A stretch of DNA of 64,000 nucleotides, taken from positions 1,920,001-1,984,000 of the forward strand of contig OY970166.1 of the NCBI GenBank assembly GCA_963706595.1, written 5' to 3'. This DNA comes from an uncultured cyanobacterium (GTDB taxonomy: Bacteria; Cyanobacteriota; Cyanobacteriia; Cyanobacteriales; Nostocaceae). Positions 1-64,000 of the stretch are shown here, piece after piece. The position numbers were made by a program, and so were the translations under genes. Under the pieces are notes generated by a model. It ran no database searches. It worked only from the letters and a program-made list of their open reading frames with translations, and was not told the origin of the DNA. Within the stretch, counting starts at the first letter, position 1. Each line of letters begins with the position of its first letter.

Positions 1-680
1 GCGATCGCAATATCCTCTACCGAACGGGCAAAAGTGCCAACATGGTCAAGACTGCTAGAAAATAAAGCCACCCCAGCCCTAGACAAGCGCCCATAAGTCG
101 GTTTAAAGCCCAACACGCCACATAAAGCCGCCGGAACCCGAATTGAACCATTCGTATCAGAACCCAGCGTCAGGGGGACTAAACCCGCCGCTACAGCCGC
201 AGCCGAACCACCAGAGGAACCACCAGCTATGCGTTGTAAATCGTGGGGGTTGTGAGTAGCACCATAATGGAAATTTTCTGTAACAAAGCCATAGGCGTAC
301 TCATCCATATTTAAAGCCCCAACCAGCACCGCACCTGCTTGTTTTAACTTGGTGACTGCGGTTGCATCTTCGCTAGCTGGGGGATTTTCGGCATTGATTT
401 TCGACCCGGCTAAAGTTGTTAAACCAGCGATATCATAGAGATTTTTCACCGCAAAAGGCACACCAGCCAACATACCGGGATTTTTACCTTGGGTAATTTC
501 CCGGTCAATTTTGGCTGCATCTATCAAAGCAGTTTCCGCAGTTATCGCCGTAAAACAATTGAGTTGAGGATTCTGCGCCGCAATTTTTGCTAAAGCCGCC
601 TGGGTAACTTCCACCGCGCTAACTGCGCCTGTACGCACAGCCGCAGCAATTGACACAGCGTTAGTTAAATCAATATTCAT
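1..680 (-). CDS. atzE: AtzE-family amidase (amidase signature), 3' end runs off the window
   Basis: Manual translation from ATG at 680: MNIDLTNAVSIAAAVRTG...GVPFAVKNLYDIAGLTTLAGSKIN...NMDEYAYG...GGSSGGSAAAVAAG...GSDTNGSIRVPAA. Not in the ORF track because it is truncated. Confidence 0.85.
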   Translation of the reverse strand, partial: MNIDLTNAVSIAAAVRTGAVSAVEVTQAALAKIAAQNPQLNCFTAITAETALIDAAKIDREITQGKNPGMLAGVPFAVKNLYDIAGLTTLAGSKINAENPPASEDATAVTKLKQAGAVLVGALNMDEYAYGFVTENFHYGATHNPHDLQRIAGGSSGGSAAAVAAGLVPLTLGSDTNGSIRVPAALCGVLGFKPTYGRLSRAGVALFSSSLDHVGTFARSVEDIAI

Positions 681-724
681 GTTTATTTAGAAATATCGCC
701 ATAGAAATCACCCAATCTGAATAT

Positions 725-1585
725 TTAAGAATATATTCCTTGAGCAAAATCTTGTTTAAATTCCTCCAGCTTTTCGTTCATTTGTTGAGTTAGATTTTCT
801 ACACGTGTATCACTACTTAAAGTCGGCTTTACACTCTTGGTCATTTGAAGTAATTCTGTTTTAGAGTTTTGTTTTCTTAACCAATTGCGGGTTAAACGAA
901 CTGGATATAAGATATCTCTTTTTTGCGGAGGTTCATATAAGCGTTTTAGATATGATGGTTGATATTTGACATCTATAGATTGACACCAATCTTGCCACTT
1001 AAATTGCAGAATCGTAGGGTTAGTAATGATTGGAACCCAGGGTACACGCAGTGCATCAGCAATAATCGCACCATGCATAGCCTCTGCAAGTAAAACTTCT
1101 GTTTCGCTAATACATGATAAAACTTTTTCTATTGACCAGCGTGGATCAATATATCCAAATCCCAGACTTTCGCAGACTAAACTCCAATTTTCTCCAGCTA
1201 GCTCATAATGAGGCATATAAGAAAATTTGTATACTTTCTTATGGTGATAATTATCAAATAAGTTTCTAATTAGTACAGCGCCATCTGTGACTGCTAATTT
1301 CTCTGAAACACCTAAAGCTTGGGCTGATAGCGGACCACGAAGACAATAAATTTTATAGGAATCATCTAGTTGTGGCAATGCTTTGCCATAACCTACGCCT
1401 GTCCCAAATATCACTCTCACGCGAGAATTTTTTGTTTTAATCGGTAATCCATCATTAATCAGAGTACCTATGGCAACAAAGCTAGTTGTTGCGTCATTAT
1501 CTATTACACCTGGGATTAACTTTTCCCATAGCCAAGGATTAAGTTTATCACCAAAATTATTTTCTCGGTAGTAAAAAAGCTTCAT
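725..1585 (-). CDS. Polysaccharide pyruvyl transferase (ExoV-like)
   Basis: NFGDKLN, LRGPLSA, AEAMHGAIIADALRVPW and FKWQDW motifs. Confidence 0.8.
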   Translation of the reverse strand: MKLFYYRENNFGDKLNPWLWEKLIPGVIDNDATTSFVAIGTLINDGLPIKTKNSRVRVIFGTGVGYGKALPQLDDSYKIYCLRGPLSAQALGVSEKLAVTDGAVLIRNLFDNYHHKKVYKFSYMPHYELAGENWSLVCESLGFGYIDPRWSIEKVLSCISETEVLLAEAMHGAIIADALRVPWVPIITNPTILQFKWQDWCQSIDVKYQPSYLKRLYEPPQKRDILYPVRLTRNWLRKQNSKTELLQMTKSVKPTLSSDTRVENLTQQMNEKLEEFKQDFAQGIYS

Positions 1586-1628
1586 ATTTTTTGCAATTAC
1601 GTTAACACCAAAATTTTCATCTCAGATT

Positions 1629-2465
1629 CTAAAAGCCCAAATCCTGCTTGACAAAAGTTCTTAATCTGAATAATCGATAAAGAAACACCGATTTTGCTAT
1701 CAATTTATCAATTACCTTTCTCCAGATGGGAAGTTCTGGATATTCAATTTTTTTGTGGATGTCGAAGTAAATCTGCTTTTCCTTCAGGTTTGATTGCCCT
1801 TTTTTGATTCTCACTTTTTCGATGTTGTCTTTGAAAAATGGGAATCTGTCTTCAGAGTCAAATCTGACGTTCAACCCTGATAAACTAGCTGCTAATCCCA
1901 TGACGTTACCTTCTGCACCATAAATTCCTTGCATCTCAAAAAAATAAGAAATTGTCTGCCAAAGCTTTAAAAACTCAGCCTCGGCTCCATCTTGTTTCTT
2001 CACAACAAACATAAATTCATGAAACCATAGTGTTTGCTGAAGGTTTATATTGAGTTTCGTTGCTACTTGATTAATGACTGGAAGCGCTTTTCTTTCACTA
2101 CTGCTTGCGTTGTGTTGAAGAATATTGCAGCCAGTTCTGGCGGTGATTCCAGGTAGCCACTTCATTTTTTCTGGTACAGCACCCAGGATTCGCATATCAG
2201 AATCTAAATATACACAGGTGTCAAACAATGTCAGGGCTTTTTCAAGTACACAACGCTTATCATGATATCCTTGGACGCTTTGCAATCGATGTTTGACAGC
2301 AATAACGTGAGCATATTCCTCAAAATCAGTAGGCTGATCTGTCAGAACTATAAAGGAAGTTGCAGGTGAATGTTGCTGAATATCACTCGCTAGCATCCGT
2401 GCATGGGTACGATAGCGATTTCCTACTGCTAAAGTGCAGAAGCAAAATTTCTCCGATATATTCAT
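1629..2465 (-). CDS. Putative GT-A fold glycosyltransferase-like protein
   Basis: N-terminal beta strand FCFCTLAVG and DxD motif (VYLDSDMRI); next to the pyruvyl transferase; ATG at 2465 preferred. Confidence 0.5.
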   Translation of the reverse strand: MNISEKFCFCTLAVGNRYRTHARMLASDIQQHSPATSFIVLTDQPTDFEEYAHVIAVKHRLQSVQGYHDKRCVLEKALTLFDTCVYLDSDMRILGAVPEKMKWLPGITARTGCNILQHNASSSERKALPVINQVATKLNINLQQTLWFHEFMFVVKKQDGAEAEFLKLWQTISYFFEMQGIYGAEGNVMGLAASLSGLNVRFDSEDRFPFFKDNIEKVRIKKGQSNLKEKQIYFDIHKKIEYPELPIWRKVIDKLIAKSVFLYRLFRLRTFVKQDLGF

Positions 2466-2526
2466 CTTAAAGGCTATCAACTATATGGCGTTTTCTAGTC
2501 TGCTGATGTCAGGATTTATCTGTATG

Positions 2527-2739
2527 TATAGGAATCCGGTTTGATTTATGAAAAAATTAAGTATTGTAGTGGCGTGGCCAGATGGAAATGATCCATTAGT
2601 AAAATTCCCTATGATCGGCATTTATCGGCTTTCATAGGCAGTTTTTTACCTCTAAAATCAGGCTATATTATCAGTCCACTACGTGTCTGCAAGCGCAAAG
2701 CGCAGGCTACGCCAACAAAAATCAGAGAGTAGTCCTATA
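2527..2739. mobile_element. MITE-like dispersed repeat (TATAGGA...TCCTATA family)
   Basis: Inverted ends; related copies near 15817, 17633-17736, 52940-53070 and 55701. Confidence 0.6.
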
Positions 2740-2843
2740 TCTGTTGTGGAACAATTCTTGTAGTACCTTATTCAACTGGAAATCCCTATATCAGCATTGA
2801 TCTGGATAGTTTTTTCTGTTTAATAAGAATATGCTAATTGGAC

Positions 2844-3032
2844 TTATGGCTCAAATACTTGTGCAGCTTCAATTTTTTCCGGTAAGGGAAACTCATTAAT
2901 AACTTGTGCGATCGCTTGAATTTTTTCAAAATTTGCCAACACACCATTTCGATATTCATCTGTTAGCTGTAAATTCAACAATAAAGACATTTGATCAACA
3001 TAGGTATCCACATCAAACTTTTGATTTTTCAT
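2844..3032 (-). CDS. DUF4089 / AtzG-like small protein
   Basis: 62 aa from ATG 3032, MKNQKFDVDTYVDQMSLLLNL...EFPLPEKIEAAQVFEP; this family is the usual partner of AtzE amidases. Confidence 0.7.
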   Translation of the reverse strand: MKNQKFDVDTYVDQMSLLLNLQLTDEYRNGVLANFEKIQAIAQVINEFPLPEKIEAAQVFEP

Positions 3033-3308
3033 GTTTACTATTCTGCGTTTTCTGCTTTTTTTTGAAGTAAACCACCCGTTAAGCAATTCTTGAGATTATT
3101 GCATCAGCTAAAAAACTTGCTTAATTCATAAGAAGGCAAGTTTCCATAATTTTAATCTCTGATGGCGAAAAAAAGCTGCTATTTTGCGTAAGTTTACGCA
3201 ACTTTTATGCAAACTTCATATTAGCTTCAATATATATTCTGTTTATTTCAATGCTAGCTAAGTAGGATTACGGTTATTTTATCTCTGACCGTAAACTTTA
3301 GCGGTTAG

Positions 3309-4832
3309 TTAAATCCTCATCAAAGCCCCAGGGCCAAGAGGTAAACCCAAAACAAACCAGATAATTAACAGCATAGACCACCCCAACAAAAAGGCGATCG
3401 CATAAGGTAACATCATCGCTATCAACGTCCCCATGCCTAAATTCTTATCATATTTCTGCCCAAAAGCCACCACCAAAGGAAAATAAGGCATCAACGGCGT
3501 AATAATATTAGTTGTAGAATCCCCAATGCGGTATGCAGCTTGGGTTAACTCTGGAGAATAACCCATTAACATAAACATTGGCACAAACACAGGAGCCATA
3601 ATAGCCCACTTTGCCGAAGCCGAACCCACAAATAAATTCAGCAGCATACTAACTAAAATAAATAATATTAATAATGGTGCGCCTGTAATCCCTGTAGACT
3701 TGAGAAACTCCGCCCCATTAATCGACATAATCGCGCCCAAATTACTCCAGCTAAAATAGGCAATAAATTGAGCCGCAATAAATGCTAAAACGATATAATA
3801 TCCCATAGCACTCATCGAATTGCTCAAAGCCTTAGCCACATCTTTGTCATTTTGAATAGTTCCGGCAACCTTACCATAAAAAATTCCCGGAATCAAAAAA
3901 GCTAAGGCAATGATAAACACAATGCTATCCAAAAAAGGTGACGGAATGATAGTAAAGTTTTCTGGATGTCGTAAAATTCCTTGTGGTGGTAAAACCATGA
4001 TTAGCAAAAAGCCGATAAATGCTAATAAAGCATAACCAGCCCATCGTAAACCTTTATTTTCAGATGCGCTGAGTTGTTCCATCTGAAAATCTACTTCTCC
4101 GACATAATTACCCAATCTTGGTTCAACAATTTTTTCAGTGACAAACCAGCCAATTGCAGTAATTAAAAAGGTCGAAACTGCCATAAAATAATAATTGGCA
4201 GTGGCATTTACTTGATAACTAGGATTGATTAATTCCACTGCACTTTGGGTTAATCCAGCCAGCAACGGGTCAAGGGAACTAATCAGTAAATTTGCACTAA
4301 AACCACCCGAAACGCCAGCAAACGCCGCAGCTAGACCAGCTAAAGGATGTCGTCGAAAAGCTAAAAAGATAATTGCGCCCAAAGGTACAAGTACCACATA
4401 ACCCGCATCAGCAGCGAGGTTAGCCATGATTCCCGCAAATACTACTACGGGACAGATAAATTTACTGGGGGCAATTAATACTATTTTGCGTAATACTGCT
4501 GACAGTAAACCACTGTATTCGGCAACTCCTACGCCTAACATAGCCACCAGCACAGCACCCAAAGGGGGAAAATCGGTAAAGTTTTTGACAGCAGAGGTGA
4601 AAATACGGCGGATACCTTCAGGGGTGAGTAAGGATACCGCAACGATAGTTTCACCGTTTCCGGGGTGGACGACAGAGAGGTTGAGAGCTTGCGCGATCGC
4701 ACTAACAACAATTACCATTAAAGATAATAGGAAAAATATTGTCAGTGGGTCAGGGAGTTTATTCCCCACAAATTCAATGAAAGTTAAAGCATTTCCCAAC
4801 CAAGCAAATTTTTGACTCTTTTGAGGATTCAT
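3309..4832 (-). CDS. abgT: AbgT-family transporter
   Basis: IEFVGNKLPDP, NFTDFPPLG, GVSGGFSAN and AYRIGDSTTNIITPLMPY; many TM helices. Confidence 0.9.
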   Translation of the reverse strand: MNPQKSQKFAWLGNALTFIEFVGNKLPDPLTIFFLLSLMVIVVSAIAQALNLSVVHPGNGETIVAVSLLTPEGIRRIFTSAVKNFTDFPPLGAVLVAMLGVGVAEYSGLLSAVLRKIVLIAPSKFICPVVVFAGIMANLAADAGYVVLVPLGAIIFLAFRRHPLAGLAAAFAGVSGGFSANLLISSLDPLLAGLTQSAVELINPSYQVNATANYYFMAVSTFLITAIGWFVTEKIVEPRLGNYVGEVDFQMEQLSASENKGLRWAGYALLAFIGFLLIMVLPPQGILRHPENFTIIPSPFLDSIVFIIALAFLIPGIFYGKVAGTIQNDKDVAKALSNSMSAMGYYIVLAFIAAQFIAYFSWSNLGAIMSINGAEFLKSTGITGAPLLILFILVSMLLNLFVGSASAKWAIMAPVFVPMFMLMGYSPELTQAAYRIGDSTTNIITPLMPYFPLVVAFGQKYDKNLGMGTLIAMMLPYAIAFLLGWSMLLIIWFVLGLPLGPGALMRI

Positions 4833-4912
4833 TAGACATTGACCGAATTTAAATATGAGTTTCCTTCTTCACTTGGCGAACTTGGCGACTTGGCGGTTCG
4901 ATAATAGGATTC

Positions 4913-6779
4913 CTACAGTGACCGTAATTGTCTAGCGCGTACCCGTTCAGCACTACCAGTAGGAATGGAAGCAATTAATCTTTGGGTATATTCTTCCTTG
5001 GGTTCTAGATAAATACTCTCAGCTGTTCCTTGTTCGACAATTTGACCACGATTCATAACTAAGATGCGATCGCTCATAAATTTGACTACACTTAAATCAT
5101 GAGAAATAAAAATATAAGTCAGTTGAAATTCCTCTTGCAATTCCTTCAGCAGATTTAACACCTGCGCCTGTACAGACACATCCAAAGCCGAAACCGACTC
5201 ATCGCAGATAATAAACTTAGGATTTAAAGCCAAAGTCCGCGCAATACAAACCCGTTGGCGTTGACCACCAGAAAACTGATGCGGATAGCGGTGTATTGCA
5301 TCTGCATCCAAACCTACTCTTTCTAAAAGTTCAACTACACGTTCTCGACGTTTTCCCTTTGTTTTCCCCACAGAGTGAATTAACAACGGTTCCATAACTG
5401 CATCCCCAATTTTCATCCGGGGGTCGAGAGAACTAAAAGGATTTTGGAAAACAATTTGCATTTCTCGCCGCAATTTCTGCAACGCTTCACCTTTGAGAGT
5501 AGTGATATTTTGACCCTCGAAAATAATCTCCCCACCCATCGGTTCAATTAAGCGCAGCAAACTTCTACCCAAAGTAGTTTTACCACAACCAGATTCTCCC
5601 ACCAAACCCAATGTTTCCCCTGGTTTGACATCAAAAGAAACATGATTAACCGCCATGTTATAGCGTTTTGTTCGACCAAATACGCCCCTGATCGGAAAAC
5701 CCACCTGGAGGTCACGAATTTCTAATAAAGGTGATTTATTGTTGAGGTTTGTCCCATCTTTGAGACATTTCCTCAAGGCTGATTTCTGGGGGATGTGGGG
5801 GTTCTTGCGCCTGAATTATTTCTTTACCATTTGGCGTTTCTTCCACAGTCATATAGTCAGAAACGGTCAGCAATTTATGAGGACGGCGGTTGAGTGTGGG
5901 GCGACAAGCTACCAAACCCTTAGTATATGGATGTTGAGGACTGTGAAAAATTTGTTCTGCTGTACCGTATTCGACAATTTGACCTTTGTACATTACCGCT
6001 ACTTGGTCAGCAATTTCCGAAATTAGTCCCAAATCGTGGGTAACAAAAATCATCGCCATATCACGACTTTGCTGCAATTCTGCCAACAAGTCTAGAATAG
6101 TTGCTTGGACAGTCACATCTAAAGCCGTAGTTGGTTCATCAGCAATTAACAGCAAAGGATTACAAGAAATAGCCATTGCAATCATCACCCGTTGTAGCTG
6201 ACCTCCAGAAAGTTGATGCGGGTAACGTTCGAGGATAGCTTCTTTGTGTTGCTTGACTAATTTAGCCAACTTTAATCCATCTGGATGTTGTGAAGTTTCC
6301 AGACACTGCTGTTGTATGATATCATCACTAGGTAAAAGTTTGACTTCTTGTAAGAGTGCGATCGCAATGCGTTTGGCTTCAGTTTCCGAAACATTCTGAT
6401 GCTGCATAATGGCTTCAGTTAACTGAAACCCAATCGTAAAAACCGGATTTAGCGAACTCATTGGTTCTTGAAAAATCATGGCGATATCACCGCCTCGGTG
6501 TAGCTGCATTTGTGCAGTCGGTAATTCTACCAAATTAATCGGTTTAGCATCAGGCTGAGAACGAAACCAAACCTCACCCCCGCTAATCTTACCGGGACTT
6601 TGCAGCAAACCCATTACAGCCAACGATGTCACCGACTTACCACTACCTGATTCCCCCACAATACCTAGAGTTTGACCGCGATTAATCTCAAAGGATATAT
6701 CATCCACAGCTTTGACACAGCTACCATCACTGGAAAATTCAACTTGTAGATTACGAACCTCTAGGACAGTTTCACTCAT
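4913..6779 (-). CDS. Dipeptide/oligopeptide ABC ATP-binding protein with two NBDs, split by a 1-nt frameshift near 5750
   Basis: Overlapping ORFs 5736-6779 ([13 protein letters not shown]) and 4913-5776 ([13 protein letters not shown]); removing one base gives a single ~621-aa protein. Confidence 0.8.
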
Positions 6780-6922
6780 AGGAATCAGGTGATAAATATT
6801 TAGGGAAAATTACTTGAATTTTAGCAATAGTTTGGATGTGCGATCGCCTTTTGTGGGAATTGAGCGATCGTTAAACTCAGAATTTGTACCCAATCTTATC
6901 ATCAAAACCTTAGAAAGGCAGG

Positions 6923-7236
6923 AAACCGGCAAATCTAGTCCCCTCCCCTTTGCAAGGTCCGGGTTAGGGTGGGGTAATTCGAGGTTGTAGTAATTCGATA
7001 ACTTGTGTGTACACAATAGACAAGGGAATGGGGAAAATTCAAAGCCTCTCCCCTTGTAGGCTACTGTGTACACACATCTTGGCAATCAAGCATAGACCCT
7101 GAATTTACCCCCCTTAATCCCCCCTTGGAAAGGGGGGAAACCGGAAAATCTAGTTCCCTCCCCTTTACAAGGGGAGGGTTAGGGTGGGGTAATTCGAGGA
7201 CTGGGAATGATTCAATCACTTGTGTGTACACGGTAG
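6923..7236. mobile_element. MITE with CTACNGTGTACACACA inverted ends (complete copy 7061-7236) plus a truncated copy (about 6923-7019)
   Basis: Terminal inverted repeats; CCCTTGTAGG flanks at 7051-7060 and 7241-7250; same ends as 37732-37886. Confidence 0.65.
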
Positions 7237-7313
7237 CATTCCCTTGTAGGGAAGGGGGCTAGGGGGTTAGGTTCCGCGTTGGTTTTTCTAGATACCGTGA
7301 AAAGTGAATACGG

Positions 7314-8282
7314 TTAATTTGTTTCCAACCAGTTGAGTAAATCTGACATACTTGTGAAATCTAGTAAAGCTTCGCCAAGGGTTTCTAATTGATTTCCCGA
7401 AAGTGATTGGATGCGCTGTTGTATTTCTGGGGATAGTTCACCTACTCGTCTTTTGAGTAGTTTTAAAATAATCGCCTGTTCGCCTTCTTGCCGTCCTTCT
7501 TGTTTTCCCTCTTCTCTTCCTCGTTCGTAGCCTATGCGCTCACCTGTGGTGACATATCTCATAGTCCTCTCCTGCTCAAATTGTTTAAATTCGTCCCAGA
7601 ATTGATTCTCTAATGCTTTTGGTAAAATCATAACCCAATCGATGAATCGATAGAGGTTACGAATATCTTGCTCTTGTAAGCCTATGTCGTATAATCGGCG
7701 AATTAGGCGGAATTTCCAGATTTTGCGTTCTGCTGGTGATGAGCGCGTCTGTTGGGTTTTCAAATGCGCCATGACTACTGTCGCAAAGGGATTATTGCTA
7801 TTTTCTAACTCTTCCCAACGGTTTTCGTAATCTAAAAGTTTGACGCTACCAAATTCAAAGTCTAAGCGGGTGTTGGGATAATTGTAACTGTAGTTGCTGG
7901 GTCGCCATTCTCGGTTGGTGTCGCACAGTATCGCCAAGCTGATTGCTGGTTGGTCAAAGCGGTCAAAGATGCGAAAGTTATAAGTAAACATTCGCTTACC
8001 GAAATTATCTTCTTTTTGCGCCTGAATTTCTACATGAATTAATAACCACAGTTCTTGTCCTCCGATTTGCCAAACTTTTACTAATTGGTCAGCATATCGT
8101 TTACCTTGTTCGGCTTCACGGGCGATTTGTTGAAACTCTTTGTTGAGAAATTGGTAGGGACGTTCCCAGTCAATTAATGCTGCTGTTTCGGGGAAAAAGA
8201 ATTGCATGGCTTGGGGAAAATATGCTTCCAGAATTTCTTTCCAGGGGCTATCGAAATCGGCGCGTTCGTTAACGTTGGTCAT
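7314..8282 (-). CDS. Rpn-like PD-(D/E)xK nuclease / putative transposase with C-terminal DUF4351
   Basis: DFDSPWKE, RYADQLVKV, IHVEIQ and C-terminal LETLGEALLDFTSMSDLLNWL. Confidence 0.8.
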   Translation of the reverse strand: MTNVNERADFDSPWKEILEAYFPQAMQFFFPETAALIDWERPYQFLNKEFQQIAREAEQGKRYADQLVKVWQIGGQELWLLIHVEIQAQKEDNFGKRMFTYNFRIFDRFDQPAISLAILCDTNREWRPSNYSYNYPNTRLDFEFGSVKLLDYENRWEELENSNNPFATVVMAHLKTQQTRSSPAERKIWKFRLIRRLYDIGLQEQDIRNLYRFIDWVMILPKALENQFWDEFKQFEQERTMRYVTTGERIGYERGREEGKQEGRQEGEQAIILKLLKRRVGELSPEIQQRIQSLSGNQLETLGEALLDFTSMSDLLNWLETN

Positions 8283-8675
8283 GAATTGATGGCGGAGGAT
8301 TTTTTATGGTTGTTGGGGCGGGTTTATTAAGTAAGTCGTTGTAAATAATTAAAGGTTTGTAGTCGGGACTTTAGTCCTGAATTAAGGGCTAAAGCCCTTA
8401 CTACGAGCTAAAAGGCAATAAAGGGAAAAATCTTCACCGGGACAGTTAAAGCTGTTTTGGGATGAGTTGAATATTGATAATGAGGAAATTCAACAAGTTG
8501 CGTCTAAGTTTGTAAAAGCGAATTGTTATAACCCTAATCCTATTTCAACGGAGGATGTACTATAAATATCTGTGCCGGATTGAGAAAACAGAGTGCCAGG
8601 TATCCGAAAGCCACGAACCCGTAAGGATTCGTGGTAAGTTACGTGTTTATAAAACTTAAAAATTATTTGTAACCT

Positions 8676-10067
8676 TTAGATGTTACACTTTACAAGTCTC
8701 GACGCGAAAGAAGAGATAACATATCCCTCGTAACCAATACTACCCTCCAAAATATTACCATACTCTATAGGTAGGTGGGCTTCAGGTGCTTTTAGATCAA
8801 ATGTAATATCTTTGTACTTCAACCAGTCTCCTCCTTTTCTCCATCCCACTTTGTCCCCAAAAGCGTCCCAGATTTTCTCGTCGTACTCTCTTGTTCCACC
8901 CAAACTTTGATAAATGCGCTTTTGGACAGAAAACCCAAATCGCCCATTACTATATTTTACCCACAACTGGTCAATAGTGCGGAGGTCTTCACAGGGAAAA
9001 TTATCAATATCTTCTTCATCTAACCAACCGTCTTCTTCCCGCTTCGCTACCGTTACTACTAGTAGTGCTGTTTCCTCATCTGCTTCTTTCCACTTCCCAG
9101 AAGCGAGTAAGTCACGCAGCTTTTTATAGTCCATCCCTACGGCTGATTTTAATCCCCCCTCCTCGCTTGCGGGGTTAGGGGGTGGGGTGATTCTCTCCTG
9201 CTGGCGCTGAGGGGTTGGTACTGGAGTGAAAACTAAACCCAAATTTTTGCGAAACTGCAACACCGTTGGGGTACGTTCTTCGGGTTCTAACGCCATCCCC
9301 TGTAAAATGGCATCATTCACCTTCTGACTAATACGGGAATTATAACTGCGTGGTTCTGGTAAAGGTTCATCATCATACTTACGATTTAGCGCAGGTACTG
9401 GGAATAGTTCGCCCTCTTTTTTGAGTCCGTCCGCAGTCAGCAGATAATATAAGGTTGCGGCTAAAGCGTAAACATCGGTATGGGAACCAAAGTTACCTTT
9501 GCGTCTATATTGTTCTATGGGTGCATAACCTTCTGTGCGTGAGTTAGTCATGCTTTGGGTAGCAATACTCCGAGTTAAACCAAAGTCAATTAACACCGCT
9601 TCTTGTTGATTTTTTCGTAAGAGGATATTTTGCGGTTTGATATCTCGGTGTAAGTGTCCCTTTTGATGAATATATTCTAAAGCCTGTCCAATTTGGTCTA
9701 TATATAATAGTGCTTCTGTTTCTAATAGTTGTCCTTTTTTCTGGACATATTCAAATAAAGTTACGCCATCTATATATTCCATCACCATGCCAAAAAGTTC
9801 ACCTTCTTGGATGACTTCATTAACTTTGAGTATATGGCGATGGTCAAAGCCTTTAATTGTCAAGGCTTCGTTAATAAATTTTACCTGTTCTTCGGCAAAG
9901 TCGTCTTTGACTTGCATTTGCTGATTCAGGGTTTTGATGGCGTATAATTTCCCTGTGTTGGTTTCTTGGGCTTTGTAGGTAATGCCAAAACCTCCGCAAC
10001 CCAAGGGTTTACCCTGAATGATAAATCTACCTTTGTTTATTGGTTGGTCGGGTTGCCAAATTATCAT
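8676..10067 (-). CDS. Ser/Thr protein kinase with C-terminal GUN4 domain
   Basis: LGCGGFGITY, AIK, HRDIKPQN, DFG and GYAPIE; GUN4 motifs WKEADEET and IDQLWVKYSNGRFGFSVQ. Confidence 0.92.
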   Translation of the reverse strand: MIIWQPDQPINKGRFIIQGKPLGCGGFGITYKAQETNTGKLYAIKTLNQQMQVKDDFAEEQVKFINEALTIKGFDHRHILKVNEVIQEGELFGMVMEYIDGVTLFEYVQKKGQLLETEALLYIDQIGQALEYIHQKGHLHRDIKPQNILLRKNQQEAVLIDFGLTRSIATQSMTNSRTEGYAPIEQYRRKGNFGSHTDVYALAATLYYLLTADGLKKEGELFPVPALNRKYDDEPLPEPRSYNSRISQKVNDAILQGMALEPEERTPTVLQFRKNLGLVFTPVPTPQRQQERITPPPNPASEEGGLKSAVGMDYKKLRDLLASGKWKEADEETALLVVTVAKREEDGWLDEEDIDNFPCEDLRTIDQLWVKYSNGRFGFSVQKRIYQSLGGTREYDEKIWDAFGDKVGWRKGGDWLKYKDITFDLKAPEAHLPIEYGNILEGSIGYEGYVISSFASRLVKCNI

Positions 10068-10277
10068 GGATTTGTCAAGATATATACTCTGTCCTGTGGC
10101 GATGTCTACCTGGGAATCAGGGTGTGGTTTTGTATAAATTATAGTATAAACGATTAATTAAGAACCCCACCCCCAACCCCTCCCCGCAAGCGAGGAGGGG
10201 AGTTAAGAGATGCGTTGGGTGATGATCAGTTTTATACAAATGTGGGTAAGATGCTTACTCCACTCCCCCGACAGACC

Positions 10278-10310
10278 AGATCCCCGACTTCTTCAAGAAG
10301 TCGGGGATCT
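10278..10310. terminator. Perfect 16-bp-arm palindrome downstream of chlB (REP-like, possible terminator)
   Basis: AGATCCCCGACTTCTT-C-AAGAAGTCGGGGATCT. Confidence 0.5.
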
Positions 10311-10387
10311 ATATAGCGTAAAGCCTCCAGCTTAAACAAGGTTTTTTTTCTCCCCTGCTCCCTGCTCCCTGCTCCCTTGCCTCTTTT

Positions 10388-11914
10388 CTAAGCGCCTACG
10401 GATTCTTTGGCTGCATAAAGCACTTCGGCGTTAATCTCTTTGAAGCCTCTCTCACGGGCAAATTTCTCGGTGTTGCGTTTGACTTTACCTCGCACAAATC
10501 CGGGAATTTTGTTGAGTTCGGCTTGTCCGTCTTTCGACCAGTTGAGGTCTGAGTCGGCTGAGATTCCTTTGGTAATTACTTCTTTGGTGTCGTGTCCACC
10601 GAAGATTTCTAAGAGGTGATCTTCCATTCCCAAGGTGAAGGAGTTGTATATCAAGTCTGTGATCTGATTTGTTCCTTCGTAACCTAAAAATGGTTTGTAT
10701 CCTATGGGGAAGTTCTGGACGTGTATGGGTGATGCTATGACTCCACAAGGAATGTCTAAGCGTTTTCCTACGTGGCGTTCCATTTGTGTACCGAATATGG
10801 CTGAGGGTTCCACACGGGCGATCGCATCTCCAATTTCTCCGTGATCGTCGGTAATCAGCACTTCGTCACAATATTCGCTCACCTGTTCGCGGAACCAGTC
10901 TGCATCATATTTACAGTAGGTTCCCGCCCAAACTACGTGTATCCCCATTTCTCTCGCCAAAATCTTGGTCATGGCCGCAGCGTGGGTATTGTCGCCAAAG
11001 ACTACGGCTTTTTTACCAGTCAAGTTTTGACAGTCAATAGAACGGGAGAACCACACAGCTTGAGATACATTCATGGTTTGTTCGGTGATGAATGCTTCGT
11101 AATCAGCTTCAGCGCCTTGGGCGTTAATTACCTGCTGAATTTTACGGATACATCTGGCAGTTTCTACTACACCCATTGGGGTAATATCTACACAAGGTGT
11201 ACCGAATTGTTCTTCTAAGTAAGCAGCAGTGGCTAAACCCAGTTCTCGGTAAGGAACTAAGTTAAACCAAGCTTGGGGTAATTTTTTCAAGTCATGAACC
11301 GAAGCACCTTCAGGAATCATCGTATTGATTTCAATTCCTAAGTCAGCCATTAGCCGCTTGAGTTCGGTGCAGTCGTGGTTGTTATGAAAACCCAGGGTAG
11401 AATTACCTATAATGTTAACAGAAGGTTTTGCCGTTTTGCCTTCTGGTAATTCGCCCCGCTTCCGGGCTTTTTCGATGTAATACTGCACAATTTGGTGCAA
11501 TGTGCGGTCTGCGGCTTGCAGTTCGTTGAAGCGGTAGTGGTTGACATCTGCTAACATGACATCCCCTTTGGCTTCTAGCTGCGCCCGTTCTACAAAGTTG
11601 TGTAAATCTTCTTGGAGAATGCTAGATGTGCAGGTGGGAGTTAACACAATTAAATCGGGGTGTTCTTCACCATCTTTGCGGACTATGTTATCTACTACTT
11701 TTTCTTGAGAACCCCTGGCTAAAACGTTGCGGTCAACTACACTGGTGGTTACAGGGGTAAAGTTTTTCTCCCGTGATAACATGGAGCGCATGACGTTGAA
11801 GTAGTCATCGCCTAGTGGGGCGTGCATAATCGCATGGACGTTTTTAAATGAACTCGCGACTCGCAGTGTGCCGATGTGGGCTGGCCCTGCATACATCCAG
11901 TAAGCTAATTTCAT
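10388..11914 (-). CDS. chlB: Light-independent protochlorophyllide reductase subunit B
   Basis: [39 protein letters not shown] start; C-terminal [15 protein letters not shown]. Confidence 0.97.
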
Positions 11915-12217
11915 GAATGTGTTCTCCCTTTGCAACTGAAATAACTATAAGTGCTTGATTATGAAATCGCTTCTGATTGTCTCAAATGTTGGAGTCGCAA
12001 TGAAAGGGGAGTTTTTGTTGATGGGGTTGGTAATTAATCGCTGAAACTGAGTGGGTGATTGGGGTTTAGCTTCTGGTTTTAACAATATTCATGTTGTTTA
12101 ATTAAATAACTCTTAATGATTGGACAAGTATTTTTATCAATTTTTGTTGATTGTTAAATTAATGCTAAGAATATTTTGCACCGCAGAGGCGCAGAGTACA
12201 CAGAGGAGAGAATACAT

Positions 12218-12955
12218 CTAGACTGTGGTGGGATTGCAGACTACTTCTTTAATTAATCGTCCGTCTTCCATCTGAATGATCCGGTCTGCTATGTCTAATA
12301 TGCGGTTGTCGTGTGTCACCATTAAGATGGCGCAGTTCTGTTCTCTGGCTAGTTGTTGCATGAGGTTGACTACATCTCGTCCCGTTGTACTGTCTAAAGC
12401 GGCGGTGGGTTCATCTGCTAGGACTAATTTGGGATGACTGACTAAAGCCCGCGCGATCGCCACTCGTTGTTTTTGTCCTCCGGAAAGATCCGATGGATAG
12501 TAATCTACTCGATTCCCCAATTTTACAGCGTTGAGCATCGCTTCTGCTTTCCGGTGTGCTTCTTTTGAGGAGATGTTTGTATGTAACTCTAGTGACATTT
12601 GGACGTTTTGTCGGGCTGTTAAAAAATCTAATAAATTATGAGCTTGAAAAATATAGCCAATATGACGACGTACTTTGACTAATTCTTCATTACTAGCTCC
12701 ATAAAGTTCTTTTCCTAAAAACTTGAGACTTCCATCTTGAATCGAACGTAAACCTCCAATTAAGGTCAGTAAGGTGGTTTTTCCTGAACCTGAAGGTCCT
12801 GTCATAATGACAATTTCTCCAGGTTGAATGGCTAAATTAATATTAAACAAAATCTGGAGCCTTAAGGCATTTTTTCCCAAGTATTGGTTCAGGTTTTCTA
12901 TTTTGACAATATATTGTTTTTGAATCTGCCGAGAGCCAAATTTATCTGTGTCCAT
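12218..12955 (-). CDS. devA: DevA-family ABC exporter ATP-binding subunit
   Basis: GPSGSGKTT, LSGGQKQRVAIARAL, ADEPTAALD and VTHDNRILD; downstream of devB/devC homologues. Confidence 0.85.
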   Translation of the reverse strand: MDTDKFGSRQIQKQYIVKIENLNQYLGKNALRLQILFNINLAIQPGEIVIMTGPSGSGKTTLLTLIGGLRSIQDGSLKFLGKELYGASNEELVKVRRHIGYIFQAHNLLDFLTARQNVQMSLELHTNISSKEAHRKAEAMLNAVKLGNRVDYYPSDLSGGQKQRVAIARALVSHPKLVLADEPTAALDSTTGRDVVNLMQQLAREQNCAILMVTHDNRILDIADRIIQMEDGRLIKEVVCNPTTV

Positions 12956-12990
12956 CTGTGTTCATCTTTTTCTATGGGCGGTTAATACTT

Positions 12991-13403
12991 TCGGGGATGA
13001 AACCTCACCCCAACCCTCTCCTTAGTAAGGAGAGGGAGCAGGAATATATTTTAATTAACTAAGTTAAAAAATATCGGCTGGGTCTACATTTCGCAGCTTA
13101 TTTGTAGATAAGAATCCAGATACTAAAATCGGGAATGAAACCTCACCCCAACCCTCTCCTTAGTAAGGAGAGAGAGCAGGAATATATTTTAATTAACTAA
13201 GTTAAAATATATCGGCTGGGTCTACATTTCGCAGCTTATTTGTAGATAGAAATCCAGATACTAAAATCGGGGATGAAACCTCACCCCAACCCTCTCCTTA
13301 GTAAGGAGAGGGAGCAGGAATATATTTTAATTAACTAAGTTAAAATATATCGGCTGGGTCTACATTTCGCAGCTTATTTGTAGATAGAAATCCAGATACT
13401 AAA
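12991..13403. repeat. Three tandem 138-bp copies containing the devC 3' end and a hairpin
   Basis: Units start at 12991, 13129 and 13267 and are near-identical. Confidence 0.92.
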
Positions 13404-14512
13404 CACATAATCATGGCTAGGCAAAATACAAATATTGCTCTTTCTGAATTCATCATTACAGGTAATTGAGTCGCGTTCTTGGCAATATCATATAAACCTA
13501 AAGATATGGCAAAACCTGGAACATAACCTAAAGATGCTAAAAGTATAGCTTGTTGGAAAACTATACTCAAAAGATATTTGTTTTTAAATCCCATCGCTTT
13601 GAGTGTGGCATATTCAGCTAAGTGATTAGAAATGTTACTATAGAGAATTTGATAAACGACTATCACACCGACAACAAAACCCATAGTCACCATGAAGTTA
13701 AACACAAACCCAATGGGTGTTCTCAGAGTCCAATAGTCTTTTTCTAATTTGATAAAATCTTCACGAGCAATGAGTTTGACATCTTGAGGTAACTTGGTTG
13801 CTAAATTTGCCAAAACTTTTTCCGGGTTAGCACCGGGTTTGAGCTTAATTAAACCTATATCTATATCTTGTACAGAACGCTCTTGGAATATCCTCAGAAA
13901 AGTTGAGATGCTCACTATTAAATTTCCATCGACTCCGAAGGAAGGACCTAAGCTAAATAAGCCGCCAATTTTGACTTTGTAACCAACTAAGCCAATATAG
14001 CTAAATATTTCAGCCACTACAGTTTTTCCCTGCTCAAAATTTTCAGCCACGGGTCCAAATTCTGGGCGAGATGCACTGTCAAATAAAACCTGATCAGGAA
14101 GTCGGATTAAGTGGAGATTTTGCTGAACGTTTGGTAGATTTATAATCGATGTTATTGGATTAAATCCCAATACATATATAGGGTATTTAAAACCAGTTTG
14201 GGGATTCTTTAGTTTAGCAAATTGTACATATAAAGGACTAACTGATTCTACATCTTCAGAGCCTAAAATCTGGTATAAACGCTGACGAGGAAAGCTTTGG
14301 TTAGATGTCAGAGATTGATATTGAATACTAATTAAAAATAGGTTTCCATCGAGATTCTTATGCAACTGTGTAGCACTTGCATAGAGTGCATCCTGAAAAC
14401 CAATTTGCAGAAACATCAGCACGGATACAAAAGCAATTCCAGCTAAGGCGACAATAAAGCGAGCTTTTTGTTTAACTAATTGTAGCCAAGCTAGAGGTAT
14501 GTTGAGAATCAT
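13340..14512 (-). CDS. devC: DevC/HgdC-family ABC exporter permease
   Basis: IPLAWLQL, GFQDAL, LGPSFGVDGNL, EYATLKAMG and DPADIF terminus. Confidence 0.9.
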   Translation of the reverse strand: MILNIPLAWLQLVKQKARFIVALAGIAFVSVLMFLQIGFQDALYASATQLHKNLDGNLFLISIQYQSLTSNQSFPRQRLYQILGSEDVESVSPLYVQFAKLKNPQTGFKYPIYVLGFNPITSIINLPNVQQNLHLIRLPDQVLFDSASRPEFGPVAENFEQGKTVVAEIFSYIGLVGYKVKIGGLFSLGPSFGVDGNLIVSISTFLRIFQERSVQDIDIGLIKLKPGANPEKVLANLATKLPQDVKLIAREDFIKLEKDYWTLRTPIGFVFNFMVTMGFVVGVIVVYQILYSNISNHLAEYATLKAMGFKNKYLLSIVFQQAILLASLGYVPGFAISLGLYDIAKNATQLPVMMNSERAIFVFCLAMIMCLVSGFLSTNKLRNVDPADIF

Positions 14513-14599
14513 CTAGCTAACCTCAAATGTAAGTAGGCGGGTGTGAATAAAGCCGTCGTCATTTGTCTTTTATCATCGGGAAGGGTTTGAGGCGTTTAT

Positions 14600-15799
14600 T
14601 TATATGTCAATGAGTACCTGCACTTGTAAGTCGGTTAGAGTCGTAACTGGTTGGTCTTTAGGTAGCTGATCGAGGCGGATTTTGACATCAACTACTTTGT
14701 TATCTGTATTCACTTGGGGATTGAGATCAAAAATATTTTGTCTACTAACTTGCAAACCAATATCTGTAACTTTTCCGCGTAATTCTCCGCTAAAAGCATT
14801 GCTAGTAATCATGGCTGACTGTCCTAGACGTACTTTTTGAATATCGGTTTCATAGACTTCTGCAACGACATACATTTGTTGTGTGCGTCCTAACTCTGCT
14901 ATCCCGGCGCTGGTGATAATTTCTCCGGGGCGAGTGTTAATTTTCAGCACTTGGCCGTCGATAGGCGATCGCACTGAACTTAAATCCCAGTCAGCTTGGG
15001 CTTGTCTGACAGAGGCGATCGCACTCTCAACGTCAGTTTGTGCGGCTTGAATATCAGTAGGACGAACTTCCGCAATACTCTGGAGTCTAGCTTCAGCTTC
15101 ATTTAACTGCTTTTGCAGAGTTTCTACAGTCCGCTTCAGAGCCGCTTGAGCTTCATTTAGCTGCTGTCTGACAGTATCAACTCGCAACTGTTTGCTCTCT
15201 GCATTGGAAGCGGAAACCGCACCTTCATCATATAACTGTCGATATCGTCGATTTTCACTCTCAGCATTCCGCAACTCAGCTTCTAAACGAGCAATTGTGG
15301 CTTCTTGCGCCGAAACTTCTCCTCTCAATTGAGCTTCTAAACGAGCAATTGTAGCTGCTTGTGCAGAGATGTCTCCGGCTTTTGCTCCCGCTTTTACTTG
15401 GTTAACACCCGCTTGAGCAACTAAAACCTGTTTTTGGGCTTTTTCTAAAGCTGCAAGTCGAGTATAATAATTGTCTAAAATTGCCACCACTTCCCCTTGA
15501 GTCACCCAGTCCCCTTGATTAACCAAGAGTTTTGCCACCCGCACCCCCGTTTGGGAATTAGCAGCAGATAACCGAATCACTTCGCCTTGAGGCTCTAAAC
15601 GTCCTAAAGCAGCAACAGCAGTGATAGCAGGGGAACTGCTGGGTGTAATTAAAGTTTCCACTGTCGAAGTTGAACGATTGCGGGAAAAACTGTAGAAGGA
15701 AATTGTCCCAGTCGCTACAGCTATAGAAATTGCCAAAATTATTGACAACTGACTTACAGGTTTTGTGAATAACTGTCTTTGTTTGGGTACCATAATCAC
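14600..15799 (-). CDS. devB: DevB/HgdB-family membrane fusion protein
   Basis: N-terminal TM, ALGRLEPQGEVI, coiled coil and AEVYETDI. Confidence 0.9.
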   Translation of the reverse strand: MIMVPKQRQLFTKPVSQLSIILAISIAVATGTISFYSFSRNRSTSTVETLITPSSSPAITAVAALGRLEPQGEVIRLSAANSQTGVRVAKLLVNQGDWVTQGEVVAILDNYYTRLAALEKAQKQVLVAQAGVNQVKAGAKAGDISAQAATIARLEAQLRGEVSAQEATIARLEAELRNAESENRRYRQLYDEGAVSASNAESKQLRVDTVRQQLNEAQAALKRTVETLQKQLNEAEARLQSIAEVRPTDIQAAQTDVESAIASVRQAQADWDLSSVRSPIDGQVLKINTRPGEIITSAGIAELGRTQQMYVVAEVYETDIQKVRLGQSAMITSNAFSGELRGKVTDIGLQVSRQNIFDLNPQVNTDNKVVDVKIRLDQLPKDQPVTTLTDLQVQVLIDI

Positions 15800-15925
15800 T
15801 TTTTTCTCAGTTAAAGATATGGAAAGAAATCCGGTTTGATTTATGAAAAAATTAAATATTGTAGGGTGCGTAAGGATAAAATCCGTAACGCACCATGATT
15901 AACGACTTTGTGCCGTACTCTCCCG

Positions 15926-16019
15926 TAGACATCTGGTGAAAAAGAATGTAGAGACGTTTCATGGAACCTCTCTACAACGGTTCTGTGATCACGCATATTT
16001 TATTTTCACCTGATGTCTA
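15926..16019. mobile_element. MITE-like element with TAGACATCTGGTGAAAA / TTTTCACCTGATGTCTA ends
   Basis: 17-bp inverted ends around a GTAGAGACG...TCTCTAC palindrome. Confidence 0.55.
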
Positions 16020-16027
16020 ATAACTAC

Positions 16028-16351
16028 TTACTTGTTGAGGACTACCTCTTTTTTATTTTTCATAATTGCTAAGTATTCACGACGTGTTCCGTCTATTCGG
16101 TAATGGTCACAGATTTGGCAGAGTTTCAAAATATCCAATCGGCTGAATAGTTTTTGATGCTCAATGTTGTTATCAGTCCTCCATCGCCAAAAAGTTGTCC
16201 GGTCAATACGGCGATTACTCTCAGGCCATCTGCGTCGGGATAAGAAATCTACTATTTCTTGTTCATAAAACGAGTAGCCTTTAGGCAATTTTAACAGTTC
16301 TTCTCTTAACTCAACTAGCGGAATGAGTGGATCTAACTCAGATAGTCTCAT
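16028..16351 (-). CDS. Small putative DNA-binding protein (MerR/excisionase-like HTH)
   Basis: 107 aa; IDRTTFWRWR resembles a MerR-type recognition helix; heads the devBCA side of the cluster. Confidence 0.55.
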   Translation of the reverse strand: MRLSELDPLIPLVELREELLKLPKGYSFYEQEIVDFLSRRRWPESNRRIDRTTFWRWRTDNNIEHQKLFSRLDILKLCQICDHYRIDGTRREYLAIMKNKKEVVLNK

Positions 16352-16547
16352 GCCAGCAATCCTTTATAGTTTCGTGTCAGTCTAATTATGTAGAATGCTT
16401 GATGCAACACGGCTTCATTTTATGTAAGTGTATTTTCATCCTGAGTGAATTTCCATGAATAGAGGAATAAGATAATCAAGCAAGTTTATGTTTCTGTATT
16501 TCTCTTTTGGGAAAATTCACAGTATTTCATGAGATTTTCTATAACTT

Positions 16548-16588
16548 AGAATAAACAGGTTGATACTCAATTGCAACCCATACGCAAC
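16548..16588 (-). promoter_or_regulatory. Putative promoter TTGCAA-N17-TATTCT with an upstream GTTGC direct repeat
   Basis: Reverse complement of 16562-16588 matches 17782-17808 at 22 of 27 positions. Confidence 0.55.
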
Positions 16589-17304
16589 AAATTTGATGAT
16601 AAAAAATTGGCAAAATGGCAGAGAATATTTATGTGCATAAGTTATGCCAAACAACAATTATTCCCTAGATTTTTTCACCTGAAGAATGGATGTGTAATTA
16701 ATTAGTCAGGTGTTTAAAACCAGAAATAAAATTATTAGCAACTAAATTTACATTCCCTCACAAAAAAATCATTATTAAGTAGACTGACTTGATTGAATAT
16801 ACAATATTTCCAGTGATTTCAGGTGAAGATATTCGCCCTTGATAGGCACTGCAATGTTCCCTACGACAGATGTCGGGCAAATAAATTCAAACTGCTGTAT
16901 AGGGTATGCGATTCGCCAGCCTCAGACTTCTTAGCGATAAATTTTGTAGTCATTCGCTCACCAAGTGCTAATGTCTATACAAGCCTTGTCAGCTTTTTAA
17001 CTTAGTCCTGAATTTTAAAATTCTGCTTTCAAATCAAATCAATCTTTAGACAGATGGAAAAACTAGTGAGATAAATCAATTGAGTAATACTTGATTTTTT
17101 TCACAGCGTAAATATGCTACTTTATACAACAATTAGCCTGGGGAAATTAACGAGAATTTCGTTAAAAACGAAGATAATAAATGCGATTTATGCAATTTGT
17201 ATGCAATTTAGATCAATATAAATTTACTGTATGACATAATAAAAATTCAGATTGTAAATAACTATTTAACTAATAGTTATAGCCCTCCACATAACAGAGA
17301 TAAA

Positions 17305-17586
17305 ATGAGATTACAGCGATTCATGCTCTCATTACCAAGTTTTGATAATCAGAGGCTAATGTTTCATGCAGCTCGCCAGACTCTTCGGAAAGCGGAGATG
17401 GCACGCCTGGCAGTGCATGAATGGCTCAATCAGCACGATTTTGAGCTAGAGGAGTGGAAAAATAAAACCGCTTCTGAGCTAGAAATTAGTATTAGTGAGC
17501 TAGAGCAAAAATTATTAGCTGCTAATCAGCAACAGGTAATGAAAAGAAAGAAAGGTGATCATGCTGATTCAGAAACTAATTATTGA
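17305..17586 (+). CDS. Small putative ribbon-helix-helix regulator
   Basis: 93 aa; alternating strand RFMLSLP then two helices (…KAEMARLAVHEWL) and a coiled C-terminus. Confidence 0.5.
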   Translation: MRLQRFMLSLPSFDNQRLMFHAARQTLRKAEMARLAVHEWLNQHDFELEEWKNKTASELEISISELEQKLLAANQQQVMKRKKGDHADSETNY

Positions 17587-17781
17587 GGAAGTTATCGAGT
17601 CCGATGTATAACCATGTAACTAATCACAAGTGATATAGCCATCCTATTTGATTTATGAATTTATCGAACCGCCAAGTCGCCAAGGTCGCCAAGTGAAGAA
17701 GTAAAGAGGTTCAGAAATAATTTAGGACTGCTATATGTCCAAATTATTGCGCGCCGTTCACATCTTTTTGATTTATATCGA

Positions 17782-17822
17782 GTTGCATATAAGTTGCAAT
17801 CGAGAATCACCCAGTCTAATAT
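17782..17822 (+). promoter_or_regulatory. Putative PKS operon promoter TTGCAA-N17-TAATAT with an upstream GTTGC direct repeat
   Basis: GTTGCATATAAGTTGCAATCGAGAATC; mirror of the site at 16562-16588. Confidence 0.55.
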
Positions 17823-18048
17823 GATTGCAATTGGTAAATTAATAGGATGATGTGCATGAGGAACAGGTTCGACATCAAACTATCCCAGCTAAAGTTGTAA
17901 AATAAGTTATGTGGCAACTTTACATATATCCGTAATTTATTGGTCAAAAGTAACCTTGACCTATGAGATGATTGCCAATTATCGGATTAACAGAATAACC
18001 ACTCTCAACACATCTATATTTCACAAGTAAAATAGTTAAGTTGAAGTC

Positions 18049-21000
18049 ATGGCTGCTTCTAAAATTGAAGCTGAATTAGAGCAATTGCAAGATCAGATCA
18101 GCAATTGTGAAAAATCTCTGCTGAAGCTTATACAGGGAAAAAAAATTATGGTGACAAACGTACCGCTAAACACTAGCGAAATAAATAGACAACTGCGACA
18201 TACCCAGATTGCTATTGTTGGCATGGCTTCTATCTTTCCCCAAGCCAAAAACTTACAGGAATATTGGGAAAATATAATTCAGAAAGTTGATTGTATTACG
18301 GATGTTCCACCTTCTCGTTGGAACATAGATGATTATTACGACGCGAACCCCAGAACACCTGACAAAACTTACTGTAAACGGGGTGGATTTATCCCAGATG
18401 TCGATTTCAATCCGATGGAATTTGGTTTACCACCCAATATTTTAGAAGTTACAGATATTTCCCAGTTGTTAGGTTTGCTGGTTGCTAAATCTGCCATCGA
18501 AGATGCTGGCTATGGTGAATCTCGGCAATTTAATCGCGAACGCACTGGTGTAGTGTTGGGTGTTGCTGTCGGTAGACAATTGGCTTTACCACTCAGTTCC
18601 AGAATGCAGTATCCCGTTTGGGAAAAAGTTCTTAAAAGCAGTGGCTTATCTGATGAAGATACCCAAAGCATAGTTGAGAAAATCAAAAGCGCTTATGTGC
18701 AGTGGAATGAGAACGCCTTCCCAGGGATGTTAGCTAATGTCATTACTGGACGAATTGCTAACCGCCTAGATTTAGGGGGAATGAATTGTGTAGTCGATGC
18801 TGCTTGTGCCAGTTCTTTGGGGGCGCTGAAAATCGCTATTAGTGAACTAGTTGAACATCGCTCTGACATGATGCTGACTGGCGGAGTTGACACAGATAAC
18901 ACCATCATGGCTTATATGTGTTTCAGTAAAACCCCTGCTGTTTCCCCCAGTGAGAATGTGAAACCATTCGATGCTGGTTCTGATGGGATGATGCTGGGCG
19001 AAGGTGTGGGAATGTTGGTACTGAAGCGCTTGGAAGATGCCGAGCGAGACAATGACCGGATCTATGCAGTAATTAAAGGTATTGGCAGTTCTAGCGATGG
19101 TCGCTATAAAAGCATTTATGCACCTCGTCCAGAAGGTCAAATTAAAGCTATACATCGCGCTTATGAAGATGCCGACTGTGCGCCTGCAAGTGTGGGTTTA
19201 ATTGAAGCCCACGGTACTGGAACTCTCGCTGGAGATCCCACAGAATTCACATCTATTAAAGCAGTTTTTGGGGAAAATAACCCCAAACAACAATATATTG
19301 CGCTAGGAAGTGTCAAATCACAGATTGGACATACAAAAGCGGCGGCGGGTGCGGCGAGTTTAATTAAAACTGCTTTGGCTCTGCATCATAAAGTATTGCC
19401 ACCCACAATTAACATTACTCAACCTCACCCTAAACTCAATATTGAAAGTTCTCCGTTTTATTTAAACACGGAAACCAGACCTTGGATTGCTACCGATGAC
19501 CAACCCAGAAGGGCTGGAGTCAGTGCTTTTGGCTTTGGTGGGACTAACTATCATGTTGTTTTGGAAGAATACAAACACGAACACAACCAGCCCTATCGCC
19601 TACATAATACTTTCCAGTCGGTATTGATATCAGCTAAAACACCCGCAGAGTTGTTATCGCGCTGTGAAGAAATCCAAAATCAACTAAAATCTGATGCGGG
19701 AGAACGGCATTATGCAGAACTAATTGCGGCTGCTAAAGCTTTAGAAATACCAATCGCAGATGCTAGAGTCGGGTTTGTGGCTAATTCTCTAACTCAAGCT
19801 GGTGAGTTGTTACAAAAATCTATTGACTTGCTGAAAAACAAGTTAGAAGCGGAATCTTGGGAACATCCCCAAGGGATTTATTACCGTAAAACTGGTATCA
19901 GTAAACAGCAGAAGGTTGTAGCGCTGTTTTCTGGTCAAGGCTCGCAATACTTAGAAATGGGTCGGGAATTGGTAATTAACTTTCCCTGCTTACGCCAGAC
20001 TTATGCAGAGATGGACAGGCTTTTATGCCAAGATGGTTTACAGCCTGTTTCGGAAGTTGTATTTCCGAATCCTGTGTTTAATCCAGAATCAAAAGCCGCC
20101 CAGATGTCAGCTTTGCAATTGACAGAATATGCACAGCCAGCAATTGGGGCTTTTAGTGCGGGTCTGTATAAGATTCTCCAACAAGCGGGCTTTAAAGCAG
20201 ATATGGTCGCCGGACATAGTTTCGGAGAGCTTACGGCTTTATGGGTTGCGGGAGTTTTGAGTGAGGAGGATTATTACTTCTTGGTGAAGGCTAGGGGTCA
20301 AGCTATGGCTACACCTCAAGACTCCAAGTTGGATAATGGAACTATGTTGGCGGTGAAAGGAGATGTGAGTCAGGTTAAAGCACTGATTCAAGATTTCCCT
20401 CTGGTTAATATTGCTAATTTGAATTCCCATCAACAAATGGTGCTGGCGGGGACAAAGGCGGAAATTGCTAAAGTTGAAGAGTTGCTGACGGCGAAAGGGT
20501 TCCATACGGTATTGCTGAAAGTTTCCGCAGCTTTTCATACCTCTTTGGTGGCTTATGCTCTGAAACCTTTTGCTCAGGCTATTGAAAGGGTGAGTTTGCA
20601 GCCGCCACAAATACCGGTGTATACCAATTTTACTGGGACTCCTTACCCCAATCAGCCAAAATTTATTCAGAATATTCTTCAAGAACATCTGGGAAATCAG
20701 GTGTTGTTTGAAGAGGAAATTGAAAACATTTATGCTGAAGGCGGTTATTGCTTTGTGGAATTTGGTCCACGCAATACTCTGACTAATTTAGTTAAGGAGA
20801 TTCTGGGCGCGAGATCCCATATAGCTGTAGCGTTAAATACTCATCCTCAAAAAGATAGCGATCGCACTCTCCGAGAAGCTGTTGTACAATTACGTGTCGC
20901 TGGTTTACCTCTGCTCAACCTAGACCCTTATCAACAGTCTCGCCCCATTCCCGCAGAACCTCAAACTAAAGTCTTGAATGTGCGCTTAAATAGCACCAAT

Positions 21001-24000
21001 TATGTCTCGGACAAGACGAAGCAGTTATTTGAAAAGGCTCTACAAAATGGGCATCAAGCAAAATTGCCCGTTAGCAATGGTAATCACTCCACAATATCAA
21101 ACCTTTTCACTGCCGAAACCTTGCAGGAAGAAGCTATACCTACAAAGAACATAGCAGTCAATGGTCAAGCTAAATCACCTACAGAAAAAGTAGCAGTCAA
21201 TGGTCGAACTAAATCACCTACAGAAAAAGTAGCAGTCAATGGTCGAACTAAATCTATGAAAAACGGGAAATCAGACAAGCAGGATATCAAGTATATACCA
21301 ACCAATCCCGACGCATCTGTGGATTACCAGAGAGCCATAGATAACTTAGAATACACCCTGATTGAATTCAATCGCCATCAACGTCAGATTTTGCAGGTTC
21401 ATGAACAGTCTTTGAAGCATCAGACAGAATATACCAAAACCTTCTTCGGGCTGATGCAACAACAGCAAATCTTGTGGGGAAATGGTAGATTCATTCAGCA
21501 ACAACCGCAAACCCAGCAACTTGCTATCTCCAGTTCCGAGCGTAGCATCATGCGGTTCCACCAACATCAAGCTGACAGCCTCCGCATTCATCAGCAGTAC
21601 CTGAACCATCAGCAAGAATATACTAATAACTTCTTCCAATTAGTTCAGCAACATCAACTGCCAACTAGCGATTATACCACAGAACACAGTTTGATTCCGT
21701 CGTTCCAATATCAAGATAGTTCTACTATTCCTACATACCCAGAATATCAGCCGATTCCAGTAAAAACCCCATCGGCTGTGGCGAATAAACCTGAGCCAGT
21801 TTCCACTAATGGTAATGGTAACGGCACACATCATCAAGCAACAACAGTTCTAGATATCATTGCGCCCCAGGAGAATCTAACTGCAACTACAACCATAGTA
21901 GCTGCACCACCAATAGAGCCAGTAGAGATTGATGCGGCTACCCTCAGTCAAACCCTGCTGACTATTGTTAGTGATAAGACAGGCTACCCCAGCGAAATGT
22001 TAGAGATGTCAATGGACATTGAAGCTGATTTGGGGATTGATTCCATCAAACGGGTGGAGATTTTAGGAGCATTATTAGAAATATATCCCGATTTACCTCA
22101 GCCGAATCCAGAGGAACTAGCACAGCTACGCACCCTCGCTGAAATAGCTGAGTATATCAGAACTTTAGCGCCACAAAACTCAGTCACGTCTGCAACCATC
22201 AATGAGGTATTAGAAACAGCAGAAAAAGTTGAAGAAGAAGAACAAGTTGAAGAAACAGTAATATCTCCCTCACCTTCTGCAATTCCAGATAATCTCAGCC
22301 AAATACTGCTCACCATCGTCAGTGATAAAACAGGCTACCCCAGCGAAATGTTAGAGATGTCGATGGATATTGAAGCTGATTTGGGGATTGATTCCATCAA
22401 ACGGGTGGAGATTTTAGGAGCATTATTAGAGCTATACCCCGATTTACCCCAGCCAAATCCTGAAGAAGTAGCTCCACTGCGTACTCTGGAAGAAATTGTT
22501 GATTATATAGAACAAACGGCGGAAATGTTCGCAAAAGGAATGCTATCCACACAGGAGGAAGCAGGGGTGCAGGGGGAAGAAGCAGGAGGGGTGCAGGGTG
22601 CAGGGAGCAGGGGGGAAGGAGTAGAAGAAGCAGGGGTGCAGGGTGCAGGGTGCAGGGGGGAAGGAGTCGAAGAAGCAGGGGTGCAGGGTGCAGGGTGCAG
22701 GGGGGAAGGAGTCGAAGAAGCAGGGGTGCAGGGTGCAGGGTGCAGGGGGGAAGGAGTAGGGAGTAGTTATTCTTCTGAGAGCCACTCGCTAATTCGCCGC
22801 AGCCCTGTTAAACTGAAATTTCTGCCTGAACCTGATGTTTTAGATTTTACTTTACCTGCACAGCATATTGCTTTGCTCACTGATGACGGTTCCCTGACTA
22901 CTACAAAGTTAGCTGAGGCTTTAAGCAAGCGGGGCTGGAAAACCGTTGTTTTAAGTTTCCCTCAAACTCTGATTGGTAAACAATCGCCTTTACCTGACAG
23001 TATAAATCGGGTAGTGCTATCAGATTTGAGCGAGGAACATTTGCAACAACAGTTAGGTGCGATCGCCTCTGAATATGGTAAAGTAGCTGCATTTATTCAT
23101 CTCAATCCCCCAAATCTGCAAAATAGCAGTAATCATATCTGCTATCTGGAAACAGAAAAATCTATTCTGCGTCACGTCTTTCTCACCGCTAAATACCTCA
23201 AAGAATCTTTGAATCAAGCAGCCGAGTTAGGACGCAGTTGTTTCTTGACTGTGGCGCGTCTGGATGGCGAATTCGGACTAGGACAAAAAACTAACTTTGG
23301 CGCAATTAGTAGCGGTTTATTCGGACTCACCAAAACTGTCAACCAGGAATGGGAACCTGTATTTTGCCGAGCCTTAGATATCAGTCCTGATTTAGATGCT
23401 CAAACTTCAGTAGAGCATATCCTGGCTGAACTTCACGACCATAATCGCTTGGTTGTGGAAGTGGGATATACTGCACAAGGACGCAAAACCTTAATCTGCG
23501 AACCAAAATCAGATGATATTTTTGCCAACTCAATACCTCATCCCCAATCTCAAGTATTTCTCGTCAGTGGTGGTGCAAAGGGGATAACGGCTAAATGTGT
23601 GATTGAATTAGCACAGCGTTATCAATGCAGATTTATTCTCCTGGGGCGTTCTGCGGCTGAACCGGAACCTGTATGGGCGGAAGGTTATGTTGGCGAAGCG
23701 GAATTGAAAAAGCGAATTATGGAGGATTTCATCGCTAAAGGAGATAAACCTACACCTGTAATGGTGCAGAAAAAGTTTCAAACTATTGCATCCAGACGGG
23801 AAATAGCCGCTACCTTAGAAGCCATTGCACAGGCGGGTGGACAAGCCGAATACTTGAGTGTGGATGTCACCGATGCCATGATGCTTTCTGAAAAAGTTGC
23901 TAGTGCTGTGGAGCGTTTGGGGCCAGTTACAGGTATTATTCATGCAGCCGGGAATCTTGCTGATAAACGGATTGAGAAGAAAACACTCCAAGATTTTGAA

Positions 24001-25239
24001 ACGGTTTATGCTGCTAAGGTTAAAGGTTTAGAAAACCTGCTACGGTGTATACCAGCTAGTGAATTGCAATATTTAGTTCTGTTTTCCTCGGTGGTGGGAT
24101 TTTATGGCAATGTGGGACAATCTGATTATGCGATCGCTAATGAAATTCTCAACAAATCAGCCCATCTGTTCAAACGCAACCATCCGAATTGTCATGTAGT
24201 CGCCATTAACTGGGGTCCTTGGGATAGTGGAATGGTATCTCCAGAATTAAAAAAAGCTTTTGCTGAACGCAATATCGAGACAATTCCCCTAGAAACTGGC
24301 GCACAGATGTTAGTTTCGGAACTGGAACAAAAAAATCAGCCAACTACACAAGTAGTAATTGGTAGTCCCCTGGTTTACACCCCAGGAGCATTAAACCCAG
24401 AGTTAAAAAGCTTTCGCATCCAGAGGAAATTAACATTAGCCGCAAACCCATTTTTACATGACCATGTAATTGCAGGTAAACCAGTTCTTCCCGCCACTTG
24501 TGCCTTTTCCTGGATTGCTAATAGCTGTGAACAACTCTATCCCGGTTACAAATTCTTTAGTTGCCAAAACTTCAAGGTTTTGAAGGGAATTATCTTTGAT
24601 GGTCAGCAAGCAAATCAATACACGTTAGATTTAGTAGAAATTTCTAAATCTGATGATCATGAAATCGAATTTCAGGCTAAAGTATGGAGTAAGAATGCCG
24701 ATAAAATCCGTTATAATTTCAGTGCTAATATCAAATTGCGAAAACAAATTCCAGTAGCTCCCACTTATGACTTATTTAACCCGGAGCGCACAAACCCCGA
24801 TATCAGCACATCATTCTATCAAAACGGGGCATCAAGTTTATTTCATGGTTCAGCTTTCCAGGGCGTAGAAAGTGTTTTAAATATTAGTCCTGAGACCATA
24901 ACTATAGATTGCCTAGTGCCTCAAGTAGAAGCAACAAAACAAGGACAATTTCTAGTTCAAACATTCAACCCTTACATTGTTGATGTTCAGATTCATGCTC
25001 TGTGGATTTGGTCTCAATATTATCACCAAGTAGGTTGTTTACCTTCAGAAATCAATAACTTTGAGCAGTTTGCAGAACTCCCCTTTGGTGAAAAACTGTA
25101 CATCTCTTGCGAAGTTAAATCAAGGACAAACTCGGCAATGGTTGTTAATGTGATCACACACGATGCTCAAGGAAAAATATATACCCGAATGATGGACGCT
25201 AGAGGCATTGTTTTACCCCAACAATTAGAAAAAATTTAA
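18049..25239 (+). CDS. Iterative PfaA/HglE-like type I polyketide / fatty acid synthase (KS-AT-ACP-ACP-KR-DH)
   Basis: KS DAACASS, EAHGTGT, GHTKAAAG; AT GHSFG and AAFH; two ACPs DLGIDSIKRVEI; KR VSGGAKGIT and YAIAN; DH HDHVIAGKPVLP. Confidence 0.93.
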   Translation: MAASKIEAELEQLQDQISNCEKSLLKLIQGKKIMVTNVPLNTSEINRQLRHTQIAIVGMASIFPQAKNLQEYWENIIQKVDCITDVPPSRWNIDDYYDANPRTPDKTYCKRGGFIPDVDFNPMEFGLPPNILEVTDISQLLGLLVAKSAIEDAGYGESRQFNRERTGVVLGVAVGRQLALPLSSRMQYPVWEKVLKSSGLSDEDTQSIVEKIKSAYVQWNENAFPGMLANVITGRIANRLDLGGMNCVVDAACASSLGALKIAISELVEHRSDMMLTGGVDTDNTIMAYMCFSKTPAVSPSENVKPFDAGSDGMMLGEGVGMLVLKRLEDAERDNDRIYAVIKGIGSSSDGRYKSIYAPRPEGQIKAIHRAYEDADCAPASVGLIEAHGTGTLAGDPTEFTSIKAVFGENNPKQQYIALGSVKSQIGHTKAAAGAASLIKTALALHHKVLPPTINITQPHPKLNIESSPFYLNTETRPWIATDDQPRRAGVSAFGFGGTNYHVVLEEYKHEHNQPYRLHNTFQSVLISAKTPAELLSRCEEIQNQLKSDAGERHYAELIAAAKALEIPIADARVGFVANSLTQAGELLQKSIDLLKNKLEAESWEHPQGIYYRKTGISKQQKVVALFSGQGSQYLEMGRELVINFPCLRQTYAEMDRLLCQDGLQPVSEVVFPNPVFNPESKAAQMSALQLTEYAQPAIGAFSAGLYKILQQAGFKADMVAGHSFGELTALWVAGVLSEEDYYFLVKARGQAMATPQDSKLDNGTMLAVKGDVSQVKALIQDFPLVNIANLNSHQQMVLAGTKAEIAKVEELLTAKGFHTVLLKVSAAFHTSLVAYALKPFAQAIERVSLQPPQIPVYTNFTGTPYPNQPKFIQNILQEHLGNQVLFEEEIENIYAEGGYCFVEFGPRNTLTNLVKEILGARSHIAVALNTHPQKDSDRTLREAVVQLRVAGLPLLNLDPYQQSRPIPAEPQTKVLNVRLNSTNYVSDKTKQLFEKALQNGHQAKLPVSNGNHSTISNLFTAETLQEEAIPTKNIAVNGQAKSPTEKVAVNGRTKSPTEKVAVNGRTKSMKNGKSDKQDIKYIPTNPDASVDYQRAIDNLEYTLIEFNRHQRQILQVHEQSLKHQTEYTKTFFGLMQQQQILWGNGRFIQQQPQTQQLAISSSERSIMRFHQHQADSLRIHQQYLNHQQEYTNNFFQLVQQHQLPTSDYTTEHSLIPSFQYQDSSTIPTYPEYQPIPVKTPSAVANKPEPVSTNGNGNGTHHQATTVLDIIAPQENLTATTTIVAAPPIEPVEIDAATLSQTLLTIVSDKTGYPSEMLEMSMDIEADLGIDSIKRVEILGALLEIYPDLPQPNPEELAQLRTLAEIAEYIRTLAPQNSVTSATINEVLETAEKVEEEEQVEETVISPSPSAIPDNLSQILLTIVSDKTGYPSEMLEMSMDIEADLGIDSIKRVEILGALLELYPDLPQPNPEEVAPLRTLEEIVDYIEQTAEMFAKGMLSTQEEAGVQGEEAGGVQGAGSRGEGVEEAGVQGAGCRGEGVEEAGVQGAGCRGEGVEEAGVQGAGCRGEGVGSSYSSESHSLIRRSPVKLKFLPEPDVLDFTLPAQHIALLTDDGSLTTTKLAEALSKRGWKTVVLSFPQTLIGKQSPLPDSINRVVLSDLSEEHLQQQLGAIASEYGKVAAFIHLNPPNLQNSSNHICYLETEKSILRHVFLTAKYLKESLNQAAELGRSCFLTVARLDGEFGLGQKTNFGAISSGLFGLTKTVNQEWEPVFCRALDISPDLDAQTSVEHILAELHDHNRLVVEVGYTAQGRKTLICEPKSDDIFANSIPHPQSQVFLVSGGAKGITAKCVIELAQRYQCRFILLGRSAAEPEPVWAEGYVGEAELKKRIMEDFIAKGDKPTPVMVQKKFQTIASRREIAATLEAIAQAGGQAEYLSVDVTDAMMLSEKVASAVERLGPVTGIIHAAGNLADKRIEKKTLQDFETVYAAKVKGLENLLRCIPASELQYLVLFSSVVGFYGNVGQSDYAIANEILNKSAHLFKRNHPNCHVVAINWGPWDSGMVSPELKKAFAERNIETIPLETGAQMLVSELEQKNQPTTQVVIGSPLVYTPGALNPELKSFRIQRKLTLAANPFLHDHVIAGKPVLPATCAFSWIANSCEQLYPGYKFFSCQNFKVLKGIIFDGQQANQYTLDLVEISKSDDHEIEFQAKVWSKNADKIRYNFSANIKLRKQIPVAPTYDLFNPERTNPDISTSFYQNGASSLFHGSAFQGVESVLNISPETITIDCLVPQVEATKQGQFLVQTFNPYIVDVQIHALWIWSQYYHQVGCLPSEINNFEQFAELPFGEKLYISCEVKSRTNSAMVVNVITHDAQGKIYTRMMDARGIVLPQQLEKI
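21151..21255 (+). repeat. In-frame 39-bp tandem repeat (AVNGRTKSPTEKV, about 2.7 copies) in the PKS linker
   Basis: TAGCAGTCAATGGTC recurs at 39-nt spacing. Confidence 0.85.
22555..22758 (+). repeat. In-frame 45-bp tandem repeat (EEAGVQGAGCRGEGV, about 4 copies) between ACP2 and KR
   Basis: Repeated GCAGGGTGCAGGG units, visible in both DNA and protein. Confidence 0.9.
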
Positions 25240-25416
25240 TCCGAAGTTTCTATGAAGACTAAGGCATTAAGACTCAGCCGATAGCTGCTATAGCCAGAAA
25301 ATGCGCCGAAATATATGACAACCACAAGCAGAAATTCGGCGCACGTCTTCATCATCAAAGGGGATTAAAAGACATTTACACATAATGTTTTACATTACAG
25401 TTTTAGGAGTTGGGCG

Positions 25417-28400
25417 ATGAAAAAAATAACACAAAATCAAATACCTAAAATAGCGATTGTGGGGATGGACTGCTATTTAGGTGGTGGCTGCCAAGGCTTA
25501 GATACTTTTGAACAGAGCATTTATGAAGGAACACAACATTTTATTCCCCTGCCTGAACAGCGATGGCAAGGAATAGAAAAGCCAGAAGAATTACTGAGTA
25601 AATATGGTTTTGACAGTGGTGAAGCACCATTAGGAGCATACATTCAAGATTGCCAAATTTTCCCAGAAGCAGGGGATAAATTTCATCCTCAAGAACTTTT
25701 GATGCTTCAGGTCGCTGATAATGCTTTAAAAGATGCGGGTATTCGTCCAGGGTCAAAGGTTGCAGTCGTAATCGTTAGTGCCAAAGAACTGGCGCTTTCT
25801 CAAAATACACAACTTGCATCCTCAGACATCGAGAATCGGCTAGCTAATGATATTTCTCAACAGTGGAAATTTACTGGAGCCGCATTTACATTAACGGCTG
25901 CACAAAGCTCTGTTTTTAAAGCCTTAGAAATGGCACAAAAGCTACTTGTTAATCAAGAAGTAGATGCTGTTTTAGTGGGTGCAGTAGAGCTAGCTGGGGA
26001 TAGTGCGAGTGTTTTACTCCGCAATCAAACAACCGCCATCAACACAGGCGTGAATACTCTCAGTTACGATGAAAATGCTAATGGCTGGATGGTAGGTGAA
26101 GGTGCAGCGGCCATTGTTTTAAAGCGCCATGAAACCGCCAAACAAGATCAGAACCGCATCTATGCAGTCATTGACGCGCTCAGTCTTGTAGAAAATGCCA
26201 AATCTCAAATCCACTCAATTCCTACTGCCATAGATGCAGAAACGATAACGCAAGCTTGTCAACAAGCTTTTCAGTTGGCAGATATCAAACCCACAGACAT
26301 CGGCTATTTAGAAGTTATTGGCAGTGGGATTCCATCACAAGATGAGTCGGAAATTCGGGGTTTGCTGCAAGCTTATGGGACTTCTGAAGCAAATCTTAGT
26401 TGTGCGCTGGGTAGTGCCAAAGCAAATGTCGGTCATACTTATGCGGTATCGGGGTTAGTTAGTATAGTCAAAACAGCACTTTGTCTATATCGCAGCTATA
26501 TTCCCGTGGTTCCCCAGTGGTCTGGCCCAAAATGCCAGAGATTTGGCAAAATAGCCCCTTTTATGTGGCGGCGGAATCCAAACCCTGGTTTTCAGATACC
26601 AGAATAGCTGCTGTTAACGGTATGGAGGTAGATGGGAGTTATGCACATTTAATTTTGTCAGAGGAAGTAGGTCAGCCAACGCATAGTAACAGGTATTTAG
26701 AACAAATTCCTGATTATTTGTTTGCGATCGCAGCTGATGATCAAGCCAGTTTATTAGAGCAGATCCAGATTCTACAACACACTATCACTGATTGCCCCTC
26801 TCTTAAAGCTGCTGCCAGTGAAACTTTTACAACTTTTCAAAAGCATCCAAATCCAACTTACACACTGTCTATTCTCGGACGCAATCAAGAGGAATTAAAC
26901 CGGGAAATTCAGCGCTCTTTCCAAGGTGTTAATATTGCCTTTGAAACAGGTAAAGACTGGCAAACTCCTGTAGGCAGCTATTTCACAACCAAACCACTAG
27001 GCAAAGATAATGATATCGCGTTTGTTTACTCTGGTTCTTTCAATGCTTATGTTGGCATCGCCCGGTATCTCTTCCGCTTCTTCCCCCAAATTTATGATGA
27101 CTTGCTCAATAGAGGCATTTACAACCGGGCTGCTAGTATAGAGAAATTGTTTTATCCTAGAAGCTTAAGAAAAATATCAAAAAGGCAATTAGAAACCATT
27201 GAACAAAAATGGATGGATGATCCAGTAACATTACTTGAATTTGAAATATGCTTCACTGGATTCATGACGGCAATTCTCAAAGATTGTTTTCAAATTAAAC
27301 CCAAAAGTGCATTTGGATATAGTCTGGGCGAAATTAGCATGATGTTTGCTCAGGGTGTTTGGAATAACTTTAACCAAAGTAGTCAAAACTTGTCTTCATC
27401 ATCTTTGTTTAAAAGCAGGCTGGCTGGCCCAAAGATGCCGTCCGCGAGTATTGGAAATTGCCTCAAGAAGATAATATTTCAGACGAAAATCTTTGGAATA
27501 ACTATGTGCTTTTATGTCCAGCATCCCGTGTTAGAGAGGCCATTAAATCAGAAAAACGCGTTTATTTATCTCTCATAAATACACCAGATGAAGTTATAAT
27601 TGCTGGTGAACCACAAGCCTGTGAGAGAGTCATTGAAAACCTCCAATGTGTTGCCTTTCCCACTGCTCTCAAGCACGTAGTTCATTGTCAGCCAATGTGT
27701 TCTGAGTATGATGAACTCGCCAAAATCAACACTTCACCTGTTGAAAAAGTCGAAAATACTGTTTTCTATTCCGCCGCAGAATACAAACCTATTCCTCTTG
27801 ATAGTAATTCTATTGGTAACAACATTGCCCAAACTCTATGTCAAGAGCTTGATTTCCCTCGGCTAGTTAACAGTGTCTACAATGATGGTGCTAAAATCTT
27901 TATTGAAGTAGGAGTTGGCGGTAACTGTTCACGATGGATTAGTAAAACACTCCAGGACAAAGAACACGTCGCAGTTTCTCTGAATAGAAGAGGCATAGAT
28001 GAGCATATTTCTATTATCAGAGTATTAGCAAAGCTGTTGAGTCATCGAGTTGAAATGGATTTATCGCCACTGTATGCTCTATCGCAAGAAAGTTCCAGCC
28101 AAAATCAATTAGGAATGGAAACTATCTCGTTGGGTAGTAATAAAGTTGAAGACATATTTCTCAGCGAGAATAACCAGACAAAATTCCCAGAAGCATTTTC
28201 TAGCTCATCAGATAATTCTTCTGCTCAAAACTATGAATTATTGCAAGTTAGTGAATTTGCCAAACCCACATATTCTGGGGATAAAAATTTGATGGTAATT
28301 GAGCCAAAGAGTCTTATGAATAACTTAATCACCGATACTTTACCAGAAAGTTTAAGTTTAGAACAAAGTCATAAAGCTTCTAGTGTTTTGGTGTGCGATC

Positions 28401-28693
28401 GCGCTATTTTACCGGAAGAAGAATTACTAGATGATCCTGTTTTGCTCACAGAAGCAGAAGATCATAAAAGCTTATTACCTGATGATTATGTAGCTGATAG
28501 CTTTGTTACCAAAAATCCAGAACCTAATTTACGTAGTCCTCACTATCAAAAGCTGTTTCATAACGCTTCCCAAATGACCGAAACTCACTCTATTCTACTA
28601 GAGTTTAGACAACAATCACTACATCAAATCAGCGCCACAATACATCAACAACTAGAGTTGTACCAAAAATTGTTTGAAGAATCAAGTCATTGA
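25417..28693 (+). CDS. PfaB/HglC-like chain-length factor plus acyltransferase, interrupted by two -1 frameshifts (about 26530 and 27432)
   Basis: KS-like domain lacking the catalytic Cys (TAAQSS), GEGAAAIVLKR and AT motif GYSLGE; three overlapping ORFs join to ~1092 aa. Confidence 0.85.
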
Positions 28694-28862
28694 ATTTAGT
28701 ACAGCATTTCATCCATTCGTAACGAGTCAATTTGCTAAACCTCTGCGTAACTCCTCACGCCTTGGCGGTTAAAAAATTCTGATTATAGGCAATCGTGTAT
28801 TCAGTATATCTGCACTGTGATTTATCCCCAGATTACAGAAAAATTAAAAAGCTAAAAACCTG

Positions 28863-30524
28863 ATGCTAACAAATAATCTCCTCAACCATAAACGCGGTAA
28901 TTCACTTTTAAAACTTTCCCATTCCTTTGTCAGTCCTAATCAAGTTTGGCAAGGTGCTTTAAATACTATATCTTTTGATGGCAATGGCATCAAAGCCAAA
29001 CTACTAAACCTAGCTAAACCTTGTTATATTATCAGAGTTGAAGATAAAATTGGTGTAACTAATGAAGGAGAATCGCTGCATTCCCAGAATGGAAAAATAG
29101 GACAAGAACTGTTAATGTCTGTTCCAGCCATGCAGATAAAACAGTTAGGTGATCCAAATTTTCTAGATTTCCATAATGTGAAATATGCCTATGTTACTGG
29201 TGCAATGGCTCACGGTATTGCTTCTGAAGAATTAGTAATTGCTCTGGGCAAGGAGAAAATTTTAAGTTCATTTGGTGCTGGAGGTTTATCTCCAGCCCGT
29301 GTGGAAGCAGCCATCAATCGTATTCAGCAAGCCCTACCCCAAGGCCCTTACGCTTTTAACTTACTCCACAGTCCCAGTGACCCGGCTGTGGAACGGGGTG
29401 TGATTGATTTGTATCTCAAATATCAAGTCAGAACAATAGAAGCATCCGCTTTCTTAGATTTGAGTGAAAACATCGTTTACTACCGGGTTGCCGGACTAAG
29501 TTTGAATGCAGCCAATGAAATCGAAATCAAAAATAAAGTCATTGCCAAAATTTCTCGGCGAGAAGTGGCGACCAAATTTTTAGAACCAGCACCTTACAAA
29601 ATTCTCAAAAAATTAGTCCAGCAAGGTCTTATCAGTGAATTACAGGCAACTTTAGCCGCCAAAATTCCCATGGCTGATGATATTACCGTAGAAGCAGATT
29701 CTGGTGGTCACACAGATAATCGTCCTTTGGTTTGTCTGTTACCATCCATTTTGGAATTAAGAGATCAAATTCAGGGCCAATATGGTTATGAAAAACCAGT
29801 CAGAATCGGAGTAGCCGGAGGAATTGCCACTCCACAATCAGCCTTAGCTGCCTTTATGATGGGCGCTGCTTATGTTGTGACTGGTTCAATTAACCAATCC
29901 TGTATTGAAGCTGGAACTTCGGAATATACCAAACAATTACTAGCTCAGGCAGAAATGGCTGATGTGATGATGGCTCCAGCCGCAGATATGTTTGAAATGG
30001 GGGTAAAACTGCAAGTTCTTAAAAGAGGAACTCTCTTTCCTCTGAGAGCGCAAAAACTATTTGACTTATACAAAAACTATGATTCAATTGAAGATATACC
30101 TCTTGCCGAAAGAGAAAAACTAGAGAAACAAGTTTTCAAAACTAATCTAGATGCGATTTGGCAGGAAACAGTTAATTACTTATCTCAACGTAATCCCGAT
30201 AAACTGCACAAAGCAGCCAAGAATCCTAAGCTGAAAATGGCTTTAATTTTTCGCTGGTATTTAGGATTATCTTCTCGTTGGTCTAACTCTGGTGAAAAAG
30301 GGCGGGAAATTGATTATCAAATCTGGTGTGGTCCGGCAATGGGTAGCTTCAATAACTGGACAAAAGGTTCTTATTTGGCAGAGATAAATAATCGTCGAGT
30401 CGTTGATATTGCTAATCAAATTATGACTGGCACGGTATTTTTATACCGAATGCAAGTTTTAAAAATCCAGGGATTAGAAATGCCAACTTACTACAGCACA
30501 TATCACCCAGTTCGTTTTAACTAA
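28863..30524 (+). CDS. pfaD: PfaD/HglA-family enoyl reductase
   Basis: GAMAHGIAS, EADSGGHTDNRP, AAFMMGAAYVVTGSINQ and DYQIWCGPAMG. Confidence 0.92.
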   Translation: MLTNNLLNHKRGNSLLKLSHSFVSPNQVWQGALNTISFDGNGIKAKLLNLAKPCYIIRVEDKIGVTNEGESLHSQNGKIGQELLMSVPAMQIKQLGDPNFLDFHNVKYAYVTGAMAHGIASEELVIALGKEKILSSFGAGGLSPARVEAAINRIQQALPQGPYAFNLLHSPSDPAVERGVIDLYLKYQVRTIEASAFLDLSENIVYYRVAGLSLNAANEIEIKNKVIAKISRREVATKFLEPAPYKILKKLVQQGLISELQATLAAKIPMADDITVEADSGGHTDNRPLVCLLPSILELRDQIQGQYGYEKPVRIGVAGGIATPQSALAAFMMGAAYVVTGSINQSCIEAGTSEYTKQLLAQAEMADVMMAPAADMFEMGVKLQVLKRGTLFPLRAQKLFDLYKNYDSIEDIPLAEREKLEKQVFKTNLDAIWQETVNYLSQRNPDKLHKAAKNPKLKMALIFRWYLGLSSRWSNSGEKGREIDYQIWCGPAMGSFNNWTKGSYLAEINNRRVVDIANQIMTGTVFLYRMQVLKIQGLEMPTYYSTYHPVRFN

Positions 30525-30538
30525 AGGAGCAAAATCAC

Positions 30539-31837
30539 ATGAATAATGTCGAAATTAATAACCGCATTACCAAAATTCAAAATAGACTTTTTGAACAGGC
30601 ACATACTCAGTCATTAGAATTAAAACCTGTCGCTATTGCACTGAGTAAGCAGGGAATTATAGCAGGGAAACTTTACTGTAATCCGGGCATGATTCCCTTA
30701 CCCATGCCATTTTGTGAGTATTTACGTTCTCTAAATACCAGTCAAAAGTCGATTTTATCCGCAGCATTCTTTGCCAACTTTTATAAGTATGTTGCTAATA
30801 GCGAATCTCAAGCTATTCCATCAAACATGAGTGTGTCCGAAAAACTTTTTGCCCCATACTCAGACGAATATATGATTCTTCACCAGGAAACAAATGAAGA
30901 ATTGGATCATATTTGGTCTTTCCGGACTATACATACTATGGTTTGTCGAGAAATAGGAATTCAAAACTCGTTTGAGGAACCTGGCTTTTTTTATGGTACT
31001 TTCCGCCCTGTACCTGAATCCGATTGGCAAAACTTAGATACTAGTTTTAGTTTTGATGTAGACCTCAGCGAAACTTTATCTTATCTGATGAAAGGTAAAA
31101 GTTTTCTGAATCAGCTAGTAGAAAAAATGGAGTTACAAAGTAGGAATTGGCTATATAGAAATTTACGCTTTATCGTTGGAGATGCCGTGAGGATGCTACC
31201 CTCTGAAATAGTGCAAGAAAATGGATTGGGTAGCTTATGGTTACTGTACCGATATATGGCTAATGTCGAGTTAAAACAAGCCGAAAGCTATTTATTCGAC
31301 GACCCAGAAAATTTTGACTATGACCCATTAGCTTTTGAGTTAAATCATGGTCACATCACAGATGAAGCTCGTCATTACACAACATCTTTTGATTTAGGGT
31401 TTGAATTATATCAAAAAGCTCCTCCAGAGGCTCAATATTTCATTCGGTATGCCATGCAAAAAATTGTTGAAGACTACATTAATGCTTCTTTTACCACTTA
31501 CCTGGAGAAATTAGACCTCAATCAGCAGGGAGTCATATTAACTGAAACTAGACTGGGGCTTAATTCATTAACTATGTCTTTACAACATCCTGAATTCATT
31601 AATAAGCAAGTAGATATGAATAAACTCATTAATTCTTGGAGAAATATGAACTTAAGTTGGCGTAAAATCATTGGTTCTTTAGAACAAAAGAGTTGGCGCT
31701 ACAGAGCGCAGCAGATAGCCCGCATCGTTCAAGCACTGGAACTCGAATTAAATCAAGAGCTTTTAGGTAACAAATATCACCGCTATCAGGATGCTTTAGA
31801 ATCTAAAGAAATTAAAAAACTTATTGAAGTAGCCTAA
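30539..31837 (+). CDS. Ferritin-like di-metal carboxylate enzyme (CylC halogenase / AurF-like)
   Basis: Ligand-type motifs NSESQA, QETNEELDH and HITDEARH; RBS AAGGAG; followed by a ferredoxin. Confidence 0.6.
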   Translation: MNNVEINNRITKIQNRLFEQAHTQSLELKPVAIALSKQGIIAGKLYCNPGMIPLPMPFCEYLRSLNTSQKSILSAAFFANFYKYVANSESQAIPSNMSVSEKLFAPYSDEYMILHQETNEELDHIWSFRTIHTMVCREIGIQNSFEEPGFFYGTFRPVPESDWQNLDTSFSFDVDLSETLSYLMKGKSFLNQLVEKMELQSRNWLYRNLRFIVGDAVRMLPSEIVQENGLGSLWLLYRYMANVELKQAESYLFDDPENFDYDPLAFELNHGHITDEARHYTTSFDLGFELYQKAPPEAQYFIRYAMQKIVEDYINASFTTYLEKLDLNQQGVILTETRLGLNSLTMSLQHPEFINKQVDMNKLINSWRNMNLSWRKIIGSLEQKSWRYRAQQIARIVQALELELNQELLGNKYHRYQDALESKEIKKLIEVA

Positions 31838-31997
31838 ACTCCTAAGAAACACATTTTCAAACCCTGACATAGCAAGGATCTGAAGCTTTAAATTCTCATG
31901 TGTTTTTTTTTATTTATTGTGGGCGTTTAATCGCGTTCTTTAGGCGCTCACCTTTTGCACCTATTCATTCTATTTCATGATTTTGAGGAGTTCAAAA

Positions 31998-32285
31998 ATG
32001 CTCGCGTCTATTAATTTTGAAGATGACCAAAAAACACTTCAAGTTGAAGCCAATCAGCCCTTAACGAAGATCTGTGATGAGCATCCCGTTTCCATATTAT
32101 TTGGTTGCCGCAGTGTTGCCTGTGGAACTTGCCTGATAGAAGTTATGAGTGGGATGGATAATCTTTCTCCCATTAGAGAGGAAGAGCAAATATTACTTGA
32201 TATTTTAGTTCCAGATCATCCCAATGTTCGTCTAGCTTGTCAATGCGTAGTGCAGGGTGATATTCGGATTCGAGTAGCTGATTAA
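31998..32285 (+). CDS. 2Fe-2S ferredoxin
   Basis: GCRSVACGTC...RLACQ; GAGGAG RBS before ATG 31998. Confidence 0.9.
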   Translation: MLASINFEDDQKTLQVEANQPLTKICDEHPVSILFGCRSVACGTCLIEVMSGMDNLSPIREEEQILLDILVPDHPNVRLACQCVVQGDIRIRVAD

Positions 32286-32414
32286 TTAAGAAATTTTACT
32301 TCAAATAATTTTTATTATGGAGCCATAGTTCGAGACAGAAAGCTCACTCGAATTTCTCATCCATCTTACTTTGTACTTTTTCCATACTTCTGCCAATGGG
32401 GAAATCATAAAATC

Positions 32415-33803
32415 ATGAAAACATCTAAGTTTTTACCAATTCTAAATCAACAAAATCTTCAGAAATCAGTCGTAAATGACAGAAATTTGGGATGTATTGA
32501 GCAGGAGATGGAAAAGTTAAATAGTCGTGCTAAAACCTGGAATATAGTCACTATTAGTCGCATCAAAGGGCCTCTCAGGGCAGAAATTCTCAGACAGGCT
32601 CTAGATATGATTCAGCTTCGCCACCCTAAACTTAATTCCCGGATTATTCGTTCTAGAACGAGACTTTGCTTTCAAACTGAAGGGACAGCAACAATCCCTT
32701 TGCGTGTTGTGACAAAATTGGTTCATGAGCAGTGGCAAGAAGCCGTTAAAGAAGAAATGAACCAGGCAATTGATAGCAGCCAATGTCTAATGCGAGCCGT
32801 CCTTGTTCACTGTCAGAGTAACAGCAATGAAAATTACTTGATTACAACAGGACATCATGCCGTTGGGGATGCTTTATCATCTATTCGACTGCATTCAGAA
32901 ATTTTGACTTATTGTCAGCAAATTGTCTCCGGCAAGCTCATTAACCCAGTTTCTAGTTTACTGCCACTACCACCTGTAGAAGAACTATTACCCAAATGGA
33001 CAAAGAAGTTCAGAACTAAAATCAGCAATACACTATTTTTGTTGCAGCTTGGGTTACAGAAAATTTGGCATCGACCACAAACATTAGGCTTTGAAAAGTA
33101 TGCACCTATTGCCCAGCGTAGTTCTGATATTATTCACAGGCAACTTAACCCAGAGTTAACCCAACAGTTAATTAATTGTTGTCGGCAGGCAAATACAACT
33201 GTAAATAGTGCTTTATGTGCGGCAATGATGTTTATAATTGCCAATAAAATCGCTAAAAATAAAGACAAAGATATCAGAGTAAACTGCCTAACTTACCTTG
33301 ATTTACGGAGACATTTAGAATCCAAAATTAGCGATGAGCAGATGACTACATTAGCTTCATCTATTATGGGATTTTATACTATACGGACAAATACATCTTT
33401 CTGGGAATTAGCGCGGGAGGTAAAACAAAATGTTGAAGCTAGTAAAAAAGGCGGCGGTATGTATAAGATGATTTTAATTGCAAAGCAACTTATAGATTTT
33501 TCTTTAACCTATCCCCAGCAAGTAGCAGCTACAGTATCTGTATCTAATGCTGGTAGAGTCAATATCCCCAAAGATTATGGTGAATTTGAACTAGAAGAGA
33601 TCAGTTTTCTTGGTTCTCAGGCTCTGTATGCAGGTATGTTTGTTACTCATTCCGCAACTTTTGAAGGGAAAATGCTGTTGAATTTTGTATTTTCTGAACC
33701 TTCAATTAGTCGCAATACTATGGAGGATATTGTAAATCAACTCATGTCCTATCTTTCTCATATTTGTAACTTAAAAGTTGAGCCGAATTTAACTAAAATT
33801 TAA
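32415..33803 (+). CDS. Stand-alone condensation-fold acyltransferase (PapA5 / alcohol acetyltransferase-like)
   Basis: RHPKLNSRI, HHAVGDA, FWELAREVK and VSNAGRV. Confidence 0.8.
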   Translation: MKTSKFLPILNQQNLQKSVVNDRNLGCIEQEMEKLNSRAKTWNIVTISRIKGPLRAEILRQALDMIQLRHPKLNSRIIRSRTRLCFQTEGTATIPLRVVTKLVHEQWQEAVKEEMNQAIDSSQCLMRAVLVHCQSNSNENYLITTGHHAVGDALSSIRLHSEILTYCQQIVSGKLINPVSSLLPLPPVEELLPKWTKKFRTKISNTLFLLQLGLQKIWHRPQTLGFEKYAPIAQRSSDIIHRQLNPELTQQLINCCRQANTTVNSALCAAMMFIIANKIAKNKDKDIRVNCLTYLDLRRHLESKISDEQMTTLASSIMGFYTIRTNTSFWELAREVKQNVEASKKGGGMYKMILIAKQLIDFSLTYPQQVAATVSVSNAGRVNIPKDYGEFELEEISFLGSQALYAGMFVTHSATFEGKMLLNFVFSEPSISRNTMEDIVNQLMSYLSHICNLKVEPNLTKI

Positions 33804-33871
33804 CCTGTATTTAGGTCATTGCTGAGGAGATAGTAAAACAGGACAAATGTAAACGCTTATAAATATAAAAC

Positions 33872-35206
33872 ATGATTGATAACAGAAAGCTAGGACAGCT
33901 TGAGCAGGTTATGGAAAAGTTAAATAGCCGTGCTAAAACCTGGAACATAGTCACTATCAGCCGCATCAAAGGACCTCTCAATGCAGAAATTCTCAGACAG
34001 GCTCTAGATATAATTCAGCTTCGCCACCCTCGACTTAATTCGAGGATTATTTATGCTCGCAACAGTCTCCGCTTTCAAACGGAAGGAACAACAAAGATTC
34101 CTTTACGTGTTGTCAAAACCTTTGATGATGAACAGTGGCAAGAAATTGTTCGTGAAGAGATGAACCAGGAAATTGATAGCAGTAAATGTCTGATGCGAGC
34201 CGTGCTTGTTCATATCCAGAGCGAAAGCCATGTAAATTACCTGATTACCACAGGACATCACGCCATTGGAGATGGACTATCCTCTATCCAACTTCATTCA
34301 GAAATATTAACTTATTGCCAACAAATTGTAGCTGGAGAATTACGTAATTCAGTTGTTAGCTTGTTCCCACTTCCACCCATAGAAGAACTATTACCTCCAG
34401 AAACAAAGGGGTTAAAAGGTAAAATACTTAGCACACTATTTTTTTTACAAATAGCGTTGCAAAAACTTTTTAATCCTCCAGCAACATTAGGTTTTGAAAA
34501 GTATGCACCCATTGGTAAACGTCGTTGTGATATTGTTCATAGACAGCTTGACCCAGAGATAACCCAACAGTTAGTTTATCGTTGTCGCCAAGAAAATACC
34601 ACAGTAAATAGTGCTTTATCTGCTGCCATGATGTTTGCAGTGGCCAGCAAAATAAAAAAAGGTAATCGCCAAAAAATCCAGATGAATTGCCTCACAGCTA
34701 TTGATTTGAGAAAACGTTTAAGAACTCAAATTAATGAGCATCAGATGGCTGTTTTAGTCTCATCTATGATAGGGTTTTATACCATCAAGACCAACACATC
34801 GTTCTGGGAATTAGCGCGGGAGGTCAAGCAAAATATTGAAACTAGTATTCAGCGCGGTGATATCTTTAAAATGATATTAGTATCCCGGCATCTGATAAAT
34901 TTCTGTTTTGCTTCCCCTAAACAATTAGCTGGGACAGTATTGCTATCCAATGTTGGCAAAGTAAACATACCTAAAAACTACGGTGAATTTGAATTAGAAG
35001 AAATCAGTTTTACTAGCTCGCAGTCTTTGTATGCAGGAATGTTAACAAGTCATACTGCGACTTTTAGAGGAAAAATGATGTTGAATTTCGTGTTTTCTGA
35101 GCCTTCAATCAGTCGCGATACTATGGAAGAACTGGTAAACAATTGTATGCTTTATATTTCTCATGTTTGTCACCTCAAAATTCAGCAAAATTTAACGAAT
35201 GTTTGA
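33872..35206 (+). CDS. Second stand-alone condensation-fold acyltransferase (tandem paralogue)
   Basis: HHAIGDG and FWELAREVK; collinear with the preceding gene along its length. Confidence 0.8.
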   Translation: MIDNRKLGQLEQVMEKLNSRAKTWNIVTISRIKGPLNAEILRQALDIIQLRHPRLNSRIIYARNSLRFQTEGTTKIPLRVVKTFDDEQWQEIVREEMNQEIDSSKCLMRAVLVHIQSESHVNYLITTGHHAIGDGLSSIQLHSEILTYCQQIVAGELRNSVVSLFPLPPIEELLPPETKGLKGKILSTLFFLQIALQKLFNPPATLGFEKYAPIGKRRCDIVHRQLDPEITQQLVYRCRQENTTVNSALSAAMMFAVASKIKKGNRQKIQMNCLTAIDLRKRLRTQINEHQMAVLVSSMIGFYTIKTNTSFWELAREVKQNIETSIQRGDIFKMILVSRHLINFCFASPKQLAGTVLLSNVGKVNIPKNYGEFELEEISFTSSQSLYAGMLTSHTATFRGKMMLNFVFSEPSISRDTMEELVNNCMLYISHVCHLKIQQNLTNV

Positions 35207-35326
35207 CTAAAATATTCTGGTTGGTTTTTGAGACTAATCATGAATTCTAGCTACCAGAATAATGCTGGGCTATGTATTTTATCACCGCTAGCACTATCTA
35301 TAATCCGTTACTTTAGAGGTAAAACA

Positions 35327-35632
35327 ATGAACCAACCTAATCCTAATCCCAGTGCCATTGAATCTTATACTGTAGAAGAAATTGAAGCTTGGCTAGTCTC
35401 TCAAATTGCTGAACAGTTGAGTATTCAAACCGATGAAATAGATGTGAAAGAACCTTTAGATAGCTACGGATTAGATTCAGCCCAAGCGATGATGCTGGCA
35501 AATAAAACAGAAAATTTTCTGGGATTTAAGCTGTCTCCTATGCTGCTGTGGCATTACCCCACAATTGCATCACTATCCAAGCGCTTAGTCGAAGAAATAG
35601 AAGGCTCCGAGTCTGATATCTTTCAGATTTAA
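35327..35632 (+). CDS. Acyl carrier protein
   Basis: YGLDSAQA and LWHYPTIASL; GAGGT RBS before ATG 35327. Confidence 0.88.
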   Translation: MNQPNPNPSAIESYTVEEIEAWLVSQIAEQLSIQTDEIDVKEPLDSYGLDSAQAMMLANKTENFLGFKLSPMLLWHYPTIASLSKRLVEEIEGSESDIFQI

Positions 35633-35670
35633 TTACTAATATTTTGCAACAATTGGGGAATTTTGAAACT

Positions 35671-37542
35671 ATGGAAGCATCAGAACTTGTAACGAACCTC
35701 ACTGATAAAGGAGTTTATCTTTGGGTTGATAATGACAAACTGAAGATTCGTTCTCCCAAGGGTATAATTACCCCAGAAATCCAGGCAAATCTCATTGCTT
35801 ACAAAACAGAAATTTTGGCTTTTATCTGCGAGAAGGATATCACTAAAAACACTGAGGTTGTGCCTCTGATACAGGGGCTAAATGTGCAAACTATTGGACG
35901 TTTGATTGGGGGATTTGCGGGTAAAAGCACTGTGGAATATAAACCACCTATTATTGACCCTAAAAAGATGGCTCAACAGTTAATGGTGACATTTAAACCT
36001 TTGCCAAAAAACTATAAAAAGTCAGAAATTTTGCAATTCCGCCAAGAATTAGAAAATTATCTCAAGGAATATGGTGTTAAAATCATTCCTTGGGAGCAAG
36101 CAACCACAGAGTTTACCTATGACATCTTATTGCCGATAATTAACCAGAAAAAAATCTTTAAAGTGAGGGGAGTTAGAGCCGAAATTAATGCTGTTATTGA
36201 TGTAGAAAATTCTCCATCTGCACTCAGGAAGCTGGGAATTTGTGCTGCGGAAAATTGGTACAAATTTTATTGCGACTTTATGTTGAAAAACCGAGAAATT
36301 TCGGTATTAAATATTGCCAGATTTAGTAGCTGGGCTGAAGACCACGCAGCCAAATATGTTGAAGATCCTACTAATACTCAGGTAATAATTTTAACCGAAA
36401 TAGATCATGATTTCATTAACCCAGAGATACCATATCAACAAAAAATTAATATTGGTTTAAATACTTTAGTTAGAACTTTTTCGGAAATTGTCATTGGAGT
36501 TGCTGTTGATAAAATTTCTATTTTAAATATGAATCTTTCCGACTCTATCTTCCCAAAACAAGAAATGAAAGAGTTTGTTTTTAAATCACTAATCCCAAAG
36601 GTTTTTGTGCCAATTTCTCCACTTTTATTGAATCGTTTTGAAATAGGAGAGTATCAATCAGAAAAATCTATTTTTGCGAAAAAATTAGTAAAATTGGGTC
36701 AAGAACTTGCATTAACAGGTCTATTTCCTCCTGGGTTTAAACTGAATGAAGTAATTAAAAGAAAGTCTCATAGAGATATTGTCAATGTGATTGTGAACGG
36801 TAGAACAGGTGTTTCTTATGGGTTTGTGGCTTATGCTGAACCTCCGCAATATTTTGGGGCTAAGGAAATAAATGTAGCTGAATGGGAAAAATTATCCCCT
36901 GTTGAGGGATTTACCAGTAATGAACTTCGTCAAAATGAACAAGGTAGACGTTATCTCAAAACCCAAATAAGAGGAGAAAATGTATTTAAGCAAATACCAG
37001 ATATTTGGCTGGTTAGCGCTCGTTCAGGGTCAAACAAAACCAATTTGAATATTGCCAGTGATGTGATTAGAATTGGTTTGAAAGACAAATTATATCTGGA
37101 ACTACCTGAAGGTATTCAGACAAACAAGGTAGATATCAAACCTTCTTATGATATCTACGTAATGCTGGCAATTAGTCTGTCTGCGGCTTTATATACGCCA
37201 GATTTAATTAAAGATGGTGCGCCAATTGTCCATTTTCACGGTTATCCGGCATTTGATTGGTTTAAACCGCATGAGTACTGTGTGGGAGTACACAACCCTT
37301 CTGTGCCTTGCGGTACTTATGAATCGGGTGTGTTCAATTTTTTGGGGATTTCTAGTTTAGCAAATCAACCGACAGCAAATATGTCTTTAATCAGTCTAGT
37401 AGAACCAGATCATGGGACTAATTTTATCGGACATGATTTGGAGTACCTTGTGGAAAGGTTGAAAACTGGTTGTGCTGAGGGGCAAATTGAGTTAGGTGGT
37501 AAGCATTTTGCTTCTCTGAAGGCTAAAGTAGAAAAATCTTGA
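35671..37542 (+). CDS. TubC-type N-terminal docking domain protein with a C-terminal class II aldolase/adducin-like domain
   Basis: N-terminal KGVYLWVDNDKLKIRSPKGIITPE; C-terminal SARSGSNK, IVHFH, PCGT and PDHGTNFIG. Confidence 0.55.
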   Translation: MEASELVTNLTDKGVYLWVDNDKLKIRSPKGIITPEIQANLIAYKTEILAFICEKDITKNTEVVPLIQGLNVQTIGRLIGGFAGKSTVEYKPPIIDPKKMAQQLMVTFKPLPKNYKKSEILQFRQELENYLKEYGVKIIPWEQATTEFTYDILLPIINQKKIFKVRGVRAEINAVIDVENSPSALRKLGICAAENWYKFYCDFMLKNREISVLNIARFSSWAEDHAAKYVEDPTNTQVIILTEIDHDFINPEIPYQQKINIGLNTLVRTFSEIVIGVAVDKISILNMNLSDSIFPKQEMKEFVFKSLIPKVFVPISPLLLNRFEIGEYQSEKSIFAKKLVKLGQELALTGLFPPGFKLNEVIKRKSHRDIVNVIVNGRTGVSYGFVAYAEPPQYFGAKEINVAEWEKLSPVEGFTSNELRQNEQGRRYLKTQIRGENVFKQIPDIWLVSARSGSNKTNLNIASDVIRIGLKDKLYLELPEGIQTNKVDIKPSYDIYVMLAISLSAALYTPDLIKDGAPIVHFHGYPAFDWFKPHEYCVGVHNPSVPCGTYESGVFNFLGISSLANQPTANMSLISLVEPDHGTNFIGHDLEYLVERLKTGCAEGQIELGGKHFASLKAKVEKS

Positions 37543-37668
37543 GTTGATTTAGGGATTTATCAGAAATAAATTCAGCGAATAAACTAACCACTCCAGGCAC
37601 AGATAACGCTGATGAATAAGCCAGGGAGATGTTTTAGAGAAGGTCTCTAGGAAGATTTTAGCAAAAGC

Positions 37669-37942
37669 ATATAGCGGTTCTCGGTTGAGTGAGATACAAG
37701 AACCCCACCCCCAACCCCCTCCCCGCAAGCGCTACCGTGTACACACAAGTGGGGAAATTCTCTTTTGTGTCATAAGACCCCACCCCCAGCCCCTCCCCGC
37801 AAGCGAGGAGGGGAGCAGGATTTTTGTTTGAATACTGTTTCTAGGGCTGAAAATTAGCTCTAGTCCAATTTGTGTATACACCGTAGCCCCGCAAGCGAGG
37901 AGGGGGCTATGATGTATTTCATTCAAGTGGATACCGCTATAT
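37669..37942. mobile_element. Nested MITEs: outer ATATAGCGG-ended element carrying a 155-bp inner MITE (37732-37886)
   Basis: Inner 19-bp TIRs with 11-bp target duplication CCCCGCAAGCG at 37721-37731 and 37887-37897. Confidence 0.8.
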
Positions 37943-38135
37943 TAAATTTTCACCTGATGTCTAATCATTCAAAAACCTCACCCTGCTTTTGTTATGCAAA
38001 AGCTGTCCCTCTCCTTGGTAAGGAGAGGGTTTTGTTCAGCAGTTTTCATTTATCTGTATACGCTGCGGGAAGCCGCTAAAGCTGATTTTTTGATGTTCTA
38101 AACTGAGTGGTAAACTGCTGCAATTCATCGCATTA

Positions 38136-39056
38136 TTAGCTACGGATATTAATGCGGTCAACTAAAGGAGGGGCGCTGGAACCATTACCGTCTGTTTGCC
38201 GATTTTGGGGCGTACCGTGTAATTTTGGTTCTGGTTGTGGTGGTTGCGGTTCTGGACCCAGAGGTTGGGGATGTTCAATATATTCAAATTCTCCTTTACC
38301 ATCCATTGAACGCCCTTTTGCCCAACGACCTTCGGCGCTTTCATTACCATCTGAGTGATTCCAGAACTGATAAGCAACTTCGCGTTTCTCTAATTCCAGA
38401 GGGAAGGAACTGGGAACCGGAGTACTTTCTAGTCCTGATTCTTTTAGATCCTCAATGGCTGCTTCCCACTGATTTTGATGCATGGTGTCACGAGCAATCA
38501 TAAAGCTTAAGGTATCTTTCACCCCAGGATCATCGGACATTTCATAGAGTCGCACTGCTTGCAAACGTCCCTGAGATTCGGCATGGAGATTAGAGCGAAA
38601 ATCTGCCATGAGGTTGCCGCTAGCGACGATAAAGCGACCATTCCAAGGGAAGCCCACGCTGTCAGCCGGCATTGCACCTAAACCGGAAACGATCGCGTGT
38701 TGAGGGTTCATGGCTGCTGCCATAATCATCTCGCGTGGATTTGTACCACCCATCACCGCACCGACTACGGCATCTTTCGCCCCTTCTTCTTGGACTTTCA
38801 CTGGGGCTTTATCTAGGAGATGGGCGATCGTTGTCGCTAGCATCTCGATGTGACCGATTTCTTCAGTGCCGATATCTAGCAGCATATCCCTGTACTTAGC
38901 AGGGCCTCGGCAGTTCCAACCTTGAAATAGGTATTGCATCATCACGGTCATTTCGCCAAATGTACCACCGATGAGTTCTTGCATTTTCATCGCGTAGACT
39001 GCATCTGGTTTTTGTGGTGGCTTGAAATACTGTAACTTTTTCTGGTGATAAAACAT
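38136..39056 (-). CDS. Manganese catalase family protein
   Basis: QELIGGTFGEMTVMMQY, DIGTEEIGHIEM and ARDTMHQNQW. Confidence 0.92.
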   Translation of the reverse strand: MFYHQKKLQYFKPPQKPDAVYAMKMQELIGGTFGEMTVMMQYLFQGWNCRGPAKYRDMLLDIGTEEIGHIEMLATTIAHLLDKAPVKVQEEGAKDAVVGAVMGGTNPREMIMAAAMNPQHAIVSGLGAMPADSVGFPWNGRFIVASGNLMADFRSNLHAESQGRLQAVRLYEMSDDPGVKDTLSFMIARDTMHQNQWEAAIEDLKESGLESTPVPSSFPLELEKREVAYQFWNHSDGNESAEGRWAKGRSMDGKGEFEYIEHPQPLGPEPQPPQPEPKLHGTPQNRQTDGNGSSAPPLVDRINIRS

Positions 39057-39358
39057 TGGGTTTCCTACTTAATTGATGGCATCTGGCAATACACAAATTA
39101 AATGTGAGTTTTGTGTTGCAGATACTTTCTAGGAAACTAGCCAATTCTGATGTCTACATCATGCTGGCGGGATATAAAAATATGGCAGAGTTTATAACTA
39201 CAGATATACACAAAAATAGCTAAATTATCTGTGTTGAGATATATTATTGGTCTGGGTTTTAACAGTTATCAGTTACCAGTCAAGAGACATAAGCTAATCG
39301 GCATTTAACTTGCATAAAATGGGCGGGCATCTTTGCCCACCCCACAAGATTGATTATA

Positions 39359-39700
39359 TTAATTCTCATCTCGGCCATGAATTTGAGCAGGTGGACTGGT
39401 GGCTTCAACTGCTGTGAATGGTTCGAGGATTTTGTAAGTATGATTTGCACCTTTTGGTACTACCCAGGAACTTCCAGGTTCTAATAAAATCATTTGTCCT
39501 TCTATGTGCAGTTCTGCGCGGCCTTTAATTGCATAGCCAACTGTTTCGTATTCGCGGGAGGTTGGTTGTTTATCGGCGCTTGGTTGTTCGTCTTCCCAAA
39601 GACGCATAGATATTGATTTGCCAGAGGCTAAATATTTCTGACCGAGTTGACCTTTGGGGGAATGGCTGGAGTCTATTTTTTTAACACTTGTGTCAGTCAT
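39359..39700 (-). CDS. Cupin domain protein
   Basis: YETVGYAIKGRAEL...LEPGSSWVVPKGANHTY. Confidence 0.85.
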   Translation of the reverse strand: MTDTSVKKIDSSHSPKGQLGQKYLASGKSISMRLWEDEQPSADKQPTSREYETVGYAIKGRAELHIEGQMILLEPGSSWVVPKGANHTYKILEPFTAVEATSPPAQIHGRDEN

Positions 39701-39715
39701 AATTAATTAACCAGT

Positions 39716-40885
39716 TTATGGTTTGAGTACAACTTTGATGCAGTTATCTTTTTTGTGCTTGAAAATTTCGTAGGCGTGGGGTGCTTGTTCTAGAGGTAGA
39801 CTGTGGGTGATCACAAATGATGGATCGATTTCACCGTTTTGAATACGTTCTAGTAATGGTTGTAAATACCTATGGACGTGTGTTTGTCCCATTTTGAAGG
39901 TGAGGCCTTTGTTCATGGCTGCACCCATTGGCATTTTGTCGATAAAGCCACCGTAAACTCCTGGGATTGAGACTTTACCAGCTTTACTACAAGTTAAAAT
40001 TACTTGCCTTAAGGCTGTTGGGCGGTCTGTTTCTAGGCGTACTGTTTGTTTTACTTGGTCGTATAAAGCCATAAAGTCTGTACCATGTGCTTCCATACCC
40101 ACTGCATCAATGCAAGCGTCGGGGCCACGTCCGCCGGTCATTTCTTTGAGGGCTTCCCCAACTTCGATGTCTTCGTAGTTGAGAACTTCGGCTTTGCCGT
40201 ATTCTTTCGCCATTTGTAGGCGTTCGGGAATGCGATCGCACGCTATAACTCTTTCTGCACCCAGGAGATAAGCGCTGAGGATGGCAAATTGTCCCACAGG
40301 TCCGCAACCCCACACAGCCACGGTATCACCGGGTTTGATGTCGCAGTTCTCAGCAGCCATGTAGCCTGTGGGAAAGATGTCTGTTAAAAACAATACTTGT
40401 TCATCTGTTAAATTATCGGGTATTTTGAACAAGCCGACATCGGCAAAGGGGACTCTCGCATATTCGGCTTGACCACCTGCGTAACCACCCAATAAGTGAG
40501 AATAGCCAAATATACCGGATGGTGAGTAGCCCATTAATTTTTCTGCCATCCAAGCATTCGGGTTGGAGTTGTCGCACAATGACCATAATTGCTGTTGACA
40601 AAATAGACAACCTCCGCAAGATATGGTGAAGGGAACTACTACGCGATCGCCTATTTGCAGATTTTTGACTTTACTCCCTAATTCAACGACTTCTCCCATG
40701 AATTCGTGACCCAGGATATCGCCTTTTTCCATTGCGGGAATATAGCCGTTATAAAGATGCAAGTCTGAACCGCAAATGGCGGTGGAAGTAATTTTGACTA
40801 TGGCATCACGCGGGTTGATAATTTTGGGATCAGGTACTGTTTCTACCCGCACATTGTTTGCTCCGTGCCAGCAAACTGCTTTCAT
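39716..40885 (-). CDS. Zinc-dependent alcohol dehydrogenase (formaldehyde dehydrogenase-like)
   Basis: ICGSDLH, GHEFMG, CGGCLFC...C and GCGPVG. Confidence 0.92.
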
Positions 40886-40994
40886 AATGATTTATCCTTA
40901 TTTATTAGTATCCTCTCGTGGTTTGCTTGGAGTTTGAATATTTTTTCAACCACAGAGGACGCAGAGAGAGAAGATTTTTTGCTCTCTTGTGCGC

Positions 40995-41381
40995 TTATGG
41001 TCTATTTTCTTGATAATATCCGTGTCGAGTGCCTGTAATTGGTTCTACGGTATCTTCAACTTGGGTTTGAACTGAGTCTAAAAACTCTTTTGTAGCTCTA
41101 GGCGTTGGTTCATCTAGGTTGAGCTTTTCTCGCACATTCTCAGCAGTTTCTTTGAGGTTTTTCTGAACATGATCAATCTGTTGGTCGTTTCTGATGGAGG
41201 CACTATCAGGCGTACCTTTGTAATAAATGCCTTCGGGAGTTTTTACGGTGTCAGCTTTCGCTAACATCAGATCATTCCCGTAGTTAAAAGTCTGAAATGA
41301 GAAAAAAGCAAAACCGATCAGAAAAATTACGATAATTTGGCGCAGAAGGATATTTTGTAACCAAGAAAATAGGCGTTTCAT
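40995..41381 (-). CDS. Hypothetical exported or membrane-anchored protein
   Basis: N-terminal hydrophobic segment; lies within the stress operon. Confidence 0.6.
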   Translation of the reverse strand: MKRLFSWLQNILLRQIIVIFLIGFAFFSFQTFNYGNDLMLAKADTVKTPEGIYYKGTPDSASIRNDQQIDHVQKNLKETAENVREKLNLDEPTPRATKEFLDSVQTQVEDTVEPITGTRHGYYQENRP

Positions 41382-41411
41382 AAAAATCCTCACTCAATTG
41401 TAATTGGATAA

Positions 41412-41894
41412 CTATTTTTGTCCGGTGGGCTGTCCCTCGGTGGTGGCAATTTCACCCGTTTCCATCAACATTTTGAAACGGCGTAAATCATCACCAATCT
41501 GCTGTTTTGGTTCTTCACCAAATAATTTGGCGATCGCAACACCTAAAGCCCCACCTGGAGGGTTATATTTAAGAACAACTTTGACTTCTGTACCGCGATC
41601 GCCTGGGGCTGCTTGAAAACGCACAAAACCAGAGTTATCCACATCTGCACCAGCTACAGAAGCCCAAGAAATAAACTCGTTTTCTCGGTCTTCTATAATG
41701 TCTGCGTCCCATTTCACACTCTGCCCCAAGGGAGCGTTAGCAACCCAATGGGAACGCTGTTCGTTATACACTTTCACAAGTTTGAGATGTTTCATAAATG
41801 TGGGCAGATTCTCAAAGTTGTGCCAAAAGCGGTACAGTTCATCTGCTGGTTTATTGATAGTTACTGTTTTTTCAACTTTGATGGGTTCGTTCAT
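41412..41894 (-). CDS. SRPBCC / polyketide cyclase family protein
   Basis: VEKTVTIN, FWHNFENLPTFM, RSHWVA and DLRRFKMLMETGE; ATG at 41894. Confidence 0.88.
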   Translation of the reverse strand: MNEPIKVEKTVTINKPADELYRFWHNFENLPTFMKHLKLVKVYNEQRSHWVANAPLGQSVKWDADIIEDRENEFISWASVAGADVDNSGFVRFQAAPGDRGTEVKVVLKYNPPGGALGVAIAKLFGEEPKQQIGDDLRRFKMLMETGEIATTEGQPTGQK

Positions 41895-41953
41895 AAAGAA
41901 AGTGCTAAATAACTTTATTTCTCCCTTGCTTCCTGCCCCTCTGCCTCCATCCA

Positions 41954-43045
41954 CTACACAGCCGCCCCTGTGGTGGGCTTGGGAGGCTGAAGTTCAGTGC
42001 CTATGCGTCCCCGATATAGCTGTGCTAATCGCTGCTCGTATTGAAGCAAATCGTGGTAAATTTCTTTGAAAATCGCAGTGGCTACGGGATCAGTGTACAT
42101 AGCACACAAATTACCAATATCACCAATACCTGTTTGCACATCTCCCAAGGCGCAACGTAACTGATAGATGTCATCGCTACCAGTGAAGGCACTTTTGACT
42201 TTGGCGTATTGATTGGCGATATTTGCCACTATGGAAGGTTTTTCACCGAGTCTGTCCAGATAGGTTTCTAATTTCTGAATATGGCGCTGTCTATGATTAA
42301 TCATCTCTTGAAAGAGCGATAGCACTTGGCTATCTGATTCTTTTTCGGCGTACTGTTCCAGGGCTTCGATTGCATAACGCTCCCCACTCAAGGCTGTATT
42401 CAAGCCTTTAGTGATTTCACCTTTGGTAGAACCACCCCAAGCATCAGCCAATTTCCACCACTCGGCGCTGGTGTCTTTCTCGTCTGGAAGTGCAGCATCT
42501 TTACCACCGTAACCCAAACGACTGAGCAGCGCTGTGGTAAAAATCGCTAAATCTCCAGGTTCGCGAGAGGTAATTAAATTTTTGTCTACTACTAACGGCT
42601 GATCAAGATAATTTGCACCTGCATTGATCATGTCTTTGCTAATAGCAGTAAAGCCAGTGGCTTTTCTACCTTTAAGCAAATCACCTTCAATTAAAAGTTG
42701 TGGTCCGTGACATACCGCAGCGATCAATTTTCCTTGTTGCATGGCTTCTTGTACGAAGCGCACTGTGTTGGGGTTCCGCCGCATTTTGTCGGGTGCCATA
42801 CCCCCAGGAATTACCACTGCGTCAAATTCCGCAGCTATGGCTTCTGTGGTGGTTGCGTCGGGTTGAACCGAAAGTTGACCTCGTTTACCCTTATATTTTT
42901 CATTCATGCGGGAACCGAGGACAATTACCTCCATTCCCGCTTGTTTTAAGCCATGACAAGGGATAGTAAATTCTATATCCTCAACTCCATTTTCAATGAG
43001 GATCGCCACTTTTTTCTTACCAGAATGATTTTTAGAATTTGTCAT
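41954..43045 (-). CDS. DJ-1/PfpI (YhbO-like) glyoxalase/protease fused to a ferritin-like domain
   Basis: VEDIE, IPGG and AVCHGP; C-terminal helical domain with ERYAIEALE and HRQRH. Confidence 0.85.
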   Translation of the reverse strand: MTNSKNHSGKKKVAILIENGVEDIEFTIPCHGLKQAGMEVIVLGSRMNEKYKGKRGQLSVQPDATTTEAIAAEFDAVVIPGGMAPDKMRRNPNTVRFVQEAMQQGKLIAAVCHGPQLLIEGDLLKGRKATGFTAISKDMINAGANYLDQPLVVDKNLITSREPGDLAIFTTALLSRLGYGGKDAALPDEKDTSAEWWKLADAWGGSTKGEITKGLNTALSGERYAIEALEQYAEKESDSQVLSLFQEMINHRQRHIQKLETYLDRLGEKPSIVANIANQYAKVKSAFTGSDDIYQLRCALGDVQTGIGDIGNLCAMYTDPVATAIFKEIYHDLLQYEQRLAQLYRGRIGTELQPPKPTTGAAV

Positions 43046-43091
43046 GAATTTTCTCTATTTTTAGAACTTAACCAAATACATTAATTGCTGC

Positions 43092-43496
43092 TTAAACTGC
43101 TGGAACTTCACCCGTTGGCGATGTTGCGAACAGTTCTTCGTAATCATGAGAAAAATGATGATGAAACTTGGCAAATTTCTCAGGATTAATGGCGTTTTGT
43201 AAGACTGCAAATACAGCCCGGACATGGATTGCGGTTGTTGTCGGTTCTATATTTTCTCGGAGACTAACACGGGTAATAAATTCTTGCAGGTTGAAAGATT
43301 CACTACTTTGTCCTTCTCTTCCTTGCAAAGATTGGCCTAGTTCTTGTGGTAATTCTGCTGCTATTTCTTGTGCTTCATCGCCGGGGACACGTTCTTTGAG
43401 AGTTTCTAAAGTAGCACGGGTAGCACGTTCGGCTTCTTCACGATCATTTGATTGGGCTAGGCTTTGTACGTGTGTAATAAATTCGTTATATTCCAT
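43092..43496 (-). CDS. DUF2267 family protein
   Basis: MEYNEFITHVQ...AERATRATLETLKER...AAELP...HVRAVFAVL. Confidence 0.8.
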   Translation of the reverse strand: MEYNEFITHVQSLAQSNDREEAERATRATLETLKERVPGDEAQEIAAELPQELGQSLQGREGQSSESFNLQEFITRVSLRENIEPTTTAIHVRAVFAVLQNAINPEKFAKFHHHFSHDYEELFATSPTGEVPAV

Positions 43497-43708
43497 TTTC
43501 GACCTCTGCTCATCCAAATAGATGCTTGGTTTTTATAAATCAAATGCCAAACTTTGAATTTATACTTGCTAGTTTATGAGCTAATAATTATTTTATCTTC
43601 GTTCTCTGGGGATAGATTTTTTTATAACTAAAGTAATACATCTTTGGTAATACAGGGTTTTGATGTGGCGACGTTATGATCAATAAGTAAATGAAATTAC
43701 TATTATTT

Positions 43709-44107
43709 ATGCTAGAAAATAATCAAAATGAAGAAGTTAATCCTGATGATTTAGCACCAGAAATTACGGAATCTTACGGTACTGGTGTCAAGGATCTGCC
43801 GGGGTATAATATTGGTGGGCGATCGCTCAAACAAAGAAACCGTGAATATACTCATACCAGTCCGGAAATTACTGGTGGTGATATTGATGCTAATTGGCAA
43901 GTGGAGGATGCAGTCGGAGATGAAGCCGTGGGTGGTACTGCTCCCACTCCTGATCAAAATGTGACTGATGAATTAGGAGCAGCAGTAGGTTTACCGATGA
44001 ATGACCAGACTTTTCTCCACACCAACGATATTTTAGAGCAACGTGATGATTCTCGCTGGGAATTAGATCCCATGTCTGCTGATGATTATTCAGAACGGAA
44101 AGAATGA
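43709..44107 (+). CDS. DUF6335 family acidic protein
   Basis: TGGDIDANW...VGDEAVGGTAPTPDQNVTDELGAAVG. Confidence 0.75.
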   Translation: MLENNQNEEVNPDDLAPEITESYGTGVKDLPGYNIGGRSLKQRNREYTHTSPEITGGDIDANWQVEDAVGDEAVGGTAPTPDQNVTDELGAAVGLPMNDQTFLHTNDILEQRDDSRWELDPMSADDYSERKE

Positions 44108-44131
44108 TGCTAATTGCACTTTTAATTAAGA

Positions 44132-47100
44132 TTAATTTCTAGTGCCAATTCCATTCAAATATATAATGACTGGACTATTGAAAGCATCACTACTAATACT
44201 GAGTTTTGCATCACGTTTCCCTTCACCTTGAGCATAGAAACTCACATCAATTTGATATTGATCACCTGGAGCTACTACAGTTTGAGTAATGCGGCCAGTA
44301 GGACTAAATTCGTTAGTATGGTTAGGGCTAAAGTCGTTAGTATGGTTGCCTTCTATCTGAATATTAGTGATACTTAAAGGTGCTGAACCTGTGTTAGTAA
44401 CTATAATAGTTTGTGGTGGGCTACTTTGATCTCCTATTTCTTGTTGTCCAAAGGTCAAGGAAGTACGACTTAGGCTGATATTTGGTCCAGGAGGGTTGGT
44501 GGCATTTCCAGTTAATTGAACTTGTTTGGGACTACCCGCAGCGTTATGGGCAATTTCTAGAATGGCTTGGCGATCGCCTTCATTTCTGGGTTGAAATTTG
44601 ATAGTAATTTGACAATTCTTTTCTGGTTCAACAGATGAATTATTAGCACAACTATTTTTAACAAATTTAAACTCTTGACTATCAATATTAGTGCTAGTTA
44701 TCTTCAAAGATGCTGAACCTGTGTTAGTAACTGTAATAGTTTGTGATTGGCTACTTTGATCTCCTATTTCTTGTTTTCTAAAGGTTAAGGAAGGACGACT
44801 TAGGCTGATATTTGGTCTAGGAGGGTTGGTGGCATTTCCAGTTAATTGCACTTGTTTGGGACTACCCGCAGCATTATGGGAAATTTCTAGAATGGCTTGG
44901 CGATCGCCTTCATTTCTGGGTTGAAATTTGACAGTAATTTGACAATTCTTTTCTGGTTCAACAGAGTAATTATTAGCACAATTATTCTTGATAATTTCAA
45001 ATTCTTGACTGTTAATTTTAGTGCTAGTTATCTTCAAAGATGCTGAACCTGTGTTAGTAACTGTAATAGTTTGTGGTTGGCTACTTTGATCTCCTATTTC
45101 TTGTTTTCCAAAGGTTAAGGAAGCACGATTTAGGCTGATATTTGGTACAGGACGCTTGGTGGCATTTCCAGTTAATTGGACTTGTTTGGGATTACCCGCA
45201 GCATTATGGGCAATTGCTAGAATGGCTTGGTGATCGCCTTCATTTCTGGGTTGGAATTTGATAGTAATTTGACAATTCTTTTCTGGTTCAACAGATGAAT
45301 TATTAGCACAATCATTCTTGATAATTTCAAATTCTTGACTGTCAATTTTACTACTAATTATCTTCAAAGATGCTGAACCTGCATTATCAATAGTAATTTC
45401 TGCTGTATTGCTATCTCCAAGAAAGATGTCACCAAAGTCCAATATCTGAGATTCAATCACCAAAATAGGTACAGGTATTTCACTTCCACTTCCAGTAAGT
45501 TGGACAAGCTGGGGAGTATCACTAGCATCGTGGTAAATTGTCAGTTCAGCATTGTACTGACCAGGAGTTTTGGGAGTGAAATCAATACTGATTTGGCAAA
45601 TATCTTGAGGATTGATCACATCTCCCGTAGCACAACCTCCAGATATAGTTTTAAAATTATCCTTTCTCTCACCACTAATCACAATAGCGAGAATTTTTAG
45701 GGGTTTTAAGCCTTGATTGCTAAAGGTCAAAGTTTTTGCTGGACTAGTTTGATTAATCTCTAAGGTGTTGAAATCTAGATTTTCTGGAGCAAGTACAACC
45801 CTAGCCTGATAGTTAGATAAAACAGATTTAATTCCCCATCCAATTAAGAACAGTCCAAAAATAGCAACAATTACCTTTAACCACAGAGGAAATCGGAGAA
45901 TGAGTAAATGAGACTCTGGCAGATGTTCGGGAATATTTGCGGATGGTTTTTCGCTAATATCAGGTACTTGATTGAGGATGTTGAGATTATGACGAGTGGC
46001 TTCAGCACCAATTTTGTCACCTAAAGATTCCCGAATCCGAAGTGCTTCATTTAAGAATTTTTGAGTTGAACTTTGATTTCCCAAACAAAGTTCACGAGTC
46101 CCCAGTTGATGCCATACCCAACTTTCGGTAACTTGGTCTCCAATGCTTTGCACCGCTTGCAGAGTTTGTTCCAATACCTGCCGCCATGCGTCCCACTGCC
46201 CATTCAGGTACTAGAGAACTTTCTGCGGCTCTGGCAAGAGTAGTCATCTCTGCATGATGACCATGCGCTGCTGCCCATTGCAATAGTTCCAAAAGTACAT
46301 CTGATTCTTGCAATAAGTTTTCAGGCAATGATTGATACTGTTGTACCCAGTTGCTAGAATAATTTAATATTTGCTCCATGCAAGCAGTTAAATTCCATTC
46401 CTGCTTCACAAACTCAATCACGTTGTTGGCGATGCGATAACAATCACCTTCCAACTCTACTAAATGAAATTTTTGCAAGCTATTTAAAAGTGGTTCAATC
46501 TTCAGTGCTTCTGTCTGGGCAGATGTATGCGATATTTGACTTATTTGTTGAGCAGCAAGCGTTGTTAAGGAAATTAGAATCGCTAAAATTGATAAAATCC
46601 AACGTTGAGATTTGGTGAGCGAACCCAATATATGCTTCCGCAAAAATTCCTCACGAGAAGATGATTTTACTAATTGTAATACTTCTGCTAAGGATAGGTT
46701 TTTTTCCTTGGCGATCGCTACTGTTTGAAGAATATCAAGAGGATGATTTTCCAAGGCAACACAGAGTAACTTAGCAGTAGATAATTCCTCCGGTGTTAAA
46801 GTTCTTCTTAACTCCTGTTCTACTAAACGTAAAGCATCCCTCTCCGGTAAACCTGGTAAAGCTTCAGCATATCCCTCTCCCCAAATATGTCGCTCATGAG
46901 ATGCCAGTATAAATGTGCCATTGGGGACGACGGTATTAATTACTCTATCCAAGTCATCTTGTTGCCACTGCACATCATCTAAAAGTAGCAGAAATTTTTT
47001 ATTATCTAACTTAAATTTAATCTCATCGTCAGTAGGTTTATAGGGAATATCACTGCTATAAAAGGCATTAAATAAAAATTGCAGCCAGTCAGAAATAGAC

Positions 47101-47633
47101 TTGCCACGAGTATCGTCATAGATAATACCATCAGGAAAGAGTTTTTCAATTTGAGGATGGTAAGAAAGGTAACGCAAAAGTACAGACTTTCCTAATCCCT
47201 TTCGTCCATAAAATTCTACTGGTTGTTCATACTGAAGGCTGGTAATTGTACTACTAACTTCTGATTTGCGACCTAGTAGACCAACAAACTGACGCGGACG
47301 AAAAAAAATCGGGGTGGTGCGAGGTGTTAATTTAACTTGTTGCTGTGGAGAAGTAATATTCACAATCCCACCATAAATATCTTTTATTTGGTAAATGTAA
47401 TTACCACAAGCTATTTGACTATTAGTATTTTCATTGATGTTATAGATGTCATCGCCAATTCTCTGAGCGTTTACCGTCTCAGCATTTACTACATCTCCAG
47501 CAAAGTGAGCGCCTTTTAAGTTGAAATTATTGGTTTCATTATTTACAGTTTGCTGGTTGTTATCGCCTTGAACATTATTGACGTTTCCGCCTACAGAACC
47601 ACCAACTGAAAAGTCATTAGGATTGTTAGTCAT
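44132..47633 (-). CDS. NLR-like STAND protein: N/G/Q-rich motif - NB-ARC - TPR - TM - five Ig-like (ASH / choice-of-anchor D) domains; 1-nt frameshift at about 46207
   Basis: Walker A GRKGLGKS, Walker B LLLLDD and HPL motif in 46092-47633; frame continues as LNGQWDAWRQVLEQ into 44132-46174 (TPR, TM WLKVIVAIFGLFLIGWGI, Ig repeats); ~1166 aa if joined. Confidence 0.75.
44374..45380 (-). repeat. About three near-identical 330-bp (110-aa) Ig-domain repeats
   Basis: TGCTGAACCTG anchor recurs at about 44381, 44711, 45041 and 45371. Confidence 0.9.
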
Positions 47634-47774
47634 TAAACTTCCCTATTCAACATTGGCATAAACGCTAAAACTCTCCACATTTTGAAGCGTAGAACTATCG
47701 ACTTGATACTTAAAAGCTAAATCAGGCTATTGTGAATTAGAGTTATCTGGTAGCGGATAACTCATAAATCATTT

Positions 47775-48251
47775 CTACAATCCCAATAGAGATGAACCAG
47801 CAGCAGCACCCAACCAGCTTGCAACCTTGATCATAATAGGCTTGGCTGTTGTCCACAGTTTTTTACCAGAATCAACAGTCTGAGTAGTCTTTTCTAAAGT
47901 TTCAGCAACACTTTCCAAACGATTTAATGCACGTTGTTTATTTGGTTCTTCTTTTTCTGTTGCTTTCTGGGCTGCACTCAAATCTTCAATGATTTCTTCT
48001 TTTGTGTCTGCTGGTAGTTCTGTTTCTTTAATCAAAGTTTGCAGTTTTGCAAGTAACTTGACAACATCCTCTTTATTCAATGATTTTGCGATATCTGCAC
48101 TTGCTTGGTTATGTTGTGTTACTTGATTACCATCTCCGAGTACAGCCTGATTATTATCTCCCTGTACTACTCGGTTATTGTCACCCTGAACGTTATTGAT
48201 GTTCCCGCCTACAGAACCACCAATGGAAAATCCACCAGAATTGTCAGTCAT
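47775..48251 (-). CDS. Small protein with N-terminal RHIM/amyloid-like repeats and a helical C-terminal domain
   Basis: FSIGGSVGGNINNVQGDNNRVVQGDNNQAVLGDGNQ, then amphipathic helices and a hydrophobic tail. Confidence 0.75.
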   Translation of the reverse strand: MTDNSGGFSIGGSVGGNINNVQGDNNRVVQGDNNQAVLGDGNQVTQHNQASADIAKSLNKEDVVKLLAKLQTLIKETELPADTKEEIIEDLSAAQKATEKEEPNKQRALNRLESVAETLEKTTQTVDSGKKLWTTAKPIMIKVASWLGAAAGSSLLGL

Positions 48252-48286
48252 AAAACTTCCCTGTTTTACGTTTGAATAAAAATTCA

Positions 48287-48397
48287 GGCGTTGCCCAAAG
48301 CAAGTATGAATTTAAATATAGAGAGGTGACGTGACACGTCTGTATATAGATTTTGACATGATCACAAATCGTGTTCATACTTCAAATCAGCAACGCC
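48287..48397. mobile_element. MITE-like element with GGCGTTGC / GCAACGCC ends
   Basis: Related copy at 55772-55882; AAAATT(C/T)A flanks. Confidence 0.55.
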
Positions 48398-48684
48398 AAA
48401 ATTTAGAATGCTCCGGAACATCCATTGCTATATTTTCTAATCTGTGGATTCAATTATCGTTTTCTGTTAGCAATTATTTAATTTCTCTGTTCGACAAATT
48501 TTGAAACCCTCCTTGCGACTTCTCTCCTTGTGTCCCTTGTCCACCTGGAAGTCCCTAAATCTGGGGGCTTGTACCACTAATATCAAATTCGGGTGATTAC
48601 TGATCCTAAAATCTCTCAATGTAAGGTTGGGTTTCGCTGTCGTTCAACCCAACCTTGTATCTGGGAAAAAGTGGTAAACCGTCC

Positions 48685-51057
48685 CTAATCAACCGCTATT
48701 GGCCAAATTCTGATCGTTTTGTCAGCACTACCACTAGCGAGTAACTTACCATCTGGACTCAAAGAAATAGCATTTACAGTTCCTGAATGTCCAGTCAAGG
48801 TTTGCAAGACTTCACCTGTAGAAAGTTGCCAAATTTTGATCGTTTTGTCAGCACTACCACTGAAGAGGGTTTTGCCATCAGGACTAATGGCTAACGTTTT
48901 CACCTCATCTGCATGACTATTTAATGTATGCAGAAGTTTACCTGAGATTAAATCCCAAATTTTAATAGTTTTGTCAGCACCACCACTAAAGAGGAATTTG
49001 CCATCAGGACTCATGGTAATTGATTTTACCTCACCTGAATGACCGATGAGGGCGCGTAAAGGATCACCGGTGCGTGGGTTCCATAGTCTGATTTTGCTAT
49101 CAGCACTCCCACTGGCGAGGATTTTACCATCGTGGCTAATTGCGATCGCATGGACAGCAGAAGTATGCCAAAGTGTAGAAATGCGATCGCCTCCGGCGCG
49201 GCTTTGCCCATCGCTTGTATGCAAATTCCAGATTTTGATTTTATGACTCCCACTAGCCATAATCTGCCCATCTGAGCTAATTGCGACGACATTAACTGGT
49301 TTTTGATGTCCTAGAAGCGTATGCAGTAGTTTACCCCTTTTTAAGTCCCATACCTTCACATTGCTTCTGGGATGTTCACAACTACCAACAGCCAGAAAAT
49401 TACTATCAGGACTAATTGCAACAGATGAAACTGCTCCTTGATTAGCTGTGAGGGTGCGAATTTGTTGACCAGTCTTAAGATTCCAAACATTGATAGTTTT
49501 GTCAGTACAACCACTGACTAAAAACTCCCCATCTGAACTAATAGCTACTGATGCAACCTTCCCCGAATGTGCAGCCAGGGTATAACTGACAGAGGGGGAT
49601 GCTAGGGTAAGTTTCTCCTGGAGATGAGCGATTTTATCTAAAAGCTGGTCTACAGCCGAAATACTTTCACTATGCCCTACTGCTGTAAAATACTCTTTTA
49701 ACTTTTGCAAATATGCCTTGTCTTCTATCTTGATGGCTGATTGCATCGCCTCGAAAGGATTAATAAATTCCTCTACCGACACTTGACGTAATTCCAACCA
49801 TCTGTTGATAGAATAATCAACCTGTGACTGCGCCCAAGAAGAATCAGGTAAATGAGATAAACTTTGGGCTAATTGCAAAGCCAACTCTGGAACCCAGTAA
49901 CGACGCTCATCTTCTAAAGCTTGATAAACTTCTTCATAACCTGTAGCGTATACCCGCAAAAGTTCCTGTACAGATTGTAAATTAAAAGTATCTTCAAGTA
50001 AACTGGGCAGCACCTCTGGTAATAAAGGCGACACATCATAGTCCACTAAGTGATAAGCATCAGCTACCCAAGCAGCAACTAAACAATGACAGTTAATTAA
50101 CACCTGGGAAAGGGTTTCTAAATCCTGATGATTAACTTGATATTTTAAGGATAATTGACTCATATCAATACCCTGACCTTGCCATTTTTCCGCCTTTTCT
50201 AAAATTGCCAGATTTAGCACATTATCTTGGCCTAAATCATTAATTTCTGCGATATCTTCCCCCATTAATCGGAGTTCATCTCTCACCTTTCTCCATTCTA
50301 AAGCCCGACTTTTAGCAGACTCATGCAGAATTTCTCGATAAGGTAGACGAAAGATGGTTTTGTAATAATAAGTTTCCTGACCTAACCCCCAATAAGCAAT
50401 GCGGAAATTGAGATAATCCCCATCATGCTCCGATTCTAAAATCAAAATCGGCTCTGTTTTTAACATTCCAAACAAAGCCTTGATACTAGATTCACTATGA
50501 AACCGTTTACTATCCCAAGCGCCTGCTAAAAGTTCCGTGGGTCGAATGGGACTGTGGAGCGAATAATATTTGTGCAGAAACTCTCGTAAACCTTCCGCCA
50601 AAGTTAGCTCTATTGCCGAATTTTCCTCACTATTGTGGTCAAATTGGTCAAACTTAATTTGTGGAGGAGCTAGAAAAATTTTCAGAGGTTTACGTTGAGA
50701 ATTAGTGCCAACATCTAAAATTTGAGAAGGATATAGTCTCAAAGGCCAACTATCAAAAATTTTGGCAACTTCTGGCAATTTAAGAGAAGTTTCTCGTGAT
50801 TGCGTTGCTATTTTTAACTGTGTTGCACGTTGGTAAATAGCCAATTCTTGTTGCAGGACTTTTTGCTGTTCAAAGTCTGTAATCACACCATCTTTTTGCA
50901 GAGGTAAATTTACAGTTTGGATGAATTCTTTAATTACTTGAGGGAATTGAGAATTGTTGGTAGAGAGACTTTCAGCAGTTCGCTTTTGGATGAGAGTGAC
51001 AATCACAGGTGTGAACTCGATCACCAATTGAGTGAGTAACCTTAATCCTGGCTCCAT
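48685..51057 (-). CDS. WD40-repeat protein with an uncharacterised N-terminal domain
   Basis: Seven C-terminal GH...SPDG...SGSADKTIKIW repeats. Confidence 0.9.
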   Translation of the reverse strand: MEPGLRLLTQLVIEFTPVIVTLIQKRTAESLSTNNSQFPQVIKEFIQTVNLPLQKDGVITDFEQQKVLQQELAIYQRATQLKIATQSRETSLKLPEVAKIFDSWPLRLYPSQILDVGTNSQRKPLKIFLAPPQIKFDQFDHNSEENSAIELTLAEGLREFLHKYYSLHSPIRPTELLAGAWDSKRFHSESSIKALFGMLKTEPILILESEHDGDYLNFRIAYWGLGQETYYYKTIFRLPYREILHESAKSRALEWRKVRDELRLMGEDIAEINDLGQDNVLNLAILEKAEKWQGQGIDMSQLSLKYQVNHQDLETLSQVLINCHCLVAAWVADAYHLVDYDVSPLLPEVLPSLLEDTFNLQSVQELLRVYATGYEEVYQALEDERRYWVPELALQLAQSLSHLPDSSWAQSQVDYSINRWLELRQVSVEEFINPFEAMQSAIKIEDKAYLQKLKEYFTAVGHSESISAVDQLLDKIAHLQEKLTLASPSVSYTLAAHSGKVASVAISSDGEFLVSGCTDKTINVWNLKTGQQIRTLTANQGAVSSVAISPDSNFLAVGSCEHPRSNVKVWDLKRGKLLHTLLGHQKPVNVVAISSDGQIMASGSHKIKIWNLHTSDGQSRAGGDRISTLWHTSAVHAIAISHDGKILASGSADSKIRLWNPRTGDPLRALIGHSGEVKSITMSPDGKFLFSGGADKTIKIWDLISGKLLHTLNSHADEVKTLAISPDGKTLFSGSADKTIKIWQLSTGEVLQTLTGHSGTVNAISLSPDGKLLASGSADKTIRIWPIAVD

Positions 51058-51260
51058 AAGGAGATTCCTGTTAAGTAAATAAAATTTTCAGTGTACTGCA
51101 AAGATGCGTAGTAGCTTGTTAGGAGACACTTACAATATAGTAAGCTCATCTTTTTCATTAATAAAATTAGCAGCCACTGCCTATACTACTATCTTAAGAA
51201 ACATTTTTGGGGAAAAAAATAAAATTCATCATTGACTGTGGACTGATTAAAAAATATTTA

Positions 51261-51421
51261 TATAGCGGTATCCACTCCAATGAAGTACATCATAGCCCCC
51301 TCCTCGCTTGCGGTGAACCAGCGCTGTAGGCGGGTTTCCCACCGTAGGCGACTGGTGAACCCGAAGGGGGAGGGGGTTGGGGGTGGGGTTCTTGTATCTC
51401 ACTTAACTGATAACCGCTATA
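51261..51421. mobile_element. TATAGCGGT-ended MITE (inverted copy of the 37669 outer element) with a different internal insertion
   Basis: Reverse-complement similarity to 37669-37731 plus 37898-37942. Confidence 0.7.
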
Positions 51422-51500
51422 CCAAAAAGCAAAATACCTCACTTAGCCTAAAAAGACGCATTGAGGTATTGCTTAGTTGTTAAATTAGTAACTGAAAAAA

Positions 51501-51917
51501 TTAAAATTTTATTCCAAGTTGTCCATTCAATCCGCGCACAGAATTATAACCCGCACCTATAAAAACGTTATCAGTAGCACCTACCTGAACACCACCAGAA
51601 AAAGCCACGCCCTGATCTTCTGAATACCAACCAACTCCGACATAAGGTGAAATCACTGGTAAACTCAGAAATTTCAAAACATCTGCGCCCACAGCCCCAT
51701 CCGGTCCAACTCCTACCTCCACCCCAAAATCTAAAGCTCTAACTCCTACAGCATAGGTAACATCGCCATCTTTTTCACCCACAGAAACCCAGGGTTGTGG
51801 TAAAAATTGAGCCGAAGCTTGACTGGGGACAAATAGAGTTAAGCAACTAAATGATGAAATGAGTATTTTGGCAAGAACAGATTTTTTCACGTTTTTCTCC
51901 CACACTACCTTTAACAT
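51501..51917 (-). CDS. Exported small beta-barrel-like protein
   Basis: Signal peptide (ASA-Q), alternating Gly/hydrophobic strands and C-terminal Phe. Confidence 0.6.
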   Translation of the reverse strand: MLKVVWEKNVKKSVLAKILISSFSCLTLFVPSQASAQFLPQPWVSVGEKDGDVTYAVGVRALDFGVEVGVGPDGAVGADVLKFLSLPVISPYVGVGWYSEDQGVAFSGGVQVGATDNVFIGAGYNSVRGLNGQLGIKF

Positions 51918-52101
51918 TTTGACATCCCTTGAAGGCGTAAAATTCCCATTCTAAGGCTTCTTCTTTCTAAGACTCGACTTACTCTCAGGAGTTTCCGTTC
52001 TCCGTTCCAGTCTCTGTACTAATGTCAGAAATTCATCTGAGTGTGTTAATTTCCTGTATAATTAACAACTGTTTATGACCGATTACTAAAAAAATCCCAT
52101 C

Positions 52102-52488
52102 ATGTCACCCGAATCTATTGAAACAATTGTATCCGCTTATTTTGCTAACATTGCAGCCATGAATCCAGAAGGCTGGGTGGAGAATTTTGCTGAAGATGCT
52201 ATTAGTCATGACCCGGTTGGTGAACCACCGGCGAAAGTACATGAGGGATATCGCGAGTTTATGGGACAGTTACAAGCATTCTTCGATAAATTAGAACCAA
52301 AAACTGAGCATATCTTCGTTGGTGGTAATGAGGCGGCGGTAAAGTGGACAATGGAAGGTGTGAGTAAAAGAGGTAAATCAGTTATCTTTGAAGGAATTAC
52401 GATTTTTGAAATTAACGCCGCAGGTAAAATTCAAACAACTCGCGCTTATTGGAATCCGGCAAATATGGTGGCGCAACTGCGGTCTTAA
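52102..52488 (+). CDS. SnoaL/NTF2-like (ketosteroid isomerase-like) protein
   Basis: FAEDAISHDPVG...EGITIFEINAAGKIQTTRAYW. Confidence 0.85.
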   Translation: MSPESIETIVSAYFANIAAMNPEGWVENFAEDAISHDPVGEPPAKVHEGYREFMGQLQAFFDKLEPKTEHIFVGGNEAAVKWTMEGVSKRGKSVIFEGITIFEINAAGKIQTTRAYWNPANMVAQLRS

Positions 52489-53136
52489 ATTTCCAGGAGT
52501 GTAAAATTTTAAAATTATCCCACAATTCAGGAAGAGGATGTAACTACTTGGGAAAAGCGGTGCTTCAGTTATTTTTATGGAAAACTTTGGACAATAAATA
52601 TTTTATAGCCATTATCCAGTGCTGTTTCCACTCCAGACACTACTCAGTATCATTCTGACAATTGTTTTTATTGTCGAACTTTACCAATTTCAAAATTTAT
52701 GAGGCTGGTCTTTGCTGTGGGCAACAATTCAAGGGTCAACGCAGAAAAGGACAAAATAAGGGGCAACCTTTTTCCTTTCTAATTCTCAATGAAGGTAGAG
52801 GAATGGACTTTACCATAAACTTTTAGAAACCCTGGCGGTTGACACTCAGCAATTAACAAATTTTGTGTATTTTGCCCTCTCCAGATATCCCAATCAGAAT
52901 TCTAAATAGCACTCCATTCAGGGATACAATAACACTAGATATAGAAATCATATTTGATTTATGAAAAATTTTAAGTATTGTAGTGGCGTGGCAAGGCTAA
53001 AATGTTGCAATAGATTTTAGCCTTGTCACGCTACTACGTGTCTGTTCAAAAATCAAATAGTAGTCCTATATTTAATCCCGAAATCTGCAATTTATTTTGC
53101 ACCACTACTTATGAAAAAACAAAAGTGAAAACTAAA

Positions 53137-54306
53137 ATGCGGATACTAATGATTACGCCTAACTCAATTGCTGCAAAACGTCCTTTAGAGTGGTGTCTGA
53201 TCAACGGAGATGAAGTTTTGTGTGTCGGAGAAGAGGACTTCTATCAAAACAACCCTCCTCAAAACTATAGTTTTATCCCTGCTATTTCTAGTGGCATAGA
53301 TATCTTGCTAAATTCACCTGAATCAACCACAGAAAAGATAGCGGATTTGCGTAAATTACAAATAGAGCAACTGCAAAAATTAGTCAAAGAATTTCAACCT
53401 GATGTCATTCATGGGCATTACTTTTCGTTCACTGTAGAATGTTGTGCCTTAGCAAATTTGCACCCTTTAGTCGTATCAGTTTGGGGATTTTTGAATGATT
53501 TAATGTCGTCTGAAGCAGAGCGTCTCTTTAAATTTTATCCAGAGATACGTCCAATCATAGAATCGTCTGACGCTTTAATTGTTGAGACTCCTATTTTACT
53601 TGATAAATGTCAACCGTTCTTGAAATCTAACCAGCGATTAGAGTTAATACCTTTAGGTACAAACACACAACACTTCTCTCCTTATGATGGAGAGAATGTA
53701 GATTGAGCCAGAAAAATCTTAAATATTCCCCAAGAAGCTAAAGTTTTGTTATCGCCAAGAGGTTGGGATGAATCTTATCGGCATCAAGAGATTCTAGAAG
53801 CATTTGCTCTAGCTTATTCAGAATTACCACACCCAACAATACTTTTATTTATAGCTTTAGGGCGTGGCACAAGTGAAGAAGCTAAACTTTATCATCAAGG
53901 TATATTTCAGGTAATAGATAAACTAAAAATAAAGGATCATGTTAAAATCTTGCCTCCTATGTCTTATGAAATGATGCCTTATGTCTATGCTTTGGCAGAT
54001 GTAGTCATTAACTATCCTATTAATGACGCTTTTCCGTCTACGATAATAGAAGCAGTTGCCTGTGAACGACCTGTAATTACTGCTCAATTGCCAGGTTACA
54101 AAGGTACGTTCATTGAGGAATTCTGTACTTTAGTTGATGCCAATAATATGACTGAGTTAGCTAAGGCTATGGCTGAAGTCGTCAATACACCCAGAACTAA
54201 TTACAGCAGTCAAATTGCTAAAGCCCGTCAGGTAATAGTTGAACAATACGATGAGAGTATATTTAAAAATCGTCTGTTTAATCTTTATAAAAATCTGATG
54301 ATATGA
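53137..54306 (+). pseudogene. GT4 (GT-B) glycosyltransferase with an in-frame TGA at 53704-53706
   Basis: MRILMIT...FQPDVIHGH and DAFPSTIIEAVACERPVI lie in the same frame on both sides of one stop; 389 aa if read through. Confidence 0.75.
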
Positions 54307-54420
54307 TACTTTTTTAATACTGAATCTAGTACCTAGTGAGGCGTAAAATTCAGATAAGATCATGCTCTTGTCATCAGGAATTGAGATAAATGAAAGTTAA
54401 TTCTAGAGAAGCCATCACAA

Positions 54421-55671
54421 ATGCTTAAAAATATGGCTTGGTTCGAGCGAATTCGCCAACTATTTGAGTTCAGAAATTTTCGTCTTTTTTTCATAGGAGA
54501 TGCAATTTCTCTACTTGGTAGTTATATCCAGGGAATAGCCAACGTCTGGCTAGTTTATGATCTAACTAATTCGGCATTTTTGTTAGCTTTAGTCCAATTT
54601 TCAGGACTAATTTCTAATTTAACTTTCGCTCCTTTTGGCGGTATTATGGCAGATCAGATCAATCGCCATCGCATTATTCTAGTTACTGAAACTCTTTGTA
54701 TCTTGCCACCTTTAGCTCTAGCAGCTTTAACATTAACTGATACCATTCAAATTTGGCATATTATTATTTTGGATATTTTTAAAGGCATCATTAATGCCTT
54801 TTATGTGCCAGCACGTCACTCATTGTTTACAGAAATGGTAGAGAAAAAAGAATATTTAGGTAATGCGATCGCTTTCAATTCTTCAATATACAATGCTACT
54901 AGATTTATTGGTCCGGCTATTGGTGGTTTGTTAGTTGCTGCCTTTGGTGTGGGAATCTGTTTTTTAATTGACGCTCTTAGCTTTATACCGATGATCATTG
55001 CTCTTTCAGCTATGAATATTAAACCCAGCACAATAAATGTTAGTCATACTAGTTACTGGGAGAAATTAAAAGAAGGGTTTGTTTATGCTTCTAGCTTCCC
55101 ACCCAGTCGCGCAATTTTAACTCTACTAGGTCTTTCCAGTTTTATGGGAATGTCTTATGCGATTTTAGTACCTGTGTTTGCTGAAGAGATTCTTCACGGT
55201 GACGCTAAAACTCTAGGCTTTTTAATGTCAAGTTCGGGAATAGGAGCATTAATCGCCGCAATTTATCTAAGTTCAAGACATAGTATCATAGGATTAGAAA
55301 ACATAATTGCTTTTGCCCCAGTTATTTTTGGTAGTGGACTAATTGCTTTTTCATTTTTTCAAAGTTTTTGGTTGTCTTCCTTGATGTTGCTATTAATTGG
55401 ATTTGGTTTAGTTATGCAAGTAACATCTAGCAATACAGTTTTACAAATCTTAGTAGATGATGACAAACGAGGACGTTTAATGAGCTTTTTTAGTATGGTA
55501 GTTACGGTGATGGCATCACTAGGAGGTTTATTTGTTGGCGGCTTGGCTACCCATATCGGTGTCTCCATGACTTTAAGAATTTGCGGATTTTTCTGTGTTT
55601 TAGGTTCGTTTTTATTTTATCAAAAAACTCCGATGTTAAGACATTTTATTGAACAAACTCACAAAGCTTAA
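54421..55671 (+). CDS. MFS transporter (EntS/DHA3-like exporter)
   Basis: RNFRLFFIG, GGIMADQINR, RFIGPAIGG and DDKRGRLMS; about 12 TM segments. Confidence 0.88.
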   Translation: MLKNMAWFERIRQLFEFRNFRLFFIGDAISLLGSYIQGIANVWLVYDLTNSAFLLALVQFSGLISNLTFAPFGGIMADQINRHRIILVTETLCILPPLALAALTLTDTIQIWHIIILDIFKGIINAFYVPARHSLFTEMVEKKEYLGNAIAFNSSIYNATRFIGPAIGGLLVAAFGVGICFLIDALSFIPMIIALSAMNIKPSTINVSHTSYWEKLKEGFVYASSFPPSRAILTLLGLSSFMGMSYAILVPVFAEEILHGDAKTLGFLMSSSGIGALIAAIYLSSRHSIIGLENIIAFAPVIFGSGLIAFSFFQSFWLSSLMLLLIGFGLVMQVTSSNTVLQILVDDDKRGRLMSFFSMVVTVMASLGGLFVGGLATHIGVSMTLRICGFFCVLGSFLFYQKTPMLRHFIEQTHKA

Positions 55672-55922
55672 AAAACTGTTTGATCAAAATTATTTATTGA
55701 CTATAGGAATAATATTTGATTTTTCAAATATACGTACGATGGGCATTACCAACTAAAATCTGGATATTGTGGGCAATGCTGAAACCAAGTATGAATTTAG
55801 GTGTAGAGACGTTGCATGGAACGTCTCTGCAAGGGTTTCGATATCATCAAAAATCATTTTCATACATCAAATCAGCAACGCCGATATTTTCAGCGCAAGC
55901 TATCAGCAACGCCATAATTTAC

Positions 55923-56492
55923 TTATTCTTCAAACTGGTAATTTCCTAATTTTATATCTTCAGCAAAATACTCAGATACAAAATCTTTAGTTTCTTGATT
56001 GTAATAAAGAGCGTAATTTTTTTCTCTGGTATTGGGAATAAAGTGAGGAAGAACGGGGGCTGCAATCCCAATTTGTTCGCAAATCAACTTAAAATCATTG
56101 TTTAAGTTTTCAAATCTAGCAATAAACTTAACTTTTTTATTTTTCCCATAGACATAATCTACTTGTCGTTGCCGATGATAGAATGCTGAAGGTGAAATGA
56201 AATTAGGAAAATTTAAACAAAACTCCGCAAATGATATGTTCAGTTTAGGCAATCCTTCATATTTACCATCATTCCAATAGTGATATAAACTGACCATCCT
56301 ATCCCAAGGGTTTCTGATAAAACAAAAAGAAAAGAAACTATCCCAAGTTTCTTGATCGTATTCATCGGGTAAAAAATGGCCTTTATACGTTCCCCATTTT
56401 TCTTTAAGTTCGGGAAATAAAGTAACGGTAACAGCAGAACCGGCAGTTTTTGGAATATGAATGAAAATGAACTTTCTTTCTGTGTCAATCAT
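55923..56492 (-). CDS. Sulfotransferase family 2 protein
   Basis: PAPS-binding motifs FIHIPKTAGSA and FIRNPWDRMVSLY. Confidence 0.88.
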   Translation of the reverse strand: MIDTERKFIFIHIPKTAGSAVTVTLFPELKEKWGTYKGHFLPDEYDQETWDSFFSFCFIRNPWDRMVSLYHYWNDGKYEGLPKLNISFAEFCLNFPNFISPSAFYHRQRQVDYVYGKNKKVKFIARFENLNNDFKLICEQIGIAAPVLPHFIPNTREKNYALYYNQETKDFVSEYFAEDIKLGNYQFEE

Positions 56493-56571
56493 AGTTTTAG
56501 TAATTGCAGCTAAACAAAATAAAAGAAATTACAAAAAAGCAAAAATAATCAATGTGCTTCAGTCCAGGCAA

Positions 56572-57489
56572 TTATTTTTCCAACTGACGGCACATCTTTT
56601 CCCACCGTTTTTCGATTAGCTGTGAAAATATCGGCTCAGGGTAAGTCAAATTCTTTTGATTGATCATTTGAATTTTTTCTAGCCAATTTTTAGACTGGTT
56701 GAGAAAGTCTGGCGTGACTTTTTGTGCTGTTGAAATATTTCCTATAGAAAAATGTAAATCAAGTTCTTTTTGAGTCGGGTTGATACCAAAAGCTTTTAGT
56801 TGGTCTTCCAGAATCTTGATTGTCGTTAGTTTTTGTTCTTGCTCATGCTTACTGCTCATTTGATTTGGGTGTTGATGATAAAGATAATGTACTTCAGGAA
56901 TGTTAGCAAATTTCACATATTTTGCAGAACGCACCCAGAATTCATAGTCTTCTGCATACTCATAGGCAGGATCGTACCATAGCTGTGTTTCGGTGAAGGC
57001 AGAACGACGGATAATGGTAGTACCATGTGGAATTGTTCCTCTATTGGAGAAGAACAAATTACATCGAATAGTTTCATCATCTGTAGGATACTGACAAACG
57101 AAATCCGCACCCAAACCAGTGATTTCTAGCCAAGTACCACATACCCCCACTTCTGGATGAGTTTCCATAAAATTAACTTGTCTAGTTAAACGATTAGGAA
57201 GACTAATATCATCTCCATCAGAATGGACAATATACTCTCCTGTAGCCAAGGGTAATACTTTATTTAAACTATAAACTTTTTTCAAATTCTGCTCGTTTCG
57301 GAGTAACTTTATTCGGGAATCTTGCTTTGCATAAAATTCGAGAATAGACCAGGTATTATCTGTAGAACCATCATCAATGATCATCAACTCAAAGTCTTTA
57401 AATGTTTGGTCTAAGAAGCTCCTTATGGTTTTTTCTATAAAAATTCCTACATTATAAACAGAGATGACTACGCTAATTTTCGGAGACAT
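56572..57489 (-). CDS. GT2 glycosyltransferase
   Basis: KISVVISVYN, IDDGSTD, DGDDISLPNRL and AEDYEFW. Confidence 0.9.
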   Translation of the reverse strand: MSPKISVVISVYNVGIFIEKTIRSFLDQTFKDFELMIIDDGSTDNTWSILEFYAKQDSRIKLLRNEQNLKKVYSLNKVLPLATGEYIVHSDGDDISLPNRLTRQVNFMETHPEVGVCGTWLEITGLGADFVCQYPTDDETIRCNLFFSNRGTIPHGTTIIRRSAFTETQLWYDPAYEYAEDYEFWVRSAKYVKFANIPEVHYLYHQHPNQMSSKHEQEQKLTTIKILEDQLKAFGINPTQKELDLHFSIGNISTAQKVTPDFLNQSKNWLEKIQMINQKNLTYPEPIFSQLIEKRWEKMCRQLEK

Positions 57490-57554
57490 TGTTAATTTTT
57501 AAATTAATTACTTGATGAAGTTTTTTGACTGACAGACAAATTTTCAATTATTAA

Positions 57555-57575
57555 CCCCGCAATTTTCATGCGGGG
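57555..57575 (-). terminator. Hairpin between the peptide gene and GT2
   Basis: CCCCGCA-N7-TGCGGGG. Confidence 0.45.
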
Positions 57576-57635
57576 CTACTAGATGACTACACTGGTATTT
57601 AATTTAGTCAATCAGGAGTCAACTAACTAATCAAA

Positions 57636-57866
57636 CTATGCTACTGATAGAGCTATTGGATGAGCAGTACGTGCTGCAGTTCTACTCCAAGCAGTACGTG
57701 ATGCAATTCTACTCCAAGCAGTACGTGATGCAATTCCACGTAGAGCAGTACGTGATGCAATTCCACATAGAGCAGTACGTGATGCTGTAGCCGAAATGGA
57801 TATTTCTTCTAAGTTCAACTCAGTTAACTGATTCAGAAAATCTTCAAAAGAAGGTTGGTAGCTCAT
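57636..57866 (-). CDS. Putative RiPP precursor: acidic leader plus five A(S/A)RTA-xxx repeat cassettes
   Basis: GAGGA RBS about 10 nt upstream; 27-bp DNA period (AGCAGTACGTG at 57663, 57690, 57717, 57744, 57771). Confidence 0.65.
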   Translation of the reverse strand: MSYQPSFEDFLNQLTELNLEEISISATASRTALCGIASRTALRGIASRTAWSRIASRTAWSRTAARTAHPIALSVA

Positions 57867-58032
57867 GACGCAATTATCCTCAAAAAATTAATTGATGGCT
57901 TTGAAATCAGTATTATCATACAGCACTTTGCTGACAAGTTAAAAGTTAAACAAATACCAATACTATAGCCAAATTACGAGGGTTCAACGGCTGTAGAAGC
58001 ATTCAACCTATCCCACTAATAGGCGTTGCAGA

Positions 58033-58250
58033 ATGGACAACCGAGACCAGTATGATTACGGTTGGAACTCAAAAGGACAGCGCTTCCATGCACTTAAATC
58101 AGGTCGTCGTGAAGGTCGGGTGAACATAATTGCCGCGCTGTGTAACCATAAGCTGATAGCTCCTTTCACTGTTGAGGGTGCGTGTAATCGAATAGTATTT
58201 GAGACTTGGCTTGAAGCTTGTTTACTTCCCACACTCAAACCGGGACATTT
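58033..58250 (+). mobile_element. IS630-family transposase internal fragment
   Basis: YGWNSKGQRF...RVNIIAAL...APFTVEGACNRIVFETWLEACLLPTLKPG; truncated at both ends. Confidence 0.8.
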
Positions 58251-58365
58251 TCGAGATCAGCTTCGACGTTTAAGTGGGCAGTAGAGTTAACAAAGCCTGA
58301 TTATAAACTGGAAATGAGAGGTGAACCCATCCATAATAAAGGGAGATGTTATTTTTAATTTAGTT

Positions 58366-59145
58366 ATGTACTTAACTTGGTTAGACAGCAATAGTTGGCT
58401 ACTAGAAATCGGCAACCAAAGGATATTGCTTGACCCGTGGCTGGTGGGTTCCTTAACTTTTGGCAATTTGGATTGGTTTTTTAGAGGTTCCCGGACACAA
58501 GAACGCCCCATACCAGAGAATATTGATTTACTTTTGCTGTCTCAAGGTTTGGAAGATCATGCTCATCCGGAAACTCTGAAGCAGCTTGACCACAAAATTC
58601 AAGTTGTGGGTTCGCCCAATGCGGCAAAATTATTACAGGGTTTGGGTTATACTTCCGTAACATCCCTAGCTCATGGTGAGAGTTTTAACTTGAATGAGCA
58701 AGTAGAAATTACTGCTGTTCCTGGGTCTACCGTGGGTTATAACCTAGTAGAAAATGGTTATTTGCTCAAAGAAGTCAGCACTGGTTTAACACTTTACTAT
58801 GAGCCTCATGGGTCGCATTCGCCAGAAGTGAAAAAGTTTGCACCAGTTGATGTGGTAATTACGCCAATTGTTGATGTTACACTACCTTTAGGTTTGCCAA
58901 TTATTAAAGGTAGGAAGAGTGCATTAGAAGTTGCACAGTGGTTACAACCCCAAATTATGCTTCCCACGGCTGCGGGTGGAGACGTAATCTTTGAAGGTTT
59001 GCTGACAAAATTTTTAACAGCGCAAGGAAGCGGAGAAGAGTTTAGTTCCTTACTAAATCAGCACAATTTAACTACAAGAGTGATGGAACCCAAGCCAGGC
59101 GATCGCCTAGAACTACAATTACAAAAGCGCACATTAAAAGTATAA
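58366..59145 (+). CDS. MBL-fold metallo-hydrolase
   Basis: LDSNSWLLE, ILLDPWLVG, SQGLEDHAH and YYEPHG. Confidence 0.85.
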   Translation: MYLTWLDSNSWLLEIGNQRILLDPWLVGSLTFGNLDWFFRGSRTQERPIPENIDLLLLSQGLEDHAHPETLKQLDHKIQVVGSPNAAKLLQGLGYTSVTSLAHGESFNLNEQVEITAVPGSTVGYNLVENGYLLKEVSTGLTLYYEPHGSHSPEVKKFAPVDVVITPIVDVTLPLGLPIIKGRKSALEVAQWLQPQIMLPTAAGGDVIFEGLLTKFLTAQGSGEEFSSLLNQHNLTTRVMEPKPGDRLELQLQKRTLKV

Positions 59146-59213
59146 TCAACAGGGGTATACTAACCCTCTTCTCTTACCTCTGCGCCTCTGCGCCTCTGCG
59201 TGAGAGAAATTAT

Positions 59214-59378
59214 TTAATAATCATTGTCAGCCACACAAATTCCCTTACATTTAATCCCATTCGTAGCAGTGCGCTGACAATGAGGACAGAGAACTGGTTC
59301 AGATGCCGGTTCTTGATTTATCTCTATACTAGTGCTTTCCTGTAACTTATCCTTTTCGCTATCGGGTTTTACAGTCAT
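59214..59378 (-). CDS. 54-aa Cys-rich small protein (below the ORF-track cutoff)
   Basis: MTVKPDSEKDKLQESTSIEINQEPASEPVLCPHCQRTATNGIKCKGICVADNDY. Confidence 0.6.
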   Translation of the reverse strand: MTVKPDSEKDKLQESTSIEINQEPASEPVLCPHCQRTATNGIKCKGICVADNDY

Positions 59379-59449
59379 AAAAATAAATGAACTTCTTGCT
59401 GTTTACATTTTACCAAGACAGTTGCACTGATTGCTCGTTCTGCTACAAT

Positions 59450-60289
59450 TTAAAGCAATTTCTGGTTTTTTGTTTTCACCCGTTGATAAAACTCCTCCAT
59501 TGTTTGAATAAAAGAATTATCTTTTGGCCAAAAAGGTGGGAAATCTCCTTGTTTCTTTACCAAAATTGCTGATACACTGCTTTGATTAGGAACTTCAATA
59601 GTTGATGGTAATCGTTTTGTTCCTAACCAAAATTCCCTAGCGGTGGGCTTTTGGTCAACAGATTGTTTTTCTAGTGTTGTGTAAAAGGATATAGCAGGTT
59701 CTAAGGAAATTTCTTCAGAGTTTAGGGATTCTGATAAAGCTTTACCTAATGGTGAATTAGCTAACTTTGTTTGCAGTTCGGCTTTAGATAAACCCCGTAA
59801 TTCAAATAACAAGAATGGGTTTTTATCCAGTTGTGAAGCGACTAAATAATAGACTCCGGCGATATGCTTACAAGGATTAGCATAATCTGGACAAGAACAT
59901 CTTGTAGTAAAATCCTTACTACTGTGGGGTAATAAATTTAATCCCAAATGAGCAAAATTATCCTCTATATTTTCAGGGACTTCATTTAACAGTAGTCGAG
60001 AAACCACACTAGCCTTAGAAGAAAGCTTCGTAATAGCTTCATTCCAGCTAGTTTTACCAATCGGTTTAATTTCAATTGAGATATTATAAGTTGGTTCTTT
60101 ATAAACTCCAAAATAGGGATTAATTGAACCTTTAACTTGAGCCGTAATATGATTTTTATCAATTTCAAAATTTAATACCTTACCCCCACGGGCGTAAGAA
60201 CGTCCGCGCTGGAGTCGGCTATCATCGGTGAATTCCTCTAACGCTTGAATAAAGCAATCGCCCCACCAAGTCCGAGTAAATTTAGCCAT
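59450..60289 (-). CDS. SWIM zinc finger protein
   Basis: RLQRGRSYAR and CSCPDYANPCKH. Confidence 0.92.
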   Translation of the reverse strand: MAKFTRTWWGDCFIQALEEFTDDSRLQRGRSYARGGKVLNFEIDKNHITAQVKGSINPYFGVYKEPTYNISIEIKPIGKTSWNEAITKLSSKASVVSRLLLNEVPENIEDNFAHLGLNLLPHSSKDFTTRCSCPDYANPCKHIAGVYYLVASQLDKNPFLLFELRGLSKAELQTKLANSPLGKALSESLNSEEISLEPAISFYTTLEKQSVDQKPTAREFWLGTKRLPSTIEVPNQSSVSAILVKKQGDFPPFWPKDNSFIQTMEEFYQRVKTKNQKLL

Positions 60290-60468
60290 AAATTAGACCT
60301 CTAGTAATTAGGAACCCCACCCCCAGCCCCTCCCCGCAAGCGAGGAGGGGAGTAAGAGTAAAAAAACTTTAAAACTCTTCCTTCTTTTCTTCTCTTCCTT
60401 CGTGTCCTTAGCGTCCTTTGTGGTATGCGCTTCGCGCACGCTAGGCGAACGTTTCTCCATAATTTAAT

Positions 60469-63400
60469 TTACTCCAAAATTGCACTCTTATTCAGCGCTA
60501 TCAATTGCTTAAAAGCCTCATTATTTAACTCCGTCAACCAAGACTCATCACTACCAACCACAGAAGAAGAAAGTTTTTTCTTATCCTCAATCATTTGGTC
60601 AATTCTCTCCTCCAAAGTCCCAATAGTCACAAACTTATGCACAAACACATTCTTTTTTTGACCAATGCGAAAAGCCCTGTCAGTGGCTTGATCCTCAACG
60701 GCTGGATTCCACCAACGGTCAAAATGGAAAACATGATTGGCTTTCGTCAGAGTAATACCCACACCACCAGCTTTCAGCGAAAGGATAAACACAGATGGTT
60801 CCGTATCCGGGTCTTGAAATTCAGTAATCATCTGTTCTCGACGTTTGCGACTCGTGCCACCATGTAGGTAGTAAGTATTGCAGTGCAGACTATGTTTAAG
60901 ATGCTTTTCCACACTTTCGCAAACATCTGTAAACTGGCTAAATATCAGCAAACTTTCACCTTCAGCAACCGCTTCATCTACCATTTCTGCTAATCGGCTC
61001 AGTTTGTGCGATCGCTCAGTGGAAAATGCACTATTATCTTGTAAGAACTGGGCAGGATGATTACAAATTTGTTTTAATTTCAGCAGAGTTGAAAGGATCA
61101 ATCCTTTGCGTTGAATACCTTCTGTTTTTTGCAGCTTTTCTTCAACATCTTTCACCACCACTTCATATAGTGATGCCTGTTCTTTAGTTAAATTAGTATA
61201 GAGTTTTTGTTCAACTTTATCTGGCAAATCATTAATAATCGATTGGTCAGTTTTTACCCGGCGTAAAATTAGCGGTTCCACCAATTTCTTCAAGGTAACT
61301 GATTTCACCCGGTCATTATCTTTCTGAATGGGAATTTCAAAAGACTTGCGAAACTGGGCTTCTTTACCCAAATAACCAGGATTGAGAAAATTAAAAATTG
61401 ACCATAAATCCAGCAGTCTGTTTTCTACAGGCGTTCCTGTTAACGCGAGTCGGTGTTTTGCCGAAATTTTGAGGATAGCTTTGGTTTGTGCAGCTTTGGG
61501 ATTTTTGATATTTTGCGCCTCATCTAAAACCAGACGTTGCCATTCCACACTATTGAACAGCTTTTCATCCTTCCGGGCTAGAGTGAAGGAAGTAATAATC
61601 ACATCATGCTGTTGACAAGCGGCTTTAAAATCAGGAGAATTTTGTAGGCGATCGCTACCATGATGCACCATACTTTTTAAATGGGGTGCAAACTTAGCAA
61701 TTTCCTTTTGCCAATTACCCACAACGGAAGTAGGCGCAATTAATAAAGTAGGTAAAACAGACTCCACTGCATCCTTTTCCTGCACAAGTCTAGCAATTAC
61801 TTGTACCGACTTACCCAAACCCATATCATCTGCTAAACAGCCATTTAAACCCAAACGTTCTAGATATTCCAACCAAGCCACACCCCGCTTTTGGTACTCG
61901 CGTAAAGTGCCTTGCAGATTTAACGTTTCAGAAATTGGTTCCAATTGGCTTTTATCTTGCAACTTCGCTATCATCTCCGATAGCACTTCATCATGTTCAA
62001 TTTCCCACTCTTCCCCAACTTCGGCACTGCGTTGTAAAAACTCCAACAAATTCATTTGGGGTTGTTCATCACCGTGAGACTCCCAAAATTCCAATAATTG
62101 CTGCATTTTATCCCGGTCTAATTCCATCCACTGACCGCGAAAATGCACGAGAGGAGATTTAGCATTAATTAATTGTTCCCATTCTTGGGGAGTCACAACT
62201 TGTTCCCCAATGGCTAATTCATATTGATACTCTACCAGGGAATCTAAACCAAAATAGCTTTTTGTTTCCCCTTTAGTTGGCGCGAGTTTCTTACCAGATG
62301 CTTTCAGGCGAACTTTGGCACGACGGCGACCAGCAGGAGTATACCAAGCAGGTACAATGACTTTAAAACCTGCATCTTCTAACAACCAAGCACTTTCTTT
62401 GAGAAAATCAAACGCCGCATCTAAAGTCAGTTGCATTCCTGTCGGCTGGTCTGTTTCTAACCCTTGCCAAAGTTGAGGATACATTCGCGCTGCGTAACCC
62501 AAATTTAACAGCAAATTAGTTTCAAAGTTTTTACCAAAATTCTTCTGTACAGAAGTTTTAGCTGTTTGATTCATGTTCCAGTAATCAGCTAAATCCAACT
62601 TTAAAGAAGGGTCTTGTTTACTGGCTACCAAAAATTGCATCTGCCAATTTTCTATTTCTTCGCTAGTAGGAGAATGCAGTTGAAAGCAGAGATAAAAAGG
62701 TGAATCTGATTGAGTGCGGGTAATTTTATTTTTCCACCCTTGCCATTGTTTATATTCTTCTAAAGCAGCATGACTTGTGAGTGGGTTATGGCGTTGGGGA
62801 TAAAGACAATAATCAATTAGAGAGTCTGAGATTTGCTTATCAAAAGCTGCTGTCGAAGGTGTATGTAGTAACTAAATCATTTAGTACAGATTCAGAAAAA
62901 TGCCGTAATAAAGTTTCCTGATTAAAGAACTCAATACTATCACTTGATTTTGCCGCACCTGCCACACAAATTAGTGGCATATAGTCAATATATTTTTGGA
63001 TATTACTTTCGTATTGTTCGGAAACAATTTCCCAGTTGGCATAAATTTCAAAAGGCTGAGAAGTTGGTTGTTTGCCTTTTTTCTTAGTTGTTGCGGCTGC
63101 TAACTGCCGATATTTCAGCGCTGGAATATATTGGTCTTTGATAATTACTTCTTTAAAAGCTTGAGTGTAGTGATACCAAAACAGCAAATCAGAACCAAGT
63201 TGAATATCCCCAGAATTATATAGTGCTAAAAAATGAATATCATTGATTAATTTAATGAAATTTATCGCTTTTTCAGCCTTAGCATAGATTGCTGTTTCAT
63301 AACAATCAACTTGCCAATATTGAAACTCCTCATAATCTTCAGGAATTTCCACTTCCAGATACTTAACTAATTCCGGCGAAGGTAAAGGCTGATTATTCGT

Positions 63401-63643
63401 AGTTGGTAAAGCAAAATATTTTGGAGAAATCAACTGACTCAATTGAGACGCTGTGGCTTTAATTCCCAACTCCTGCGTTAAAAAATTAGATAATTCCGCC
63501 TTAGCTAAATGTCCTGGATGAATACCTTGGCTATGACTGCGGCTTTTCTGACTAACCGGAGTTTCCACCCACAAATAAAAAGACCCCGACTGAATAAAAT
63601 CAGTAGACGCATCTGGTATCCAAGTTCCATGCAGGACTTTCAT
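60469..63643 (-). CDS. SNF2-family helicase, split by a 1-nt frameshift at about 62866
   Basis: LADDMGLGKS, LDEAQ, LTGTP and QATDRAFRIGQ; the helicase frame is open upstream to HTPSTAAFDKQI and overlaps 62840-63643; ~1057 aa if joined. Confidence 0.88.
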
Positions 63644-63795
63644 AAAAATGATGCCTTTGGATTGAAAAAATTTAGCAGTTTCTTACCACTGTACCAAAAA
63701 TCATCTCAACTCTTACTCTCCGCGCCTCCGCTTACTGAGCGACTTGTACTGAGCGCAGTCGAAGTAAGTCGAAGTATGCGCCTCTGCGTGAACCT

Positions 63796-64000
63796 TCACC
63801 CCACCCAAGCCAGACACAAATTCCGAAAATCATCACCCCTGGCTTCAAAATTAGGATACTGGTCAAAACTCGCACAAGCCGGAGACAACAAAACCACAGA
63901 CGCGTGATATTCTTTCGCTAATTCTGCTGACCGAGAAACAGCCTTCGCCATCGTTTCCACAATTTCGTAATTAGTATAACCCACCGCTTGCAGACGTTGA
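63796..64000 (-). CDS. murD: UDP-N-acetylmuramoyl-L-alanine--D-glutamate ligase, C-terminal part
   Basis: [24 protein letters not shown]. Confidence 0.9.

Follow-up and report, generated by a model that had tools for sequence, protein, structure and literature searches.

Glycocins such as sublancin, glycocin F and thermoglycocin derive from a ribosomal precursor that is glycosylated on Ser, Thr or Cys (PMC12457901; here and below, papers given by PMC number are cited for the available parts of their texts). The locus described here lies in a window of 64 000 nucleotides (the whole stretch of DNA that was analysed, from an uncultured cyanobacterium of the Nostocaceae), where a small precursor-like ORF with a probable double-glycine-type leader sits in a 5.8-kb island; GG-less exceptions to this leader type are known among glycocins (PMC12457901). 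Glycocins carry nested disulfides and a PCAT, whereas the window core has one Cys and its island no PCAT (PMC12457901); the window cluster also differs from glycocins in having a sulfotransferase and a repeated core. A linear RiPP logic without a cyclising enzyme is common to the window cluster, the linear polyphosphorylated peptides (LPP; PMC13381572) and pseudomycoidin-type lasso tailoring (PMC6993621). LPP- and lasso-like features (PqqD/RRE, HprK-like kinase, PF14907 nucleotidyltransferase and B2-like protease) occur in a sister clade of the GT4 glycosyltransferase discussed below, whereas the window island contains no RRE, kinase, nucleotidyltransferase, leader peptidase or cyclase, and its leader differs.

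Cyanobactins (PMC2854353, PMC10885120) resemble the window ORF in their acidic helical-type leader and in core-like units parted by constant residues, but they have PatA/PatG, YcaO and the G(L/V)E(A/P)S and AYDG sequences (PMC10885120), all missing from the window cluster. A cyanobactin reading was ruled out, with no PatA/PatG in the island, no YcaO, and neither G(L/V)E(A/P)S nor AYDG in the 76-aa sequence. Cyanobacterial double-glycine 'bacteriocin' clusters of groups I–VII probably share the leader type and are, unlike the window cluster, defined by C39-ABC transporter and HlyD genes (PMC3140520); 'glycosyl' has no occurrence in the main text of that paper. RaxX-RaxST combines a small precursor with a PAPS-dependent sulfotransferase, as here, but RaxST sulfates Tyr, whereas the window core has no Tyr and the island has an MFS exporter only and no type I secretion genes (PMC6637879).

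The cluster works most like glycocins and LPP, yet wherever a defining feature of glycocins, cyanobactins, lasso/LPP or RaxX-type systems was tested, it was missing. Our search of literature listings and main-text passages found no description of the leader family or cluster; the cluster tables of PMC13381572 or PMC12710340 might list RRE-linked sister clusters. The available parts of PMC13381572, PMC12710340, PMC4558948, PMC12457901, PMC10885120, PMC2854353, PMC6993621, PMC3140520 and PMC6637879 likewise do not describe the family, which is rare and apparently undescribed.

The precursor ORF and its cassettes

The 76-aa ORF, its acidic leader, five 9-aa cassettes, RBS-like site and downstream hairpin lie exactly where the original prediction had placed them, and ORF and Pfam scans also bore out the gene arrangement, i.e. 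GT2 and sulfotransferase genes co-oriented with the precursor, with GT4 and MFS genes convergent from the + strand (Table 1).

Table 1. Features of the island and its precursor ORF (window coordinates).
Feature	Position	Strand	Remarks
Whole insertion, 5.8 kb	52501..58317	.	Between SnoaL-like and metallo-beta-lactamase-fold genes; bounds from comparison with genome G006
GT4 of the precursor-linked family	53137..54306	+	In-frame TGA at 53704-53706, codon 190
MFS exporter, 416 aa	54421..55671	+	MFS_3 / 2A0121-like
Sulfotransferase, 189 aa	55923..56492	-	PF03567, 2e-09; the two PAPS-binding motifs recognisable by sequence
GT2 glycosyltransferase, 305 aa, intact	56572..57489	-	PF00535, 2.8e-34; generic polysaccharide type
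GC-rich hairpin without U-tract	57552..57578	-	Between precursor and GT2
Precursor peptide ORF, 76 aa	57636..57866	-	Leader at about residues 1-25, then Ser/Thr/Arg-rich repeat core
Five 27-nt / 9-aa cassettes	57651..57785	-	A[SA]RTA constant, the other four residues variable
Leader with PS[FY]EDF motif	57792..57866	-	Ile-Ser at the Gly-Gly position of relatives
GAGGA, ribosome-binding-site-like	57877..57881	-	10 nt 5' of the ATG; from sequence only
IS630 transposase fragment	58033..58284	+	Right edge of island

The cassettes begin at residues 28, 37, 46, 55 and 64 of the ORF, and Tandem Repeats Finder reported a 27-nt unit at 57663-57785 (4.6 copies, 91% matches). Since the cassettes are near-identical as DNA, they point to recent tandem duplication. 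Changes between successive cassettes were concentrated in the last 12 nt (15, against a single change among the first 15 nt; binomial P 5e-5), also when the fifth and last copy was left out (7 versus 0, P 0.003), this 12-nt/15-nt split having been picked post hoc, after inspection of the data. Ser and Thr make up 27% of the core, which has one Cys (none in the cores of four relatives), and the ORF contains no Tyr beyond residue 3. Homologue searches with the whole ORF returned the sequence itself or nothing, the ESM Atlas gave no usable match, and no NCBIfam model or Pfam family matched.

The hairpin (stem 10 bp, loop 7 nt; -17.7 kcal/mol for a folded 45-nt piece) occurs once in the genome, has no U-tract and was not called by terminator prediction; it could possibly act as an mRNA stabiliser or attenuator. 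A promoter scan was at chance level (21 versus 20.8).

The island and its recurrence

The insertion has a lower GC content (35.8%) than the host genome (41.3%; 5.57 Mb, 94% complete) and contains only the GT4, MFS, sulfotransferase and GT2 genes, the small ORF and the IS630 remnant. Among the matches listed, its flanking gene pair is adjacent in eight of ten same-genus genomes, and one of the ten carries a different insert, of 2.2 kb, between the two genes. Short remnants of an AAA-ATPase gene pair that fills the same site in another genome (G002) are visible at 52737-52837 and 58247-58317, and the reading frame of the IS630 fragment terminates inside the latter remnant; by sequence comparison, the island seems to have replaced that gene pair. 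Two host repeat elements (52935-53070 and 55777-55890, with 121 and 86 genomic blastn matches) also lie in the island. Outside it, genes at 44132-47633 (NB-ARC/TPR-like with Ig-like repeats) and 60469-63643 (SNF2-like helicase; both named by eye) look split, hinting at assembly errors or pseudogenes.

Pieces of the GT4, MFS, sulfotransferase and GT2 genes and of the leader, at ~95% identity, were found in two sequencing runs from separate studies, of which X1 is recorded as a single organism and X2 as a freshwater metagenome. Single contigs span GT4-MFS and sulfotransferase-GT2, and the GT2-precursor junction is bridged by none of the contigs listed; most flanking genes are left uncovered, and one X2 contig continues into unrelated sequence left of 52836. 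X1 covers the leader without gaps and with three differing letters, too few to make a Gly-Gly, and the indels listed in the repeat region keep the frame (net -6 in X2, a 3-nt deletion in X1). Two further runs, X3 and X4, cover scattered pieces only and were not used as evidence, and no RNA data set was among the listed carriers. The X2 contigs skip both host repeat elements, and loose ends of X1 and X2 contigs at the hairpin suggest that the loop there has the opposite orientation to the one in the window.

A leader family beside glycosyltransferases

A profile built from the leaders of three relatives, with the window excluded, ranked the window ORF second among 15 627 small ORFs of the genome (a modest E of 0.0068); the top rank went to an ordinary GG precursor encoded next to a peptidase transporter. 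Among 117 016 six-frame segments of this genome, a single one shows the PS[FY]EDF pattern. The leader profile matched none of 3840 small ORFs at 120 control loci (0/2725 at 80 generic GT2 loci, 0/206 at 19 sulfotransferase loci and 0/909 at 21 RRE-clade loci). Strong matches occurred in five of 389 family genomes, each beside glycosyltransferases, all five genomes having supplied, or matching, the seed sequences of the profile; the weaker family matches that we inspected turned out to be noise or GG precursors of the ordinary kind. Nine proteins came up in a later profile search, namely the five seeds and four new relatives (P0140-P0143, protein records without genomic context). Against 1.84 billion representatives there were six matches (three seeds and three long proteins with short repeated matches), and order-wide there were 2/401 matches, the one beyond the host genome (G000) being weak and limited to the GG end. 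The leader is found in only about four independent lineages, kin not being independent.

The leader ends in GG in all four relatives, the window ORF having Ile-Ser at the aligned position; TIGR01847 scores for two of five family members and NCBI names two of the relatives 'bacteriocin'. The leader, earlier likened to those of cyanobactins, is therefore probably better placed with double-glycine 'bacteriocin' leaders. Cores of the relatives are single and non-cassette.

The search of 301 family genomes brought a new leader match, L200, where a precursor, a TPR-GT41, a sulfotransferase and a GT2-sulfotransferase fusion follow in one orientation (10112-16090; G559:C124). The GT2 of L200 falls in the GT2 clade of related clusters. 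GT41 is a family known for protein glycosylation, and the absence of a GT4-family match from the L200 genome fits a GT41 that replaces GT4. Comparison of neighbourhoods, the check put forward with the original prediction, thus linked leader homologues to glycosyltransferases and, in L200 as a second independent cluster, to sulfotransferases. This linkage to peptide-associated glycosyltransferases supports the proposed RiPP-type precursor, and from the sequence evidence the 76-aa ORF is most likely just that. In L156, one of the loci with this leader, LicD, nucleotidyltransferase-aminotransferase, methyltransferase, GT2 and epimerase genes lie beside the precursor-GT4 pair (840-9462), and the LicD, nucleotidyltransferase-aminotransferase and methyltransferase genes of L156 and L157 suggest a phosphocholine- or phosphonate-type decoration of a glycopeptide.

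GT4 as the family-defining enzyme

The GT4, earlier treated as peripheral, is by its linkage to precursor-like ORFs the family-defining enzyme, though broken in this strain by a stop at codon 190 that had been overlooked. The pathway may hence be off here, or possibly the assembly is wrong at this position; X1 and X2 have no stop at this codon. Relatives with 40-51% identity were found in 18 of 300 family genomes, and a search of 185 579 genomes gave 24 clear loci and one weak match, the species-named carriers being heterocyst-forming cyanobacteria. A precursor-like ORF lies within ~3.5 kb in 26 of the 28 GT4 entries examined (RRE only in the other two), and 23 entries have lasso-type YxxP leaders and Thr-rich cores. 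The three best matches to the window GT4 (L156, L157 and L158; 48-50% identity) are accompanied by small ORFs that carry PS[FY]EDF close to their start and whose leaders end in Gly-Gly; a motif test showed no RRE there. L158 is a two-gene cassette of precursor (WP_190826053.1) and GT4 (WP_190826054.1) between transposase genes (judged by sequence).

An unrooted GT4 tree split the window, L156, L157 and L158 from the RRE/YxxP group (support 100/99); once two distant outgroups were added, the four PS[FY]EDF-linked GT4s were not recovered as a single clade, nor was such a clade rejected (p-AU 0.36). The model of the L158 GT4 has a retaining GT-B fold (pLDDT 82.9) and is closest to sucrose-phosphate synthase (Z 33.9) and BshA (Z 32.7), enzymes with small-molecule or lipid acceptors; the protein O-GlcNAc transferase GtfA, and likewise SdgB, scored Z 21.6, below the top match. 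All solved GT4 relatives have at most 18% identity, so structure does not reveal the acceptor. Gene context suggests that it is the precursor, beside which the GT4 is nearly always encoded and which is sometimes its sole partner.

The other island genes

Glycocin transferases are SunS-type GT2 enzymes, whereas the window family has GT4 (or GT41). The window GT2, taken in the original prediction for the linked glycosyltransferase, proved to be of generic type and to lie outside the GT2 clade common to related clusters (28-31% identity to the clade, itself 56-72%). Its best solved relatives are polysaccharide synthases, e.g. SpsA and chondroitin/heparosan synthase, with no glycocin transferase by name among 15 solved-structure matches. 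P0003 alone is close (72%); a metagenome scan gave generic matches of 28-51% and missed P0003.

The sulfotransferase has a near-identical intact copy (P0137), relatives of 25-46% identity in 62 of 400 other genomes, and no significant solved-structure relative. PF03567 enzymes presumably prefer sugars over peptides as sulfation targets. Of the predicted sulfated, Ser/Thr-glycosylated peptide, the linkage of glycosyltransferase and sulfotransferase to the leader stood, while PF03567 would move the sulfate from peptide to sugar.

No protease is encoded in the island, and YcaO had no match in the genome (controls working; genome 94% complete); the PatA-level protease model TIGR03895 gave four weak matches there, none over the cut-off. 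This agrees with the earlier remark that neither protease nor YcaO is nearby. LanC also had no genome match, with its controls silent, and lasso cyclase a weak partial PF00733 match only (profile positions 20-78 of 354). Five C39-peptidase matches all lie elsewhere in the genome.

Proposed pathway and alternatives

We consider it rather probable, from sequence evidence, that the cluster makes a linear Ser/Thr-glycosylated RiPP, probably sulfated on the sugar. The precursor would be translated and its PS[FY]EDF leader recognised by the retaining GT4 without a separate RRE protein; gene linkage suggests that the GT4 would then attach an initial sugar to the Ser/Thr residues that recur in the A-S-R-T-A units. 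As their families imply, the GT2 may extend this sugar and the PF03567 enzyme sulfate it using PAPS. In the weakest step, a host protease encoded elsewhere would remove the GG-less leader and perhaps cut between cassettes, and the MFS protein would export the product. The multicore idea stays alive because an MFS exporter suits short products; since the relatives' cores are single, one core with recurring acceptor sites is no less likely than several cores. Counting against the favoured reading are the stop in the GT4, a leader with neither a double Gly nor an NCBIfam or Pfam match, the modest profile score, the generic GT2, the similarity of the GT4 fold to enzymes for small molecules or lipids, the GT4 clade not recovered with outgroups, the unbridged GT2-precursor junction in X1 and X2, and the small number of independent lineages.

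It is unlikely that only precursor and GT4 belong together, as a two-gene glycopeptide unit, while the GT2, sulfotransferase and MFS genes just share the island and serve a sulfated polysaccharide or small molecule. The generic GT2 would suit such a split, as would the two-gene cassette of L158 and the wide spread of sulfotransferase relatives (62/400 genomes) together with the lack of the leader at the 19 sulfotransferase loci scanned. Yet GT2 and sulfotransferase genes stand directly 3' of the precursor on the same strand, the island holds no polymerase, flippase or sugar-synthesis genes, L200 independently combines the leader with sulfotransferases and a GT2, and the island genes recur in X1 and X2. 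In the original version, the GT2 glycosylates Ser/Thr directly, the peptide itself is sulfated and A-S-R-T-A is a protease recognition sequence freeing separate cores. Operon order, the constant-plus-variable cassettes and an exporter that would suit small products speak for it, but we judge it quite unlikely, given that the leader co-occurs with GT4 or GT41 and not with this GT2, that neither an island protease nor a PatA-level protease in the genome was found, that cores of relatives are single, and that the window core has no Tyr, the residue that RaxST sulfates (PMC6637879).

Chance resemblance of the leader in a decaying or non-coding tandem repeat of a degrading island is very unlikely: the motif occurs nowhere else in the genome and adjoins the only GT4 type next to which it is found at other loci, X1 and X2 indels keep the frame and an RBS-like site is present, against which stand the lack of a homologue for the whole ORF, its low GC3 (0.17), and the GT4 stop, IS630 remnant and repeat insertions. 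Least probable of all, and hardly to be expected, is that the peptide is an unprocessed intracellular carrier or primer for a sulfated oligosaccharide rather than an exported mature product; it would account for the missing double-Gly site and for an island with neither protease nor peptide-exporting ABC transporter, but the GG cleavage site is kept in relatives and C39-peptidase matches exist elsewhere in the genome.

There is a fair chance that the sulfated glyco-RiPP favoured here belongs to a family forming a class of its own. A bolder picture, possible but less likely than not, is that of a new RiPP class in which a leader-reading GT4 (or GT41) acts on a tandem-repeat core carrying several sulfated oligosaccharides, resembling a miniature proteoglycan and perhaps cut into short Arg-containing sulfoglycopeptides for MFS export. 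In that picture, one GT4 family would work with both RRE/YxxP and double-glycine-type leaders, two systems unrelated to each other. If the reading favoured above is right, the RiPP family would have GT4 O-glycosylation as primary modification, then sugar extension and sulfation (or a LicD-type addition in L156 and L157), and would do without enzymes for cyclisation or dehydration. Enzymes of that kind are what routine RiPP mining looks for, and it would pass over these clusters, taking them for polysaccharide genes. A Ser/Thr glycosyltransferase guided by a leader and tolerating very different cores would also be a useful glyco-engineering tool, and the L158 two-gene cassette makes testing simple.

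Related clusters

Those RRE/YxxP GT4 clusters that were scanned against Pfam showed PqqD and GT2, with an HprK-like kinase, a B2-like protease, an ABC transporter and a PF14907 nucleotidyltransferase in addition in those of the Nostoc type; a crude motif check of 45 loci found no asparagine-synthetase/lasso-cyclase motifs. The host genome itself has a second, RRE-type cluster of the GT4 family (L066 5501-10439 on to 2681; G000:C1 ~3282200-3289900), with PqqD, an intact GT4 (45% identical to the window GT4), a 40-aa lasso-leader precursor, an HprK-like kinase, a GT2, a B2-like protease, a split ABC transporter and a shortened nucleotidyltransferase. A tandem array of about eight double-glycine precursors adjoins it (L066 16165-19270).

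A third GT4 clade, from Stigonema and Iningainema (L160, L164, L173, L174, L176 and L178), has RRE and Thr/Lys-rich precursors, mostly followed by large TPR-GT2 and GT4 genes and in some cases with FkbM methyltransferase genes. The GT41 of L200 is a candidate O-GlcNAc-transferase-like RiPP enzyme. At locus L185 (276-1602; G468), an ATP-grasp-like gene adjoins the gene for a double-glycine precursor that has two repeated cores; by eye, the locus appears graspetide-like.
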